NCBI GenBank assembly: GCA_024635585.1
Contig: JAGXIP010000009.1
Coordinates: forward strand, 3,179-67,178
Reading direction: 5' to 3'
Source: Saccharicrinis sp.
GTDB taxonomy: Bacteria; Bacteroidota; Bacteroidia; Bacteroidales; Marinilabiliaceae
Length of the DNA: 64,000 bases
Shown: positions 1-64,000 of the stretch, piece by piece
Numbering within the stretch: position 1 is the first letter of the stretch
How the letters are laid out: each line of letters opens with the position of its first letter
Notes under the pieces: model-generated
What the model saw: only the letters and a program-made list of their open reading frames with translations
Told to the model about the DNA's origin: nothing
Database searches by the model: none
Translations under genes and position numbers: made by a program

Positions 1-1
1 A

Positions 2-595
2 CCAAGACTCTCCTTCGTTATGGATAGAGATGTAGCGAACCGGCAACCCTTCCTTCTCTTTTAAAAAACGTGCCCAACTAATCATATAGTTGCATAGGTC
101 TTCACTTTTAGTTGGATCCAAATCTCTTCCCCTTAATATTTTTTGTTGGGTTATATATGCCGGCGGCGCATAAAGCGTTGTTATAACTGATAAAGAATCT
201 CCATTGTTTTGTGTCAACTGATAGCCCTTTTTGGCAAAATAGCGCATACTATGGGTAGTTGTTTCATGATCAAAAACGCCTCCCTCATTAGTTTGATGCA
301 AAGGATCCTGAAACATTTTAATAATATTCGGACGTAACCCATCCTTTCCGAATACCAGCTCAATAATCTTGTCTTTATCCGTATTAGAGAGAACATTAAA
401 GCCTCCATAATCTTGTGGGTCCTTCTCGTAATTAAACGTTTGGGCTGTCTCTACGTAATTAATACCAAAGCCATCCCACTGGCGCAACTTGTGCGTAAAA
501 TCCACTTCGGCCTGTATGGTTGTAAAATCATTAACCTGCGATGCCATAGTGTTGCATAGCATGAATAATATCCATAGCGATAATAGTTTTTGCAT
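2..595 (-). CDS. Partial clan GH-A glycoside hydrolase, GH30-like (3' end outside window)
   Basis: Not in ORF track; translated by hand from ATG at 595: MQKLLSLWILFMLCNTMASQ...LRQWDGFGINY...LYAPPAYIT...RYISIHNEGESW, open to the window edge. Signal peptide, WDGFG, xxPPAY and an NE acid/base motif. Confidence 0.7.
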   Translation of the reverse strand, partial: MQKLLSLWILFMLCNTMASQVNDFTTIQAEVDFTHKLRQWDGFGINYVETAQTFNYEKDPQDYGGFNVLSNTDKDKIIELVFGKDGLRPNIIKMFQDPLHQTNEGGVFDHETTTHSMRYFAKKGYQLTQNNGDSLSVITTLYAPPAYITQQKILRGRDLDPTKSEDLCNYMISWARFLKEKEGLPVRYISIHNEGESW

Positions 596-608
596 GACAA
601 ATATTTTT

Positions 609-1556
609 TTAATATTTCGAATTCATTAACTCACCAGAAGGATTAAACTGCACGGCATTGGCCAAATCGTTATTGACAAAGATTTGTACCCGATTATTTT
701 TTGTATTTTCAATTGAACGGATATCTGCACCCGAAATGATTTTTTCTGCAGCCGCAGTTAACCACTCGCCCTGTTCTTGCAAAACCCGTGTCATCCCAAA
801 GACGGCATAGGGCATCATAAACCGCTCACAGGTAATAATTGGAACACGTATTTCGTCTGCTATAAAATCTTGCGCCTCTTGGTCATCCCAATTTAAAATT
901 CCTCCATTGGTTGGCAAATAGATAACATCTACATTTTCATTCATGTACCGAAAGGCATCCTTCCATTGCGAAAAACTGTCGACTAAGGCATAACTTGGTG
1001 TAAGATTACGATGCCTATATAAAGAGTCTAATAACAATTTATTACTGTGCTCCGAAATACTATTTTCGGACAATATACCTAACTTTTTCATTTCAGAATA
1101 ATAATTCCGGATGGTATCCAGACAATCGCTTAAGGGAAGAACCTCTACTATACCTCTTATGTAATCCGGGTTTAAATCGTAATGATCTATTGACCAATTA
1201 ACACCACAGAAAAGGACAGGTATCCCGGCCTGATTAAAAAATGGCTCAATCACATATTTGATGGCATCATCATCAGACACCAAAATAATATCCGGTTCAA
1301 ACGACATCATATCCTCGTAAATTACTTTGGCCTTGGCGCTTTTCAGGGAATCTCCACGTGTATATTTACCATTCAGATAATTTACTTTTAAAGTTAATTC
1401 TTTACGATCAAGTCTTTCTCGTACTAAATTTTCTGTAGCATCGCTCGAAGCATATCCAGCATGGTATGAATTAAGGTAATAAATTCTGCTTGGTTTATGT
1501 TCGGTTTTACACGAAACAAATAAACAAAGAGTGAGAATTACTAGAATAACTTTCAT
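609..1556 (-). CDS. Lipoprotein with ABC-substrate-binding / periplasmic sensor-like fold
   Basis: Lipobox LFVSC; YYLNSYHAGY, PDIILVSDDDA and PVLFCGVN motifs typical of ABC_sub_bind-like domains. Confidence 0.65.
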   Translation of the reverse strand: MKVILVILTLCLFVSCKTEHKPSRIYYLNSYHAGYASSDATENLVRERLDRKELTLKVNYLNGKYTRGDSLKSAKAKVIYEDMMSFEPDIILVSDDDAIKYVIEPFFNQAGIPVLFCGVNWSIDHYDLNPDYIRGIVEVLPLSDCLDTIRNYYSEMKKLGILSENSISEHSNKLLLDSLYRHRNLTPSYALVDSFSQWKDAFRYMNENVDVIYLPTNGGILNWDDQEAQDFIADEIRVPIITCERFMMPYAVFGMTRVLQEQGEWLTAAAEKIISGADIRSIENTKNNRVQIFVNNDLANAVQFNPSGELMNSKY

Positions 1557-1608
1557 AAAGTTTTATTTTTAGATAAATCTTGCAAGTAAAACAACCAACC
1601 CAAGGCAG

Positions 1609-2985
1609 TTAAATAAAATAACTCAAACCCAAGGCGGCCGCCAAGCCAACAATGGCAACAATACATTCCATAACCGTCCAAATAGCAAAAGTTTGTTTAA
1701 TGGTAACGTTGTAATACTCTTTGAACATCCAAAAACCAATGTCGTTGAAATGCGAAAACATTAGGCTTCCGGATCCTGTTGCCAAAACCATTAATTCGGG
1801 ACTTACATTGCTTACCGATAAAATGGGCAACATAATTCCGGCAGCAGTCATTGTGGCTACAGTGGCTGAGCCAATGGCTAAACGAATGACAGCCGCTACA
1901 CACCAGCCTAAAATCAAAGGATTAAAATCTAATCCACCCGCAATTTCTTTAATGTATTCAGCAACTCCGCTATCGGTTAGCACTTGTTTAAACGCACCAC
2001 CTGCAGCAATAATCATTACAATCATTGCAATACTACTTACCGCTTTTCCCATGCTTTTCATCAGGTCGTCCATTTTGCGGCCTTGCTTTATTCCAAGTAA
2101 ATACAAACCTGCAAAAACCGACATCAACAGTGCTATATTAGCATCGCTCAGAAATTTGAATATTTCGATTAGCGTTGTAAGTATTCTAGCAATTGTTGGA
2201 TTGTTAACCGACGCCGAAAAAAATGTGGAATAATCAATATCTTTCCCAAAAACCAAATCAATGCTTGCACCAAAAAGCATCAGTATTACTGGCGTGAGCA
2301 TAACTAATACACTTTTTGTCATTCCGGGCAATTCTTCTTTTGCAAACTCCTTACCTTCAAAAAGTTCTGCTGGTGGTTGTACATCAATTTTTTTAAAGAA
2401 TTTAGAAAGTAAAATACCCGCGATTAAACAGGCCGGAATAACAGGCAACAAACCATACATAAGTACCTGGTTAATATCGGCGCCATAAACAAACGAAACA
2501 TAGGTGGGTGCCGGGTGCGGTGGCAAATAGGCATGAGCGATGGAAAGTGTGGCAGAAAGTGGAATACCAAGATACATTAAAGGCAGCTTGGTGGTTCTTG
2601 CAAAGGTGTAAATAAGGGGTATTAACACCAAAAAACTGGCATTGTACATCATGGGTAACCCCACCAAAAAACCAACTACCAAAATAATATATTGAATATT
2701 TTTTAATCCAAATTTTTCAGTAAGCCGGTGAGTAAGTGTGTGGGCAGCGCCACTGTCTTCAATTAATTTGCCGAGCATTGCACCAAACACCAGAATCAAA
2801 ATTATATTACCCATGGTATCGCCGATTCCTTGCAGAATGGAATCCAAAATGGTGATAATCCCCATTTTATTTAATACGCCAACAAAAAAGGCCGTCATTA
2901 ATAATGAAAAGAAAGCATCAAACTTAAACTTTAACATCAACACTAATAAAAGTGCTATACCAATAAACACAAACAATAAGGGCAT
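1609..2985 (-). CDS. gntP: GntP-family sugar-acid:H+ symporter
   Basis: Polytopic membrane protein with GAMLGKLIEDSGAA, LPPHPAP, RLAIGSATVA and SHFNDIGFWMFKEY motifs. Confidence 0.9.
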   Translation of the reverse strand: MPLLFVFIGIALLLVLMLKFKFDAFFSLLMTAFFVGVLNKMGIITILDSILQGIGDTMGNIILILVFGAMLGKLIEDSGAAHTLTHRLTEKFGLKNIQYIILVVGFLVGLPMMYNASFLVLIPLIYTFARTTKLPLMYLGIPLSATLSIAHAYLPPHPAPTYVSFVYGADINQVLMYGLLPVIPACLIAGILLSKFFKKIDVQPPAELFEGKEFAKEELPGMTKSVLVMLTPVILMLFGASIDLVFGKDIDYSTFFSASVNNPTIARILTTLIEIFKFLSDANIALLMSVFAGLYLLGIKQGRKMDDLMKSMGKAVSSIAMIVMIIAAGGAFKQVLTDSGVAEYIKEIAGGLDFNPLILGWCVAAVIRLAIGSATVATMTAAGIMLPILSVSNVSPELMVLATGSGSLMFSHFNDIGFWMFKEYYNVTIKQTFAIWTVMECIVAIVGLAAALGLSYFI

Positions 2986-3070
2986 AATCGAATTGTTATT
3001 TAAGAATTGTAAACATAGCTATATTATAAAATCTGATTCGTAATAAAACTCACATTTCATCAACTTTAAA

Positions 3071-3087
3071 TCGGGAACGGTTTCGGA
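3071..3087. promoter_or_regulatory. Candidate LacI-family operator in the gntP / GH63-like divergent region
   Basis: TCGGGAACGGTTTCGGA, pseudo-palindrome with central CG; similar site at 46594-46610. Confidence 0.45.
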
Positions 3088-3139
3088 GATACCTTTGTAA
3101 TCAGGCTTAATTAGTAAAAATTTAAAAAGCAATTATAGG

Positions 3140-3147
3140 TATCTTTG
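3140..3147 (+). promoter_or_regulatory. Bacteroidota sigma-A -7 element (TAnnTTTG)
   Basis: TATCTTTG followed by CA, ~105 nt upstream of the ATG at 3254. Confidence 0.55.
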
Positions 3148-3253
3148 CAACAGAAATGACACCATTTTAAACACAAACTCAAGTACAACAAAACCTGAGC
3201 AAACAACAAATATACACTGCTAGGGCAAATGTTAATAATTTAATAAAATAACG

Positions 3254-4597
3254 ATGCGAAACTTTAGCTTAATAATATCAATACTAATAAGCCAAATAAT
3301 TTATAGCCAGAACTATACGCCGAATGAGGTAGAGAAATATAAACAAATATGCCGAAAGTATATTGCTAAGGATTACAAAGGTATGTTTAAAGAACCTAAA
3401 GGTGTTTTAACTTACCCATACATAACACCTGGTAGTAATGAGTATGCCACACAATTATGGGATTGGGATTCTTGGCTTACCAGTGTAGCATTGGAACAGA
3501 TTGTTAAAGACAATGGTACTGAGAAGGAAAGAATAGAAGCAGTAAAATACCAGCAGGGATGTGTGCTGAACTTTCTAAACTATCAACACAACGGATGGAT
3601 TCCCATAATGATTTCGCATAACTCTCCGCCCCTGCGCGAGTTTATGCCCGAAAACCCATACGTTGTTAACAAACATAAACCCATGCTGGCGCAACAAGCC
3701 GCTTTTATTATCCAAAACCACAATGGCGATGCGTCGTGGTTATTACCTAACTTTGCAGGATTGCAATATTTTGTAAACCATTACATTAACCATCAGAAAC
3801 ATAGGATTACAGGGCTTTATTTTTGGTTTGATGACGTGGCTATAGGCGTAGATAATGACCCTGCCACTTTTTACAGACCTGAAAAGAGTTCGGCTAATAT
3901 TTTTTTGAATTGCTTAATGTACAAAGAGCTGACTGCTATGGAATATCTATGCGAAAAAATGGATATGCACGAAATTGGCATCTTCTATAAAAAAGAAGCA
4001 GAGGCATTAAAAAGCGCCATTCGAGAGCATTGCTGGGATGAGTGGACAGGCTATTATTACAGCGTGGATTTGAATTTGATGCCCATAAAAGTACCCCAGA
4101 AAGGTAAAACGCTTCATGCTGGTGCTCCACGATCCTACGACTGTTTGATTCAGCGAATTCATTCATGGACGGGATTTATGGCAATGTGGGCAGGCATCGC
4201 AACCGATGAACAAGCAGCACGTATGTTGGAGCATTTTAACGACTCTTCTACCCTCAATAGCAATTATGGCATTCGAACGCTATCAAAACTCGAAAAAATG
4301 TATGATGTTAGGGCTACTGGAAACCCCTCGTCATGGTTAGGACCCATTTGGGGGGTTTCAAATTACATCGTATTCCGAAGCCTTTTAAATTATGGATTTG
4401 AGGATGAAGCCAAAGAAATTGCAGAAAAAACAGTTATACTTTTTGGTAAAGATTTTGAAAAAAATGGCGCCCTGCACGAATATTATTTACCCGACTCCGG
4501 TACGCCTGTTCTTAATAAGGGATTCCAGAACTGGAACTATCTAGTCATGAATATGGCAGCATGGATGGATTCAAAACCAAGTGTTTCGGAGTGGTGA
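3254..4597 (+). CDS. GH63/MGH1-like (alpha/alpha)6 glycoside hydrolase, signal peptide
   Basis: QLWDWDSW, GVDNDP, SWLGPIW and LHEYY motifs of trehalase/mannosylglycerate-hydrolase-like enzymes. Confidence 0.75.
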   Translation: MRNFSLIISILISQIIYSQNYTPNEVEKYKQICRKYIAKDYKGMFKEPKGVLTYPYITPGSNEYATQLWDWDSWLTSVALEQIVKDNGTEKERIEAVKYQQGCVLNFLNYQHNGWIPIMISHNSPPLREFMPENPYVVNKHKPMLAQQAAFIIQNHNGDASWLLPNFAGLQYFVNHYINHQKHRITGLYFWFDDVAIGVDNDPATFYRPEKSSANIFLNCLMYKELTAMEYLCEKMDMHEIGIFYKKEAEALKSAIREHCWDEWTGYYYSVDLNLMPIKVPQKGKTLHAGAPRSYDCLIQRIHSWTGFMAMWAGIATDEQAARMLEHFNDSSTLNSNYGIRTLSKLEKMYDVRATGNPSSWLGPIWGVSNYIVFRSLLNYGFEDEAKEIAEKTVILFGKDFEKNGALHEYYLPDSGTPVLNKGFQNWNYLVMNMAAWMDSKPSVSEW

Positions 4598-5567
4598 TAA
4601 CACACTCATCTTTGTATTGTTAAGAACTATTTACACTTATAAACTAATTACAATAAAGCGGATTTGCATTTCCTTTTTAACCATTTTACTAATTGGCACT
4701 CCATTTATCCAGGCCGAAAAATTAATAATTGCCACTTATAACATACGCTATCAAAGCCAATCAGATTCGCTTGAGGGTAATGGTTGGGCACAACGATGCC
4801 CTATTGTTTGTAAGCAAGTGAAATTCTATGATTTTGAAGTGTTTGGTGCCCAAGAAGTCTTGCATGCACAATTACTTGACATGCAAGAACAACTTAACGA
4901 ATATAGCTATGTTGGTGTTGGCAGAACAGATGGTAAGGAGAAAGGAGAATATGCTCCAATCTTTTATAAAAAACAGCAATTTAAACTATTGGATTCCGGT
5001 AATTTTTGGATGTCGGAAATTACGGATAAACCCAATAAAGGTTGGGATGCAGCTTTACCACGAATTTGTACTTGGGCAAAATTACAGGATAAATGCTCCG
5101 ACTTTACTTTCTTCTTTTTTAACCTTCACATGGATCATATTGGCGTGGAAGCTAGAAAGAACAGTACTTTGCTGGTGCTGCACAAAATAAAAGAGTTGTG
5201 CGCGGACTATCCGGTGATTTTAACCGGTGATTTTAATACAGACCAAAACAACGCAAATTATGAAACAATAGTAAATTCGAAATTACTAAAAGACACTTTC
5301 TATGAAGCTGAAATACAGTATGCTTTGAATGGTACTTTTAACGACTTTAAACCCGATATGAAAACCGAAAGTCGCATCGATCATATCTTTGTTAGTCCTG
5401 AATTTAAGGTTAGCCGCTACGGCATACTAACAGACACCTATCGGACTAAACCTTTGGAGTATGAAACTGTTAATTCGGCCAATTTCCCTAAGGAAGTGTC
5501 ATTGAATAAATCTGTTGCAAGAACACCATCCGATCATTTTCCGGTTATGGCGATAGTAGAGTTTTAA
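4581..5567 (+). CDS. Endonuclease/exonuclease/phosphatase (EEP) family protein; start uncertain
   Basis: TYNIRY, GAQE, FNLHMDH, LTGDFN, RIDHIF and SDHFPV motifs; the signal-peptide-like segment begins at ATA 4653. Confidence 0.85.
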   Translation: MFRSGDNTLIFVLLRTIYTYKLITIKRICISFLTILLIGTPFIQAEKLIIATYNIRYQSQSDSLEGNGWAQRCPIVCKQVKFYDFEVFGAQEVLHAQLLDMQEQLNEYSYVGVGRTDGKEKGEYAPIFYKKQQFKLLDSGNFWMSEITDKPNKGWDAALPRICTWAKLQDKCSDFTFFFFNLHMDHIGVEARKNSTLLVLHKIKELCADYPVILTGDFNTDQNNANYETIVNSKLLKDTFYEAEIQYALNGTFNDFKPDMKTESRIDHIFVSPEFKVSRYGILTDTYRTKPLEYETVNSANFPKEVSLNKSVARTPSDHFPVMAIVEF

Positions 5568-5663
5568 GAAAGTGTAATCCGTGCAAAACCAATCTCTGTT
5601 TGCCTATTTCTCTTTCTTGAAATATCCCCGACCGTGCAGGCAATGCATAAGGCTTTTAAATAC

Positions 5664-5706
5664 TCACGGGGTGACTATTGACATCTTGTAAATAGTCACC
5701 CCGTGA
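5664..5706. terminator. Perfect 16-bp inverted repeat between convergent genes (terminator or REP-like)
   Basis: TCACGGGGTGACTATT / AATAGTCACCCCGTGA with 11-nt loop. Confidence 0.6.
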
Positions 5707-5883
5707 TGGACAAAACAATTTAAAACTCGGGGTGCGACTCCAAGTTAGATTTCTCAAAACCTTTGAGTTCTTTTACCTGACGGGCAATACTGGCTGCCTT
5801 ATCGTGAATATTGAGTTGCGTAACTTCAGTCTTTAAAATTTAAGGCACTAAACACAACTATTGCAATTCTATTCATATTTAAA

Positions 5884-8277
5884 TTATTTAACGGTTAAGG
5901 CAATTGTTGATAAATCTTTATTTGCTGATGAATTGCCTACCATGATATTAAAAACACCCGGTTCAACTACCCAATCCATATTTATGTCGTAAAAAGCCAA
6001 CGCTTCACTTTTCAATACAAATTCAAGTTTTTTAGTTTCACCCGGTTTTAAATGAACTTTCTCAAAAGCCTTTAACTCTTTTACGGGTCGTGTAACTGAA
6101 CTTTGAACATCCCGAATATAAACCTGGACAACTTCGGAACCATCAACATCACCAACATTTGTAATAGATGCGGTTACTGTAAACGAATCGCTCAGACTAA
6201 TTACGCTATCAACCAAAGCAACATTGGATATTTCAAATTTTGTATAACTTAAACCATACCCAAAAGGATAAAGGGGACTAACATCATCATTTAAGTATCC
6301 CCGGCGGGCAGTAGGCTTATGGTTGTAATAAACAGGTATATGTCCAACCGATCTGGGAAATGAAATCGGCAGTTTACCTCCTGGATTGTATTCCCCAAAC
6401 AACACCTTAGCCGCAGCCGCGCCCCCCTCTTGTCCTATATACCAACATTCGAAAATAGCATCAGCTTTTTCAATTAAATTATTGAAGGCTAACGGACGAC
6501 CATTAAAAACAAAAGCCACAATTGGCTTATTCAAACTATGCAAGCTATTAATTAACTTGTTTTGGGCGCCAATTAAATCTAGGTCGGCACGGTCACCCAA
6601 ATGGGTTAAACTCCATGCCTCACGCGATGTTTGTTCATTGCCACCTGCTGCCAAAATAATTACATCTGCATCGGCAGCAACTTTCACCGCTTCCTTAATC
6701 CATATTTCATCCTGACTTGGGTCGGAAAATACGACCTCATCTTCCACCCAACTACCACCTTTAGTAATACCACAACCCTGGGAAAAAATAACTTCGGCAT
6801 TATTACCTGCATGCTGTTTGATACTTTCAAACAAAGTAGTTTTGTAATTTGGTATTCCACTATATCCGCCCAGCAATACCCGATTGGCATTTGGTCCAAC
6901 TACTACAATTTTCTTCTTTTTATCAAGCCTAAGAGGAACTATATTGTTTTTATTCTCAAGCAAGGTAATGGATTGTAAAGCCGCTTCTAAAGCCAAATCA
7001 CGGTGCGTTTCGATTCCACAAAAATCCATAGCCTTTTGTGGATCAACATAAGGATTATCAAACAATCCCAACTTAAATTTCACCATGAGCATTTCTCCCA
7101 CTAATTCATCAATTTGTTTAATTGATATAACACCTTCCTCAACCAATTGGAGTATATGTTGATAACAATCGGGATCAGGCAATTCAATATTTACACCGGC
7201 TTTAATTGCCAGCTCAGCAGCATGTTTGCCATCCCGAGCAACGCCATGTGCCACAATGCCAGCGCGCTCGTGCATTTCCCGAATAGCATAATAATCCGAC
7301 ACTACAAAGCCCTTAAACCCCCATTCCATGCGTAAAATATCTGTAATAAGCCATTTGTTTCCATGAGCCGGCACAGCATTTATTTCGTGATAGGTTGCCA
7401 TTACGCTGAAAACACCTTGTTTTTCGATAATATTTTTAAATGGAGCTAAATGAACCTCACGAAATTCACGTTCCGATATATTGACCGGTGCTGTATTATT
7501 CCCCCCTTCAGGTTGACCATGCCCGGCAAAATGCTTCAGAGTTGCTGCCACATGTTCTCCATCAGCAAAAGTATTATCGCCCTGAAAACCTTTTACAGCG
7601 GCTCCACCAATTACTGTGGTAAGATAAGGGTCCTCCCCAAAAGTCTCTTCAACCCTACCCCAACGAGCATCTCTGGCTATATCAACAACGGGAGATAATA
7701 CTTGATGAGCTCCCCTTAAGCGTGTTTCTTTGGCCATTAAGCTATACACCCTTTCAATGAGCTCAGGATTAAAGGATCCAGCCATTGCAATGGGCTGAGG
7801 AAAACTGGTTGAATGGGCGGCGGCCAAGCCATGAAGGCTTTCTTCGTGAAATATGGCAGGTATTCCCAAACGCGTTTCTTCTAAAAAGAATTTTTGTAAT
7901 GTATTGCTTAAAACTGCATTTTCATACGGTGTGAGTGGCGCAGATTCATTGGATGAGGTTTGGCTTATACCACCTTTAGTTTCGCTTATCCGCGTCATTT
8001 GCCCAACACCATTTGACAGGGATGATTTTATTTCACTAATATCAAATGACCCATCATCCTTCAGTACAATGAGGTCCTTAATGTCAGTATTAACTGCTAC
8101 CATCTGCGCTGCTTTTTCTTCAACCGTCATATGGCTTAGAAGATCGTTTACACGTTCTTCAATTGGAAGCGATTTATCTTTATACCTAAAAACATCCATA
8201 TTTCTATTTTCTTTAGATTGACAGTTATAAAGTGCTAAAATTACAAGTATCAGACAGATTTTGTTTTTTAAATTCAT
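5884..8277 (-). CDS. GH3 beta-glucosidase/xylosidase, lipoprotein
   Basis: RWGRVEETFGEDP, KHFAGHG, VVSDY nucleophile motif, Fn3-like C-terminus; lipobox ALYNC. Confidence 0.92.
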   Translation of the reverse strand: MNLKNKICLILVILALYNCQSKENRNMDVFRYKDKSLPIEERVNDLLSHMTVEEKAAQMVAVNTDIKDLIVLKDDGSFDISEIKSSLSNGVGQMTRISETKGGISQTSSNESAPLTPYENAVLSNTLQKFFLEETRLGIPAIFHEESLHGLAAAHSTSFPQPIAMAGSFNPELIERVYSLMAKETRLRGAHQVLSPVVDIARDARWGRVEETFGEDPYLTTVIGGAAVKGFQGDNTFADGEHVAATLKHFAGHGQPEGGNNTAPVNISEREFREVHLAPFKNIIEKQGVFSVMATYHEINAVPAHGNKWLITDILRMEWGFKGFVVSDYYAIREMHERAGIVAHGVARDGKHAAELAIKAGVNIELPDPDCYQHILQLVEEGVISIKQIDELVGEMLMVKFKLGLFDNPYVDPQKAMDFCGIETHRDLALEAALQSITLLENKNNIVPLRLDKKKKIVVVGPNANRVLLGGYSGIPNYKTTLFESIKQHAGNNAEVIFSQGCGITKGGSWVEDEVVFSDPSQDEIWIKEAVKVAADADVIILAAGGNEQTSREAWSLTHLGDRADLDLIGAQNKLINSLHSLNKPIVAFVFNGRPLAFNNLIEKADAIFECWYIGQEGGAAAAKVLFGEYNPGGKLPISFPRSVGHIPVYYNHKPTARRGYLNDDVSPLYPFGYGLSYTKFEISNVALVDSVISLSDSFTVTASITNVGDVDGSEVVQVYIRDVQSSVTRPVKELKAFEKVHLKPGETKKLEFVLKSEALAFYDINMDWVVEPGVFNIMVGNSSANKDLSTIALTVK

Positions 8278-8367
8278 AATTACACATTTGTTAAAAATTA
8301 AAACACTAAACTTCTTGCTTCGTAATGCTCTTAAATTCTAAAAGAAAGGGGAAGTGCCTCGTTCCTT

Positions 8368-10644
8368 TTATAACTTCAGCTCAAAACTTCCACTCAATCC
8401 TTTTATGGAACTGTTGCCCACCATTATATCGAATATGCCCGCTTCCAAGACAAACTTACCCTGGTTATCGTAAAAACCTAGTTCGTTTTCTGTGAGGGCA
8501 AAAGTAATCGTTTTACTTTCCTGCGGTGCTAAGCTAGATTTTTCAAATCCCTTAAGTTCCTTAACAGGACGCGCAACGCGAGCTGCCTTATCATGAATAT
8601 AAAGCTGGGTAACTTCTTCACCGGCCACTTTGCCAATGTTGCGCACAACCACCGAAATTTTAATTTCAGCAGAGTTAGCCTCATCTATTCTTAACTCGGA
8701 GTATTCAAATTCCGTATAACTCAAACCATGTCCAAAAGGAAATAAAGGGTCATTGGACTCATCCATATAATGCGACCAAAAAACATCCGGTGCCACATCG
8801 GGACGTCCTGTGCTATAATGATTATAGTAGATAGGACATTGGCCCACACTGCGCGGAAAGCTCATGGGTAACTTACCTGATGGGTTGTAATCACCAAACA
8901 GCACCTGTGCAATGGCATTTCCAGATTGAGTTCCCAGATGCCATGTTTCCAAAATGGCAGGCACATTCTCTCCTGCCCAGGGCAATGCAAGAGGACGTCC
9001 ATTCATCAATACCAGCACTATATTTTTATTAACGGCATACACCGCTTCCAACAACTCCTGCTGCACGCCAGGTAAACCGATTTCTGTGCGGCTGCGTCCT
9101 TCCCCCGACATAAAACCATGCTCTCCCAAAACCATAATCACCGTTTCCGATTGTTTGGCCAAGGCAACAGCTTCGGCGAAACCGCTTTTATCCGTATTAT
9201 TTACGTTCACTTCCAATCTAAAATCCACCTCCCCCAAAACAACATCTGCTCCTTTGGCATAAGTAACTTCGGTATATTTTTTCAATCCTTCCAAAACCGA
9301 CACGGCGGTACCATCATCAGAACCTATCCTCCAACTACCTAGCGGACTGGTTTTGTCTTGGGCTAAAGCACCTATAACAGCTATCTTTTTTCCTTTTTTC
9401 AAAGGAAGCAACTTACCTTTGGCTGTTGTTGCTTCATTTTTTAACAGTACGATAGATTTACGTGCCATATCAAGGGCGGCTTCCTGATGGTCGGCGTGAT
9501 ACAGCATTTCCTTTTCGCGTGCTTCATCGCAATACAGATAAGGGTCGTCGAACAGTCCCAACTCATATTTTACTTTGAGTATCCTTCGCACGGCATCATC
9601 TATTTTATCCTCACTTACCTTTCCTTCTTTTACCAAATCAACCAAATATTTAACATACCCATACGATTCCATATCCATATCCGATCCGGCATTAGCGGCA
9701 TACATGGCAGCTTCTTTCAGATCAGATGCAAAACCGTGTACCACCATCTCCTTAATGCTAGCCCAATCGGAAACCACAAATCCGTTGAACCCCCATTTAT
9801 CCTTTAAAATATCCCTTTGCAAAAATTCGTCACCGGTGGCCGGAATACCATTTAGGATGTTAAAAGCGTTCATCACGGTTTTTACACCGCCTTGCTCTAT
9901 CGCCGCCTTAAACGGAGGAAGAATAATATTATATAACGTAGATGTGCTCACCTCTACTGTATTGTAATCCCTGCCTGCTTCGGCAAAACCGTACGCTGCA
10001 AAGTGCTTAGCGCAGGCAGCTATGGTATTGTTGGCAGCAAGGTCATCGCCTTGGAAGCCTCTTACCCGTGCCACGCCAATTTTAGCTCCCAGATAAGGGT
10101 CTTCACCAGCCCCTTCCATCACACGACCCCATCGTGCATCGCGCGAAATATCAACCATGGGCGCAAAAGTCCAGTTGACACCCACAGATGAAGCCTCTAC
10201 AGCTGCCATCCTTGCCGATTTACGAATTGCTACCAAATCCCAACTTGCAGCTTCACCTAAAGGAATTGGGGCTAAAGTTTTATGCCCGTGAATAACATCG
10301 AGGCCAAAAATTAGAGGAATACCTAAGCGCGACTCTTCCACCACCAGTTTTTGCAGCTCGTGCACTTCTTTGGCTCCTCGCACACTTAAAACAGCACCAA
10401 CCCAGCCTTTTTTAAGATGTTCGAATTTACTTTTGTCATCGCCCTCACTTGGAGCAGGCCCCGTAGCATCGTAAAAACCATTGTACTGGTTCATTTGGCC
10501 TACCTTCTCTTCCAAGGTCATTCTGGCTAATAAGACTTCCACTTTTTGATCTATGTCGTCCTTAGTATCATTCAACTTTAAAGACTTATAACCCCCTAAA
10601 AAAATTCCGCCAACCATAATTGTTAAAATAATAATTTTTCGCAT
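8368..10644 (-). CDS. bglX: GH3 beta-glucosidase, BglX-like
   Basis: GLDVIHG, RDARWGRVMEGAGEDP, KHFAAYG, VVSDW and HGFMSGEGRSR motifs. Confidence 0.92.
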   Translation of the reverse strand: MRKIIILTIMVGGIFLGGYKSLKLNDTKDDIDQKVEVLLARMTLEEKVGQMNQYNGFYDATGPAPSEGDDKSKFEHLKKGWVGAVLSVRGAKEVHELQKLVVEESRLGIPLIFGLDVIHGHKTLAPIPLGEAASWDLVAIRKSARMAAVEASSVGVNWTFAPMVDISRDARWGRVMEGAGEDPYLGAKIGVARVRGFQGDDLAANNTIAACAKHFAAYGFAEAGRDYNTVEVSTSTLYNIILPPFKAAIEQGGVKTVMNAFNILNGIPATGDEFLQRDILKDKWGFNGFVVSDWASIKEMVVHGFASDLKEAAMYAANAGSDMDMESYGYVKYLVDLVKEGKVSEDKIDDAVRRILKVKYELGLFDDPYLYCDEAREKEMLYHADHQEAALDMARKSIVLLKNEATTAKGKLLPLKKGKKIAVIGALAQDKTSPLGSWRIGSDDGTAVSVLEGLKKYTEVTYAKGADVVLGEVDFRLEVNVNNTDKSGFAEAVALAKQSETVIMVLGEHGFMSGEGRSRTEIGLPGVQQELLEAVYAVNKNIVLVLMNGRPLALPWAGENVPAILETWHLGTQSGNAIAQVLFGDYNPSGKLPMSFPRSVGQCPIYYNHYSTGRPDVAPDVFWSHYMDESNDPLFPFGHGLSYTEFEYSELRIDEANSAEIKISVVVRNIGKVAGEEVTQLYIHDKAARVARPVKELKGFEKSSLAPQESKTITFALTENELGFYDNQGKFVLEAGIFDIMVGNSSIKGLSGSFELKL

Positions 10645-10731
10645 GCGCTTGTTATTTGTGTATTTTTAACCTAACCAACTTAGCTAGGCTCATTTTATCT
10701 ATTCGTTTACTAATCCTTTTAAACACAATTT

Positions 10732-10776
10732 AGGTGAAGTGCATCCAAATGGTTACCCAAATGCTGCACTTCACCT
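10732..10776. terminator. 12-bp inverted repeat downstream of the large GH26
   Basis: AGGTGAAGTGCA / TGCACTTCACCT with 21-nt loop. Confidence 0.5.
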
Positions 10777-10934
10777 TTTATAAATACTATCCGCACTATG
10801 CCGGACTATCTAACATTGACATTGATCTGGTACTTGTTACTTCTTAAATTTTTATCAGACATTTACACAAGGTCAAATCAAAAAAAACTCCACATTTCAG
10901 CATAACTGAAACCTACTAATTCCCGACATCATGT

Positions 10935-13900
10935 TTATTTGTTCACTACTTTTTTGGTAATCACCTTGTTCCCGGAAACCAATCTAACAACATACATTCC
11001 TTTTAACCTATTACTTATATCTTCCGTATGGCACTTCTCATTAATCTTTTTATTTAAAATTAATGAACCCGAAAGACTAAATAAATTTAATTGGTAATCT
11101 ACAGCATTTTCAACAGATAACACTCCGTTATTGATCCAAACCTGTATCTCCGATTGTTCGGCTAAACTTGTGCTCATCATTTCCAAAGTTGAATTCTTAA
11201 GAGATTCACCATTAGTTAAAACTACATCATCCACAAAGCCAACTCCCTGAGTCCGATTCGTAATAAATACCTGCAACCATGTAGTATTTGCAGGAATCAC
11301 TATCTCAGCATTTAATTGCTCGTAAGTGGTTCCTGTAAACGACAATGTTTGAATAGTTGTACTACCATTTTTAATAGCCACATCAACTCGGTTTCCTGCA
11401 GATAAGACTTTTCCCCAGGCACTAAAAGAATAGGTTTCTCCCACTTCGTATCCTAGCACATTTTGTTGTACCCATGACCAACTGGTGGAACCAACACGTA
11501 AAGCTTTGCTTCCGCTTTGCACCTCATTGGTTACTACCACAACGTCTCCTTTAGTTACAGTCCACGATTGCAAACTGCTTTCAAATCCGGGATTAAGAAT
11601 TAGGTTTTGCGATGGCGTACCTCCACCTCCTGAAGGTGATGTAACGGTTATTAAGCTGGTTGCCTTTTTGCTGCCGTCTTGAGTAGTAACAGTAACGGTA
11701 GCTGATCCAGCAGACAGGGCACTAACAAGACCATTGCTGCTAACGGTTGCCACTGCTGAATTACTTGAAGTCCAAGAAATATTTTTATTGGTGGCATTCG
11801 ATGGGGAAACTGCAGCCGACAATTGAGAAGTTTCGCCTTGTAATAATGCTACAGAAGAGAAACTAACAGACACCCCAGAAACAGGCACATCAGCCGCACC
11901 TTCGTACAAAGCAATATCGTCTACAAAACCACTTCCACTGCTTCCGTTTGTAACAAAAACCTGCACCCAAGTACTATTCAACGGAATTACGATTTCTGCA
12001 CTCAATTGCACGTAACTGGTACTGGTAAATGACAGTGTTTTAATGGTAGCACTTCCGTTTTTGATGGCAACATCTACTTTGTTGCCATTAGATGCAGCTT
12101 TTCCCCATGCGCTAAATGTATAGGTGCTGCCGGCTTTATACCCCTGCAGGTTTTGCTGTACCCACGACCAACTGGTGGAACCGATGCGCAAAGCTTTACT
12201 TCCACTATGCATGTCGGTGGTTGCAGCCACAGCATCTCCTTTGGATACAGTCCACGATTGCAAACTGCTTTCAAATCCCGGATTAAGAATCAGGTTTTGT
12301 GATGGAGTACCTCCACCTCCAGAAGAACTTGGTGTTATGGTTATTGAGCAAGTAGCCTTTTTGTTTCCATCCACAGTAGTTACTGTAATAATCGCACTTC
12401 CTTCGCCCACTGCACTAACAAGACCATTGCTAACGGTGGCAATTGAACTATTGCTGGTACTCCAACTCACTGCTTTATTGGTAGCATTGGTGGGACTCAC
12501 TGTTGCAGTCAACTGTTTTGTGCTATTGTTTACAATAGAAGCAGATGATGATGAAAGACTAACGCCTGTTACTGGAACATTGGTATTTTCTACATTGTAG
12601 ACATCCAGACGGTCAGCAACGATGGTATTGCCGGTTGAAGCGCTATTTTTTTGTCCGCTTACGGATACCCTGATGGTATGTTGCTCTTGTGTTAATACGG
12701 GACTTGTCCAAACAAGCTGCTCATTCTGGCGAACAGAGGCATAAAAATCCACTGATACAGCCGATCCCCCATTCAGAGATACATTGGCAATACCATGATG
12801 AGAAGCTAATGCGCCATACATTTTAACCTGGGTTCCAAAAAATGTATACTCCCAGTAAGAGCCCGTTACACTTGAATAGTGGTCATCATCCAGATACTTA
12901 CCAGTACCCGAAGATATACTCCAGCCACTAGAAAAAGTAAACTGGGTATCGTTGATTGATGTAACAGGATCCGATGACGTGGTTACAACATTTATAAGTG
13001 ATGACTTAGATGATACATTCCCTGCGGCATCGTAGGCACTCACACCAATAGAATAGGATGTATTTGGCAATAATCCTGTAACGGTTGTTGATGCAGAGGA
13101 TGATGTTTTCTTTTCTACCCCATTTACAAAAACCTTATAGCCGGCAACACCTACATTGTCAGAAGAGGCGTTCCATGCGAGCCCTACAAGGCTGGATTCC
13201 ACGCTTGTGGATCGTAGGCTTGTGGGTGTGGAAGGAGGGGTATTATCCACTACACCTGAAGAAGGTATATACACATCTTCCTGATTGATGGCATTTTTAT
13301 GGTTGTAAATAGCGGCCAGTGCAGCTTTTTTCACTGGATCGTTGAGTCTGGTGTCGATCCATTCTCCGTCCCATAGCATGAACCATCTGTATTCAGGACG
13401 GTTTTGCATCATCCAATCTACGCTTGGAAGAACCATATTTACATTGTAACCCTCTCCAATGGCCAAAGGTTTGCCTTGTGCTTTGGTTACCAGGTAATCG
13501 TAATCACCCTGGCTAAGGAAACCAGACTGATTCCAATAGTAATCGTCAATTCCCAACATATCAACATACGCAAGACCTGGGAACCATGGATCGGGCACCC
13601 TGTCGTTGTTCCAGCTGGTAAAATGATTGGGGCACCAGAACCAAATCAGGTTGTTAAGTCCATGGGTTTTAACCATGTAATTATAGGTATTGATCCACAA
13701 TGTCTTAAAATGCGTACGAGCAGCATCTCCTCCACCCCACCAAAACAGTCCGTTCATTTCGTGGTAGGGCCGCCAAACAACGGCGTATCCTTCATTCTGA
13801 AGTTCTTTCAGAAATGGGATAATCCTGTCCATGTTTCTTTTCCAATTGTTGTAAAGGGTGGTACCAGGAGTAACCAGCTGTTGGTATTCGTCCATGGTTA

Positions 13901-14399
13901 ACCTGGCTTGTTGAACATTGCTCCAACCATCATTCTCCTCTAGCTTAGGAGTCACCATGTGATAGGTTAAGGTGATTATGGAACCTGCGTCGGCTTGGGC
14001 TTTGGCAACCTGGATCATTCTTTGGCGAGCGTCCTGCAATTGCGCGATGGAATAATTGGGATCGGTGAAAGAAAAATCACTTCCCCACAAACCAGGGTAA
14101 TGGCCAAGATTGTTTTTAACCGAATTGGTAGCCCTTATGGCTAAATCATTTAAACTCCATGTTCTTGAGTAGTTATGTTGTCCCGTCATCAAACCCTGAG
14201 TCTTCAGGTTATAGATGTAACGATAAACATCTTTCGCCTTCTGGGTGGCGTTGGGATTAACTAGCTCCGGAGCTTGAGCGTGAGCCTGAAACATGAATAG
14301 CAACAAGCCCATGATCAGCGTCAATCGCAAAGTAAGATACATTCTTTTCATTTTGTAGATTTTTTTACTGTTTACAATAATTATTAAACTACACACCAA
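10935..14399 (-). CDS. Multimodular GH26 beta-mannanase: GH26-Fn3-beta-sandwich-(Big_2-CBM4/9/16-like)x2-T9SS CTD; likely start 14351
   Basis: WRPYHEMNG acid/base, LAIGEG nucleophile, WFMLW; DNTPPSTP Fn3; two VPVxGVS...NLILNPGFE repeats; KGMYVVRL...KKVVNK CTD. Confidence 0.9.
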   Translation of the reverse strand: MVCSLIIIVNSKKIYKMKRMYLTLRLTLIMGLLLFMFQAHAQAPELVNPNATQKAKDVYRYIYNLKTQGLMTGQHNYSRTWSLNDLAIRATNSVKNNLGHYPGLWGSDFSFTDPNYSIAQLQDARQRMIQVAKAQADAGSIITLTYHMVTPKLEENDGWSNVQQARLTMDEYQQLVTPGTTLYNNWKRNMDRIIPFLKELQNEGYAVVWRPYHEMNGLFWWGGGDAARTHFKTLWINTYNYMVKTHGLNNLIWFWCPNHFTSWNNDRVPDPWFPGLAYVDMLGIDDYYWNQSGFLSQGDYDYLVTKAQGKPLAIGEGYNVNMVLPSVDWMMQNRPEYRWFMLWDGEWIDTRLNDPVKKAALAAIYNHKNAINQEDVYIPSSGVVDNTPPSTPTSLRSTSVESSLVGLAWNASSDNVGVAGYKVFVNGVEKKTSSSASTTVTGLLPNTSYSIGVSAYDAAGNVSSKSSLINVVTTSSDPVTSINDTQFTFSSGWSISSGTGKYLDDDHYSSVTGSYWEYTFFGTQVKMYGALASHHGIANVSLNGGSAVSVDFYASVRQNEQLVWTSPVLTQEQHTIRVSVSGQKNSASTGNTIVADRLDVYNVENTNVPVTGVSLSSSSASIVNNSTKQLTATVSPTNATNKAVSWSTSNSSIATVSNGLVSAVGEGSAIITVTTVDGNKKATCSITITPSSSGGGGTPSQNLILNPGFESSLQSWTVSKGDAVAATTDMHSGSKALRIGSTSWSWVQQNLQGYKAGSTYTFSAWGKAASNGNKVDVAIKNGSATIKTLSFTSTSYVQLSAEIVIPLNSTWVQVFVTNGSSGSGFVDDIALYEGAADVPVSGVSVSFSSVALLQGETSQLSAAVSPSNATNKNISWTSSNSAVATVSSNGLVSALSAGSATVTVTTQDGSKKATSLITVTSPSGGGGTPSQNLILNPGFESSLQSWTVTKGDVVVVTNEVQSGSKALRVGSTSWSWVQQNVLGYEVGETYSFSAWGKVLSAGNRVDVAIKNGSTTIQTLSFTGTTYEQLNAEIVIPANTTWLQVFITNRTQGVGFVDDVVLTNGESLKNSTLEMMSTSLAEQSEIQVWINNGVLSVENAVDYQLNLFSLSGSLILNKKINEKCHTEDISNRLKGMYVVRLVSGNKVITKKVVNK
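11205..12585 (-). repeat. Intragenic tandem repeat, ~690-bp period (Big_2 + CBM module x2)
   Basis: CACGATTGCAAACTGCTTTCAAATCC recurs at ~11563 and ~12253; protein repeat GGGGTPSQNLILNPGFESSLQSWTV. Confidence 0.85.
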
Positions 14400-14552
14400 G
14401 TTTGATATGAATACCTCTTACACATATAAATTCAACTCATAGACCATTTTGATGATATCAATCCCATACTAAAGCTATATATTGTATTGATTGCACAAGT
14501 AAGAATAAAGTAGACCAACACTTTGCCCTCACATAAAGGGCAAAGTGAGATC
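14366..14552 (-). repeat. Conserved upstream block of the large GH26 (copy 1), with hairpin 14519-14547
   Basis: Shares GAGTTTGATATGAATACC-like, TTGATTGCxCAAGTxAGAATAA and CACTTTGC...GCAAAGTGAGATC segments with 16825-17007. Confidence 0.75.
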
Positions 14553-14718
14553 GCACATTTTGATACATGTGTTCTTGTAGGTATTATTCAAAATCAATTG
14601 ATGTTAAATTAGGTCAAACCGCCAAAACAAATGGGCGTTATGACTAGAACCCAAATTTTAGAAAGATGATGGGTTGGCTCTATCGCACTAAATCCAAAAT
14701 GGATTAATCTTCCAACCT

Positions 14719-16815
14719 TTAATTAATAATCTTTGAGGAATATAATTTACCCTTGCGAACAACATAAACGATGTACATTCCCTTAGGAAGGTTAGATATA
14801 TTAAGGACTTCGGAATTACTTTTTAAAATGACATTTAAAACACTTGATCCAGTTAAATTTAAAAGAGATAACTTGCCATCGGCAGCATTGGTAATATGAA
14901 GAGAATTATTACCCCAGGCTTTAACACTCAAAATTTCATTATCTGAAAGAGAAGTTGAAACACTCTTGGTCAACACAAAATTATCTGCGTAAGCAAAATT
15001 ATCACCCTGCACATTTTCAATAAATACTTCCACGGAAGTATTGGCTGCACCCATTGTAAAGTCAATGGATAAGGGTGTCCATTCATCCTGAACCAAACTT
15101 GCAGTTCCTGTTGCATCAAACACATGAGCCTCAGCTAATTCGTCGCCACCATAATTGCGCACGCCGGCACGTACTTCTTCAACAGTAGTGCTTGTATTAT
15201 TTCTTAGCACACCCGTCAATTGATAATTAGCGCCAGCCGTTAACCCATTAACAACCTGTATTCCACCAAATAAATCATCAACTTTATAAGCAAAGTGATT
15301 GGCTCCGGAATAAGGAAAAAAACTGTATGTCCTTAATTGATTTGCATCCCCACTCCAGCCGGTCAATCCATCTTCAAAATCGCCATTAACCAATAAATTG
15401 GTACCGTCTCCTGGCTCGGGATCTGGATCCGTTCCAGCTTCTAGCGTTGTAACCACTAAAGGCGTGCTTTCAACAGATCGGTTCATATAATGGTCTCTGC
15501 CCTTTACAGTAATAGAATATTCAGTTTGTGGATTTAATCCAGTGATTGTGGTGCTATTATTAAAGATGAATTTACTAAAATCACCATCCACAAAAACCTC
15601 ATATCCAGAAACACCGTTATCATCGGTAGATGTATTCCATTGCAATTTAACTTGGCTGGATTCCACACTAGTGGTTTGCAGATTTACAGGAATAGAAGGA
15701 GGAGTTAGATCCTCTACATTTGCAGGCGGAATATACACAACATCCTGATTGATTGCATTTCCATGATTGTAAATTTGGGACAATGCTGCTTTTTTTTCCG
15801 AGTCGTTCAACCTATCGTCAATCCATTCGCCATCCCATAACATGAACCATCGGTATTCGGGACGGTGTTCCTTCATCCATTCCACACTTGGAATCTCCAT
15901 GTTGACATTGAAACCTTCGCCAATGGCCAATGGTTTACCTTCAGCTTTATTAACCAGGTAATCGTAATCACCTTGACTAAGGAAACCAGGCTGATTCCAA
16001 AAATAATCATCTATACCTAATACGTCAACATACTGAAGACCCGGGAACCATGGATCGGGAACCCTATCGTTGTTCCAACTAGTAAAATGATTTGGACTCC
16101 AAAACCATATCAAATTGTTTAAGCCATTATCGTTAACCATATAATTATAGGTATTGATCCATAATTGCGTAAAATGAGTCTTTGCGGCATCTCCTCCGCC
16201 CCACCAGAACAGTCCGTTCATTTCGTGAAAAGGGCGCCAAACAACGGCATAATTTTCATCCTGCAACTCTTGCAGAAAAGGGATAATCCTATCTAAATTT
16301 CTTTTCCAATTATTATAAAGGGTTGTACCAGGCGTAACTAAATCCTCGTATTCGCTCATGGTCAACCTAGCTTGTTGAACATTGCTCCAGCCCTGATTCT
16401 CTTCAAGTTTAGGAGTCACCATGTGATAAGTTAAGGTAATAATAGAACCTGCATCGGCTTGTGCTTTGGCCACGTCAATCATTCTTTGTCGGGTATCCTG
16501 CAATTGCGCAATGGTATATCCAGGATCTGTATAAGAAAAGTCGCTTCCCCATAAACCCGGGTAATGTCCAATAATGGTATTAACAGAGTTAGTAGCACGA
16601 ATTCCTGTATTACTTCCATTCCAAGTTTTGGCGTAATTGTGTTGCCCTGTCATCAAACCTTGATACTTTAGGTTATAGATGTACCTGTATACATCTTTTG
16701 CCTTTTGTGTAGCATTGGGATTAACTAGCTCTGGCGCCTGAGCGCGAGCCTGAAATATGAATAGAGACAGTACCATGATGAGCGTTAATCGCGAAACAGG
16801 ATGTATATTAATCAT
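14719..16815 (-). CDS. GH26 beta-mannanase: GH26-Fn3-CBM(4/9/16-like)-T9SS CTD
   Basis: WRPFHEMNG, LAIGEG; catalytic domain closely paralogous to 10935-14399; NLLVNGDFEDG module; KGMYIV...SKIIN CTD. Confidence 0.9.
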   Translation of the reverse strand: MINIHPVSRLTLIMVLSLFIFQARAQAPELVNPNATQKAKDVYRYIYNLKYQGLMTGQHNYAKTWNGSNTGIRATNSVNTIIGHYPGLWGSDFSYTDPGYTIAQLQDTRQRMIDVAKAQADAGSIITLTYHMVTPKLEENQGWSNVQQARLTMSEYEDLVTPGTTLYNNWKRNLDRIIPFLQELQDENYAVVWRPFHEMNGLFWWGGGDAAKTHFTQLWINTYNYMVNDNGLNNLIWFWSPNHFTSWNNDRVPDPWFPGLQYVDVLGIDDYFWNQPGFLSQGDYDYLVNKAEGKPLAIGEGFNVNMEIPSVEWMKEHRPEYRWFMLWDGEWIDDRLNDSEKKAALSQIYNHGNAINQDVVYIPPANVEDLTPPSIPVNLQTTSVESSQVKLQWNTSTDDNGVSGYEVFVDGDFSKFIFNNSTTITGLNPQTEYSITVKGRDHYMNRSVESTPLVVTTLEAGTDPDPEPGDGTNLLVNGDFEDGLTGWSGDANQLRTYSFFPYSGANHFAYKVDDLFGGIQVVNGLTAGANYQLTGVLRNNTSTTVEEVRAGVRNYGGDELAEAHVFDATGTASLVQDEWTPLSIDFTMGAANTSVEVFIENVQGDNFAYADNFVLTKSVSTSLSDNEILSVKAWGNNSLHITNAADGKLSLLNLTGSSVLNVILKSNSEVLNISNLPKGMYIVYVVRKGKLYSSKIIN

Positions 16816-16824
16816 TTATAGAAA

Positions 16825-17007
16825 TTTTTGACTGTTTATAAATATGCATTAAACTCCTTTATGAGTTTGATATGAATACCCTTTGAGTACTCTGTGGTAA
16901 ACTATACATAGACTTCTTTTTATGAAATACGGATATTATGTTGATTGCGCAAGTCAGAATAAGTTCGATCAACACTTTGCCCCTTTAAGCTGGAGCAAAG
17001 TGAGATC
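16825..17007 (-). repeat. Conserved upstream block of the second GH26 (copy 2)
   Basis: See 14366-14552; stem CACTTTGC/GCAAAGTG conserved, loop diverged. Confidence 0.75.
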
Positions 17008-17067
17008 TTAAAATATAGTAGCTAAATCCTATCGGACTGAATCCTTATCGGATAAATCGGCTAATCT

Positions 17068-17832
17068 TTAATTGATGATTTTTGCGGAATACATTTTGCC
17101 TTTTTGTAAAACACAAACAATGTACATTCCTTTAGGAAGGCTAGATAAATTAATGACTTCGGAATTACTTTGCACAATAGTGTTGAGGTTGCTCGAACCT
17201 GCAAGATTTAATATAGAAAGTTGTCCTCCGGCCGCATTCTTGATATTAAGAGAACCATTGTTAACCCATGCTACAACACTCAATATCTTGTTGTCTGCGA
17301 GCGAAGTTGAAACACTCTTCGTTAAAATAAAATTATCTGCATATGCAAAATTATCACCCTGCACATTTTCAATAAATACTTCCACAGAAGTATTGGCTGC
17401 CCCCATTGTAAAGTCAATGGAGAAAGGTGTCCATTCATCCTGAACCAAACTTGCGGTTCCAGTTGCATCAAACACATGATTTTCAGCTAATTCATCGCCA
17501 CCATAATTGCGCACACCAGCTCGAACTTCTTCAATAGTAGTACTTGTATTGTTTCTTAGCACACCCGACAATTGATAATTAGCACCAGCCGTTAACCCAT
17601 TAACAACCTGTGTTCCACCAAATAAATCATCTACTTTATATGCAAAGTGTTTGAGACCAGAATAAGGAAAAAAATCGTACGTTCTTATTTGAGCTGCATC
17701 CCCAGTCCAACCGGTCAATCCATCTTCAAAATCGCCATTCACGAGCAAATTAACAGATCCATCCTGTGCAGAAACATGATTTGCCAACATTATTGTGAAG
17801 GCAATTAAAATAATGGTAAATCTTCTTTTCAT
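17068..17832 (-). CDS. Non-catalytic signal peptide-CBM-T9SS CTD protein
   Basis: NLLVNGDFEDGLTGW...FAYADNF module almost identical to the CBM of 14719-16815; no catalytic domain. Confidence 0.85.
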   Translation of the reverse strand: MKRRFTIILIAFTIMLANHVSAQDGSVNLLVNGDFEDGLTGWTGDAAQIRTYDFFPYSGLKHFAYKVDDLFGGTQVVNGLTAGANYQLSGVLRNNTSTTIEEVRAGVRNYGGDELAENHVFDATGTASLVQDEWTPFSIDFTMGAANTSVEVFIENVQGDNFAYADNFILTKSVSTSLADNKILSVVAWVNNGSLNIKNAAGGQLSILNLAGSSNLNTIVQSNSEVINLSSLPKGMYIVCVLQKGKMYSAKIIN

Positions 17833-17961
17833 AACATAAAATTTTAAAAGTTAGAAATTATAATTACTGACTTTAAGTTTACTAAGCTCTTGTGAGCAAA
17901 ACATACTATGCATCATCCCTCTAGAATTAAGAAAAAGAGATCGTATCAAAATCCCATGAAT

Positions 17962-18522
17962 TGTTGCAAATAGTAAATTATTGTAGTCAAACTTTAAAGC
18001 AAGTGCAAGATATTATTCGACAGGCATTGTGTTACTTGTCATTTAAACCAAAATTCCATGTCAAACCATTCAAGTGCTAAAAAGCCATATAGAATGTAGG
18101 CTACAATGGGTATTTTTTTCTCTTACAATCACAATAGTTCACAATTTAAAACCAGAAAACCCTTTTGAGTAGATGCAAACTACAACCGATGAGCACCTAA
18201 AAGCAAAAAAACGCCTGAGGTGATTACCCCGACGTTTTTTATTAAAATAATTCGATAAATCAATTGCAGATAAAATTGATTATTAATCCGCTTCAATGTA
18301 AAAAACATGGTCGCGATAAGTGCAGACATCTGGATAACCATTGGTTCCAGGCATTAAACTGGTCCGTTCCTTGAAGTCTGATGATAAAAAAGCACTCTTC
18401 ACAGCAAGTTCATTTGCGGAATCGTTAAGCAATTTGGAGGGATCAAATGATACCGGTGGAAACTTACCATTCCCTTCGCGCCGAATACCATGACCTCCGG
18501 CATAACAACCGACCGACCAATT
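17962..18522. repeat. 561-bp direct repeat, copy 1
   Basis: Aligns by eye without net indel to 20716-21276 (offset 2754), roughly 90% identical by inspection. Confidence 0.92.
18205..18240. terminator. Bidirectional intrinsic terminator inside the repeat (second copy ~20959-20994)
   Basis: AAAAAAACG...CGTTTTTT stem flanked by A and T runs after the stop at 18283. Confidence 0.65.
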
Positions 18523-18650
18523 GACACGTGTAAAACTGCGTTTATTGCCTATTGCTTCAATCATTCTCAAAAAAGCATACCTATTTAAAAACTTGGTTTT
18601 CGGGCACAATGAATTGCAAAAATCGACCTTTTAGCAAAGTGTGATCTGGA
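18283..18650 (-). pseudogene. Truncated, frameshifted paralogue of the 346-aa lipoprotein (3' part only)
   Basis: ORF 18283-18609 matches the C-terminus of 21037-22077; an upstream frame gives PDHTLLKGRFLQFIVPE vs PDHPDLKGKFLQYIVPE; no 5' half. Confidence 0.85.
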
Positions 18651-18737
18651 GGTTCTTGCACGAAATTGGTTCTTTTTCCTTTCGTGTATAAAGGGGGGAG
18701 CCGCCAATTTTAAGCTGTGTATCCTGTCAAATACTTT

Positions 18738-20525
18738 TTATCGTTTAATGATTTTTTCGTTGAAGATGGCTTGCCCGTTTGAATCCAAAATCCTTAGAAT
18801 GTATAATCCATTGCCTAGGTGACCGGTATTCAGTGTGACACTATTCAAAGCTTTTTCGTAAGATTGGTGCACTTTTCGTCCATCCATGGTATATAGCTCA
18901 ACTAAAAGATCGAAGGAGTTGTTCCTGGCTTCTATGGTGATGTGATTTCTGAAAGGATTAGGATAAACGGAAAGCGACGGTTCCGGAGCTTCGAAGAGCT
19001 TATCCACAGAAGTGGCGCTTCCCATAATGGTGGCCATTCTGGGCTCAGACCTGTTGTGGAAGAAATCTCGGGCACGGACTTCGATAATGGTATCGCCGGT
19101 AAATGTAAATTCGTCTGATAAAAGGAAGGTGTCTTTTGTAAATGCCACACGCTGTCCTTCAATATATAAATCATAGCCGGTGATCATGCGATCATCAAAG
19201 GATGCATGCCAGTTGACAAGTAATTGTTCACCTGCCCTATAGATTGCAGCCTCTGTAACTGTGGTAGGGACCTGTAAGTCAGGAGATTCATCCATATAGG
19301 CATTAAAAAGGGCTCTTCCGGTGTGGTAAGAGGTTTTCCAAATGTGGCCTTTGCTCGAAGTCGCTGCGGATGCTCTGGTGTCTAAGCCCGTGGAATACCA
19401 GCCTCCATACACATCGTCTATCGCGTATTCTTTAATGTATGCCCATTGTTTGTTGAATAAATCCTGGTATTGTGTTTCTTCCGGATATAATTTTTTCATG
19501 AGCAACAGGGCGTTTAATCCCTCAGCTGTTGTCCACCAGTTTTTTTCAGAATCAATTATGTAATATCCAGGATCGTTGAATTTACCAGCGTTATATATTC
19601 CGCCTTTGTCGTTGTCATAGCCATGCATGAGGGTGATGCCAACAATTTCTTTGATAAAACCCATTATGTCCTCAGGGATATCCTCCTCCATTAACTGATA
19701 AGCATCATGAACGAGGTAGCCGACTTGGACGTTATGACCGAATGATACCTCGTTAAATTTATTGGTTGATGGGGTGAGATCACGCTTAAAGTAGGTATAA
19801 AGGAATCCTTCCGGACCCCTTAATCTTTGGTCCAGCAGATAGATAATGTTATGAATGGCATCATACAGCTGTTGGTTCGGCCAGACATCATACAATGTTG
19901 CGTAGGCTTCTAGCAGGTGCATCACATTATTGTGCTCCTTATCGTCTGATAGATCAGGCACCCCACTCCTTGAGGTATACTGAAAATAGCTGTTGTATTC
20001 TTTGTCGCGACCGTGGTCTTCCACCCAGAGAAAAGTTTTAATGGCCAGATCCAGTGCTTCCTCATCACCCGTGAGAAGGTAGTACATACTTAAGCCATAA
20101 ATGGCGAAAGCTTCACCATAGATCCTCTTCTTGCTTTCCAACTGAGTATTGCCTGTCCGGTCGAGGTGATAAAAGAAGCCGCCATGTTGTTGATCCCACA
20201 TCTTATCCTTGATGAAATTGAAACCATGTGTGGCTAGGTCGGTATACATCTTTTCTTCAGGAAAGAGCAGTGCCGCACGTGAAGTAACCCACAAGTGCCT
20301 GCTTTGCGAAACAATCATTTTGGTATGTTGACCGGAAGGGGTCCAGTCGTATTTGAAATCGGAGCGGTATCCGCCATAAACGGCATCTTTGGCCAGAGGA
20401 TACCAGGCTTTTAAAGTTTTGTCTACAAGGTAATGCTCAAAACTTTGAGCATTTAAGTTTCCAAAAAGCAAACTCAGAAGGCTGATAAGGATCCATCTTT
20501 TCAGATGAGTGTAAGTTTTTATCAT
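18738..20525 (-). CDS. AGE-family (cellobiose/mannobiose 2-epimerase-like) enzyme with signal peptide, Fn3-like domain and T9SS CTD
   Basis: SQSRHLW, YGEAFAIYGLS, NNVMHLLEAY, SFGH, KNWWTTAE and WKTSYHTGR motifs; SLSVYPNPFRN...GLYILRI...KIIKR CTD. Confidence 0.88.
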   Translation of the reverse strand: MIKTYTHLKRWILISLLSLLFGNLNAQSFEHYLVDKTLKAWYPLAKDAVYGGYRSDFKYDWTPSGQHTKMIVSQSRHLWVTSRAALLFPEEKMYTDLATHGFNFIKDKMWDQQHGGFFYHLDRTGNTQLESKKRIYGEAFAIYGLSMYYLLTGDEEALDLAIKTFLWVEDHGRDKEYNSYFQYTSRSGVPDLSDDKEHNNVMHLLEAYATLYDVWPNQQLYDAIHNIIYLLDQRLRGPEGFLYTYFKRDLTPSTNKFNEVSFGHNVQVGYLVHDAYQLMEEDIPEDIMGFIKEIVGITLMHGYDNDKGGIYNAGKFNDPGYYIIDSEKNWWTTAEGLNALLLMKKLYPEETQYQDLFNKQWAYIKEYAIDDVYGGWYSTGLDTRASAATSSKGHIWKTSYHTGRALFNAYMDESPDLQVPTTVTEAAIYRAGEQLLVNWHASFDDRMITGYDLYIEGQRVAFTKDTFLLSDEFTFTGDTIIEVRARDFFHNRSEPRMATIMGSATSVDKLFEAPEPSLSVYPNPFRNHITIEARNNSFDLLVELYTMDGRKVHQSYEKALNSVTLNTGHLGNGLYILRILDSNGQAIFNEKIIKR

Positions 20526-20585
20526 TTTCTTGCTATTATTTAGAACTGTTTAAGGTTTATTTTTAGAGTTTATTCGTTATAGAGT

Positions 20586-20637
20586 AAAAAAATGAGCGCC
20601 TGACAGATAAAATAATTCTACCAAGGCTACTCATTTT
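20586..20637 (-). terminator. Intrinsic terminator just after the susD remnant
   Basis: Minus strand AAAATGAGTAGCCT...AGGCGCTCATTTTTTT. Confidence 0.65.
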
Positions 20638-20651
20638 CTAAAGGGTATGTA

Positions 20652-20714
20652 TTATTCCCAACCTGGGTTTTGTATCAGCTTTTTGTTCAATTCAAGCTGG
20701 GTTACTGAGAAGGT
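20652..20714 (-). pseudogene. 3'-terminal remnant of a susD/ragB gene
   Basis: Hand translation TFSVTQLELNKKLIQNPGWE*; the L.QNPGW* ending is the typical SusD C-terminus; abuts the repeat boundary at 20716. Confidence 0.7.
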
Positions 20715-20715
20715 C

Positions 20716-21276
20716 TGTTGCAAATAGTAAATTATTGTAGCCATACTTTAAAGCAAGTGCAAGGTATTATTCAATAGGCATTGTGTTACTTGTCAATTAA
20801 ACCAAAATTCCATGTCAAACCATTCAAAGGCTAGAAAGCCATATAGAATGTAGGCTACAACGGGTATTTTTTCCGCTTACTATCACAATAGTCCACAATT
20901 TAAAACCAGAAAGCACCTTTGCGTAGATGCAAACTACAACCGATGAGCACCTAAAAGCAAAAAAACGCCTGAGGTGATTACCCCGACGTTTTTTATTAAA
21001 ATAATTCGATAAATCAATTGCAGATAAAATTGATTATTAATCCGTTTCAATGTAAAAAACATGGTCGCGATAAGTGCAGACATCAGGATAACCATTGGTT
21101 CCAGGCATTAAGTTAATCCGTTCCTTGAAGTCTGATGATAAAAAAGCACTCTTCACAGCAAGCTCATTTGCAGAATCGCTAAGCAATTTGGAGGGATCGA
21201 AGGGTACCGGGGGAAACTGACCATTCCCTTCGCGCCGAATACCATGACCTCCGGCATAACTACCTACCGACCAATT
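20716..21276. repeat. 561-bp direct repeat, copy 2
   Basis: See 17962-18522. Confidence 0.92.
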
Positions 21277-22077
21277 TGCCAGAGTGAAGCCTCTATCCTC
21301 TCCTATCTCATCAATCATAAGCATAAAAGCATAGCGCTTGCCGGGTTCAAGAATGATATCTGAGGTCTCAGGAACAATATACTGCAAGAATTTACCTTTT
21401 AAATCGGGATGGTCCGGCGATACCGCCACCGTATCGTTATCAAAACCAAAATCCTTTTTAAGAGGAAACTGGTATCCGCTGAATACTTCTATAGATTTAA
21501 ATTCCAATCCTTCATAATAATCATCCCGATGGTGGGCAATTGCCTCACTGTATCGGTTATGCGGAAATCCATGCAAGGCACTCATAGTACTATCGCTGCC
21601 ATTATTATTAAGCGTGCCGTTGCCAATTACCTTCAAAAACTGCAATGATATATTTTGTCCGTACATGCCTTCACGCACCACATTGGAACCAAAACCTAAG
21701 CGAACGGTAACGGATTTCAGTTGTTTAGCACTCAACGAGTCTGGATAAGTAAAAATTTGTCCCAGATCACGATTTCGCTTAAGATAAGCCACCTCGTGCC
21801 CCTCCTTTGTAAAATAACCAAAACCACCCGTCTCTTCAACGGATTCGCCTGACCATTTAATGGAAACACTGGAATCATTAGCCACTGAGGTGTTACCTTC
21901 ACGACTAAACCCCTCATTAAACACCACAACATTTCCCATCCGTACAGTATCGGATAACATCAGGATTTGATCAGATGAAGACGACACAGATGGGCTACAT
22001 CCCCCCAAGACCAATTCACCAATTAAAAAAACAAATACTGCTTTTTTAAGATTATTTAAAGCTAAAAAACCTATCAT
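21037..22077 (-). CDS. Hypothetical lipoprotein of unknown function
   Basis: Lipobox VLGGC; no family recognised; conserved GGHGIRREG and TNGYPDVCTYRD; decayed paralogue nearby supports coding status. Confidence 0.75.
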   Translation of the reverse strand: MIGFLALNNLKKAVFVFLIGELVLGGCSPSVSSSSDQILMLSDTVRMGNVVVFNEGFSREGNTSVANDSSVSIKWSGESVEETGGFGYFTKEGHEVAYLKRNRDLGQIFTYPDSLSAKQLKSVTVRLGFGSNVVREGMYGQNISLQFLKVIGNGTLNNNGSDSTMSALHGFPHNRYSEAIAHHRDDYYEGLEFKSIEVFSGYQFPLKKDFGFDNDTVAVSPDHPDLKGKFLQYIVPETSDIILEPGKRYAFMLMIDEIGEDRGFTLANWSVGSYAGGHGIRREGNGQFPPVPFDPSKLLSDSANELAVKSAFLSSDFKERINLMPGTNGYPDVCTYRDHVFYIETD

Positions 22078-22189
22078 TATATATATTAATCCAATTTTTA
22101 TATGAGATACGTTTTATACGGGGCACTCACTATCAAGCTTCATTTATATTAGCATTACACCAAGTGCCAATCCCATTTAATTAGGGATA

Positions 22190-24325
22190 TTACTTCACTA
22201 AAACCTCATCTTCCGAAACAATCTGGCCATTAAACCATCCTTCGGCAATAATCTTATCACCGGTTATCTCCACATTATTCCATTGAAAACGCGTATCGCC
22301 TCTTGGCCCGGCATTTTTAATATTTGTGCCTAATAGCAGTGATTTATCTCCATTATATAAGCTTACCGAATCGCAATTGCTATACGCCCATATTCTGGCA
22401 TCCTTTGCATGTTCTTTATTATCAGTCCATGTGCTTGGTACAATATATAACATGGGATAATCACTGGCTTCGCGATACATACTTTGATACATATAATACA
22501 CATCCTTTTTGGTAACATGATCATGCATTATTAAACCTTTTTGATTCATAAAAGGAATTGGATTTGTATTACGCTCTAACCTAGGGGACGCAAAATCGAA
22601 TCCGATCCACGCAAAATGCCCAGGGAAACTATCTTTATATGCTTCTCCTATCGACACTTTGTATTCATGTAAAAATGCGCCGTATTCTTGCGACCAGAAT
22701 TCAGGTTTTCCTGAAGCACTATAATCCACATTGGCATCAAAAACTTCGTTGCTACGATTATTTACATCCACATCGGCACCATGCTCCCCAATAATCTCTT
22801 TTGGCTTATAAGATGCTGCCGTATTGCGATACCACCCTCCCCAATTCTGAGGTGAATAAACATCTACTAAATTTTGATTAGACTCATAATTAAAATTACA
22901 ACCCGTTACCGTTCTATTGGGATCAAGTTCCCTGCCTAGTTTTACTAATGCACCAAAAACTTTATTAGACACGGCTTCACCACCTCCGGAGCGATCCGAT
23001 TCGTTTCCAATACCCCAAATTATAACAGCCGGATTATTGTAATGCTGCTCTATCATTTCCTTCATCTGGCTTTTGCAATTCTCTAAAAACAATGGATTTT
23101 CAGAAGTACTTCCAGTTAAAGGGATTTCTAACCAAAGCATCATCCCCATTTCCATAGCAGCTTTTGCAAAAGCCTGATCACTTGGATAATGTGCATGTCG
23201 AATAAAGTTGAAGCCCGCGTCTTTGAGTAAACGAACATCTTTAACATGCTGCTCATTAGACAAAGCATAGCCTACGCCTTCCATATCCTGATGCCTATTG
23301 ATTCCTCTAATAAGTAACTTTTCACCATTCAACTTAAATGGCTGATGATTGGCAAGAGAATAATATCTAAAACCAAATACACTTTCGAACTGATCTACCT
23401 CTATGCCATCCACACTTAACGATGATTTTACTTGGTACACATGAGGAGAATCCGGACTCCATAAAAACATATCTCCTATGGATGACTCCGATTGTGTAAT
23501 AGTTACTGATTCTCCGGCCGGTATAATCTTTTTCCTTTTTAAAGTAGTTACTTCCTCACCTTTTGGGTTATAAACAACAGTAGTAAGCACGGTTGTTTTT
23601 TCCTTTTTAGAATAGTTTTTAATATGCGTATTCATGGTTAATACGGCAGCAGCCGCGCCACCGCAAACCGGGGTGTTAAAAACATTTTCAATTTTCACTT
23701 CATCCGTAATTGTTAACCACACGTCTCTGTAAATTCCACCATAAACAGCGTAATCAAAACTATAAGGATATGGAAGTTTCTCATCCGCCATCCAAGGAGC
23801 AATAGCCGAATTGTTCGTATTGTCGGCTCTTACCACTAAGGTATTTGATTTTCCGAAATTGATATAATCAGTTACGTCAAGTGAAAAAGCAGTATAGCCC
23901 CCTTCGTGCTTACCTACCTCTTTACCATTGACCCAAACTGTGGCCACTAAAGAAACGGCTTCAAACTCAACAAAAACTCTTTTCCCTGCATACTTATCAT
24001 CCATACTAAATTGGGTCCGATAAAAAGCCGGACCTTTATACATGGTGCGATTATCTGGATCAAATTTAAAATCAAATCGTCCTTTAAACACATCGTCATT
24101 TACACCATCAATTCCACCGTTAAAATCGTGAGGAATGCTTACCGACAACCAATCCTGATCGTCGAATTTTGTTTTAAAACCATTTTTTACGTCTCCCTTC
24201 TTAAACTTCCACACATTATTATTTAATGAATAACGTGTGCGCTCAAATCCTTCGTCGGGACTAATGAAACTTAAAAACATCAGCGATATCAATCCCGATG
24301 CGATAAAAAAAATTGTATTCTTCAT
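22190..24325 (-). CDS. GH2 glycoside hydrolase (substrate uncertain)
   Basis: HEGGYTAF, YGGIYRDV, GINRHQD, IRHAHYP and WGIGNE motifs. Confidence 0.9.
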   Translation of the reverse strand: MKNTIFFIASGLISLMFLSFISPDEGFERTRYSLNNNVWKFKKGDVKNGFKTKFDDQDWLSVSIPHDFNGGIDGVNDDVFKGRFDFKFDPDNRTMYKGPAFYRTQFSMDDKYAGKRVFVEFEAVSLVATVWVNGKEVGKHEGGYTAFSLDVTDYINFGKSNTLVVRADNTNNSAIAPWMADEKLPYPYSFDYAVYGGIYRDVWLTITDEVKIENVFNTPVCGGAAAAVLTMNTHIKNYSKKEKTTVLTTVVYNPKGEEVTTLKRKKIIPAGESVTITQSESSIGDMFLWSPDSPHVYQVKSSLSVDGIEVDQFESVFGFRYYSLANHQPFKLNGEKLLIRGINRHQDMEGVGYALSNEQHVKDVRLLKDAGFNFIRHAHYPSDQAFAKAAMEMGMMLWLEIPLTGSTSENPLFLENCKSQMKEMIEQHYNNPAVIIWGIGNESDRSGGGEAVSNKVFGALVKLGRELDPNRTVTGCNFNYESNQNLVDVYSPQNWGGWYRNTAASYKPKEIIGEHGADVDVNNRSNEVFDANVDYSASGKPEFWSQEYGAFLHEYKVSIGEAYKDSFPGHFAWIGFDFASPRLERNTNPIPFMNQKGLIMHDHVTKKDVYYMYQSMYREASDYPMLYIVPSTWTDNKEHAKDARIWAYSNCDSVSLYNGDKSLLLGTNIKNAGPRGDTRFQWNNVEITGDKIIAEGWFNGQIVSEDEVLVK

Positions 24326-24488
24326 AATTTATGTTTCTAAATATTAATGTCTTATATGGATTCTATCTCTATTAATTCTTTTGCTGTAAGTCAAAATTCG
24401 ATTGAACAGCTACGGCAACTTCAATAGTAGATACCTAACAGAGTCATTTAACAATGGGCCTATCATGGCTGGTTTTTAATGCGAAGCT

Positions 24489-27689
<3,201 letters not shown>

Positions 27690-27716
27690 TCAGGTTACTC
27701 CGAGAGGTGAAAAAAA

Positions 27717-30700
27717 TTATGATTTTTCGGTATATTTTGATGGCGTAACTCCAAACTGCGACTTGAAGCATTTTCTGAAATAATCGAGATCAGAAAAACC
27801 GACCATGTAAGCCACTTCGGAAATGGAGTTGCTATTTTGGGTAATAATTTGGCCTGCTCGTTTGATTCGCAACATCCGAATAAATTCTACCGGAGAAAAA
27901 TCTGTTATCGCCTTCAATTTCCTGAAAAGCTGAGAACGGCTCATACCCACATCCTGACATAGGACATCCACATTATACTCTGAATCACTCATATGAGATT
28001 CTACACTCTGAATGGCACTTTCTATGAATTTTTCCTCCATGGAAGGGATGTTCACTTTACCCGGAGACAATGCCAACCCTTTGCCGAATATCTGCCGCAA
28101 TTTAATTCTATTATCAATTAAGTTTTTTATGCGTACCAGAAGATGGCCAATTTCAAACGGCTTTGAGATATAATCATCGGCTCCCAATTGGTATCCTTCC
28201 ATTCTACTTCCTTCATTTGCCTTGGCTGTAAGTAATATCACCGGTATGTGCGATGTTCGTTCGTCTTCTTTTACAGCTTCGCACAGTTGAAAACCATCCA
28301 TTCGTGGCATCATTACATCCGATATAATTATGTCTGGGAGCTTTTCAAATGCCAACTGCATTCCGTCTTCACCATCGTTTGCGGTAATTACAGAATAACT
28401 AAGGCTCAAACGTTCGGCAATATACTCTCGCAAATCCTGATTATCCTCAACCAGCAACACGATGGATGCATTGCTTATTTCAGTTGTTTCAGTATAAAAA
28501 TTTTTCGAATCGGCTAAACTCTCCAGGCTTCCCTCGCCCAAGCCACTAAATACAACTTGGGGAGACAATTGTATATTATCCTCGGAATAATCATCCGCCG
28601 AGGCAGGGACTCTTAAAATAAATTTGGATCCCTCGCCTGGGGCACTGACCAAATCGATGCGACCCTTATGAACCATCGCCAGTTGATTTGAAAGAGAAAG
28701 ACCAATACCGGTACTGGGGGCGCTAAAAACATCTTTATTAAAAGCATAGTACCTTTCAAATATCCTTTTTTGGTTTTCCAAAGAAATACCTACCCCATTA
28801 TCCTGAACAACAATTTCAATTTCCTGATTTTGATTTTCATGTATAAAAACAAATACATCTATACTGCCTCCATTGGGCGTGTTTTTAAACGCATTGGATA
28901 TAAGATTATACATGATTTTTTCAATTTTGTCGCTATCGAAATAAACCATTGCTTTTTCCACACTACAGTGGAAGTTATAAAAAACACCAGCATCTTCTGC
29001 TTTAAAAGAAAAGGCTTCAAAAATTGATCGGGCATAACTAACGATGTCACCTTGAGATATATTTAACCGAATATGCCCAGCCTCTATTTTAGAAATATCC
29101 AAAAGCTGATTAATCAACTTTAACAAGCGCAAGGAATTTTTATATATAAGATTAACCTGCTTTTTAAGTGAAATAGATAATTCGGGCATTACTGAAATTT
29201 CTTTTAGCGGAGAAATGATTAACGTAAGTGGAGTGCGGAATTCGTGAGAAACATTACTAAAGAAAATACTCTTGAAATAATCTATTTCACGGATTTTGTC
29301 CAACTCCATTTTCTCAATTTTCAGTCGCGATTCGGTTTTTTGTTTGGCCAGTACCAGCCGTGCAAAGCCAATAATTGATAAGGTTAACAATATTAAATAA
29401 AGTAAAAAGGCCTGCCATGTCTGCCATGGTGGAGGCAACACCTGAACAGCAAGACTCGCGCCTTCCATATTCCAAATGCCATCACTATTGGATGCTCGCA
29501 CTTTAAAATTATATTTGTCTGGTTTTAAGTTGGTATACGTTACCGATCGTTGGGAACCAACCGCCACCCAGTCGTTATCAAATCCCTCCAATTTATATGC
29601 ATATTGGTTGTTATCGCTATTTGTATACGACAGTGCAGCATATTCAATGGTAAGTACCGGCTGCTTGTAGTTGAGTACCACTTCATCTGCCTTTTCGATA
29701 CTTTTTTTCAATGTTTTACTTTCAGGGTCGGCTTTAAAATTGGTATTCATTATTTTTAACCCTGTAAGTACTACCGGAGGTTTATAAGGATTTACCTTGA
29801 TACTATCCGGAAAAAAAGAACTGATTCCATAAACGCCCCCTAAAAACACTTCTCCATTTGCAAACTGATAAATAGCCCCTGGGCGAAAGCTAACATCCAA
29901 CAATCCGTCTCTAGCCCCATAATTAATAAAGGTTATTTCAAAATCATTTAGATTATTAAAAGTCACTATTTCGCCGTTTGTTTGGATAATAAGTTTAGAT
30001 ACCCCACCATCCGTTGCTGTCCAAATATTTCCATTGCTATCCTCAAAAATGGAAGAGACAGAATTTCCTGCCAAACCTTCATTGATGGAGAAGTTTCTAA
30101 ATTTGCCCGAGTAATCCACAGCACACGACAGACCTGCTGAGGTGCCTATCCATAACATGCCTCGTCTATCCTGAAATATTTGTCGAACAAAACCATTGGA
30201 TAAAGAAGATGCATCATTAAGATTGTGTCGAAAAACTGTAAATGAGTTGGTGTCTATATTAAATCTGTTTAAACCATTATTGGCACCTACCCATAAAACA
30301 CCGTTTTGATCTTCGTATATGGTTGTAACATGCTTATGACTTAATGAACCCACGGTAAAAGGTGTTGATTCGTAAACAACAAAGCTGTCAGTCAATCGCT
30401 GGTGTACAAATAATCCATTTTGAGTTCCAACCCAAATGGTTTTTCTGCTATCTTCAAACAGAGCAGTACAAAAACCAGGCATAACCAACTCTGCTGCTGA
30501 GGGATCTGACTTGTATCGCCAAAGTCCTTTATTTGTGGCTACCCATGTAATTCCAAAACTATCGAATAATATGGCAGGTACATACATACCGGAAAGGTAA
30601 GATTTGTCATTTTGATCAATAACAAAACGATTGCTTTTTGATTTAAGAACTTGGCTGGGTAAAGAATAAAAGCCTGAATCTGTTCCAATTAAGCATTGTC

Positions 30701-31853
30701 CCTTAGCATCTATCTGAATGCAGTTAAAATGAACGGGACGAGGAGGAAAAATGCCTTTTGAAACACGAGGGGTAAAACGTTTAGAAAGCGGATCCCATTT
30801 GTCGGCATAGCCCTCCCAGCCTCCAAGCCATATTACCCCTGAACTGTCTTGAGTAATGGACCAAACTGCATTGTTACTTATGCTGTTTGGATTATGTATG
30901 TCGGAATAATAATATTCGACAGAATCACTTTTAGGATCAAAAACATTCAATCCATTCTCGGTACCAATCCAAACCACACCGTGGTTATCTTCAAATACAG
31001 AATAAACAATATTACTAGACAACTTTCTGCTGGCATTCCCTTCTGTATGAAAATGTGTAGAACTACCATTACTGAAATTTACACGAATAACACCTTGCCC
31101 ACGCGTTGCAATCCAAATATTTTGTTTTGAATCTTGATAAAGATCCCAAACAAAATATTTGGGCGACTCATCGCTGTTATCCATGTATTGCAAAATATCG
31201 TAGTGCTGCTGTGTTCCTTTTTCTGGATCAAACAAAAACAGACCAAGGGAATAAGTGCCAACCCAAAAATTTTCACTCTTATCTTCCAAACACGCCATTA
31301 CGGCTCTATTAAGTTGCTTTGATATAGGGTTTTCTTCCATGTAGTAACGATCAAATTTACCGGTTTGCTGATTCAGCTTATTTAAACCGTCCTCGGTGCA
31401 TACCCAAATATCATCACTCTTATCCTGATAAATGCTAAGGACATCATTATGGCTTAAAGAATTTTCGTCCTTTTCATTGTAAACATATCGTTTAAAATAA
31501 TCGTAGTCCGCTACATATCTATTTAATCCACCACCAACAGTGCCCACCCAGAGCACCCCGTTTCTATCTACCAACAAAGATCGAATATGGCTGGATCCAA
31601 TACTGCTAACATCACCAGCAGTATATCTATACTCTTTTGTTTCGTAACCATCATACCGCCATAAACCATCGCGGGTGGCAAACCACATAAATCCGCTATG
31701 ATCCTGGACAATGGCAAAAATAGTTGTCTCGGACATTTTTTTAGGAATAGCCCGTTCAAAGGCATAATCTTGCGAATAGCTAACTGAAATAAATTGACAA
31801 GCCACCATCATAAATAAAATCAAATTGCTCTTCATTGTCATTATGCTTCGCAT
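27717..31853 (-). CDS. Hybrid two-component sensor/regulator (HTCS)
   Basis: Reg_prop repeats, Y_Y_Y, TM, SHEFRTPL HisKA, HATPase, ISDVMMP receiver, AraC HTH. Confidence 0.95.
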   Translation of the reverse strand: MRSIMTMKSNLILFMMVACQFISVSYSQDYAFERAIPKKMSETTIFAIVQDHSGFMWFATRDGLWRYDGYETKEYRYTAGDVSSIGSSHIRSLLVDRNGVLWVGTVGGGLNRYVADYDYFKRYVYNEKDENSLSHNDVLSIYQDKSDDIWVCTEDGLNKLNQQTGKFDRYYMEENPISKQLNRAVMACLEDKSENFWVGTYSLGLFLFDPEKGTQQHYDILQYMDNSDESPKYFVWDLYQDSKQNIWIATRGQGVIRVNFSNGSSTHFHTEGNASRKLSSNIVYSVFEDNHGVVWIGTENGLNVFDPKSDSVEYYYSDIHNPNSISNNAVWSITQDSSGVIWLGGWEGYADKWDPLSKRFTPRVSKGIFPPRPVHFNCIQIDAKGQCLIGTDSGFYSLPSQVLKSKSNRFVIDQNDKSYLSGMYVPAILFDSFGITWVATNKGLWRYKSDPSAAELVMPGFCTALFEDSRKTIWVGTQNGLFVHQRLTDSFVVYESTPFTVGSLSHKHVTTIYEDQNGVLWVGANNGLNRFNIDTNSFTVFRHNLNDASSLSNGFVRQIFQDRRGMLWIGTSAGLSCAVDYSGKFRNFSINEGLAGNSVSSIFEDSNGNIWTATDGGVSKLIIQTNGEIVTFNNLNDFEITFINYGARDGLLDVSFRPGAIYQFANGEVFLGGVYGISSFFPDSIKVNPYKPPVVLTGLKIMNTNFKADPESKTLKKSIEKADEVVLNYKQPVLTIEYAALSYTNSDNNQYAYKLEGFDNDWVAVGSQRSVTYTNLKPDKYNFKVRASNSDGIWNMEGASLAVQVLPPPWQTWQAFLLYLILLTLSIIGFARLVLAKQKTESRLKIEKMELDKIREIDYFKSIFFSNVSHEFRTPLTLIISPLKEISVMPELSISLKKQVNLIYKNSLRLLKLINQLLDISKIEAGHIRLNISQGDIVSYARSIFEAFSFKAEDAGVFYNFHCSVEKAMVYFDSDKIEKIMYNLISNAFKNTPNGGSIDVFVFIHENQNQEIEIVVQDNGVGISLENQKRIFERYYAFNKDVFSAPSTGIGLSLSNQLAMVHKGRIDLVSAPGEGSKFILRVPASADDYSEDNIQLSPQVVFSGLGEGSLESLADSKNFYTETTEISNASIVLLVEDNQDLREYIAERLSLSYSVITANDGEDGMQLAFEKLPDIIISDVMMPRMDGFQLCEAVKEDERTSHIPVILLTAKANEGSRMEGYQLGADDYISKPFEIGHLLVRIKNLIDNRIKLRQIFGKGLALSPGKVNIPSMEEKFIESAIQSVESHMSDSEYNVDVLCQDVGMSRSQLFRKLKAITDFSPVEFIRMLRIKRAGQIITQNSNSISEVAYMVGFSDLDYFRKCFKSQFGVTPSKYTEKS

Positions 31854-31979
31854 TTAAAAAAGTAATGGTTTTAAAAATGTAAAATATCAGTATAAAAAAC
31901 CTGCTTTAATTAAAAAAAATAAATTTCAAATAAAATATTCTCAAATTATAAACTTAAATTGATTCTACAACTTAATTTT

Positions 31980-33575
31980 TCAATCGTTCCAAAATAAGGG
32001 TGCCACCCAGACACCTCCCGACATAGAATTGGTGTGATAAATATACCAATTACCATCCACATCCTGTATGGGTTTCCCTCCTCCATCCACAAATACACGT
32101 TTATTAATATTTTTGGCAGCATAATGATCCGTAAAGGAAAAAGGATTATCGCTCAGATAGATGCGTAAACAATGGTAACGAGAAAGATTATCGTTATCGA
32201 TTGGGCCAACCCATAAGTGCCATTTATCACCCCGTTTAATCACTACCGGGTTGGTAAAAAAACTGTGTTCGGGCCATGGTGAGGCAGGTTTATGGTTACC
32301 CAATGATTCCAATGGGTTCTGATTGCCTTCGCTCCAATCTACCAATGCCTGCTTCCGGTTGCTCCAATTTATTAAATCCGTACTGGTACGATACCCTATG
32401 CTGTGCTTAGCATACACGGTTTCGTTGGTTGCCGAGGCATAATACATGACCCATTGATCGTGGATACGAAGAATGTAGGGTGCTAGTCCGAAAGGTTTTT
32501 CGGTAAATATTTTACCGCGTTTACGTGGATTGGCTGTGCCAACTCGCTCCCAATTATTTCCATCTACCGACCGAGCCACGAACATGCTGTTGGGACCAAA
32601 ATCGCCGCTGTTACCTAAATACCAGGGGTTAACAGCTTCTTCGGGGGCTTTGTACCAGCCACTCCACAATTGACCGCTCCCCACATAAAACATATAAAAA
32701 TAATTTTTATCCACTATCACAAAAGGGTCGATCAAAAACTCTTCGCCAAATTCCTTTTCCACCTCCATTGCTACACCCTTATAAATCCACCCATTTGACA
32801 AACTATCGGATACAGCATGGATTATTTTGCCCGGCTGCCGAACGTCCCACACATTACTCGCTTCCATTACCTGACCAAATAAATGCCACTTATTATCGGG
32901 TCCGTAAACGATATTGGCGCGCTCAATAACCCAATCTTCTTGGACCAATTGTTCATTTTTAAATATATATACAAACTCACCCGGTGCCACCAGAGACGAC
33001 CTTTCCCTATCTTCTATTTTCACCCAATCCTGTTCGTTTGGGGGAGCTATATCAGATAAATAAATATGATCCAAGCGAATCAAAGACCTTGTATTACTTT
33101 GCACTTCCAAGGCCAAGCGTGCTTCCTGTTTGTAGTATTTAGTCACGTCCCAGCCCCGTAAAAACAGGTCGTAAAAATTATTGCCAAATGCCTCCTCAAC
33201 CACTTTGCCATCAAGCTCCAAAAAAACCCTTACATTCGGATGTAATTCTCCTGCCAAATAAAAATTTAAGTGATTTTTGGTGATTTTGAATTTAGGGCTC
33301 CTCAATATACCTTTTTGATTATTGCTGTGCCTTCCTTCAAGATGACCTGTTTCGAGGTAATAATTTCCCTTATAACCTATGGGTGCACGATGCCACTGGG
33401 AAATTTGATTGGTATGGACAGGCTTGCCAGAAACCAAGAAATTTTCCCCTTCCCAGTTCCATCCTGTTAAATCCCCATCCTCAAAATCAAATAAAACAAT
33501 GTCTGTTTCTTGAGAAAAAAGAGGACTCATAAAGAAAGAGAGGATGAGACTAAAAATTAGTTTTACTGAACCCAT
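31980..33575 (-). CDS. Secreted five-bladed beta-propeller hydrolase-like protein (GH32/GH43-like) with N-terminal beta-sandwich
   Basis: FDFEDG...GILRSPKFKI N-domain as in some GH32; GPDNKWHLFG, IDPFV and SxDLINW repeats; canonical catalytic motifs not evident. Confidence 0.55.
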   Translation of the reverse strand: MGSVKLIFSLILSFFMSPLFSQETDIVLFDFEDGDLTGWNWEGENFLVSGKPVHTNQISQWHRAPIGYKGNYYLETGHLEGRHSNNQKGILRSPKFKITKNHLNFYLAGELHPNVRVFLELDGKVVEEAFGNNFYDLFLRGWDVTKYYKQEARLALEVQSNTRSLIRLDHIYLSDIAPPNEQDWVKIEDRERSSLVAPGEFVYIFKNEQLVQEDWVIERANIVYGPDNKWHLFGQVMEASNVWDVRQPGKIIHAVSDSLSNGWIYKGVAMEVEKEFGEEFLIDPFVIVDKNYFYMFYVGSGQLWSGWYKAPEEAVNPWYLGNSGDFGPNSMFVARSVDGNNWERVGTANPRKRGKIFTEKPFGLAPYILRIHDQWVMYYASATNETVYAKHSIGYRTSTDLINWSNRKQALVDWSEGNQNPLESLGNHKPASPWPEHSFFTNPVVIKRGDKWHLWVGPIDNDNLSRYHCLRIYLSDNPFSFTDHYAAKNINKRVFVDGGGKPIQDVDGNWYIYHTNSMSGGVWVAPLFWND

Positions 33576-33684
33576 AATAACATATAACTTACACTAAAAG
33601 ATTCCATTGAAAAAAAGTAAAATTCAACTATGTCCAGTACCTTAACAAGACTTAGTTGAATAAAAAGAAATTCGCATTAAAAAT

Positions 33685-33722
33685 AGAAAGGCTGGCCGTT
33701 TATAACTACCAGCCCTTCTTTT
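33685..33722 (-). terminator. Intrinsic terminator after the CBM9-like gene
   Basis: Minus strand AGAAGGGCTGG...CCAGCCTTTCTATTTTT. Confidence 0.7.
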
Positions 33723-33766
33723 CATTTAACTCTTTAAAAAGACATATAATCAATATTCGATCAAGA

Positions 33767-35386
33767 CTACTGTTTAATGATTTTGGTTAATCCGCTATTG
33801 CCATCGGCAAAATTTACTTTTACCAAATACACACCAGCGTTAAGACTTGAAACATCAATACTTGAACCATTCAATACATTAACTTGTAATACTTTTTGTC
33901 CAGAAAGATTGAAAACCTCCACAGACTGAAGTGAAGTTGCAGACTGAATATTCAATACGTTATTAACCGGGTTGGGCCAAATAGAAATATCTGAGTTTGC
34001 AGCATCAATTCTTTTCACAGAAGTAGGAGGAGTATATCCTTCCAAAAGTAATCTACCTGTAGAGAAGGTACTTCTCCAAGCCAAATTGTCGCGGTTGTTC
34101 CAGGCAAAATAATTTGCATCTAAACCTGCTAATTTAAAACCCAAATCAAAAAATAATGATTTCCTCTCTTTAAATGCAGCAACCATGGCAGGATCTGTTG
34201 AGGCTACACTCCAAGGAATTTTTGCTTCTAGAATATAACCTTCAAATTCATCAAAAGATTGCGCGGCTCTCCAAATCCATTCAACACCTCTATTGGTATA
34301 GGCAGTAAGCTCCTCGGAACCAGCTGCACCAAATTTCAACTTTGAAAATAAAAAACCATTCTCATTAGACGCACCATCATCGTAACTAAGGTGAGCATCA
34401 GTTGGTCTTACCCCCACAGTAACGGTAACTTCATCAACACCTACTGTCTTTGCTGCATCAGGCACAACAACTTGAGAATAAAGATAAAGATTAACTTCAT
34501 CATAGGCACTCCAATATTTAGCAGAAACTCCTTCTATGCCAACAACACCATTGGTCCAGTTATTAACATCATGGCCCTCGCCTGTGTAAATACCTTCTAA
34601 ATTGTCAGCATCCAATTCAAGAGTAGCAGTAGTGCTAAGAATATTTACATCTTTTCTTTCCGCTAACGTTAAAACACCTAACTTCATACTTGATTCCCAT
34701 GCGGTATTGTCATCGTTTGACCATGCCACATAATTTGCTGCTGCATTAAATTTATAAGCCACATCGAAATAAATAGTTCCTTGACCTGAACGATAGTCTG
34801 CTTTGAAATTATCGATTAAGGTTTGATTGGTTGAAATATCATTCCAAGCAACACGTGCTTCAACATTGTAACCGCTAAGTATCACAGGAAAGCCTTCAAC
34901 TTCAACTTCTACGTCTGCAACCTCTTCATAAATCCACTTAACATTTCTTCTAACTTTTGCCACACCTGCAACAGCAGCGCTACTTCCTGCACCACCAAAG
35001 GTGATCTTTGAAAAAAGGAAGCCATTGTCATTCGGCTCACCTAAGTCAAAACTATAAGCAGCTCTATCTGGATCTAAGCTAATGGTCATACTAATTTCAT
35101 CCTGTCCTGTTACAGTCGTTGTTTCAAGACGAAGCTCAGAATAAATAAAGAGCGAATCGGCAGTGTAGGAAACATCGAATTTAGCAACTACATTTTCCAC
35201 CACATCACCAGTCCAAACAGCAATATCCTTTGTATATGCTCTGGTGTAAACATTAACATCTTTTGTAGCATCTAAAGTTCCACCTGAAAACACTTGTGGC
35301 ATTACAGCTGTTTTTGGAACAAAATCCTGTGCAATAGCGGTCAATGCAACCATTGCCGCAAATAGCATTGTAAACATCTTTTTCAT
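33767..35386 (-). CDS. Non-catalytic protein with two CBM9/DOMON-like repeats and T9SS CTD
   Basis: Duplicated NENGFLFSKxxFG...YxxEAxxxW...FDxxxK...NYxAW.N.D..AW; ISIWPNPV...GVYLVKV CTD. Confidence 0.7.
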   Translation of the reverse strand: MKKMFTMLFAAMVALTAIAQDFVPKTAVMPQVFSGGTLDATKDVNVYTRAYTKDIAVWTGDVVENVVAKFDVSYTADSLFIYSELRLETTTVTGQDEISMTISLDPDRAAYSFDLGEPNDNGFLFSKITFGGAGSSAAVAGVAKVRRNVKWIYEEVADVEVEVEGFPVILSGYNVEARVAWNDISTNQTLIDNFKADYRSGQGTIYFDVAYKFNAAANYVAWSNDDNTAWESSMKLGVLTLAERKDVNILSTTATLELDADNLEGIYTGEGHDVNNWTNGVVGIEGVSAKYWSAYDEVNLYLYSQVVVPDAAKTVGVDEVTVTVGVRPTDAHLSYDDGASNENGFLFSKLKFGAAGSEELTAYTNRGVEWIWRAAQSFDEFEGYILEAKIPWSVASTDPAMVAAFKERKSLFFDLGFKLAGLDANYFAWNNRDNLAWRSTFSTGRLLLEGYTPPTSVKRIDAANSDISIWPNPVNNVLNIQSATSLQSVEVFNLSGQKVLQVNVLNGSSIDVSSLNAGVYLVKVNFADGNSGLTKIIKQ

Positions 35387-35533
35387 AATAAATAAAATTA
35401 AATTAATAAATAAAAATAAGTAGTGATCACGAAATATTTTAAGCTATTCTGATAGTGCAAGAGGGCTTAACTAGGTTGTATATATTGCAGGCAAAACGCC
35501 AACAGTCAGCATCATTGCACTGCTTTATGTTTT

Positions 35534-37795
35534 TTAATTTACAGTCATGGCCCGCGTCATCTTTTTACCCTTCATCTGCATCCGATAAAGCAATGGTCCA
35601 CTGCTATTATAATGCTTGGGACTATATTGTACGCTATATTTTCCGGGTGATTGAAACTGGTTAACCAATACATTTGTAATAACCCCGCTATAGTTAATTA
35701 CGTCTAAACGGACAGTTCCGGCCTGCTCAATCACATATTCAATGGTTGTAGAATTTAACACTGGATTAGGATAATTCTGTTCCAAAGAAAAATATGGATT
35801 GCTTAAAGCGTTCTGGTCTCCGATAGATGTTGGACCGCTAATCACTTGATTTAATAATCGTCCAAAAATTAGTAGTGCTTCATTAGTAAAATGGGCATCC
35901 GAACTAGCTGCGCCAAACCATGCAGCGCGGGCTGCGGGGGCTGATAGGTTAACCATACTGCTGCCTTGCACATACGAGAATAGAACTGCTTTTTCGGTTT
36001 CATTTTTACCGGTAAGCAATATCTCCGCTCCAGCAGCAGGGATACCATAGGCCATATTAAAAGACTGGCTATAAAGATTTACGTCTCCTACAAATCCATC
36101 TAAAACAGAATTGTTAGAAAGTGCATTCGCTGTGGCAGTTGAGCCATTCATGGTTCCGTAGTCCGTTCCTGCGGTAGGTCCGGTTAACTTCAGAATCGCA
36201 AACAAGGCACTATTGCTTACTATTAAAGGAGTGGCCCTATTGACAAATAAACTACCTACGGCCACATCTGTTACTGTTCCGGAAAGTACGATGGCCACTC
36301 TTCTATTTGCATGTAAAGCAGCCACATTACTTTGCGTTTTATGATAAACCGTATAGCCTTCTTTCAAAATTTTACCGTACAATTGTTCTTCGCTCTCCGT
36401 CAATACCTCGTCACCCGTAACTAATAAAACGCTGCCTTTTGATGGGCTTGGATTCACATCAATAAATACCTCATTAGATGTAGTTTCATTTCCGTTGTTA
36501 TCCTTGGCAATTGCGGTTAAAGAATACCGACCCGGTGCAGCCGATGGAATAGTAAAATGATAGGGTGCTTCCGTTTTGGTTTCAAAAAGTTCCCCATCCA
36601 AGTAAAACCTCACCTCCTTAATACCATCTTCCACATCAGCAGAAGCAGTTTTAACTACCAAATCGTCTCCTTGCAAAAATACTTGCGATGCATTTGGAGC
36701 ATGCAGCGTGACAAAAGGACTTCGATTACCGATAAAATGATTGTAATCCCATACCTGCTGACCAGACCACGTAAGATTGGTTGGATTATCGGAACTATTA
36801 ATCTGTGATCCTCCACCATTACCTGTTGTAGTCAATTTTATATTATCGCCACCATACCAATGCCACCACAAAAGACCAACTCCATGCGCAGAGGCTACAT
36901 CTATTGAAGATTGAAATGCCCTTGGATAGTAAAGGTTACCTTCCTCCGGTTTTGTTCCATACTCACCAATCATAACCGCCAGACCCTTTTCTTTGATTCT
37001 TTCAATATAGTCGTGCATGCGATAGCTTAACTGCGCAAGACCACCCACATCCCATTGATCATAGGTATGAAAACTAAACATGATATTTTCGTAGGTCTTG
37101 TCATTAAAATGAATCAATCGATCGCCTGCCGTTAAAATGGAACTATTTGATTCTATTACAGGTTCGGATGAGCGAGCTCCGGCATCCTGACCCCAAAAAT
37201 GGGCATCTACTACAATAACATTCTTGTTGTCCTGCTCATCGCGAATGACCTCAATAACCTGCTGATGCATGCTTACCCATTGGTCAATTTGTTCTGGAGA
37301 GTCCTCGGTTCCCGGTTCATTCATGATATTGTACCACACGTATGGATTGTCGCCATAGAGGTCTATCACATCGCGCCATGCATCCATCAAATCGTACAAC
37401 TTATCATCTTTATAATACGAACCTGTTTGATCATGAAACTCAAACATAACCACCACATTCCGTGATGTAAAAGCATCTACAATGGGCTGCATGTCAAGTA
37501 TGGTTTGAAACGGTGAATTAGCCGAGACGTTTTGACCATTCCAATAGTAATCATATAACCTACAATTCACACGAATCATGTTAAAACCCCAATCATCAAC
37601 AATCTTGGTCACCTGATTTGCGGGATTACCGGGCCATCCCCATTTCATACCCGACACATTTACTCCTTTAGGTATAAACTGATTGCCATCAGGACCAATA
37701 ATTTTAGACCCCACAATTTGAAAACCTGCACCCATCATGTTTGTCTGAAAAATAATAGCAAACATCAAAAAGACTATAGTACATTTTGCTCTCAT
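35534..37795 (-). CDS. GH5 endo-glycanase (GH5_8 mannanase-like) with Ig-like, uncharacterised domain and T9SS CTD
   Basis: EFHDQTG, NIMNEP acid/base, SFHTY, IGEYG nucleophile; APYHFT Big domain; LEQNYPNP CTD. Confidence 0.85.
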   Translation of the reverse strand: MRAKCTIVFLMFAIIFQTNMMGAGFQIVGSKIIGPDGNQFIPKGVNVSGMKWGWPGNPANQVTKIVDDWGFNMIRVNCRLYDYYWNGQNVSANSPFQTILDMQPIVDAFTSRNVVVMFEFHDQTGSYYKDDKLYDLMDAWRDVIDLYGDNPYVWYNIMNEPGTEDSPEQIDQWVSMHQQVIEVIRDEQDNKNVIVVDAHFWGQDAGARSSEPVIESNSSILTAGDRLIHFNDKTYENIMFSFHTYDQWDVGGLAQLSYRMHDYIERIKEKGLAVMIGEYGTKPEEGNLYYPRAFQSSIDVASAHGVGLLWWHWYGGDNIKLTTTGNGGGSQINSSDNPTNLTWSGQQVWDYNHFIGNRSPFVTLHAPNASQVFLQGDDLVVKTASADVEDGIKEVRFYLDGELFETKTEAPYHFTIPSAAPGRYSLTAIAKDNNGNETTSNEVFIDVNPSPSKGSVLLVTGDEVLTESEEQLYGKILKEGYTVYHKTQSNVAALHANRRVAIVLSGTVTDVAVGSLFVNRATPLIVSNSALFAILKLTGPTAGTDYGTMNGSTATANALSNNSVLDGFVGDVNLYSQSFNMAYGIPAAGAEILLTGKNETEKAVLFSYVQGSSMVNLSAPAARAAWFGAASSDAHFTNEALLIFGRLLNQVISGPTSIGDQNALSNPYFSLEQNYPNPVLNSTTIEYVIEQAGTVRLDVINYSGVITNVLVNQFQSPGKYSVQYSPKHYNSSGPLLYRMQMKGKKMTRAMTVN

Positions 37796-37810
37796 ATCCT
37801 ATCCTCCCTT

Positions 37811-40099
37811 TTAATTTCGTTTAATTTGTCGTTTGGAAAAAAAAGCCCCATTCCCCACGGTTACACCATATATAGTTCCGTCAAGAGGGTCAACACCGAT
37901 TGATTTCCAGCGCAGTGCTCCATAAGAATTATCATAGATATTTTCCCAGGTTTCGCCTCTATCATTAGAAATAAATACACCCGATTCACTGGGGGACCAA
38001 AAGAGCGGTTCGGAGGCCACTATTATTTCATTTTTCAAAAATCCTCCTACAGCAATGGAGCTAGCGTTAAATAAAGTATCGTCTTTAGGAAAAACTTTAT
38101 CCCAAGTATCGCCATAATCATAACTGCGCCACAATCCCTCATTAATGAAACCGGCGTAAATCAATCCGGGTACATTTTCATCGGCTTTAATATCCACCAG
38201 TACAGAAGTGGAGTCTTTATGGAAAGGCAGTCCCCCACTTATATCTGTGGTTGATTCCCCATCATTATCCACTCTAAATAAACCTTCTGTCCATTCCCCA
38301 AAATAAAGTGTACCAGATCTGTGTGGATCGACACATAACAATTGGTTGGTACCACACACATTTTTTTGTTGTCCATAGGTCACAGACAATAATTCATTTT
38401 CTATGAAATTCATATAATGAGGCAGCGTTTTGATATAATCCGGCAGTTTGACATTTAACTTCTCCCAGCTTTCGCCCCAATTCGATGTCTTATATAAGCC
38501 GGCTCCTTGTTCCAACGACCTGTCGATATAAGCATAAAAAACACCAGGAGTGTGATAGTCTTCTTTAAGTGCCTGAACGGTAAGATAATTTTCAAATGTT
38601 TTAACCACACCAAATGTTTTACCGTTATCTCGGCTTAAAAGAATGGCAGAACCAAATTCACCCATCCAGTCGCGTTTGCCGGCAAACAGAATAAGGTTTG
38701 AGTTGAAGCGTGAAAATACAATCGCCGTAGAGTTTTTATATTCGGTAGCTGCCGGCAACTGTTGGTAAGTTTTACCATAATCTACACCTATAAATGGCCT
38801 ATGATCTGGCATCACAAATCCAGACCTACCCTCAACAACAGGATCTACAACGAGGTTTTCTATGCAAACTGTTTCGGTACCTTTAAAATTGTTTCCATTC
38901 CAGTTTAAACCATTATCTTCACTAACCGAAACACCGTACCAATTGGACATGTACAATCGTCCTGAAACATGCTTATCAACTAAGAGATCTGAAATAGCCC
39001 ATCCAATATATTCCTCTGTTCGTATGTATGACGGATAGTTTTTAAAATTATCAAATGAATAATCGGCAACAGGATTCCATGTTTGTCCTCCATCCGTCGA
39101 TTTATAAATTGGAACCAAAGGAACTTCCGTATCCGATCCACTTCTAGCGGGAGCAGTGTATACAATCTGCGGATTATTGGGATCCACAGCAACGGTGTTA
39201 TAACGTACCGTTTGGGTTGGTAATCCTGCCATCGCCGATGTAAATGTCAGCCCTCCGTCCACGCTTATGACAATACCCTTATTATAAGTAGAGGCAATAA
39301 TTTTTTGTGGGTTATCGGCAAAAAAATCGAGTTGCGTGAACCCCATATTTTCCTTTTCATAAACCAATTCCCACGATTGCCCAAAATCTGCACTTTTGTA
39401 CAAACGACCCTTTTTAGGTCTATTTTCTGTAGAATCCGCCATAAAATAGTCTTTCATGCGCATTTCATCCAGTGTAGTTACATACAATAAGCCTTCTTTG
39501 TAAGGATGAAAAACAACATGACTTATAGGCTCTCCTTTTAATCCTGAGAATTTCCAAGTTTCGCCCAAATCGTTGCTTACCCAAACCCCTTTACTATAGC
39601 CACCAGCCGCTACAAAATCTTTGTTAAAAGGATCCACTTCAATTCTTTCGCCGTACACACGATTTGGTCCGTTCCCAAAAAAATCTACCTCTTCCGTTAC
39701 GCTGCGCCAGCTTTGACCTCCATCCGTGCTTTTGTGAATCTCCCCAACCATCTGATGTTTTCTGGCTTCTCCCGAACCCCGAAACATAATGTTAGGATCG
39801 TGCGAGCTGATGCACACCGCTTCTGTATTTTGGTTATATCCATGCTTTAAACCACTATTTACCAAATGCCATTCCTTACCGGCATCCACACTTTTGAATA
39901 AACCAGCCACATCGCATCGGGCAAAAATTACATTCGAGTCAGATGGATGTTGAACCAAACCCGTGATATAACCTCCACCACCTAGATAGGATTGTTGCCA
40001 CGTAAATTCTACATTGCTATTGTTTTGTTTTTCCGAATGATTACATCCAAACAAGAGTAACCAGAAAGGAAGAAAACATATGTACCTGTTAAGGACCAT
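37811..40099 (-). CDS. GH74-like BNR/sortilin-repeat lipoprotein
   Basis: GGGGYITG...ARCDVAG resembling the GH74 N-terminal catalytic motif; many S.DGG.(T/S)W repeats; lipobox LFGC. Confidence 0.65.
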   Translation of the reverse strand: MVLNRYICFLPFWLLLFGCNHSEKQNNSNVEFTWQQSYLGGGGYITGLVQHPSDSNVIFARCDVAGLFKSVDAGKEWHLVNSGLKHGYNQNTEAVCISSHDPNIMFRGSGEARKHQMVGEIHKSTDGGQSWRSVTEEVDFFGNGPNRVYGERIEVDPFNKDFVAAGGYSKGVWVSNDLGETWKFSGLKGEPISHVVFHPYKEGLLYVTTLDEMRMKDYFMADSTENRPKKGRLYKSADFGQSWELVYEKENMGFTQLDFFADNPQKIIASTYNKGIVISVDGGLTFTSAMAGLPTQTVRYNTVAVDPNNPQIVYTAPARSGSDTEVPLVPIYKSTDGGQTWNPVADYSFDNFKNYPSYIRTEEYIGWAISDLLVDKHVSGRLYMSNWYGVSVSEDNGLNWNGNNFKGTETVCIENLVVDPVVEGRSGFVMPDHRPFIGVDYGKTYQQLPAATEYKNSTAIVFSRFNSNLILFAGKRDWMGEFGSAILLSRDNGKTFGVVKTFENYLTVQALKEDYHTPGVFYAYIDRSLEQGAGLYKTSNWGESWEKLNVKLPDYIKTLPHYMNFIENELLSVTYGQQKNVCGTNQLLCVDPHRSGTLYFGEWTEGLFRVDNDGESTTDISGGLPFHKDSTSVLVDIKADENVPGLIYAGFINEGLWRSYDYGDTWDKVFPKDDTLFNASSIAVGGFLKNEIIVASEPLFWSPSESGVFISNDRGETWENIYDNSYGALRWKSIGVDPLDGTIYGVTVGNGAFFSKRQIKRN

Positions 40100-40132
40100 A
40101 ATAAAAAGATTATAAAATATTGCAGGCTGGAA

Positions 40133-40158
40133 GCATCCGGTATTAAAACACCGGATGC
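40133..40158. terminator. Stem-loop downstream of susD
   Basis: GCATCCGGT / ACCGGATGC; weak U-tract. Confidence 0.5.
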
Positions 40159-40192
40159 ATATCTAAGCCATTAATTGTGAGATGATCAATTG

Positions 40193-41896
40193 TTAATAGC
40201 CATTATTTTGAGGCATCATGGCAGTACCCAGCACGTCTATTTCGGCTTGGGGGATAGGGAATACTTCATTTACACCGTTCACAAAATTTGCTCCTTTCAC
40301 ATTGTTCCATTTCGAAGCAAAATTTCGCATCACGTTTCCAACGCGATTAGGCACTATTTCACTTTGTCGTACCAGGTCAAAGAACCGCTCACCTTCCAAT
40401 GCCAATTCTACCCTGCGCTCATGCCAGATAATGGTTCTTAATGCTGCTTTGTCTGTTACAGTAATATCAGGCAGAACTGAAGAAGCAGGCACTGTGGCCC
40501 AGTCGTAACTTAGAAATGGGCGCTCATCAATACCAATAAAATTACCTTTTCCACCAAAGTTGATATACGGTCTAATATTTGCCCGGTCAGTTTTGGAAGA
40601 GTTTCTTGCCCGACGTCTAACCTCATTCAATTTTGCCAATGCTTCACTGGAATTTCCGATTTCATTGGCAGCTTCAGCATGCATTAAGAGCACATCGGCG
40701 TAACGAAAAATGATCACATTATCACCGTTATTCTTGTAATCATCATCAGGAGCTTCGCTAACCGGTTTAATCACTTTTCGACTATACATGTAATGTTCAT
40801 TGGCGCCATTGGCCTGAGCATTGGCATCTAATTTAAAGTTTAAAGCTGGTCGATAAATTGAATCACCATGAAAGATAAAGGTCGATACAATTCGTGGATC
40901 TCCTATTTCGAAAGCATCCAAAAGATCTAAGGTTGGCGTATTCATCCCCCATCCTGCACTGAGGCCAAATTCACCTTGCCGGGGCCGTTGTGCATTAATC
41001 ATATCACTTGGATTGCTAAACTCAGGAGATGGCGCAGTAACAAATTCAAAAATAGATTCTTTACCAAACTCATTATCACCAGCAGAAGTCCAACCACGAT
41101 CCCAAATTCTCATAAAATCATCTTCCAGCTCATAAACGTTTGATTGAATAATTTCTGAAGTAATATCAAAACACTCCTGGTATTTTTGTTGGTATAGATA
41201 AATCTTGGCCAGTAATGTTTTTGCGGCTCCTTTGGTAGCTCTTCCAAGTTCGGCCTCACTATAGGTATCAGGAAGAAAAGGTATGGCAGTCTTCAGATCG
41301 GACTCCAAACGGTTATATATTTCTTCTTCCGTGGCACGTTTTGAAGATTCTTCACCAATGGCAAAAACAGGACTAACACCACCATAGGCACGATTTAACC
41401 AGAAATAATTTAAGGATCTGAGAAATAACAATTCCCCTTTGTACCTGTTCTTTAAAGCCTGAGGTATTGAAGTGCTTTCTTCAATCATGCTCAAAGCCCA
41501 ATTAGTTACAAATATCTTCTTATACTGACTCTCCCAAAAATTGAAAGATTGTACATTACCTGAACCACCTTCAAATTTCTCGAGTTCTCGCCAACCAGGC
41601 TGATCGTTTTCACCACTACCAGCTTTAAAAGCATCATCACTTATACCATCTCCTTGAAGAAATCCCTGCCAGTTTTTCCAGCGTATATTGGGATATCCAC
41701 TTGCATTTGAAGTAACATTCATCGAATAGGCTGTTGTAACAGCCGTAGCAGGATCAACACTATCCGGAGAAGGATTTACTAGTACTGGGATCTCTAAGAA
41801 ATCCTCACTACAAGCTGTAAAACTTAAGGCCAGTAGTAACAGCCAAATGTTCTTAAATATAAATTTCATATATACAATTTTATTGGGTTTATTCAA
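40193..41896 (-). CDS. susD: RagB/SusD lipoprotein; likely start 41869
   Basis: Lipobox FTAC, GRATKGAA, RYADVLLMHAEA, ERRVELALEGERFFDL, FPIPQAEI. Confidence 0.95.
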   Translation of the reverse strand: MNKPNKIVYMKFIFKNIWLLLLALSFTACSEDFLEIPVLVNPSPDSVDPATAVTTAYSMNVTSNASGYPNIRWKNWQGFLQGDGISDDAFKAGSGENDQPGWRELEKFEGGSGNVQSFNFWESQYKKIFVTNWALSMIEESTSIPQALKNRYKGELLFLRSLNYFWLNRAYGGVSPVFAIGEESSKRATEEEIYNRLESDLKTAIPFLPDTYSEAELGRATKGAAKTLLAKIYLYQQKYQECFDITSEIIQSNVYELEDDFMRIWDRGWTSAGDNEFGKESIFEFVTAPSPEFSNPSDMINAQRPRQGEFGLSAGWGMNTPTLDLLDAFEIGDPRIVSTFIFHGDSIYRPALNFKLDANAQANGANEHYMYSRKVIKPVSEAPDDDYKNNGDNVIIFRYADVLLMHAEAANEIGNSSEALAKLNEVRRRARNSSKTDRANIRPYINFGGKGNFIGIDERPFLSYDWATVPASSVLPDITVTDKAALRTIIWHERRVELALEGERFFDLVRQSEIVPNRVGNVMRNFASKWNNVKGANFVNGVNEVFPIPQAEIDVLGTAMMPQNNGY

Positions 41897-41970
41897 AAAC
41901 TGCTATTGCTCCAACACTCAACCATCGACACGAGCAGCTTTACAAGAAATTTTAATAGTAATCACTTTAG

Positions 41971-44900
41971 TTAAAATGTAAGTCGTACACCGCCTAGTAC
42001 AGTGCGACCCACAGGATACACATACCTGTCAACACCAAGTTCGAGGTTGGTTGAACCGGCGGTTCCCAATTCAGGATCCAATCCTTCGTAATTGGTAAAT
42101 GTGAAAAGGTTTTCACCTGTTACGTATATCTTTAAAGCTGCTCCCTGACTAATAGCATTCATCCATCGCGAAGGCAGGTTGTAACCCAAGGTGATGTTCT
42201 TTATCCGCATATACGATCCATCAGACAACCACCAATCCGACAAACTATGGTTGTTGTTACGACTCAGGTGATTTAGTATGGGTTCAGAATTGGTACTGCC
42301 TTCACCATTCCAAGCTGTCTTATCGATACCTGCAATCTGGTTGAAGCCGGCATTATACCCTTTATAGTTATAAAACTTCTGGTACATAAAAATCTCATTA
42401 CCATATTGTCCTTGTAAAAAGACATCTAGGTCAAAGCCTTTGTATTTGGCACTAAAATTAAAACCATAGGAAAATTTTGGGTGAGGTGTACCTATTGTGG
42501 TCCTATCATCGTCGTTAATTTTTCCATCAGGAATGGGATTGCCATCCTCATCAAAAGCGCCGGCAAGGTCAGCATAAATAAAGTCCCCAGGCTTGGCAAA
42601 GCGTTGGATAAGATTACCATCTGCATTCACATAATTATCAACTTCTTCCTGGGTTTGAAATACACCCATGGTTTTATATCCGTAGTATTCAGCTATAGGT
42701 TGACCCACAAAGGTGTTACTGATACTACCCCCTATCCGGCCGCTTGATTCTGAGACCAAATTATCAACGCCTTGACCAAGACTCAATACCTTGTTTTTCA
42801 CAAAAGATATGTTACCGCCAAAACTATATTTGAAATCACCGTCAAAATCTCTATATCGTCCGGTTAATTCAATACCCTTATTCTCTATTTCTCCAGCATT
42901 AGCCCAAAAATCATTGGTCCCGGAAGATAACGCTTGTGGCAGTACCAAAAGGTTGTCAATGGTGGTACGCTTAAAATAATCGAAAGTAAATTCTACTTTG
43001 TTACGTAGAAAAGTCATATCTGTACCAAAGTTGGTTGTTTCCTGAGTTTCCCATCGCACCAAAGGATTTGCATTATTGGCGGGTAAGTATCCAGTCTGGA
43101 ATACCTCATCACGGCCAAAAGCATAGCGGGTATCCGGGCGCTGTAATATGGAAAACACATACGCATTATTTGGAATACTTTGGTTTCCAATCTGTCCCCA
43201 ACTAGCCCTGAACTTGACTGAATTAACCCAAGACAAATCTAGTGACTTAAAGAAATTCTCCTCGTGCAAGTTCCAGCCTGCAGATACAGAAGGGAAAACT
43301 CCCCATCGATTATCATTGGAAGCAGAAAATCTTGACGTTCCATCTCTACGTACATTAGCAGTTATCATATATTTATTATCGTAGGAGTAGAATGCACGTC
43401 CCAAATACGACATCAAAGCGTGCTCGCGTGCTCCGCCATATACTTCTCTGGCTCCTGTGGTAGAATTAATATACCAAAAAGCTTTATTGTCACTTGGTGT
43501 TTCACGTCCTATAGCATCCAGATTCTCAAATCGGAAATGCTCACGGGTAAAACCGGCCATTAACGAAAAGGAATGTTTACCTAATGATTGGGTGAAAGTG
43601 GCCGTATTGGAATTGACCCAATTGGTATTTAAATCATAATTCCTGTAAACAGCGGATTGGTCATTTCTTTCTGTGGCATTGGAATAATATTCCTGAGAAA
43701 AGTTGTAAAAATCATCCGTAATTACATTTATTCCAAATTCACTTCTAAGCACCAAACGTTCATCTAAAAACTCACCCTGTAGAAAAACATTTCCAAACAA
43801 AGACCGGGTTTTAGTATAGGCATTATCCTGCTCTAAAGCCCGAGCAATATTATAGTTTGAAGTGGACTCAACTGCGCTATATTGATTATATACTTTTGAA
43901 ATATCATATCCGGCAGCAGCAGTATTGGCAAGTTCATCCTCGGTTTGCCATTTATCCTCCAAAGGAGATATCTGATAAGCCAAAGCTATCGCACCACCTT
44001 CTGCGTTATTCTCATTAATACCTCGTCGTTCTGATTGCGAATAACGCACACTGCTTCCAAACTGAAAATAGTTTAAAAAACGGTAGTCTGTATTAACGCT
44101 GAAATTGATTCGGTTGTAATCGCTACTTTTTATATATCCCTTTTGGTCAAAATAACCCAAACTTGTAGCATACTTAAAATCTTCGGTACCTCCGGCCATC
44201 GAAAAATCATAGTTCTCGATAGAACCTCCCTCGCTTCTCAAAATCTCATCCCACCAGTTGGTGCCTTTACCCCACTCACCCTCTTCTTTCGCAAGAAAGG
44301 CTGCCGGCACAGGACGCCCGGCATTGGCATAAGTTAATTTAGCCAAACGAACGTACTCTTCTGCATCGGCCAAATCAGGTGAATTCACAGGATTTGTAAC
44401 ACCTTTGTATGCATTAAATGTAATGACAGGTTTACCCGCTTTACCTCGATTGGTTGTAACGATAACCACACCGTTAGATCCTCTGGATCCGTAAATAGCA
44501 GCTGAAGCAGCATCTTTCAAAATATCAATCCGATCAATGTCCGAAGCATTTACTACATTCTCTAACTTCACATTATCGGCTAGAGGAACACCGTCCACAA
44601 CAAATAAAGGCTCATTACCACTGTAAATAGACCCCATACCGCGGATACGGATACTTGTACCAGACCCGGGAGCACCACCATTGGCATTAATTTGCACTCC
44701 GGCAACTCGACCCTGTAAAGCGCGATCAACTCCAGGGGCAGGAACATTCTGAAAATCCTCGGCATTGATAGCAGCAACGGAGCCGGTCAGGTCACTTTTC
44801 TTTTGCGTACCATAGCCCACAACTATCAATTCATCCAAACTTACAGAACTTGGACGTAGACTAATATTGTGAATAAGGGTTGTACCTACCTGTTCCTCCT

Positions 44901-45135
44901 TGGAATCATAACCTATAAATGAAAACACCATAATATCTTCAGGAGAAGCATTAAAGCTATAGTTACCGTCAAAATCGGTTATGGTTCCTGTGGTTGTACC
45001 TTTAATAACCACATTAACCCCAGGTATTCCTTCATCGGTTTCCGCATCTATTACCTTCCCTGTTATTACCTGCTGGGAGTAAACCATCGTTATTCCCAAA
45101 AGCATAAATAATAATGTTAGAATTCTTTTTTTCAT
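41971..45135 (-). CDS. susC: SusC-type TonB-dependent transporter
   Basis: CarboxypepD N-domain, VVGYGTQKK, ILKDAASAAIYGSRGSNGV, YPVGRT C-terminus. Confidence 0.96.
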   Translation of the reverse strand: MKKRILTLLFMLLGITMVYSQQVITGKVIDAETDEGIPGVNVVIKGTTTGTITDFDGNYSFNASPEDIMVFSFIGYDSKEEQVGTTLIHNISLRPSSVSLDELIVVGYGTQKKSDLTGSVAAINAEDFQNVPAPGVDRALQGRVAGVQINANGGAPGSGTSIRIRGMGSIYSGNEPLFVVDGVPLADNVKLENVVNASDIDRIDILKDAASAAIYGSRGSNGVVIVTTNRGKAGKPVITFNAYKGVTNPVNSPDLADAEEYVRLAKLTYANAGRPVPAAFLAKEEGEWGKGTNWWDEILRSEGGSIENYDFSMAGGTEDFKYATSLGYFDQKGYIKSSDYNRINFSVNTDYRFLNYFQFGSSVRYSQSERRGINENNAEGGAIALAYQISPLEDKWQTEDELANTAAAGYDISKVYNQYSAVESTSNYNIARALEQDNAYTKTRSLFGNVFLQGEFLDERLVLRSEFGINVITDDFYNFSQEYYSNATERNDQSAVYRNYDLNTNWVNSNTATFTQSLGKHSFSLMAGFTREHFRFENLDAIGRETPSDNKAFWYINSTTGAREVYGGAREHALMSYLGRAFYSYDNKYMITANVRRDGTSRFSASNDNRWGVFPSVSAGWNLHEENFFKSLDLSWVNSVKFRASWGQIGNQSIPNNAYVFSILQRPDTRYAFGRDEVFQTGYLPANNANPLVRWETQETTNFGTDMTFLRNKVEFTFDYFKRTTIDNLLVLPQALSSGTNDFWANAGEIENKGIELTGRYRDFDGDFKYSFGGNISFVKNKVLSLGQGVDNLVSESSGRIGGSISNTFVGQPIAEYYGYKTMGVFQTQEEVDNYVNADGNLIQRFAKPGDFIYADLAGAFDEDGNPIPDGKINDDDRTTIGTPHPKFSYGFNFSAKYKGFDLDVFLQGQYGNEIFMYQKFYNYKGYNAGFNQIAGIDKTAWNGEGSTNSEPILNHLSRNNNHSLSDWWLSDGSYMRIKNITLGYNLPSRWMNAISQGAALKIYVTGENLFTFTNYEGLDPELGTAGSTNLELGVDRYVYPVGRTVLGGVRLTF

Positions 45136-45436
45136 AAAATGATATGTTTAAATAGTAAAAATTTAAAATGCTTTTGATAATGAATTTATCCCACTTACTT
45201 TTTTTGGAATAATCATTACTGTAAAATTATGCATCATCCTGCATTTTAACCCATGCCTAATAATTCATTGTAACAGGGTTAATCGTCCTACGCCACCTTT
45301 TAATCGGTCAATATAACCTGACAAACTGGTCAAACGCAGTAAAAGCTCACATTTGTTAACTTTTTTTACCTTAACTAAAGTCAAAATTTTTAAATTTAAT
45401 ATTAGTCTTTCAGTTGCAATCAAAACAAAATGAATC

Positions 45437-46504
45437 CTATTTAATATCCGAATTTTCAGAAAATGAATGAAAATTTTCATACAACTTTACAGCATTTACT
45501 TTAAGTATAGAAGTGTATCCTTCTATTGCTAAACGAGCCATATTATTTCCCATGTAATTAGCTACCGCGTTGTCGTCAAATAAATCTTCATGATTCTTAA
45601 TACGTGAATCGGGATGTAAAATTCTATTTTTTAATGATTTGAAAAGCTCCCTATATCCGCCAAAATTCCACGACATATTGCCGTATGGAGCGTCACTTGC
45701 ACACATGAGATTCTGAATGAAGGGCATTCCTTTTAGTTGATAGGATATTAAATCGCTTTCGATGTGTGTATCCCGCTTGGCGCTTAAAACATATTTCAGA
45801 TTAGGATATTTCAAACCTAAAACTCTAGCTTTGATATAAGTCTCATCCGCCTCAATATAGGAAGCACCTCCGCCACCCATGTGAATAGCGATAACCGGTC
45901 GCTCCTTGGCAAAGGCCACTACTTTTTCTAAACCCTCAACTGGTGTATATGGCGTATCAGCTCCAAAATGAAAGGCAGGGATGGCTCCATAAGAGTAGAT
46001 TTCCTCAACAACTCTAAAAACTACATCACTATCAATCATAAACTGGTTCTGAGCCGGATTTATCTTGATAATAGGAAAGCCAAAATCCTGCACACAGATC
46101 TTAATCAATTGACTTGTCAGCTCCATATCTGTTGCTTTAGGATCAACCCATCCCCCGGGAATAAACCGATTGGGATAATTGCTTACCGCTTTATAAATAT
46201 ATTCGTTGGCCTTTAGTAGTGACTGAAAATTAAAACCTTTGGAATCAGTGTAACTTGTAACTGAAGGGTTTTGCCAAACAAGACACATATCCACACCAGC
46301 CATTTCCATATTAGCCAGTGCCATATCAATATTGATGGGTTTACCCTGATAATAGTTGTTGGATAAGGCTCTGGCTTTTAAACTTTCGTCAGTGATGGCT
46401 TCAATATCTGAAAGATGCACATCACTATCAATCACTAAGTTGCCATGTTTAGGTTTCAAGTAGTTCAACCGATTCAATATTTCATTAACCAGATCTGTCT
46501 TCAT
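45437..46504 (-). CDS. Amidohydrolase_2-family metal-dependent hydrolase
   Basis: IDSDVH metal motif, FHFG, IHMGGG, ASDAPY. Confidence 0.75.
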   Translation of the reverse strand: MKTDLVNEILNRLNYLKPKHGNLVIDSDVHLSDIEAITDESLKARALSNNYYQGKPINIDMALANMEMAGVDMCLVWQNPSVTSYTDSKGFNFQSLLKANEYIYKAVSNYPNRFIPGGWVDPKATDMELTSQLIKICVQDFGFPIIKINPAQNQFMIDSDVVFRVVEEIYSYGAIPAFHFGADTPYTPVEGLEKVVAFAKERPVIAIHMGGGGASYIEADETYIKARVLGLKYPNLKYVLSAKRDTHIESDLISYQLKGMPFIQNLMCASDAPYGNMSWNFGGYRELFKSLKNRILHPDSRIKNHEDLFDDNAVANYMGNNMARLAIEGYTSILKVNAVKLYENFHSFSENSDIK

Positions 46505-46593
46505 TCGTTTATAATTAATAATTTTTATTAAACAATTTTAAACAAACAAAAGGTGATATGTAACGTTTTTTCTCTATTTTTAACTAGATTTCA

Positions 46594-46610
46594 CCGGGAG
46601 CGATACCGAA
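46594..46610. promoter_or_regulatory. Candidate LacI operator between amidohydrolase and lacI
   Basis: CCGGGAGCGATACCGAA resembles 3071-3087; perfect palindrome TACCATATGGTA at 46639-46650 nearby. Confidence 0.45.
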
Positions 46611-46710
46611 AACATCCCACACAAATAAACGATGCGGGTACCATATGGTATTTAAATTACATCACTAGTAATAAGCACATTACACAGCTACTTCACAAAC
46701 TTAATTCTTT

Positions 46711-47733
46711 ATGAAACCCAGGAAAATTACCATTAACGATATTGCCAAGGAACTAAATATCTCAAAATCTACAGTTTCGCGGGCTATAAGAAATCATTCG
46801 GAAATAAATTCAGAAACCAAAAAAAGAATTTTGGACTACATAAAAAATATAGGGTTTGAACCAGATGCTTTAGCCAGAAGTTTAAGAAGTGGACTAACCC
46901 AAACTATTGGCGTAGTTATACCGGCATATCATATTCCTTTTTACTCCATTGCGATTTCTGGCATACAAGATTATGCATTTGAGCAAGGCTATCAAATTAT
47001 GATATGCCACTCAAACAATAAAATAGAAATCGAAAAAAACAATATTAAAGCACTTTTAAACTCTAAAGTAGATGGTTTAATCATTTCGGTGGCCGAGGAT
47101 AGCAATACCAACCAACACATCAGAACTTTAAAATCTATAGGACTACCTTTGGTAATGTTTAACAGGGTAATTGAAGATATAAAAGCATCAAAGGTGGTTG
47201 TGAATGATTATTATGGCGCATACGATATGACCGAATTCCTTTTAAAGGGTCGTAAACGAAAAATAATTTACTTTAGTGGACCATCTAATCTTCTGTTATC
47301 CGCAAACCGAAAAATGGGATTTGTTGATGCCATTCATAAAAACAAGATTGACGATGGCAATTGGGAAGTAATAGAGGGTGATTTTTCGGGAAAAACAAGC
47401 TATCTGACAATGAAGGAAATTCTTAATAAAGAGAATGAAATAGATACTGTTTTTTGTGTATGCGACGAGGTGGCCTTTGGTGTAATGAAAGCAATTAAAG
47501 AGAGAAATTTAAAGATCCCCGGAGATATAGCGGTTGCAGGGTTTACGAACGAACCTGCATCCGATTTGGTGGAACCCTCGCTAACAACCGTTGATCAACC
47601 TATATACGAGATTGGACGAACTGCAGCCAAACTATTATTTAACCAAATAAACAATGACAACCTGCCGGCCGAATTAGCTGTTTTAGACACCAAACTAATT
47701 ATTCGTAATTCAACGAGATTAATAAATCCCTAA
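46711..47733 (+). CDS. LacI-family transcriptional regulator
   Basis: TINDIAKELNISKSTVSRA HTH; periplasmic-binding fold; PSLTTVDQP. Confidence 0.95.
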   Translation: MKPRKITINDIAKELNISKSTVSRAIRNHSEINSETKKRILDYIKNIGFEPDALARSLRSGLTQTIGVVIPAYHIPFYSIAISGIQDYAFEQGYQIMICHSNNKIEIEKNNIKALLNSKVDGLIISVAEDSNTNQHIRTLKSIGLPLVMFNRVIEDIKASKVVVNDYYGAYDMTEFLLKGRKRKIIYFSGPSNLLLSANRKMGFVDAIHKNKIDDGNWEVIEGDFSGKTSYLTMKEILNKENEIDTVFCVCDEVAFGVMKAIKERNLKIPGDIAVAGFTNEPASDLVEPSLTTVDQPIYEIGRTAAKLLFNQINNDNLPAELAVLDTKLIIRNSTRLINP

Positions 47734-47771
47734 ATATCTTTGCTTGGTTATCCATAATTTAGCATTAGCCC

Positions 47772-48233
47772 GTTAACAATAACCCGAAAAAAAATGGAGG
47801 ATACAAATTTGTAGATTTTAAGTGGTATGCGGATGGTAAAATGATAAGTAACAAACCGTCCTATTCTGCAGGAAACTCATCAACAGACCTCCTCAATGAA
47901 AATACTGAATATATGATAACTCTGGAAGATGAAACCGGGGAGAAATACCATACTTGCCCAACTAAATTAACCTTGGAGAAATTAAGTCAGTATATGATAT
48001 ATCCAAATTTTGTACAAGTTGGAGAAACGATTAACGTTGAAACCATTTTTAATAACAGTCAAAATACAGAAAAAACAAAGCTTGATGTCAGCAATATGAA
48101 TGGAAGCATTGTTTACTGTCAAAACATTGAAGGAAGCACATCGAGTTTTGAAATGGAGGATCCTGGCTTTTATGTCGTCCAATTGTCCTCAGGCAAAAAC
48201 GTTCGTGTAGCAAAGTTGTTAGTTAAAGAATAA
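47772..48233 (+). pseudogene. 3' remnant of a large T9SS-secreted protein
   Basis: Frame open upstream of ATG 47841: VNNNPKKNGGYKFVDFKWYADGK; IYPN...GFYVVQL CTD; TAG at 47766; no signal peptide. Confidence 0.7.
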
Positions 48234-48306
48234 GTTACAAACCCACATTGTCCAAATATTATCTATTCCGATGCGTAACTATCGATAAAACACAGGCGTC
48301 CTCGTT

Positions 48307-48348
48307 AAATTTGATTTGATAATAGTGAACAATTATCAAATCAAATTT
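48307..48348. terminator. Perfect 17-bp inverted repeat
   Basis: AAATTTGATTTGATAAT / ATTATCAAATCAAATTT, 8-nt loop. Confidence 0.6.
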
Positions 48349-48665
48349 GTCTGGGATACCCACAAAATAGTTGTTTTTCCGTACGATACTTTATGATTAT
48401 TGCCATCATGCTTCCCACTACTAATCAAGATAAGAGAAGAACAAAGCACCTGAACGTAATACTACCGTGGAGTAACATACTATTCTCAAACTGCACATTG
48501 GAACTTGCATCATTATTTGTGGTAAGCGAAATTATCAAAATGAACATGTACATTGCATGATCTTAATCCAAATGATACGTTGTATTCAGAGAATAAGAAA
48601 CAATGGCTGAGGCTAGATGGGTCCAGTTATAATTTTGTTTTCCCAAAATAACAGATGACTTTTCA

Positions 48666-49062
48666 ATACCCACAAAATAACCTTGACCCGTTTTGCAGGG
48701 TTTGCTACGTAACTTTCTGAAATTAAGCCGAATCATTTTCGAAAATTTCCACTGATAGGACTACGGATTTTTTTCTGTAAAAGGGGACATTTTCAGAACC
48801 CTTCAGGTCATATATTTCTTTTGTTTTAGATGTGCACTCGGTACACTCACGAACCGACAATACCTGATCGTTGATCTTGATTGTATTCGTTGTCACCCAC
48901 TTTTGCGTGTTCATTATCCTTCGGATCTCTCTCCAATCCAAGCAGTAGCCTTTTTGTGCTCACAAATATACTGGATTCGTTAAGTTTGAAGCTATTTTTT
49001 TTATCATTCCGATTATATCCTGACAATCGTTGAGGTTTATATATAAAGATATTGGGTAACAT
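48666..49062 (-). mobile_element. Decayed transposase remnant, probably IS1634-like
   Basis: Two frameshifted ORFs; WREIRRIMNTQK.VT...PFYRKKSVV resembles the C-terminus of Bacteroidota IS1634-type transposases (from memory). Confidence 0.6.
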
Positions 49063-49241
49063 GTTACTGACCTCGACATTTGGCTTTATGATTTAGTGCA
49101 TATAATGGCCAAAAACCTTAATAGTTTAGTCATTACGATGTCCTATTATTTTTATTTCTGGATAAATGCTCTATCAAAATAAACAAACCCTTTCCGATTT
49201 AAGTTTTGTGTTTCCCCCTCAATTTTTACCTCAACAACTCA

Positions 49242-50429
49242 TCACTCCACCATAATATGATACACTCCGTTGATAAGGACTTTCTCATTTTCTAGTTCTT
49301 CTCCTTGCAACTCCGTGTAAGCAGCATTTTCACGTCCGGTGTTTACTTTTGTTTTCTGATAAAAATAAGCCACTTCCGTTTCCTTTTGAAGCACCAAAAC
49401 AAAATGTGCATTTTCTGCCTTTAATATAGCCGAGGTGGGCACAGCAAAGGATGTATCGGACGACAAAATAATATCACCCTCCACAAATTGATGACTCACT
49501 AGATTACTTTTATCCTGTATTTGAGCATAGCAAATCACAGCTTTGGTTGCAGGATCGACAGACTTACCGATGCTGCTTATCGTTGCTTGCAATTTATCTT
49601 CTTCCTTGTTACCCAGATAGAACTCTACCATCTGGCCTGTAGCTATTTTATTGATATCGCGGCCAAACACCGGGATTGATAGGCGAAAGGACGACGCATC
49701 GATAATTTCGCTAAGCACTGAAAGGGGCTCCACAAATTGACCTACTGAAGCATCTATCTGAGAAACGTACCCTGCAATGGGAGCCTTGAGGGTGTAAGCA
49801 TCAGAGAAAGCACCATCAGCAATTTTAGCCGTATTTAAGCCTGCACTTTCGAGCTTCATTTTTAATGCATTGCTTTTAGCTAGTTCTACTTTATACGTAT
49901 TTTCGGATAGGGTAAAGTCCTTTTTTGCGCCAATATTTTCATCGTATAACGTTTTTGCTCTTTCGTAATCCATTTTTAAGCGCTGCAGGTTCGCTGCCGA
50001 CTCGGCATAATCCTTTTGTAAATCGATAATAGCATGACCCGACACCGTGAGCAGCGTTGTTCCTTTTTGCACATTCTGTCCAGTTACGGCATGGATACTT
50101 TTTATTGTTCCAGCCACCGGTGCACTTATGATGGCTCTACCGTTGGGAGCAGGCACTACGCTTCCTGTAAAATGAAGTTTATCCGCAAAATCTATTTGTA
50201 TGGGCTGAGCCATCTCCATTTTTTCTGACTTAAATTGTGTCTTGCTAATTTCAATCAAGTCCGAAGTTGTTTCTTCTGTTGTTGCAGTGTCGTTTCCGCA
50301 AGATGCTATAAGTAGGCTTAGTGCCAGTACGGTTATATTTCTAGGGTATTTCATGGTTTTATTTAGATAATAGATTGTTAGACAATTAGACAGCAGATTA
50401 GTAACGAACAAATATCCATACTGCTTCAA
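49242..50429 (-). CDS. czcB: RND efflux periplasmic adaptor (CzcB/CusB-like); likely start 50354
   Basis: Lipobox IASC, biotinyl-lipoyl-like segments, VPTSAI. Confidence 0.88.
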   Translation of the reverse strand: MKQYGYLFVTNLLSNCLTIYYLNKTMKYPRNITVLALSLLIASCGNDTATTEETTSDLIEISKTQFKSEKMEMAQPIQIDFADKLHFTGSVVPAPNGRAIISAPVAGTIKSIHAVTGQNVQKGTTLLTVSGHAIIDLQKDYAESAANLQRLKMDYERAKTLYDENIGAKKDFTLSENTYKVELAKSNALKMKLESAGLNTAKIADGAFSDAYTLKAPIAGYVSQIDASVGQFVEPLSVLSEIIDASSFRLSIPVFGRDINKIATGQMVEFYLGNKEEDKLQATISSIGKSVDPATKAVICYAQIQDKSNLVSHQFVEGDIILSSDTSFAVPTSAILKAENAHFVLVLQKETEVAYFYQKTKVNTGRENAAYTELQGEELENEKVLINGVYHIMVE

Positions 50430-50441
50430 AGTTCCGCTGAT

Positions 50442-53400
50442 TCATTCGCTTACGTACATTAATTCGGTGGTGAACCGATTGTAATCGAATAGGTTATTTA
50501 AATAGTCGGTTTTTATTTTTACTGCACTTTCGTATCCATTGATAAACTGAAAAAAATCAATTTGCCCCATTTCGTAGGATTTAAGGGAAGCTCTCATCAT
50601 TTCTTCCTGCAAATCTTTTCCTATCTCGTCATAGTTTTGTAGCAGAGCCTTGTACTTTAAACGTTCGTTTTGGAGTTCGTTCAATCGGCTTTGGAGCATC
50701 TCGCTATAATATTCATTTTGTGCGATCATCGCATTATTCGATAATTTTGCCGCTTTTATTCGAGCTGAGTGACTGCCAAAAAACAAGGGCACGGCCACGC
50801 CAATTTCAAAACCATGATAGTTTTGGGCATCATCATAAGCGTTGCTTCCAATAAAGTAATTGACTGATAAATCAGGTAGTATCTTTTGTTTTTCCACTTC
50901 TACCAAGGCACGTGAGTAGTTATTTTGGTATTGATACAATTGCTCCATTTCAAAAGCTTTATCAGCTCCTTCGCTCACTTGTATTGGCATTAAATCTTCC
51001 TTAATCTCAAAGTCCTCTCCGGGATTCATCAGCGATTTTAACTTATCGTGTTCGTTTTTCATATCCATGAGGATGGCTTTTTGCATTGCCTCTATTTCGT
51101 TACGTTTGGATTTGATGTGTAGTGCTTCCAGTTTGCTTATATCTTCAAGATCCATGCGTTTTTGTGCATAGGCATCCAATCGTGTAAACAAGCTATCCAA
51201 ATCCTTATAAATATTTTGCTTACCCATAAGCATCTGATACTTATAGAAACTCTGCGAAACTGCTTTTCTCAATTCGTTCTTTTTAAGCTCCAGTTCGGTT
51301 TGAGCAATGGAAATATTTATTTTATGTGCTTTATTATTTTTAATGTACAGCGAAGGGAAGCTAAACTCTTGTCCGACCGCCCAAACTTTTAGAGGATGCC
51401 CGTTTTCCGCAATATTATTTTCGTCGGTACTGTAGGCTACGGTTGTTTTATCGGCATCGAACGATGTCTTTTTCAGTGCCTTGCTTTGCTCCACATTGAA
51501 ATCATACGCCGCTATCTGCTGATTGTTTTGAAGCGCCATTTCAATCATCTCGTTCAAATTTAATTGCTTTTGCTGTGCATTGAGTGCCAATGCGGGGGCA
51601 AGTAGCAAAAAGAGTAGCATGATGCTTTTGCTTCTTATCACCCTAAAGGGAAAAAGTTTAATGGCTTTTATATTGTAAAATAATTCGAACATAAGCGGCA
51701 AAGCTATCATAGTGAGCATGGTAGAGGTTATTAATCCTCCAATAACTACAGTGGCCAAGGGGCGTTGCACCTCAGCTCCTGCTCCGGATGAAATAGCCAT
51801 AGGAAGGAAACCCATGGCAGCCGCTCCTGCTGTGAGCATTACAGGGCGTAGCCTGTCTCTGCTCCCTTTAAGTATAAGTTCGCGCATGGTATATTTGCCT
51901 TCGTGCTGCAATTCTTTTAAATGCTCTATTAAAACAATACCGTTTAAAACTGCAATACCAAATAGTGCGATAAAACCCACACCCGCCGAAACGCTAAAAG
52001 GCATATCGCGCAGCCATAATAAAAGTACTCCTCCAACCGCCGAAAGGGGGATGGCCGAATAAATCATGATGGCATCCTTTAAGGAGCCAAAGGCAAAATG
52101 CAGAAATATAAATATGAGTAGCATGGCCACGGGAACGGCCAGCATCAATCGGTTTGTGGCATTTTGCAGGTTCTCGAACTGTCCGCCATACTCAATGTAG
52201 TTACCCGGTTGTAGCTGTACGTTGGCGTCAATCTTGGCTTGTATGTCGTGTATCACCGATTGCAAATCGCGGTTGCGTACATTCACGCTCACCACCACAC
52301 GCCTGTGGGTATTGTCGCGCGATATTTTTGCCGGTCCGGTGGTATATTCTATCTCACCCAATTCCGAAAAGGGAACCTGACCGCCATCGGGTAAAGGCAC
52401 CTGAAGCTCACTGATATTGGTAATGTCGGTACGATTTTGTTTGTTAAAGCGCATTACCATGTCGAAGCGTCGCTCGCCTTCAAAAACCACCCCACTAATT
52501 TCTCCGCCGAAAGCTGCCGCCATATAAGTATTTAACATATTTATATCTACTCCATAATATGCTATTTTGCTCCTGTTGTAGCTCACCTTTACCTGAGGCA
52601 GGCCAGTGGTTTTCTCCAGTATGATGTCGCTGGCTCCCTCCACATCTGCAATTACGTCTTTTATCTCCGAGGCCTTTTCGCTGATATAATCCAAATCTTC
52701 GCCAAAAATTTTTATGGCAATGTCCGAACGTACCCCTGTTATTAGTTCGTTAAAACGCATTTCAATAGGCTGTGTAAACTCATATTCGATACCCGGAATA
52801 ACTTCTAAAGCCTCCTTAAACCTTTCGGCCAACTGCTCTTTACTGTCGGCCTTTACCCAAGTATTTTTAGGATGTAGCTTGATGATCATGTCTATTTCCT
52901 CCATGCCCATAGGGTCGGTAGGTACTTCGGCGGCACCTATTCTACAAACGATCTGGTCCACTTCATCAGGAAAATTTTTTATAAGAATATTTTCCATTTG
53001 GGTAGTTGTTTCTACCGTTTTAGTTAAGGATGTTCCGGTTTTAAGGACGGGTTGGATTACAAAATCGCCCTCATCGAGTGTAGGTACAAATTCGCCGCCC
53101 ATGCTATAAAATAATCCTCCGGTTAGCAACAACATAAATACCGCCGAACCCAACACCCAGCTCTTATGTTTGCAAGCCAAGGAAATAACAGGATCATAGG
53201 AGCGTCGCACCCAGCCCATCAACTTATCCGAAAAATTGGGTTTATCATTAACCGACGGGCGTAAAAATAGTGACGAGGCCACCGGTAGCCAGGTAAGCCC
53301 CATAATCATGGCACCTATGATGGCAAACGAAAAAGCCAGCGCCATGGGTCGGAACATTTTTCCTTCGACCCCGGTAAGCGAGAGGATGGGAATAAAAACG

Positions 53401-54836
53401 ATGAGAATTATTACCTGCCCAAAAATGGCTGATTTCATCATTTTGGTAGAGCCTACAAATGCTATCTTGTCCATTATTGTACGACGCTCTTCGCCCGATG
53501 CGCCTATAATATCTTTCTGCTGGAGGGTCATTTTTATGGCAATATATTCAACGATGATAACGGCGCCATCTATGATAATTCCAAAATCGAGGGCACCCAA
53601 GCTCATTAAATTGGCATCCACCCCAAAAATATACATCATTGATAATGTAAAGAGCAGTGCCAGCGGAATCATAGAGCCAATAACAAGTGCCGACCGCATA
53701 TTGCCCAACAATAAGAGTACAGTGAGTATTACTATGATTGCGCCCAGGATAAGGTTTTCGGCTACGGTAGTGGATGTTTTTGAGATAAGCTCACTTCGCT
53801 CCAAAATAGGATTTACAAATACTCCTTCGGGTAGGTTTTCTTGTATCTCTGCCACTCTTCGTTTTACCTCATTGATTACTTCTTTTGAGTCGGCATCCTT
53901 AAGCATCATAATTTGTCCCAGCACCGTTTCGCCCTTTCCGTTGGCTGTGATGGCACCATAACGGTTGGCATGTCCATAGCCCACTTCGGCAATATCCTTT
54001 ATTAAAATAGGAACGCCCTCATTACTTTGCACCAAAATATTTTCGATGTCGGCCAGCGATTTTACCAAGCCATCGCCTCGGATAAAATAGCTCTGGTTTG
54101 TTTTTTCGATGTAGGAGCCTCCTGTAATGCCGTTGTTATTACCCAGAGCTTCAAAAACCTGTATCAGTGACACGCCCATGCTCTTCAACTTAAATGGGTC
54201 GATGGCCACCTCGTACTGCTTTAAATATCCGCCCCAGCTATTTATCTCGACAACCCCATTAATTCCTGACAGCCTACGTTTAATTACCCAATCCTGAATT
54301 GTCCGCAGTTCCATGGGGCTATAACGCCCCTCATACCCCCGTTTAACATCAACAATGTATTGGTATATCTCGCCCAGACCCGTTGAGATGGGTCCCATTT
54401 CTGGTGTTCCGTAAGCTTCCGGGATATTGGCCGAAGCACTTTTTATTTTTTCAGCAATTAACTGGCGGGGAAGATAAGTGCCCAAGCTTTCTTCAAATAC
54501 TACGGTAACCACGGAGATACCAAATTTTGATATGGATCTTATTTCCATTACGCCAGGCAAGTTAGCCATCTCCATCTCTACCGGTGCCGTTATAAACTGC
54601 TCAATTTCCTGGGTTGATAAATTACCGGAAGTGGTAATAACCTGCACCTGGTTGTTGGTGATATCGGGTACCGTGCCCACCGGTATTTTAACAATGGCAT
54701 AGATACCAAACAGTACGATGGAAATGGTAAACAGGATTACAATAAGTTTATGCTTTACGCTGAAATCAATTATTTTTTCGAGCATGGTTTTGTTTGTCTG
54801 AGATGAAAGATTTTTCCGGACTATAAATTTAATCAA
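50442..54836 (-). CDS. czcA: CusA/CzcA heavy-metal RND pump fused to C-terminal TolC-like domain; likely start 54785
   Basis: PDITNNQVQV, LDFGIIIDGAVIIVE, RLRPVMLT, EVQRPLATVVIGG; OEP-like extension. Confidence 0.93.
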   Translation of the reverse strand: MIKFIVRKNLSSQTNKTMLEKIIDFSVKHKLIVILFTISIVLFGIYAIVKIPVGTVPDITNNQVQVITTSGNLSTQEIEQFITAPVEMEMANLPGVMEIRSISKFGISVVTVVFEESLGTYLPRQLIAEKIKSASANIPEAYGTPEMGPISTGLGEIYQYIVDVKRGYEGRYSPMELRTIQDWVIKRRLSGINGVVEINSWGGYLKQYEVAIDPFKLKSMGVSLIQVFEALGNNNGITGGSYIEKTNQSYFIRGDGLVKSLADIENILVQSNEGVPILIKDIAEVGYGHANRYGAITANGKGETVLGQIMMLKDADSKEVINEVKRRVAEIQENLPEGVFVNPILERSELISKTSTTVAENLILGAIIVILTVLLLLGNMRSALVIGSMIPLALLFTLSMMYIFGVDANLMSLGALDFGIIIDGAVIIVEYIAIKMTLQQKDIIGASGEERRTIMDKIAFVGSTKMMKSAIFGQVIILIVFIPILSLTGVEGKMFRPMALAFSFAIIGAMIMGLTWLPVASSLFLRPSVNDKPNFSDKLMGWVRRSYDPVISLACKHKSWVLGSAVFMLLLTGGLFYSMGGEFVPTLDEGDFVIQPVLKTGTSLTKTVETTTQMENILIKNFPDEVDQIVCRIGAAEVPTDPMGMEEIDMIIKLHPKNTWVKADSKEQLAERFKEALEVIPGIEYEFTQPIEMRFNELITGVRSDIAIKIFGEDLDYISEKASEIKDVIADVEGASDIILEKTTGLPQVKVSYNRSKIAYYGVDINMLNTYMAAAFGGEISGVVFEGERRFDMVMRFNKQNRTDITNISELQVPLPDGGQVPFSELGEIEYTTGPAKISRDNTHRRVVVSVNVRNRDLQSVIHDIQAKIDANVQLQPGNYIEYGGQFENLQNATNRLMLAVPVAMLLIFIFLHFAFGSLKDAIMIYSAIPLSAVGGVLLLWLRDMPFSVSAGVGFIALFGIAVLNGIVLIEHLKELQHEGKYTMRELILKGSRDRLRPVMLTAGAAAMGFLPMAISSGAGAEVQRPLATVVIGGLITSTMLTMIALPLMFELFYNIKAIKLFPFRVIRSKSIMLLFLLLAPALALNAQQKQLNLNEMIEMALQNNQQIAAYDFNVEQSKALKKTSFDADKTTVAYSTDENNIAENGHPLKVWAVGQEFSFPSLYIKNNKAHKINISIAQTELELKKNELRKAVSQSFYKYQMLMGKQNIYKDLDSLFTRLDAYAQKRMDLEDISKLEALHIKSKRNEIEAMQKAILMDMKNEHDKLKSLMNPGEDFEIKEDLMPIQVSEGADKAFEMEQLYQYQNNYSRALVEVEKQKILPDLSVNYFIGSNAYDDAQNYHGFEIGVAVPLFFGSHSARIKAAKLSNNAMIAQNEYYSEMLQSRLNELQNERLKYKALLQNYDEIGKDLQEEMMRASLKSYEMGQIDFFQFINGYESAVKIKTDYLNNLFDYNRFTTELMYVSE

Positions 54837-55125
54837 ATCATTGACTAAAAATGGTAATTAAATGAAAATAGTTAGCGAAAAATAGTTAGTTACCTATTAG
54901 CTCCCAGCGCCTTTGTATCAGAAATCCACCTTTTAAAAAAAAAATCAAACACAAAAAGCCCCACCAAAGGCAGGGCTAAATTTTTGTAAAAAATTTACTA
55001 GAAAGAACCAGTTCGCACTAATTACTCATCATCGAGGACATAAGACATAAACATCTTGAATAGGACGAAAAAAACCGGTATTAAACCGGCCTATTACATT
55101 GATATGTGTTTATGAGATTATGGGA

Positions 55126-58062
55126 TTAAAACTTATGACTTAATCCAATGCTGAAGGATCGGCCTGGTCTTTTTATTTCATTCGTTTGATTGGCAGCTTT
55201 GTAAGAATCATAATAACTCAATTCATCTTGATTGAGGAGGTTACTTACTTTGAAATCTAACGACGTCCTCTTGTCTTTCCCAAATTTTTTATTGAGGCTC
55301 AGGTTTATGCTGTGCAAGGGTTCCTGATAAACGTCTGGAAATATGCCAGTTCCAACAATCAAAAGCGTTGGGCCTTTTACATTATAGAATATACCCGCAT
55401 CCATTCCGGATTCTGCATTATTATAAACCAGGCCGGCATTAATCACAAAGGGCGATTGTCCGGCCATTTCTCTTGTGGTTTGAATGTTTTCACCAGTTCT
55501 TTCTTTGTCTTTTCGGGAGTTGTATTCCGTCGAAGTCATACTCACTTCCGACTTAACCAGGGTTATGTTTCCATTCAAGTTCAGGTTCTGTAAAATGGGA
55601 GAAAGCAACTTCAGGTTTTGATTGAACTCAAATTCCAATCCCCAGAGTTCGGCATCACCCACATTTCGTGGCTGGAGCTCGGTAGTGGTTGTTGCCTGAG
55701 GAATTCGCACCAATTCAATGGGATCGTCGAACTGTTTGTAAAAAACACTGGCCGACACATTTTGTCCTTGTTCCATGAATAGTTCCCAGCGAAGATCATA
55801 ATTGTTGATATGGGTTTCGGTAAGATTACCATCCCAGCTATCATAAACATGAAAACCCCCATTAAAAGTAACATTGCTGATGGGATCCAGAATCTGAGCA
55901 TACGACAATTCTTTAAAAGATGGTCGAGCAATGGTTTTGGAAAAAGCTGCTCTTATATTTTGATTTTCTGTTATTTCGAATATCAGATTAAGGGTAGGAA
56001 ACAGATCCAAGGAATTGAGAACTTCACTATTTTCTAAGATATTTCCACCATTTTGTCCACTGGCACCGGCCTGGTCGCGGCCGGTATGGCGCTGAACAAA
56101 ATTCTCGGCACGCAGGCCTAAGATCGTTTTCAGTCTGGCCAAAGGATACAGTTCGTTAGAAATATAGAAACCGGAATTATTCACATTGGAGCTATATTCA
56201 TTGGGATTTGGATTGGGATTACCCGATTGGTAATAAATGCCATTAGGACGGTTGGGAAAAAGGTTGATTGGATCTAAAACTTTTAATATGTCGGCATCGG
56301 GCCACGACTGAGTGCTAGCAAATTGCATGTCGAAGGTCAGAATTTCGTAATCGCGCTTCTTATAGTTGTGACTGGCACCAAATTTCAATTGAGCTTTATT
56401 ATCGTTAAATTGATAATCTTTTGAGATATCCAATTTTGCTGTGGCATTGATTTCTGTCAGCTCACGCCATCTTCTGGATGGATTACCACCGGCACCGGCA
56501 CTAAAGCGCTTGCGCCCATCGGGTTCTTCGGTAAAGGACGTTCTGCGTATGTCCGGATCGTCTGAGCTGGAGTAGGTAGGCGATAAACGCCAGTCTATTT
56601 CCCATCCCGAACGTAGGGTATGTTTACCATTGAGCAATAGGTTGGTTAACGATCGCTGGTTGTATTCCAAGTTATTTGATTCGGCGATATACCCCGATTG
56701 CCCCACAGCGGCTTCAGAATTTCTAATATTGAATTGGGCGTCACGATTTTCTCCATTCTGCAGACGCATCAACGTAAACCTGATTTTATTGTAACTATTT
56801 TTATAGGCAAGGCCACCCAATACGCCTATTAATACATTTTTCTCACCCATTTGACCGTTCCGGACGGTGGCATAGCGCATTTCGTATAGGTCAGGATCAT
56901 CGTATTTTTGGTAGTCTCCATACGCTAAATCATCGTAGTATTTGTATTCAGTTTTATAAGAGAGAGAAAATATATAGCCCAACTTGCCATCTCCACGACT
57001 GCCTGCATTAAGTTGATCTCCTAAAGAGAAGCTGGCACTGTAGTCTATAAAGCTATTTTCACGTTGAGCTCCCAATTGAGGGTTAAAGCTGTTAACAAAA
57101 TTGACCACCTCTGCATCCGAATAACCACTATAAGGAAGTGGTATTCTTTCACGGCGAGCTGCAGCTGGTAGCTCGCGGGTTCCATCGTCGAAACCTAAAA
57201 AGTCGAGCTTTCCGCCATCGTAGGTCAGGTAATCCGGATTAAAGTGCATGTCGGGGTTGAACGAAGTGCTTACCGAAAGGTTCAGCATTTTCTCTTCGGG
57301 GAAATCTTTTGTTTCCACATTCATTAGCCCTCCTGTAAAATCGGCTGACATCTCTGCCGTAAAGTTTTTACTCACCATCATGTTCTCGATGAGGTTGGTA
57401 GGAAAAATATCCATTTGAAGACTGTTCCGATCTGGATCCAGTCCCGGGATATCTACACTATTTAGGGTGGTTTTGGAGTAGCGGTCGCCCAAACCACGCA
57501 CATAAATATACTTGCCGCCTTCAATGGTCACTCCGGTTACCCGTTTGGCAGCTTCCACTGCAGTGCCATCTCCAATAAGGCTTATCTTGGCTGCTGAGAT
57601 ACCGTCGAGCATGACGGATGAGTTTTTTTTGATGGTCTGTAGGGCAGCTTCGGTATTACGCATTGCCTTGGCCGACACCACCACATCCTGAAGCTCGATG
57701 GTGCTTTCGCTGAGCTCTATATTGTTGAGTAAGGTGACTTTACCCGGAGCTACCACCACGTCGCGGATAGTTGTTGTTTGAAAGGATATAAATGAAACCT
57801 GAAGACCATAGGTGCCGGGATCTACATCAATGGAAAACTTCCCATCCAGGTCGGTAGAAGCACCCGTGTAGGTTCCTTCAATAATTACACTTACTCCCAC
57901 CAGTGTTTCTCCGGTACCTCCTTCAAATACAGTTCCTCTAATCGTTCCCTTCTGCGCGTAGGTAAGCGTGGATATCAACAAGAGAATAACAATTCCTATT
58001 TGTCTCATTGTGAAAAAATTTGTTGCTGTGTGTTTTTGTTTCCTATGTTTTAATAGTGACAT
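55126..58062 (-). CDS. TonB-dependent receptor (non-SusC) with CarboxypepD domain; likely start 58008
   Basis: AAKRVTGVT, YVRGLGDRYS, LDIFP-like plug, RPSFKEL, C-terminal F. Confidence 0.92.
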   Translation of the reverse strand: MSLLKHRKQKHTATNFFTMRQIGIVILLLISTLTYAQKGTIRGTVFEGGTGETLVGVSVIIEGTYTGASTDLDGKFSIDVDPGTYGLQVSFISFQTTTIRDVVVAPGKVTLLNNIELSESTIELQDVVVSAKAMRNTEAALQTIKKNSSVMLDGISAAKISLIGDGTAVEAAKRVTGVTIEGGKYIYVRGLGDRYSKTTLNSVDIPGLDPDRNSLQMDIFPTNLIENMMVSKNFTAEMSADFTGGLMNVETKDFPEEKMLNLSVSTSFNPDMHFNPDYLTYDGGKLDFLGFDDGTRELPAAARRERIPLPYSGYSDAEVVNFVNSFNPQLGAQRENSFIDYSASFSLGDQLNAGSRGDGKLGYIFSLSYKTEYKYYDDLAYGDYQKYDDPDLYEMRYATVRNGQMGEKNVLIGVLGGLAYKNSYNKIRFTLMRLQNGENRDAQFNIRNSEAAVGQSGYIAESNNLEYNQRSLTNLLLNGKHTLRSGWEIDWRLSPTYSSSDDPDIRRTSFTEEPDGRKRFSAGAGGNPSRRWRELTEINATAKLDISKDYQFNDNKAQLKFGASHNYKKRDYEILTFDMQFASTQSWPDADILKVLDPINLFPNRPNGIYYQSGNPNPNPNEYSSNVNNSGFYISNELYPLARLKTILGLRAENFVQRHTGRDQAGASGQNGGNILENSEVLNSLDLFPTLNLIFEITENQNIRAAFSKTIARPSFKELSYAQILDPISNVTFNGGFHVYDSWDGNLTETHINNYDLRWELFMEQGQNVSASVFYKQFDDPIELVRIPQATTTTELQPRNVGDAELWGLEFEFNQNLKLLSPILQNLNLNGNITLVKSEVSMTSTEYNSRKDKERTGENIQTTREMAGQSPFVINAGLVYNNAESGMDAGIFYNVKGPTLLIVGTGIFPDVYQEPLHSINLSLNKKFGKDKRTSLDFKVSNLLNQDELSYYDSYKAANQTNEIKRPGRSFSIGLSHKF

Positions 58063-58103
58063 TGTTAGGCGAATGAAAAGTGAATTTTAATTGGCTGTGA
58101 TTA

Positions 58104-58146
58104 AATAGAAAGAAACAGACCTACACATTGCAGGCCTGTTTTTTTC
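58104..58146 (-). terminator. Intrinsic terminator/attenuator between lipoprotein and receptor
   Basis: Minus strand AAACAGGCCTGCA...TAGGTCTGTTTCTTT. Confidence 0.55.
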
Positions 58147-58183
58147 AAATAATGGCCATTGGCCTTATTCCTTGATGATGAGA

Positions 58184-59431
58184 TTATAGGGTTGGTATAA
58201 CGCCAGCCTCTTTTGCCCATGTCCAGCTAAATACGCTTAGGTCAATGGCTGCTGCTGGTGCAGCTCCGGCTGAAAAACCTGCTGGTATATCAACACCCTC
58301 AGCGAAATGACTGCTTAGATCTGCAGCTTCCACATCAAAAACGATATTGGTGAAAGTTACCTTTCCAACATTATGAACCACTCGGTTTACCTTTTGACCT
58401 GGCTCAATAGCTGTGAAGAAAATATTTTCCATAGTAACACTGGTGTTATCATCTGTGTTAATTAGGTCGCTTGAATAGCGTTCCGCGTCTTTTACACTTG
58501 TATAGTTAGCTACAATCACGCCATTTTTTAGCGTGTAGTGGCCATAATCAGCTGAACCTTCAGGTCCATCTAATTCAAAGTTGTGATCATCGGGTGCAAC
58601 TACAACAAAATTATTGAGTGTCCCAGTCCAAGATTGGTCAGCATCAACGGCATCATCATTACAATTCCAAATCACTGCATTTTTTACAGTAACCTTTCCG
58701 CCAAACCACTCAATACCATCATCTTGATTGGCAATTATCTCAATATTTTCAATAACGGTAGCAGAACCTACACCACCTAAGGTCAAGCCATTGATTTCGT
58801 TACCTGATCCAATATTGGCGCCACCGTGACGAATGGATACATATTTAATAACGCCTGAATTATCGTTATCATCGTTACCACCGTATAGTCCATTGGCATC
58901 GGAAGTAGGAATTCCTTCAATCTGAACTTCACTAACATCTTCTTTAGTATCTTTATTTGAAGCTGAGATTTTTGCTTTTCCTAAGATTAAGACACCACCC
59001 CAAAGGCCATCCGCATCTGGATTTAAGTTAGGGCTGCCAAAATTACCTGCTGCGATATCCTCAGGTGTAAGCTCATCACCTACTGTAGTAAAAACAATGG
59101 GTAAAGTAGGTGTTCCTTCAGCCATCAATTTACCACCACGGGCTACTAAAAGCGCAGTAGCGTTAGCTCCGGTTCCTAATTCTCCTTTGATTACGGTACC
59201 TGCCTCAATGGTCAGGATTGTGCCATCCAATACGGTAATACGACCAGCTAATTGGTAAATGTTATCCGCTGTCCACTTGGTGTTTTCTGCAATGTTTTGG
59301 GTAACAATAACGTTGTTATTGCTTAGATCAATTAGATCTGGATTGACTTTTTCTTCATCGTCACATGCCGTAAATGTAAGGGCTATTCCAAATGCCAATA
59401 GTAAGCTAAAAAGTTTCAAATGTTTTTTCAT
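58184..59431 (-). CDS. Surface lipoprotein with beta-helix-like repeats, partner of the TonB receptor
   Basis: Lipobox FTAC; WGGVLILG, DNSGVIKYVSIRHGG, INGLTLGGVG and DDGIEWFGG motifs. Confidence 0.8.
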   Translation of the reverse strand: MKKHLKLFSLLLAFGIALTFTACDDEEKVNPDLIDLSNNNVIVTQNIAENTKWTADNIYQLAGRITVLDGTILTIEAGTVIKGELGTGANATALLVARGGKLMAEGTPTLPIVFTTVGDELTPEDIAAGNFGSPNLNPDADGLWGGVLILGKAKISASNKDTKEDVSEVQIEGIPTSDANGLYGGNDDNDNSGVIKYVSIRHGGANIGSGNEINGLTLGGVGSATVIENIEIIANQDDGIEWFGGKVTVKNAVIWNCNDDAVDADQSWTGTLNNFVVVAPDDHNFELDGPEGSADYGHYTLKNGVIVANYTSVKDAERYSSDLINTDDNTSVTMENIFFTAIEPGQKVNRVVHNVGKVTFTNIVFDVEAADLSSHFAEGVDIPAGFSAGAAPAAAIDLSVFSWTWAKEAGVIPTL

Positions 59432-59525
59432 GTTTTTTTTTTTGTTGTTTTAAATAAATTTGTTGAATTTGTTACAATTGAATCATGATACAATTCTAAT
59501 GCGTGTTTTAGTTTTTGTTACGATG

Positions 59526-59613
59526 CAAAAGAAGAGGTTTAAAATATCCTATATCTTAAGTGAGTCTTAATTAATCATTAACAAAGCTGACTGCCATTTA
59601 ACTTCGATTTAAC
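59526..59613 (-). promoter_or_regulatory. Promoter with 11-bp-phased TTAA boxes (OmpR/PhoB-type)
   Basis: TTAA at 59556/59567/59578 and 59598/59609; -7-like TTCTTTTG at 59533-59526. Confidence 0.6.
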
Positions 59614-59713
59614 ATGCGTATGTAAAAGGCATGAAATACCTTATACGCAAAAGCCGCGTCCTAAAGTGTTTGATTAGGACGCGGCTTGTAATAATTGTAT
59701 ATCTATTTTTTCT

Positions 59714-60172
59714 TTAGTATTCTTTTTTATCAATGATTTCCCCGGATTCATTTCGGATAATCCAAGTGCCCGATTTTTTGCCATGATCGTAGTACATTTC
59801 ATAGCGTTGAATACCATTTTCATCCCAAACGCTCCAAGCGCCATGCTTAACGCCATCGATGTAATTGGCTTCAGCTATTTTATTGTCCGCTTGATCCCAA
59901 GTAACCCAAGTTCCATGCATCTTATTCTGCCTAAAGGAACGGTTTTCATTTTTCTTCCCATTTTCAAAATAGATGGTAGTCACACCTTCTTTTTCTCCAT
60001 TGGAAACAGTCATCTCAATATGTATATTTCCTGAAGGGAAGTATTCGATGTAAGTGCCTGAATAGGGCTGGCCTTTATTGTCATAAAATTTGCCGTCTTC
60101 TCCTTCTACCAACTGAGCATGAAGGAGTGTGAATGAGGCAAAAAGTAAAAAAAGCAATAAAATTGTCTTCAT
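59714..60172 (-). CDS. MORN-variant repeat protein with signal peptide
   Basis: Repeated Y.E.G..HG.W..WD..G units. Confidence 0.8.
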   Translation of the reverse strand: MKTILLLFLLFASFTLLHAQLVEGEDGKFYDNKGQPYSGTYIEYFPSGNIHIEMTVSNGEKEGVTTIYFENGKKNENRSFRQNKMHGTWVTWDQADNKIAEANYIDGVKHGAWSVWDENGIQRYEMYYDHGKKSGTWIIRNESGEIIDKKEY

Positions 60173-60517
60173 AGTTTTAATCTTTAGCAGTAACTACTCT
60201 GTTATTCTCTGTGACAGATATTATCAATTAAAAAATTCCGTCGTTGAATTTCCGTGTAGAAAGTAACGTAAATATACCTCTGGGTTTGTGTTTTTCCTAT
60301 TATTATTTTGGGAGAATTTCTTAAATCAGTAGCTGGGTTTTGGTCATTTACAATGTCTTTGTACACAGATTGTTTGTCGCCCCACAAGAAAACGAGCCGA
60401 TTAAATACCGACTGATTATACACGACTATGAGGTAATCAATTTTCAAAAAAACACCACTCTGGTTGCAGAGTGGCACTATATTTATTCTAAATGATTAAA
60501 AATGTGCACTTAAGGCA

Positions 60518-60892
60518 CTATTTGTCCAATGTTTCCATTTGAAGATTTAAAGCATGCAGTTCATTATTATTTACCTTTATCGGTTTTGTTTCATTGTTGC
60601 CGTATGAAATGTAATTAGCCAATACCTTATATTCACCGGCTTTAACATTTTCAAAAACAAATTTACCATCAAAATCGGTATAGGTCTTTAAATCGGTACC
60701 TTCCACACGTACTTCAACTCCAGTAAGTGATTCACCAGTAGTTTTATCTAATATTACACCCGTAATAATGTTGTTCAACGCAATGGCTGAAGTTGTTTTT
60801 GCCGGGGCGGGTTTAGCCGGCTTGGTAGCGTTGATTACATTGCTTAAACCTACTACCATTACTGCTACCAGAAAAATTTCTTTTGCTTTCAT
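60518..60892 (-). CDS. Small secreted CarboxypepD_reg-like domain protein
   Basis: ITGVILDKTTGESLTGVEV, TYTDFDGKF. Confidence 0.85.
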   Translation of the reverse strand: MKAKEIFLVAVMVVGLSNVINATKPAKPAPAKTTSAIALNNIITGVILDKTTGESLTGVEVRVEGTDLKTYTDFDGKFVFENVKAGEYKVLANYISYGNNETKPIKVNNNELHALNLQMETLDK

Positions 60893-60956
60893 AATATTTT
60901 AATTTTTAGTTTTAGTTTTCAATTTCTAAAAGACCTTTTGTCTCTTTGTTCGTTAG

Positions 60957-61034
60957 CAAAAGTAGTGTAGCAATATTAACAGAGTATTAAATGCCGGTTA
61001 TGAATGTTTTAAGAAATTGTAAAGAAAAATTAAC
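60957..61034 (-). promoter_or_regulatory. Promoter with 11-bp-phased TTAA boxes (OmpR/PhoB-type)
   Basis: TTAA/TTAT at 60976/60987/60998/61009, then GTAA 61019 and TTAAC 61030; TACTTTTG at 60964-60957. Confidence 0.65.
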
Positions 61035-61555
61035 AGTGCGATACAGATAGGGTCAATCATCAATTGTTCAAATGCACATATGCTGTTAAAAACAATAGTT
61101 TGATTTCTTAACTACATAATGCATTAAGACATTAAGACCCTGAGATAAAGATTCTTTGTGGAGTGATCAGTAGATTGGTCGTGCCGACAAGTTCTTACTT
61201 TGTTTTATGCAATTTCCTATTTTAATTATTTATATAATCTTATGATTTCCATCCACTTATCAAACCCACGCGACCGAGATTGTGCATGCTTTTTTATGAT
61301 GCAATCTTTCATTTTTTTTAGCAAAAAAAATATTGGATGTAATAAAGGAATGTTTTTCCACCAGATTTTACAAGGCCATATCTTGTAGTATGTTTATATT
61401 AAGCGGATTACACATACCTTAGCATATTCCCACTTAAAAAATTTTCTCATCATATTAGTTTAAATCTAGAGCAACAATATCATTATTTAATGGGGTATCA
61501 TTATTTTTAGAGTACAAAAAACAAAAAAACGTGTAACTTTCGCATTAAATTAAAG

Positions 61556-62275
61556 TTGTTACAAATAGGGATAAAAATGGATAATTTTAAAATTTTACTG
61601 GTAGATGACGAGCCTGACATACTTGAGGTTATCAGCTACAACCTTGAAAAAGAGGGATTTCAGGTTATCACATCTCAAAATGGACAAGAGGCCATAAAAA
61701 TAGCCAAGCAAGAACTTCCGAACTTGATCATTTTGGACCTAACGATGCCAGGAATGGACGGTGTCGAAACCTGTGAGGAGATTAGAAAAGTACCCGCACT
61801 AAAAAATACCTTGATCGCGTTTTTAACAGCCCGAAACGAAGATTATTCGCAGATTGCCGGTTTCGATGCTGGAGCCGATGATTACATCTCAAAACCTATC
61901 AAGACCAAGGTACTTGTTTCAAGAATAAGAGCACTACTGAAAAGATATACTAACCAGGCCATTTCTCCCGACAAAGCCATGCCAGGCGAAGCCATCGAGG
62001 TAGGCGATCTGACCATCGACAAGGACCGCTATATAATAGTATACAAAGGGCAAAAAATAGCTCTGCCCAAAAAAGAATTCGAACTATTGAATTTATTGGC
62101 TTCCAAGCCCGAAAGAGTATTTACCCGAAACGAAATCTATAACGAAGTTTGGGGCGACAACATTATTGTGGGAGACCGAACCATCGATGTACATATTAGC
62201 AAGGTGCGCGATAAAATTGGCCAAGACCGCATCGTAACGATAAAAGGGGTGGGATATAAATTTATGAAAGATTAA
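61556..62275 (+). CDS. OmpR/PhoB-family response regulator; likely start 61577
   Basis: LVDDE, LDLTMP, GADDYISKP, RTIDVHISKVR, TIKGVGYK. Confidence 0.95.
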   Translation: MLQIGIKMDNFKILLVDDEPDILEVISYNLEKEGFQVITSQNGQEAIKIAKQELPNLIILDLTMPGMDGVETCEEIRKVPALKNTLIAFLTARNEDYSQIAGFDAGADDYISKPIKTKVLVSRIRALLKRYTNQAISPDKAMPGEAIEVGDLTIDKDRYIIVYKGQKIALPKKEFELLNLLASKPERVFTRNEIYNEVWGDNIIVGDRTIDVHISKVRDKIGQDRIVTIKGVGYKFMKD

Positions 62276-62696
62276 TGCCTCCTATTACTATGGTTGACTT
62301 TTGCCATGGTAAATATTTCCAAAAGTCTCAATAAACTACCCATATTTCACCTTTCTTATTGCACTAGCTATTTCCACTGGTGGGTTTCCCTTTAAAATTG
62401 AGAATAATCCATATTTAATTTAGCCAAAATGTAAGATTTGATTCAATTTGAACAAATTATTCAAACGGTTTATTTATGCTTTACAACACGTCGTTTTTCG
62501 GATTTGTGCAATTTATCTTGTTATTTTGCGAACAAAAATAGCCGATAAACAATAAGAATAGTTTATTGTTATTCGTACGCCAAACCTACTGTATTGATTC
62601 AAAAAAGTTATTAGTAAAAGTATTAGCCCTAAACTCAGGAGGCACAATATTCATATACAAAAGAACGGTTAATACCATTAAAACAAATATAAACCT

Positions 62697-63998
62697 ATGA
62701 ACGACAATAGGATACCTTTTAAGCGCTTTCATATGCGAAATGAAAGTCTGCAAGCACAATACAACGAAAAATATTTCGCGAAACAACATGCCAAAGGCAA
62801 GCTCACGGCCGTAGAGAGAATTGACTTTTTAATGGACGAAGGCAGCTTTAGGGAAATAGATGCCTTTGTTAAACCCTTGGGTAGAGAAAGCCAAAAGGAA
62901 TACGGCGATGGGGTTATTGTAGGATATGGAACCATCAATGGTCGTAAAGTATTTGTGTATGCCCAGGATTTTACTTTTATGGGCGGATCGTTGGGGTCGG
63001 TTCATGCCAATAAAATCCAAAAAGTACAAAAAATGGCCTTAAAAATGGGTCATCCCATTGTGGGTCTCATCGATTCTGGCGGCGCCAGGATACAGGAGGG
63101 CGTGGCTAGTTTAGCGGGCTATGCAGGCATTTTTATGCAAAACGTAAAAAGCTCCGGCGTAATACCCCAGATATCCGTTATATTGGGGCCAGCAGCAGGC
63201 GGAGCGGTGTATTCCCCTGCCCTTACCGACTTCCGCTTTATGACCCGTGATACTTCGTACATGTTTGTTACCGGACCCGAGGTGGTTAAAGAGGTACTTA
63301 ACGAAGATGTAACGTTCGAAGATTTAGGCGGTGCCGAAGTACATGCCACCGAGAGCGGTGTGGCCGATTTGATTTTCAACGACGAGGAACATACCCTTAT
63401 GGGTGTCAAGAAGCTGTTGAGTTACCTTCCATCAAACAATGTTGAAAACGCACCTGTAAATCAGGATGAAGACATAGAACCCGGAAAACCCGAGAAGCTT
63501 TCTTTGCTTTTACCCGACGATGCCAACAAGCCCTACGATGTGGCTGATGTTATCCAATTGATAGTGGACAAAGGCAGCTTTTACGAAATTGCCGAAAATC
63601 ATGCTCAAAACATTGTTATCGGTATGGCTCGTTTAAACAATGAGGTTATTGGTATTGTAGCCAATCAGCCCAAAGTGCTTGCCGGATGTTTGGATATCAA
63701 CGCATCAAAAAAAGCAGCCCGCTTTGTACGATTCTGCGATGCCTTTAATATTCCCTTATTAGTACTGGAAGATGTTCCAGGTTTTATGCCGGGAAAATAC
63801 CAAGAGCAGAACGCCATTATAATGCACGGTGCCAAATTGCTGTATGCTTTTGCCGAAGCCACCGTTCCTAAGATTACAGTTATCTTGCGCAAGGCTTTTG
63901 GAGGCGCCTACATTGTGATGAACAGCAAAAATATGGGCGGCGATTTTAACTTTGCATGGCCCACCGCCCAAGTGGCCGTAATGGGCCCCGAAGGTGCC
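62697..63998 (+). CDS. pccB: Partial acyl-CoA carboxylase carboxyltransferase subunit (PccB/MmdA), runs off window
   Basis: Not in ORF track; hand translation MNDNRIPFKRFHMRNE...QHAKGKLTAVERI, SGGARIQEG, GPAAGGAVYSPALTD, AWPTAQVAVMGPEGA. Confidence 0.92.
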   Translation, partial: MNDNRIPFKRFHMRNESLQAQYNEKYFAKQHAKGKLTAVERIDFLMDEGSFREIDAFVKPLGRESQKEYGDGVIVGYGTINGRKVFVYAQDFTFMGGSLGSVHANKIQKVQKMALKMGHPIVGLIDSGGARIQEGVASLAGYAGIFMQNVKSSGVIPQISVILGPAAGGAVYSPALTDFRFMTRDTSYMFVTGPEVVKEVLNEDVTFEDLGGAEVHATESGVADLIFNDEEHTLMGVKKLLSYLPSNNVENAPVNQDEDIEPGKPEKLSLLLPDDANKPYDVADVIQLIVDKGSFYEIAENHAQNIVIGMARLNNEVIGIVANQPKVLAGCLDINASKKAARFVRFCDAFNIPLLVLEDVPGFMPGKYQEQNAIIMHGAKLLYAFAEATVPKITVILRKAFGGAYIVMNSKNMGGDFNFAWPTAQVAVMGPEGA

Positions 63999-64000
63999 GT

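What the first reader, a model, noticed from the sequence alone, without database searches (positions are those of the whole stretch)
18738..20525. T9SS-secreted cellobiose/mannobiose 2-epimerase-like enzyme
Known: characterised CE/mannobiose epimerases act on imported disaccharides, upstream of GH130. Seen: a full AGE barrel with all three His motifs (MHLLEA, SFGH, YH), plus signal peptide, Fn3-like domain and a clear T9SS CTD. Altered neighbouring residues (GHNVQ vs GHDIE, WWTTAE vs WWVQAE, WKTSYH vs WKCPYH) hint at shifted specificity. Inferred: extracellular epimerisation of reducing ends, perhaps to relieve product inhibition, suit SusD/GH3, or make oligosaccharides less usable by competitors. 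I know of no described example but could not search.
Basis: partly seen in the sequence, partly recalled or inferred. Interest (0 to 1): 0.82.

Follow-up and report, generated by a model that had tools for sequence, protein, structure and literature searches.

The report
Secreted, active-site-altered cellobiose-epimerase-like protein
A sugar-epimerase-like enzyme that normally works inside cells is here tagged for export and has lost one otherwise invariant active-site residue, so it may modify mannan fragments outside the cell, but nothing has been tested and similar export-tagged relatives are common in databases.

Summary
ORF 18738-20525 (minus strand, 595 aa) has a signal peptide, an AGE-superfamily barrel closest to cellobiose/mannose 2-epimerases, a small beta-sandwich and a T9SS type A C-terminal domain. 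The genome has the T9SS translocon SprA and about 85 other tagged ORFs.

- The canonical cytoplasmic symporter-CE-GH130 operon sits on another contig, so this gene is an extra paralogue.
- It is a recent insertion. It lies between 618-bp direct repeats, has a GC3 of 0.47 against 0.29-0.39 for its neighbours, and is absent from 22 congeners. Four of its five orthologues with readable flanks lie outside glycan loci.
- It belongs to a large, uncharacterised, mostly signal-peptide-bearing sister clade of CE. That clade is tied to mannan by neighbouring GH9 and GH26 genes and by three epimerase-GH26 fusions.
- Only the eight T9SS-tagged members replace the invariant Glu of GHxxE with Gln. They also shorten two loops, one of them the pocket-entrance loop, yet dN/dS is 0.08.

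A separate family of at least 661 protein clusters, with HxxK, already combines an AGE barrel with a T9SS tail, so the architecture is not unique.

The best reading is an extracellular enzyme acting on reducing ends with altered properties. Retained activity is unproven.

The parts
18738..20525 (-). Whole gene, 595 aa: signal peptide, AGE (CE-like) barrel, beta-sandwich and T9SS CTD
   Evidence: ORF; Pfam and NCBIfam; AF2 model
20448..20525 (-). Signal peptide, residues 1-26. Predicted cleavage is after NLNA, leaving Gln27 at the new N-terminus.
   Evidence: Hydrophobic core score 2.92. Gln27 is invariant in the 7 aligned orthologues. This is heuristic; no dedicated predictor was available.
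19290..20444 (-). (alpha/alpha)6 AGE-superfamily barrel, residues about 28-412
   Evidence: PF07221 at E 2e-32; PDB CE hits; Foldseek target-normalised TM 0.86-0.90 to CE and ME structures; dN/dS 0.08
19725..19736 (-). H264-N265-V266-Q267. This is the catalytic His motif in which the family-invariant Glu (RmCE E262) is Gln and the Asp (D260) is Asn.
   Evidence: Translation. Q is found in 8 of 8 CTD-bearing members, and E in about 204 of 204 other homologues.
19323..19325 (-). His401, equivalent to the second catalytic His (RmCE H390)
   Evidence: Alignment; invariant
19917..19919 (-). His203, equivalent to the third His (RmCE H200) of the C2-OH-binding Tyr/Asn/His set
   Evidence: Alignment; residue role from PMC6333288
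19020..19274 (-). Small beta-sandwich (Fn3/Ig-like), residues about 418-502. It is homologous to the tail of AGE+Fn3 proteins of Mucilaginibacter, Nibrella and Pontibacter.
   Evidence: Strands in the AF2 model; matches to loci extend to residues about 493-501; weak Foldseek hits to Fn3 modules; no Pfam hit
18741..18977 (-). T9SS type A C-terminal sorting domain, residues about 517-595 (motifs YPNP, GLYILR, KIIKR)
   Evidence: PF18962 at 44.9 bits against a cut-off of 27; TIGR04183 at 40.1 bits against 23
17962..18579 (.). Left copy of a 618-bp direct repeat flanking the gene. It carries a pseudogene copy (ORF 18283-18609) of the 3' end of the 346-aa lipoprotein gene and a copy of its terminator-like hairpin.
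   Evidence: (91% identity, ungapped)
20716..21333 (.). Right copy of the 618-bp direct repeat: the 3' end of the intact 346-aa gene plus its downstream spacer
20652..20715 (-). Short open tail ...TFSVTQLELNKKLIQNPGWE*, between the repeat junction and the gene. It may be the remnant of a susD-like 3' end carried in with the cassette.
   Evidence: Read. It is too short for any statistical test. The lead came from note e1-5235136.

Best explanation
The gene encodes a T9SS-secreted, horizontally acquired member of a large, uncharacterised and mostly exported sister clade of cellobiose/mannobiose 2-epimerases.

Shown:
- Sec signal peptide, CE-like (alpha/alpha)6 barrel, small beta-sandwich and type A CTD.
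- A T9SS in the genome.
- Retention of Arg76, Tyr136, Asn199, His203, His264, Glu335, Trp330/331/396 and His401.
- Strong purifying selection on the barrel.

Inferred:
- After export, the barrel binds the reducing-end residue of beta-1,4-linked manno- or gluco-oligosaccharides released by the neighbouring secreted GH26 mannanases.
- It opens the ring and moves the C2 proton through a cis-enediol, using the His264/His401 pair.
- This interconverts Man and Glc at the reducing end, possibly with ketose as a side product.

The T9SS subclade has remodelled the site. The Glu one helical turn from His264 is Gln, the adjacent Asp is Asn, and Gln333 is Thr. Two loops are 10-16 residues shorter than in the sister clade, one of them the CE pocket-entrance loop. 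I therefore expect a different pH-rate profile, a more open cleft that takes longer or branched chains, or a shifted ratio of epimer to ketose. I do not expect textbook CE behaviour.
For: - Architecture.
- Catalytic and C2-OH-binding residues map one-to-one onto RmCE and are invariant across 53 aligned sequences.
- The C2-OH triad distinguishes CE and YihS from GlcNAc epimerases (PMC6333288).
- The two-His enediol mechanism is established for CE and YihS (PMC5726027; PMC8006165).
- T9SS is present: SprA_N at 598 bits and 91 CTD matches.
- dN/dS of the barrel is 0.08 against the 87% and 76% orthologues.
- Links of the exported sister clade to extracytoplasmic mannan breakdown:
  - 74 of the 120 closest homologues have a signal peptide or lipobox.
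  - GH9 lies within 8 kb in 18 of 79 loci and GH26 in 13 of 79 (examples).
  - Three genomes fuse a signal-peptide-bearing clade member to a GH26 domain.
- In this window the gene lies among two GH26+CTD genes, CBM+CTD genes, GH2, GH3, GH5 and SusC/D.
- The 54% orthologue P0007 sits with two GH5+CTD genes, GH3, GH42, GH112 and an MFS transporter.
- The CE loop equivalent to D174-N199 sits at the pocket entrance and governs substrate recognition and isomerisation (PMC12938175). Here it is 26 aa, against 36-42 in most of the sister clade (full range 27-42) and 35 in CE.
Against: - The Glu of GHxxE is Gln in all 8 T9SS-tagged members, whereas every other homologue keeps Glu.
- This Glu lies 4.4 A from the substrate C2 in YihS (PMC6333288).
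- From my memory of Fujiwara et al. 2013 (FEBS Lett), which I could not retrieve, its Ala mutant inactivates Ruminococcus albus CE.
- The Trp aligned with RmCE W265 is Tyr.
- NCBIfam equivalog scores are far below cut-off: 161 bits against 800 for EpiA.
- Four of the five orthologues with readable flanks sit among housekeeping or toxin-antitoxin genes, not glycan loci. The mannan context is therefore weak evidence.
- The clade has a long stem branch, 1.46 substitutions per site, and 22 class-switch sites clustered around active-site motifs. Both fit a change of function.
- No canonical Bacteroidota -7 box lies upstream, and a terminator-like hairpin separates the gene from the upstream operon. 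Expression is unverified.
- No biochemical data exist for any member of this clade.
Confidence: 0.5

Rival explanations
1. The barrel has been repurposed. It is no longer an epimerase. It would be either a secreted protein that binds reducing ends (a lectin-like tether or cap for chain ends) or a catalyst of a different reaction. The Glu-to-Gln change would be the signature of that shift.
For: - E267Q is exclusive to the T9SS subclade and fixed in it.
- The independent and much larger T9SS-tagged AGE family has also lost this Glu: 120 of 120 members have GH[VI]LK.
- The signal-peptide-only relatives, including the GH26 fusions, keep HxxE.
- The subclade has a long stem branch and 22 class-switch sites near the active site.
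- Orthologues mostly lie outside glycan loci.
- Enzyme-free CBM+CTD proteins are already part of this PUL.
Against: - Every other catalytic and substrate-binding residue of CE, including both catalytic His, is invariant from 54% to 87% identity. A pure binding protein would not obviously need this.
- Gln can still accept or donate the hydrogen bond that Glu makes.
- dN/dS of 0.08 fits either an enzyme or a binding protein, so it does not discriminate.
Confidence: 0.3
2. It is an active 2-epimerase or isomerase, but for a substrate unrelated to beta-mannan. The substrate could be free monosaccharides, as for mannose 2-epimerase, or oligosaccharides from another glycan. Its position in this PUL would then be an accident of a recent insertion.
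For: - The top Foldseek hit is the Runella mannose/glucose 2-epimerase 8h1l.
- The gene is an insertion between 618-bp repeats with an outlying GC3.
- It is absent from 22 congeners.
- Orthologue contexts vary.
Against: - By sequence CE is closer than ME: 6e-46 against 1e-30.
- As I recall from Saburi et al. 2019 (not retrieved), ME specificity comes from longer loops that close the cleft. Here the loops are shorter.
- The sister clade is repeatedly linked to GH26 and GH9 and is fused to GH26.
- P0007 lies beside secreted GH5 enzymes.
Confidence: 0.15
3. It is an ordinary CE paralogue that is not truly secreted. The CTD would be non-functional or the gene silent, so the protein stays in the periplasm or is not made.
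For: - No recognisable promoter lies upstream, and a terminator-like hairpin does.
Against: - The CTD scores well above the curated cut-offs and is itself under purifying selection, with dN/dS 0.27-0.34.
- The full architecture is conserved in 8 sequences down to 54% identity.
- The genome has SprA and many other CTD cargo proteins.
Confidence: 0.05

Closest known systems
Cellobiose/mannobiose 2-epimerase (EC 5.1.3.11), for example Rhodothermus marinus RmCE (PDB 3wkf/3wkg/9l8i), Spirochaeta thermophila CE (5zig) and Ruminococcus albus CE (3vw5), plus the genome's own canonical copy on contig C77
   Same: - (alpha/alpha)6 barrel, with target-normalised TM 0.86-0.90.
- Same Arg, the Tyr/Asn/His triad for the C2-OH, two catalytic His, the WW..E motif and the stacking Trp.
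- No cofactor is needed, so the chemistry could work outside the cell.
   Different: - Only 24-28% identity.
- Signal peptide, beta-sandwich and T9SS CTD are added.
- Glu262 becomes Gln, Asp260 becomes Asn, Trp265 becomes Tyr and Gln324 becomes Thr.
- The pocket-entrance loop is 9 residues shorter.
- It is not next to GH130 and a symporter. That operon, with a 417-aa CE at 7e-117 to RmCE, is elsewhere in the genome.
Mannose (glucose) 2-epimerase of Runella slithyformis, Runsl_4512 (PDB 8h1k-8h1n)
   Same: It is the best Foldseek match (E 1e-26, target-normalised TM 0.86) and belongs to the same superfamily with the same catalytic His pair.
   Different: Sequence similarity is weaker than to CE: 1e-30 against 6e-46. 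It is a cytoplasmic protein with no added domains. The loops are shorter here.
Uncharacterised exported CE-like clade, annotated 'AGE family epimerase/isomerase' or 'mannobiose 2-epimerase'. Examples: Gillisia, Zunongwangia, Leeuwenhoekiella, Gracilimonas, Mucilaginibacter, Nibrella, Ignavibacteria, KSB1
   Same: - These are the nearest relatives, at 36-43% identity over the barrel.
- Most have a signal peptide or lipobox.
- Some carry the same beta-sandwich tail.
- They are linked to GH9 and GH26 genes and fused to GH26 in three genomes.
   Different: - They keep GH[DN]xE and the longer loops.
- They have no T9SS CTD.
- The T9SS subclade sits on a long stem branch inside this clade.
HxxK family of T9SS-tagged AGE-fold proteins, about 600 aa, from Ignavibacteria and other FCB-group genomes, annotated 'mannose/cellobiose epimerase-like protein'. 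Uncharacterised.
   Same: - Same architecture: signal peptide, AGE barrel, beta-sandwich and Por_Secre_tail.
- It has also lost the Glu of HxxE.
   Different: - Only about 25% identity to this protein, as distant as it is from CE.
- Lys stands in place of Gln.
- Trp396 is not conserved.
- It is far more abundant: at least 661 clusters against 8 sequences.
T9SS type A cargo glycoside hydrolases, such as the two GH26+CTD mannanases in this same locus
   Same: Sec signal peptide plus a C-terminal PF18962 domain, encoded in a SusC/D locus.
   Different: The cargo domain here is an isomerase/epimerase fold, not a hydrolase.

Membership tests
Cellobiose 2-epimerase (EC 5.1.3.11) | AGE-superfamily (alpha/alpha)6 barrel | tested here: met
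   PF07221 at E 2e-32. AF2 model plus Foldseek gives target-normalised TM 0.86-0.90 to CE structures.
Cellobiose 2-epimerase (EC 5.1.3.11) | Two catalytic His (RmCE H259 and H390) | tested here: met
   H264 and H401 align with them and are invariant.
Cellobiose 2-epimerase (EC 5.1.3.11) | C2-OH-binding Tyr124/Asn196/His200 and Arg66. These separate CE and YihS from GlcNAc 2-epimerases. | tested here: met
   Y136, N199, H203 and R76 are present. Residue roles are from PMC6333288.
Cellobiose 2-epimerase (EC 5.1.3.11) | Glu of the GHxxE motif (RmCE E262; RaCE E246, reported as essential according to my memory of Fujiwara et al. 2013) | tested here: not met
   The residue is Q267. Glu is present in about 204 of 204 other homologues.
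Cellobiose 2-epimerase (EC 5.1.3.11) | Score above the NCBIfam equivalog cut-off (NF041848 EpiA) | tested here: not met
   160.8 bits against a cut-off of 800. The canonical paralogue matches RmCE at 7e-117.
Cellobiose 2-epimerase (EC 5.1.3.11) | Cytoplasmic protein encoded with a GH130 phosphorylase and a sugar symporter | tested here: not met
   This protein has a signal peptide and a CTD. The symporter-CE-GH130 operon is on contig C77.
Cellobiose 2-epimerase (EC 5.1.3.11) | Epimerisation of the reducing-end Glc/Man of beta-1,4 disaccharides | not testable with these tools
   This needs an enzyme assay.
T9SS type A cargo | C-terminal sorting domain above the curated cut-off | tested here: met
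   PF18962 at 44.9 bits against 27; TIGR04183 at 40.1 bits against 23.
T9SS type A cargo | N-terminal Sec signal peptide | tested here: met
   Hydrophobic core, an Ala-X-Ala-like site and an invariant Gln at +1. This is heuristic only.
T9SS type A cargo | T9SS machinery encoded in the same genome | tested here: met
   SprA_N at 598.6 bits. There are 91 Por_Secre_tail matches, about 82 over cut-off. The GldM model TIGR03517 found nothing, but its controls were also silent.
T9SS type A cargo | T9SS-dependent appearance outside the cell | not testable with these tools
   This needs secretome work.
Exported CE-like clade (unnamed) | Groups with the clade to the exclusion of canonical CE and AGE | tested here: met
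   36-43% identity to the clade, against 28% to CE and 22% to AGE. The trees agree. The CTD subclade is monophyletic with SH-aLRT support of 100.
HxxK AGE-CTD family | GH[VI]LK motif and at least 50% identity among members | tested here: not met
   The motif here is GHNVQ. Identity to L108 is 24.8%.

The most novel reading that the evidence does not exclude
AGE-fold barrels exported by the T9SS may form a distinct functional class marked by loss of the HxxE glutamate. It is Gln in this CE-like subclade and Lys in the independent family of at least 661 clusters. On this reading they are not classical 2-epimerases. They would be extracellular proteins directed at glycan chain ends, either reducing-end lectins or caps, or catalysts of an undescribed reaction at the reducing end of polysaccharides. 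Their periplasmic, signal-peptide-only relatives, which keep HxxE and can be fused to GH26, would be the true exported epimerases.
Probability: 0.25. Interest if true: 0.8.

Novelty: new variant of a known kind. Interest (0 to 1): 0.5.

Why it matters
Current models of beta-mannan use in Bacteroidota and Firmicutes place 2-epimerisation strictly in the cytoplasm, in the order symporter, CE, GH130. An active secreted or periplasmic CE-like enzyme would add an extracytoplasmic step that changes the identity of the sugar. That would affect which oligosaccharides SusC/D systems and competing bacteria see.

It would also give a naturally secreted, cofactor-free epimerase scaffold for making epilactose, lactulose or mannose.

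The natural Glu-to-Gln variant, fixed under strong purifying selection, is a ready-made probe of what that conserved Glu does in the AGE superfamily.

The wider result may be more useful than this single gene. It comprises a large unstudied exported clade with GH26 fusions and a very large HxxK T9SS family. Together these define concrete targets for enzymology.

Tried and rejected
- **Conserved partner gene.** The CTD protein downstream of the 76% orthologue is unrelated to the CBM+CTD protein here. Rejected.
- **Conserved part of mannan PULs.** Rejected by the orthologue contexts and by absence from 22 same-genus genomes.
- **AGE+CTD architecture is rare.** I believed this. It was overturned by the phylum sample and the HxxK family, following note e1-703857.
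- **Published role of the GHxxE Glu in CE.** The RmCE paper PMC3916543 is not held. Keyword searches gave nothing useful. Only PMC6333288 gave a distance to C2.
- **Literature on secreted or T9SS-exported CE.** None found.
- **Promoter.** The sigma-70 scan was at chance level. No TAnnTTTG box lies on the minus strand between 17353 and 23755. Uninformative.
- **GldM (TIGR03517).** The search was silent in the genome and also in all controls, so I used SprA instead.
- **Specificity of the neighbouring GH9 and GH5 enzymes.** There were no PDB matches at 1e-15 or better.
- **Fn3 assignment.** There is no Pfam hit. The domain-only model has pLDDT 60.7 and gives only weak Foldseek matches.
- **Sister relationship to the AGE+Fn3 group.** It is neither recovered in the best tree nor rejected (AU p = 0.17).
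- **Active-site geometry.** Model coordinates could not be inspected, so the His264-Gln267 contact is inferred only from their i/i+3 spacing on a predicted helix.
Full report
**1. What is there**

The ORF at 18738-20525 on the minus strand encodes 595 aa.
- Pfam finds GlcNAc_2-epim (PF07221) at residues 52-402, E 2e-32, and Por_Secre_tail (PF18962) at 520-592, 44.9 bits against a cut-off of 27.
- NCBIfam finds TIGR04183 above its cut-off. The matches to the EpiA, AGE and mannose-isomerase equivalogs are all far below theirs; EpiA scores 161 bits against 800.
- Against PDB sequences the best hits are cellobiose 2-epimerases: 5zig at 6e-46 and RmCE 3wkf at 9e-38. The Runella mannose/glucose 2-epimerase follows at 1e-30 and GlcNAc 2-epimerases at about 1e-12.
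- An AF2 model built on 53 homologues has pLDDT 87.9. It shows an N-terminal helix (the signal peptide), a twelve-helix barrel at about 30-413, a seven-strand beta-sandwich at 424-500, a disordered linker at 503-515 and a beta-sandwich CTD at 517-594.
- The barrel superposes on RsME, StCE and RmCE with target-normalised TM 0.86-0.90.
- The middle domain is only weakly identifiable as Fn3-like.
- The genome encodes the T9SS translocon SprA at 598 bits and 91 Por_Secre_tail matches.

**2. Active-site audit**

The HMMER alignment to RmCE maps the residues as follows:

| This protein | RmCE |
|---|---|
| R76 | R66 |
| Y136 | Y124 |
| N199 | N196 |
| H203 | H200 |
| H264 | H259 |
| N265 | D260 |
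| Q267 | E262 |
| Y270 | W265 |
| W330/W331 | W321/W322 |
| T333 | Q324 |
| E335 | E326 |
| W396 | W385 |
| H401 | H390 |

- The Tyr/Asn/His set contacts the C2-OH in RmCE and is replaced by hydrophobic residues in GlcNAc epimerases (PMC6333288). The barrel is therefore of the unmodified-sugar type, like CE, ME and YihS.
- The two catalytic His that carry the enediol mechanism are present (PMC5726027; PMC8006165).
- The Glu of GHxxE is Gln. This Glu lies 4.4 A from the substrate C2 in YihS. As I recall from Fujiwara et al. 2013 (not retrievable), it is required in R. albus CE.
- In a 53-sequence alignment, and by motif search over 212 homologues, Gln occurs in all seven T9SS-tagged proteins plus the 87% orthologue L025. 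It occurs nowhere else; the rest have GH[DN]xE.

**3. Family placement**

A search of 5.8 billion proteins found only seven clusters with this architecture, at 54-76% identity. A scan of species genomes added an eighth from a Marinilabiliaceae MAG at 87%.

The next tier, at 36-43% identity, is a large group of proteins of about 450 aa.
- They are annotated 'AGE family epimerase/isomerase' and come from Bacteroidota, Balneolales, Ignavibacteria, KSB1 and Gemmatimonadota.
- 74 of the 120 best have a signal peptide or lipobox.
- A subset from Mucilaginibacter, Nibrella, Adhaeribacter and Pontibacter carries the same beta-sandwich tail without a CTD.

Trees put the T9SS subclade as a fully supported monophyletic group on a long stem (1.46 substitutions per site) inside this clade. 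Canonical CE and AGE lie outside it. A single origin of the Fn3-like tail is not rejected (AU p = 0.17).

Compared with the sister clade, the subclade has 22 fixed class-switch sites. They cluster at residues 197-202, 250, 258-259, 267-269, 316 and 333.

It also has two shortened loops:
- D174-N199 is 26 aa, against mostly 36-42 in the sister clade.
- G240-H264 is 25 aa, against 37 in the sister clade.

The first loop corresponds to the CE loop at the pocket entrance, which controls substrate recognition and isomerisation (PMC12938175).

The barrel is under strong purifying selection, with dN/dS 0.08. The tail domains give 0.15-0.34. This is a functional protein, not a decaying one.

**4. What the sister clade does**

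No member is characterised, but three lines of evidence tie it to extracytoplasmic breakdown of beta-mannan or glucomannan.
- In 79 loci, a well-conserved CelD_N+GH9 gene lies within 8 kb in 18, usually adjacent. GH26 lies within 8 kb in 13. In Gillisia the cluster is GH9-GH26-CE2-PMI. In Mucilaginibacter the gene follows GH9 directly.
- In a sample of 400 genomes from the phylum, three encode a signal-peptide-bearing clade member fused to a GH26 domain. Pfam gives PF07221 at 1.5e-38 plus GH26 at 9e-52. The barrel is 45-52% identical to exported members and has an intact GHDIE motif.
- In this window the gene lies in a SusC/D locus with two GH26+CTD enzymes, CBM4_9+CTD, CBM9+CTD, GH5, a GH74-like protein, two GH2, two GH3 and an HTCS regulator.

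**5. The local context is recent**

- The genome already has the textbook module on contig C77. It consists of an MFS symporter, a 417-aa CE without signal peptide (7e-117 to RmCE, with GHDIE, WWPQAE and WKCPYH) and GH130. A classical AGE sits on C231.
- None of 22 same-genus genomes has an orthologue of the secreted gene. Their best hits, at 27-33% identity, are canonical CEs.
- The gene is bracketed by 618-bp direct repeats (17962-18579 and 20716-21333, 91% identity, ungapped). Each repeat holds the 3' end of the neighbouring 346-aa lipoprotein gene and its terminator-like hairpin.
- GC3 is 0.47, against 0.29-0.39 in the neighbours.
- A short susD-like tail (...LIQNPGWE*) sits between the repeat junction and the gene.
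- Orthologue contexts differ:
  - The 87% copy lies between two oxidoreductase genes.
  - The 76% copy lies among housekeeping genes.
  - Two 73% copies lie beside ParDE toxin-antitoxin genes.
  - Only the 54% copy is in a glycan cluster (GH3, MFS, GH42, GH112 and two GH5+CTD).

**6. The architecture is not unique**

This turned up a separate family of about 600 aa with a signal peptide, AGE barrel, beta-sandwich and Por_Secre_tail. It was present in 9 of the 400 genomes.

It comprises at least 661 clusters in the protein collection. All 120 members examined have GH[VI]LK. It is only about 25% identical to this protein and to CE.

Two independent T9SS-tagged AGE lineages have therefore both lost the HxxE Glu, while the signal-peptide-only relatives keep it. 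I cannot explain this correlation. It is the basis of the most novel reading.

**7. Verdict**

The architecture and the likely export are solid. The functional reading is inference.

| Reading | Odds |
|---|---|
| Extracellular enzyme acting on reducing ends by the two-His enediol mechanism, with altered properties | about 0.5 |
| Repurposed binding protein or new activity | about 0.3 |
| Active epimerase or isomerase on a substrate unrelated to mannan | about 0.15 |
| Not truly secreted or not expressed | about 0.05 |

It is a new variant of a known kind. I could find no published account of it, but exported and T9SS-tagged relatives are abundant in databases.

Noticed in passing
window 17962-18579 and 20716-21333; ORF 18283-18609: A 618-bp direct repeat (91% identity, ungapped) brackets the epimerase-like gene. 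The left copy holds a truncated pseudogene of the C-terminal ~100 residues (83% identical) of the 346-aa lipoprotein gene.
   Followed up: yes
window 21037-22077 (-): A 346-aa predicted lipoprotein (lipobox LGGC) with no Pfam family, even at E 5. It has no homologue in 22 same-genus genomes and sits between GH2 and the epimerase-like gene.
   Followed up: partly
window 20652-20715 (-): A short open tail ending ...LELNKKLIQNPGWE*, which resembles a SusD C-terminus. It lies just inside the repeat junction and may be a fossil of the donor locus.
   Followed up: partly
L116, L117, L118 (G113:C3, G329:C27, G349:C13): Proteins of about 775 aa with a signal peptide that fuse a CE-like AGE barrel (GHD[IV]E intact) to a GH26 mannanase domain. 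They occur in three Bacteroidota-phylum genomes.
   Followed up: partly
L107-L115; P0213-P0332: A very large uncharacterised family (at least 661 clusters) with a signal peptide, AGE barrel, beta-sandwich and T9SS CTD. The motif GH[VI]LK is invariant in place of GHxxE.
   Followed up: partly
L014 7380-9860; L016 684-3188; 18 of loci L026-L104: A conserved CelD_N+GH9 protein of about 830 aa (52-77% identity across phyla) lies next to exported CE-like genes. It has no PDB relative at 1e-20.
   Followed up: partly
window 17068-17832, 14719-16815, 10935-14399 (-): The stand-alone CBM4_9+CTD protein is 84% identical to the C-terminal 229 residues of the 698-aa GH26. That enzyme's catalytic domain is 74% identical to the catalytic domain of the 1154-aa GH26. 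This indicates tandem duplication and domain shuffling.
   Followed up: partly
L002 (G000:C77), ORFs 2-1096, 1426-2679, 2704-3876: The canonical mannobiose pathway operon (GPH/MFS symporter, CE, GH130) is present elsewhere in the same genome.
   Followed up: yes
window 33767-35386 (-): A 539-aa T9SS cargo protein with a CBM9-like region and no catalytic domain, in the same PUL. From general knowledge, CBM9 modules are known to bind reducing ends.
   Followed up: no
L010 9579-9881; L013 6060-6605: Two 73%-identical orthologues of the secreted epimerase-like gene lie directly beside ParD/ParE toxin-antitoxin genes. This hints that the gene travels on mobile or unstable DNA.
   Followed up: no

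Follow-up and report, generated by a model that had tools for sequence, protein, structure and literature searches.

In the window (the whole 64-kb stretch of DNA that was analysed), all the genes around the fossil and the epimerase gene described below lie on the minus strand. Their order, given 5′ to 3′ on that strand, is a hybrid two-component regulator (27717-31853), two GH2 genes (24489-27632 and 22190-24325), a gene of 346 aa, a spacer, the fossil segment, the epimerase gene, a CBM gene and two GH26 genes. This cluster also holds GH3 and GH5 enzymes in addition to the GH26 mannanases and the GH2 enzymes. The 346-aa gene (21037..22077) is intact, lipoprotein-like and the upstream neighbour of the insertion. 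It had no family match in a Pfam search, an LGGC lipobox is seen in its translation, and its orthologue is present in Marinilabiliaceae bacterium UBA5213 (77% nt identity). The 321-nt spacer that follows (20716..21036), copy B of a direct repeat, has a homologous spacer in UBA5213 and contains a terminator-like hairpin (20984..20971) that belongs to the 346-aa gene itself.

Behind spacer copy B, we found the segment of interest (fossil tail and terminator, 20586-20714) and a short leader (20526..20585), of which the proximal ~36–50 nt are homologous to the leaders of the orthologues of the next gene. This gene (18738..20525) is intact and encodes an AGE-family (GlcNAc 2-epimerase-like) protein of 595 aa. 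It is followed by a 3′ flank of about 70–87 nt (18669..18737) with no convincing homologue found, by a pseudogene fragment of the 346-aa gene (18283..18668; residues ~221–346 as located by tblastn), and by spacer copy A (17962..18282), which runs on into ancestral sequence toward the CBM gene. The latter (CBM4_9 with a T9SS C-terminal domain by Pfam; 17068..17832) is the downstream neighbour of the insertion and has an orthologue in UBA5213. A resident SusC/SusD pair (41971-45135 and 40193-41896) is located 20 kb from the fossil. Two other features of the region were observed. Paralogous repeats with offsets of ~2.35–2.46 kb link the two GH26 genes and the stand-alone CBM-CTD gene (window 10935-17832), and the repeat families D2, D3, D5 and D8 reflect a CBM-CTD/GH26-Fn3 module duplicated in tandem. 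The 711-aa GH2 gene (22190-24325) has an unrelated 421-aa ORF as its counterpart in UBA5213 (L177:7311-8576), which is a second gene-content difference within otherwise syntenic DNA.

The fossil spans 132 bases on the minus strand (20715..20584) and consists of the last 20 codons of a SusD gene, the stop codon and a terminator hairpin. The coding part (20652..20715) comprises one base of the preceding codon, the 20 codons (20714..20655) and the stop (20654..20652); the frame reads ...QQ and then TFSVTQLELNKKLIQNPGWE up to the stop. Homology to SusD loci begins exactly at the repeat junction 20716/20715 and ceases at the end of the T-run. A preliminary description of this DNA had placed a fossil susD tail and a terminator directly upstream of the epimerase, with coordinates almost exactly as found here. 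It had also stated that the tail starts at the repeat junction and is unlike the end of the resident SusD. We observed the same: the direct repeat ends exactly at 20716, and the resident protein (40193-41896) ends in ...MMPQNNGY.

To place the short peptide, we translated the 4.85-Mb genome in six frames and scanned its 154,938 stop-terminated segments for the motif QNPG[WY] not more than four residues from the stop. Nine segments contained the motif: six correspond to SusD ORFs of full length, and another is clearly the tail of a SusD. An N..L. ahead of the motif was seen in just two segments of this genome, the fossil and one real SusD. The QNPGY ending of own-genome C10 (YLLPIPTAEREIMPQLEQNPGY; frame +1, aa 81-134) clearly belongs to another SusD tail; its 54-aa frame may be a SusD that was truncated or shifted in frame. 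The ending of C299 (frame -2) looks like a chance occurrence. In metagenome contigs, a strict 14-residue pattern gave no match. The pattern LNxxLxQNPGWE followed by a stop matched at least 120 loci; most of the listed matches are the ends of 540–660-aa ORFs, and the shorter frames among them are mostly at contig ends or have the same tails. A degenerate pattern gave a single match in 400 genomes of the order (G229), a SusD gene followed by a heparinase-like gene, which shows QNPGWE before the stop as a SusD ending.

The best of the listed matches, L086, ends in TFSVTQIELNKALEQNPGWE and is identical to the fossil at 17/20 residues; both have TFSVTQ, which replaces the usual PIP..E. A homologue search with the L086 SusD as the query led to a tight clade (P0121–P0125). 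Its member P0122, a 544-aa protein with PF14322 and PF07980, ends in TFSVTQLELNKALVQNPGWE (18/20 residues identical to the fossil), and P0121 and P0123 are each identical at 17/20 residues. At the DNA level the best relative is the P0122 locus (L168): an ungapped alignment of 129 nt to window 20715..20587 shows 84.5% identity, and 58/64 nt agree in the coding part (20652..20715). Outside the 39 nt that were set by the search pattern, L168 and the fossil agree at 24/25 nt upstream, and at 51/68 nt downstream of the stop. When P0122 was used in tblastn against the window, the fossil was recovered with E = 6e-7, and no other SusD fragment was found except the unrelated resident SusD.

These identities (18/20 aa and 84.5% nt to SusD relatives) confirmed that the peptide singled out in the preliminary description is a true SusD remnant with its own terminator. 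We conclude that a SusD gene of the P0121/P0122/L086 clade left a non-functional remnant at 20715..20584. This remnant is not part of a complete ~500–600-aa lipoprotein with SusD-like_3 and SusD_RagB domains, as position 20715 is preceded by the duplicated spacer. It also does not lie downstream of a SusC-like TonB-dependent transporter; there is no SusC fragment nearby, and the gene upstream is the 346-aa gene.

The stop codon of the fossil is followed by a SusD-derived intrinsic-terminator hairpin with a run of seven Ts (20586..20639, minus strand, from the fold), where the SusD homology ends. The hairpin (20639..20587) overlaps the T-run (20592..20586), so that a G+C-containing stem stands directly before the U-run, as is expected of an intrinsic terminator. 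The 91-nt hairpin region folds at -21.4 kcal/mol (z = -2.8 relative to shuffled sequences). It is kept in L086, L168 and L169, with four pairs retained via compensatory changes on both sides, and all eight SusD-subfamily loci examined have a strong hairpin after the stop. The window hairpin is the weakest of the eight compared (-19 versus -25 to -31 kcal/mol). A simple terminator scan missed it because of its 9-nt loop. In L086 and L168, the next gene begins ~20 nt past the equivalent hairpin, which means that some read-through of the hairpin must occur where it is native.

We then compared what lies behind this hairpin in different loci. Seven of them (L086, L160, L164, L168, L169, L185 and L186) have at least five kinds of genes after the post-susD hairpin, and the AGE-CTD epimerase of the window is a sixth kind behind the susD hairpin of this clade. 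In the comparisons that were aligned, the homology between loci is lost no more than a few bases from the T-run. It is conceivable, but in our judgement quite improbable, that the conserved hairpin is a preferred exchange point for the cargo genes of PULs, beyond its role as a terminator. If true, hairpin-directed recombination, and not selection filtering random breakpoints, would be a cassette-exchange mechanism for PULs.

The epimerase gene (18738-20525) encodes a signal peptide, an AGE domain (PF07221; 2e-32, 113.2 bits with a cut-off of 23.4) and a T9SS C-terminal sorting domain (PF18962; 1.5e-11, 44.9 bits with a cut-off of 27). The signal peptide and the sorting domain led us to predict that the protein is extracellular. 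The same architecture of signal peptide, AGE domain and T9SS CTD is common to seven full-length relatives. To our knowledge, the characterised cellobiose and mannobiose 2-epimerases are cytoplasmic. An extracellular member of the AGE family may differ in its activity, and the 2-epimerase names given to the gene are automatic annotations.

Several lines of evidence converge on the origin of this gene. Orthologues were absent from all 22 genomes of the same genus, where the best match was 33% identical. The closest relative is found in UBA5213 (87% identity for both aa and nt), where it matches window 18737-20561 at 87% nt identity and is located between a divergent Gfo/Idh/MocA oxidoreductase gene and a dehydrogenase gene. 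The syntenic cluster of UBA5213 is on another contig (C98), in the order GH26, CBM gene, 423-nt spacer, 346-aa orthologue and, farther on, GH2, and is 63–79% identical to the window at the nucleotide level. The site is empty there: the 346-aa orthologue and the CBM gene are separated by the 423-nt spacer only. Between the window and UBA5213, the epimerase has a dS of 0.52 compared to 1.26–3.13 for four syntenic genes, which places the common ancestor of the two epimerases at a much younger age than that of the genomes. Its GC content and GC skew are unlike those of the flanks. From the empty site, the dS values, the composition and the genus-wide absence, we concluded that the epimerase is an acquired cassette. 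The foreign origin of the insert is further indicated by the SusD clade, which is missing in this genome as well as in UBA5213, in addition to the dS and the lack of orthologues in the genus. A search for a vacated donor site showed that the flanks of the UBA5213-type epimerase have only distant paralogues in this genome (49–59% aa identity).

The boundary between the fossil and the epimerase was examined by comparison with orthologues. Those of UBA5213, L030, L033 and L035 (73–87% identical) stand in four unrelated contexts, and all four have a conserved block (...CCTGCCCTTTTGAGCCAAATCTCATGGCTGACCA...) about 50–100 nt before the ATG. This block of ~50 nt (L023:1830-1880; L030:7905-7955; L033:7905-7955; L035:4065-4115) contains the inverted repeat AGCCA-N7-TGGCT and a CATGG direct repeat, and may be a promoter or an operator that travels with the epimerase gene. 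The similarity of the window leader to those of the orthologues is confined to about 50 nt next to the ATG (the match to UBA5213 DNA extends to 20561), and the conserved block is absent. In a five-way alignment, the SusD hairpin (20586-20640) occupies its place. This implies that the cassette is 5′-truncated and begins where a susD terminator ends. A truncated cassette at the gene boundary of a susD of this clade is what would be expected if the epimerase had once followed an intact susD in a PUL operon. On the basis of the junction anatomy, an arrangement of susD, terminator and epimerase probably existed before the truncation.

The preliminary description had proposed that the epimerase came from just downstream of susD in another PUL, and had suggested a search for such donors. 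No susD is present upstream of the epimerase in any of the seven orthologue contexts (54–87% aa identity); the genes found there encode an oxidoreductase, MutS, a ParE-like toxin, a luciferase-like protein, lacto-N-biose phosphorylase and, in two contexts, small ORFs. Similarly, none of the seven SusD-clade loci has an AGE-family gene downstream of susD. In three of these loci the downstream gene encodes a 449-aa protein, an assignment that for two of them was made only from the N-terminal sequence or the size. The other downstream genes encode a GH16-CTD protein, an ABC_sub_bind protein, a 253-aa protein and an ADP-ribosylglycohydrolase. A tblastn search with the epimerase gave no match in the 120 listed loci ending in QNPGWE, and blastn of 20526-20715 against all 310 contigs of this genome gave nothing beyond the region itself. 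The one SusD of this genome with a similar tail (contig C16) shows no DNA similarity and has no epimerase downstream. As no donor locus was found in these searches, the inferred link between susD and the epimerase rests on the junction anatomy. The proposal, therefore, holds in part: the epimerase is an acquired gene, and it is reasonable that it was once just behind a susD, but the donor locus and its assignment to another PUL did not find support.

The insert is bracketed by direct repeats. Positions 17962-18261 and 20716-21015 are 94% identical, and the extended repeat (17962-18512 and 20716-21266; 92–96%) has a period of 2754 nt. The pseudogene fragment of the 346-aa gene has a frameshift and a 5-aa deletion. 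Its identity to the functional copy is uneven: 18283-18512 is 92–96% identical to copy B, whereas 18513-18668 is only 56–67% identical to its counterpart (21267-21436). Over that same counterpart, the functional copy is 75–85% identical to UBA5213. The divergent part falls outside the functional copy and the UBA5213 orthologue, as an outgroup to the two. The identity cliff at ~18512 would mark a boundary of recombination or gene conversion. Such uneven decay is impossible for a young duplicate, and the far part of copy A is therefore best read as incoming DNA; judged from its divergence, it may be foreign or much older. UBA5213 is homologous across 17961/17962, which indicates that spacer copy A preserves the ancestral connection to the CBM gene. 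The unit composed of the fossil, the epimerase, its 3′ flank, the fragment of the 346-aa gene and the second spacer copy is thus an addition to the ancestral order of 346-aa gene, spacer and CBM gene, which is kept in UBA5213. At the other end of the insert, the junction 20716/20715, no homology was observed.

The explanation that best accounts for the whole, and which we regard as probable though well short of certain, brings the fossil and the epimerase together from behind an intact susD, by an integration anchored in homology, into a place where the epimerase is expressed by read-through. In a genome that has not been sampled, the epimerase would have landed immediately downstream of an intact susD and its terminator, and would have become there a promoter-less downstream gene of a PUL operon. 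A fragment that began 61 nt ahead of the susD stop, spanned the epimerase and ran into divergent 346-like sequence would then have entered this lineage. Its right end would have recombined by homology within the 3′ part of the 346-aa gene, at ~18512, and its left end would have been linked, by illegitimate joining, to the spacer end of the sister copy, duplicating ~550 nt of resident DNA (an unequal, interchromatid integration). One homologous and one illegitimate end on two sister copies would give the tandem duplication observed around the insert. Integration of a circle by a Campbell-type event could give a similar product, but it would fit the identity cliff less well. Transformation-driven interchromatid integration that yields tandem duplications has been documented in S. 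pneumoniae (PMC3784515), and is used here as a mechanistic analogy only.

Other readings were weighed against this one. The peptide could resemble SusD by chance, or the tail could be part of a functional micro-ORF, since a 30-codon frame (MATIIYYLQQTFSV...GWE) starts from an ATG in spacer copy B that is in frame with the tail, and might be a real small gene unrelated to SusD. We give this reading practically no credence. The DNA homology to SusD loci extends for 68 nt beyond the stop through the hairpin, the ATG is absent from spacer copy A, and the frequency of the motif in the census of this genome is about 1e-5 per segment. An error of assembly, by which the contig would join different strains and the fossil junction would occur in no single genome, has to be considered for a MAG of 310 contigs with 90.5% completeness and for a region with a ~550-nt repeat of 94–100% identity. 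A false join would, however, require a long shared word, and the spacer and an intact susD share at most ~3 nt at 20716/20715; moreover, the pseudogene fragment, which is frameshifted and has a deletion, is no allelic variant. We regard an artefact as very unlikely. It is also improbable, although less so, that the susD tail with its terminator and the epimerase arrived in two independent events, for example with the tail as filler DNA in the repair of a break. The failure to find a susD-epimerase locus in the 7 + 7 contexts and the 120 listed QNPGWE loci would be accounted for in this way, and the presence of the epimerase in at least seven different contexts indicates that it moves often. 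But this would call for two illegitimate joints no more than 132 nt apart, of which one would coincide precisely with the end of the T-run. As that point is a natural gene boundary in every locus of the SusD clade, a prior operon junction is simpler.

The alternative that deserves the most attention, although we still consider it unlikely, places the susD in this genome. A PUL of the clade on the L164 contig has a LacI gene beside the order SusC, SusD, ABC_sub_bind, 492-aa gene, Amidohydro_2 and GntP, and the best homologues in this genome of all its genes other than SusC and SusD sit in the window: LacI (46711-47733, 55% aa identity), Amidohydro_2 (45437-46504, 49%), GntP (1609-2985, 65%), ABC_sub_bind (609-1556, 39%) and the 492-aa gene (2-595, 52% within the window and 49% over the full gene on the contig). 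The genome could, therefore, have had its own L164-type LacI PUL, with the epimerase inserted behind its susD; rearrangements would later have destroyed SusC and SusD and moved the tail with the epimerase by about 20 kb within the locus. The presence of the fossil on the same contig as these homologues is in favour of this reading. Against it, the fossil is 85–90% identical at the aa level to the clade compared to 39–65% for the other shared genes, which suggests a foreign source, a contrast of which the 20-residue tail is a weak measure because it gives a very imprecise distance. UBA5213, in addition, lacks this type of SusD and has the empty site. Fossil-type SusC and SusD are not found in the window, and a SusD of the clade is absent from this genome and from UBA5213, the best matches being 27–34% identical (34% in UBA5213). 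As a separate observation, the L164-type gene set is split between the two ends of the window (2-2985 and 45437-47733), about 43 kb apart, and is contiguous in L164.

Returning to the favoured explanation, entry of the fossil and the epimerase from behind an intact susD, we considered how the epimerase may be expressed in its present place. The duplicated block had been described as promoter-like, which we could not uphold: neither spacer copy has the full Bacteroidota -7 consensus (TAnnTTTG). A scan for the Bacteroidota -33/-7 pattern found the full consensus in neither of the spacer copies nor in the epimerase leader, and the leader (20526..20585) has no -7 box with at least 5/6 matches between the hairpin and the ATG. 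Sites from a sigma-70 scan were no commoner than in shuffled sequences, and that consensus is unsuited to Bacteroidota. For the CBM gene, better -7-like boxes are found in the unique 129 nt outside the repeat. Attenuation of the epimerase is favoured by the intact hairpin, the loss of the native upstream block, the lack of such a -7 box and the terminator-like hairpin of the 346-aa gene 330 nt farther upstream. Strong attenuation is opposed by the weakness of the hairpin among the eight compared, the leakiness of the native hairpins (L086, L168) and the intact state of the epimerase, with a dN/dS of 0.12. The lineage-specific changes also count against it (18 nonsynonymous to 37 synonymous in the window; 20 to 33 in UBA5213), with no sign of relaxed selection on the window epimerase relative to that of UBA5213. 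Going by these sequence features, the hairpin is probably still at least a partial terminator, and the epimerase would be transcribed mainly by read-through from upstream. For terminators located after susD, the literature offered general descriptions of operons and of read-through only.

The fossil marks the provenance of the epimerase, a promoter-less passenger of a Sus-type operon that would have entered a T9SS-based mannan-degradation cluster. It is a concrete and datable example of the reshuffling of PULs without transposases, and points to homology-anchored integration; it also leads to a testable prediction, namely read-through of the inherited terminator. It helps in reconstructing the assembly of the cluster, and is not a new kind of element, nor does it settle an open question. 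The fossil is a gene fragment left at a recombination junction, a kind of scar that is already known.

Comparison with known systems puts these features in perspective. The fossil resembles the SusD/RagB family (PF07980) in 17–18 of the 20 C-terminal residues, in the QNPGWE end before the stop and in the A-tract, hairpin and T-tract that follow the stop, but it keeps only 20 of ~544 codons and lacks the start codon, the lipobox, the TPR-like body and an adjacent SusC. With the Rho-independent terminators located after susC/susD in PUL operons, it shares a stable hairpin and seven Us behind the susD stop; unlike them, its terminator ends no susD transcript and sits between a non-coding spacer and an unrelated gene. 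The epimerase has the full-length domain of the AGE-family epimerases/isomerases (cellobiose/mannobiose 2-epimerase, PF07221; 2e-32), and differs from them by the signal peptide and the T9SS sorting domain, being predicted to be extracellular. We know of no natural competence in the organism of this Saccharicrinis MAG, and neither a transposase nor an integrase is present near the insert. The insert shares with homology-anchored duplication-insertions (Campbell-type integration, homology-facilitated illegitimate recombination and transformation-induced merodiploidy; PMC3784515) the foreign DNA flanked by resident direct repeats, the combination of one homologous and one illegitimate end, and the empty site in a relative. 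The duplications in transformation-induced merodiploidy are of 100–900 kb (PMC3784515) compared to ~0.55–0.69 kb here, where the event is deduced from one assembled sequence, the MAG of an uncultured member of the Bacteroidota.
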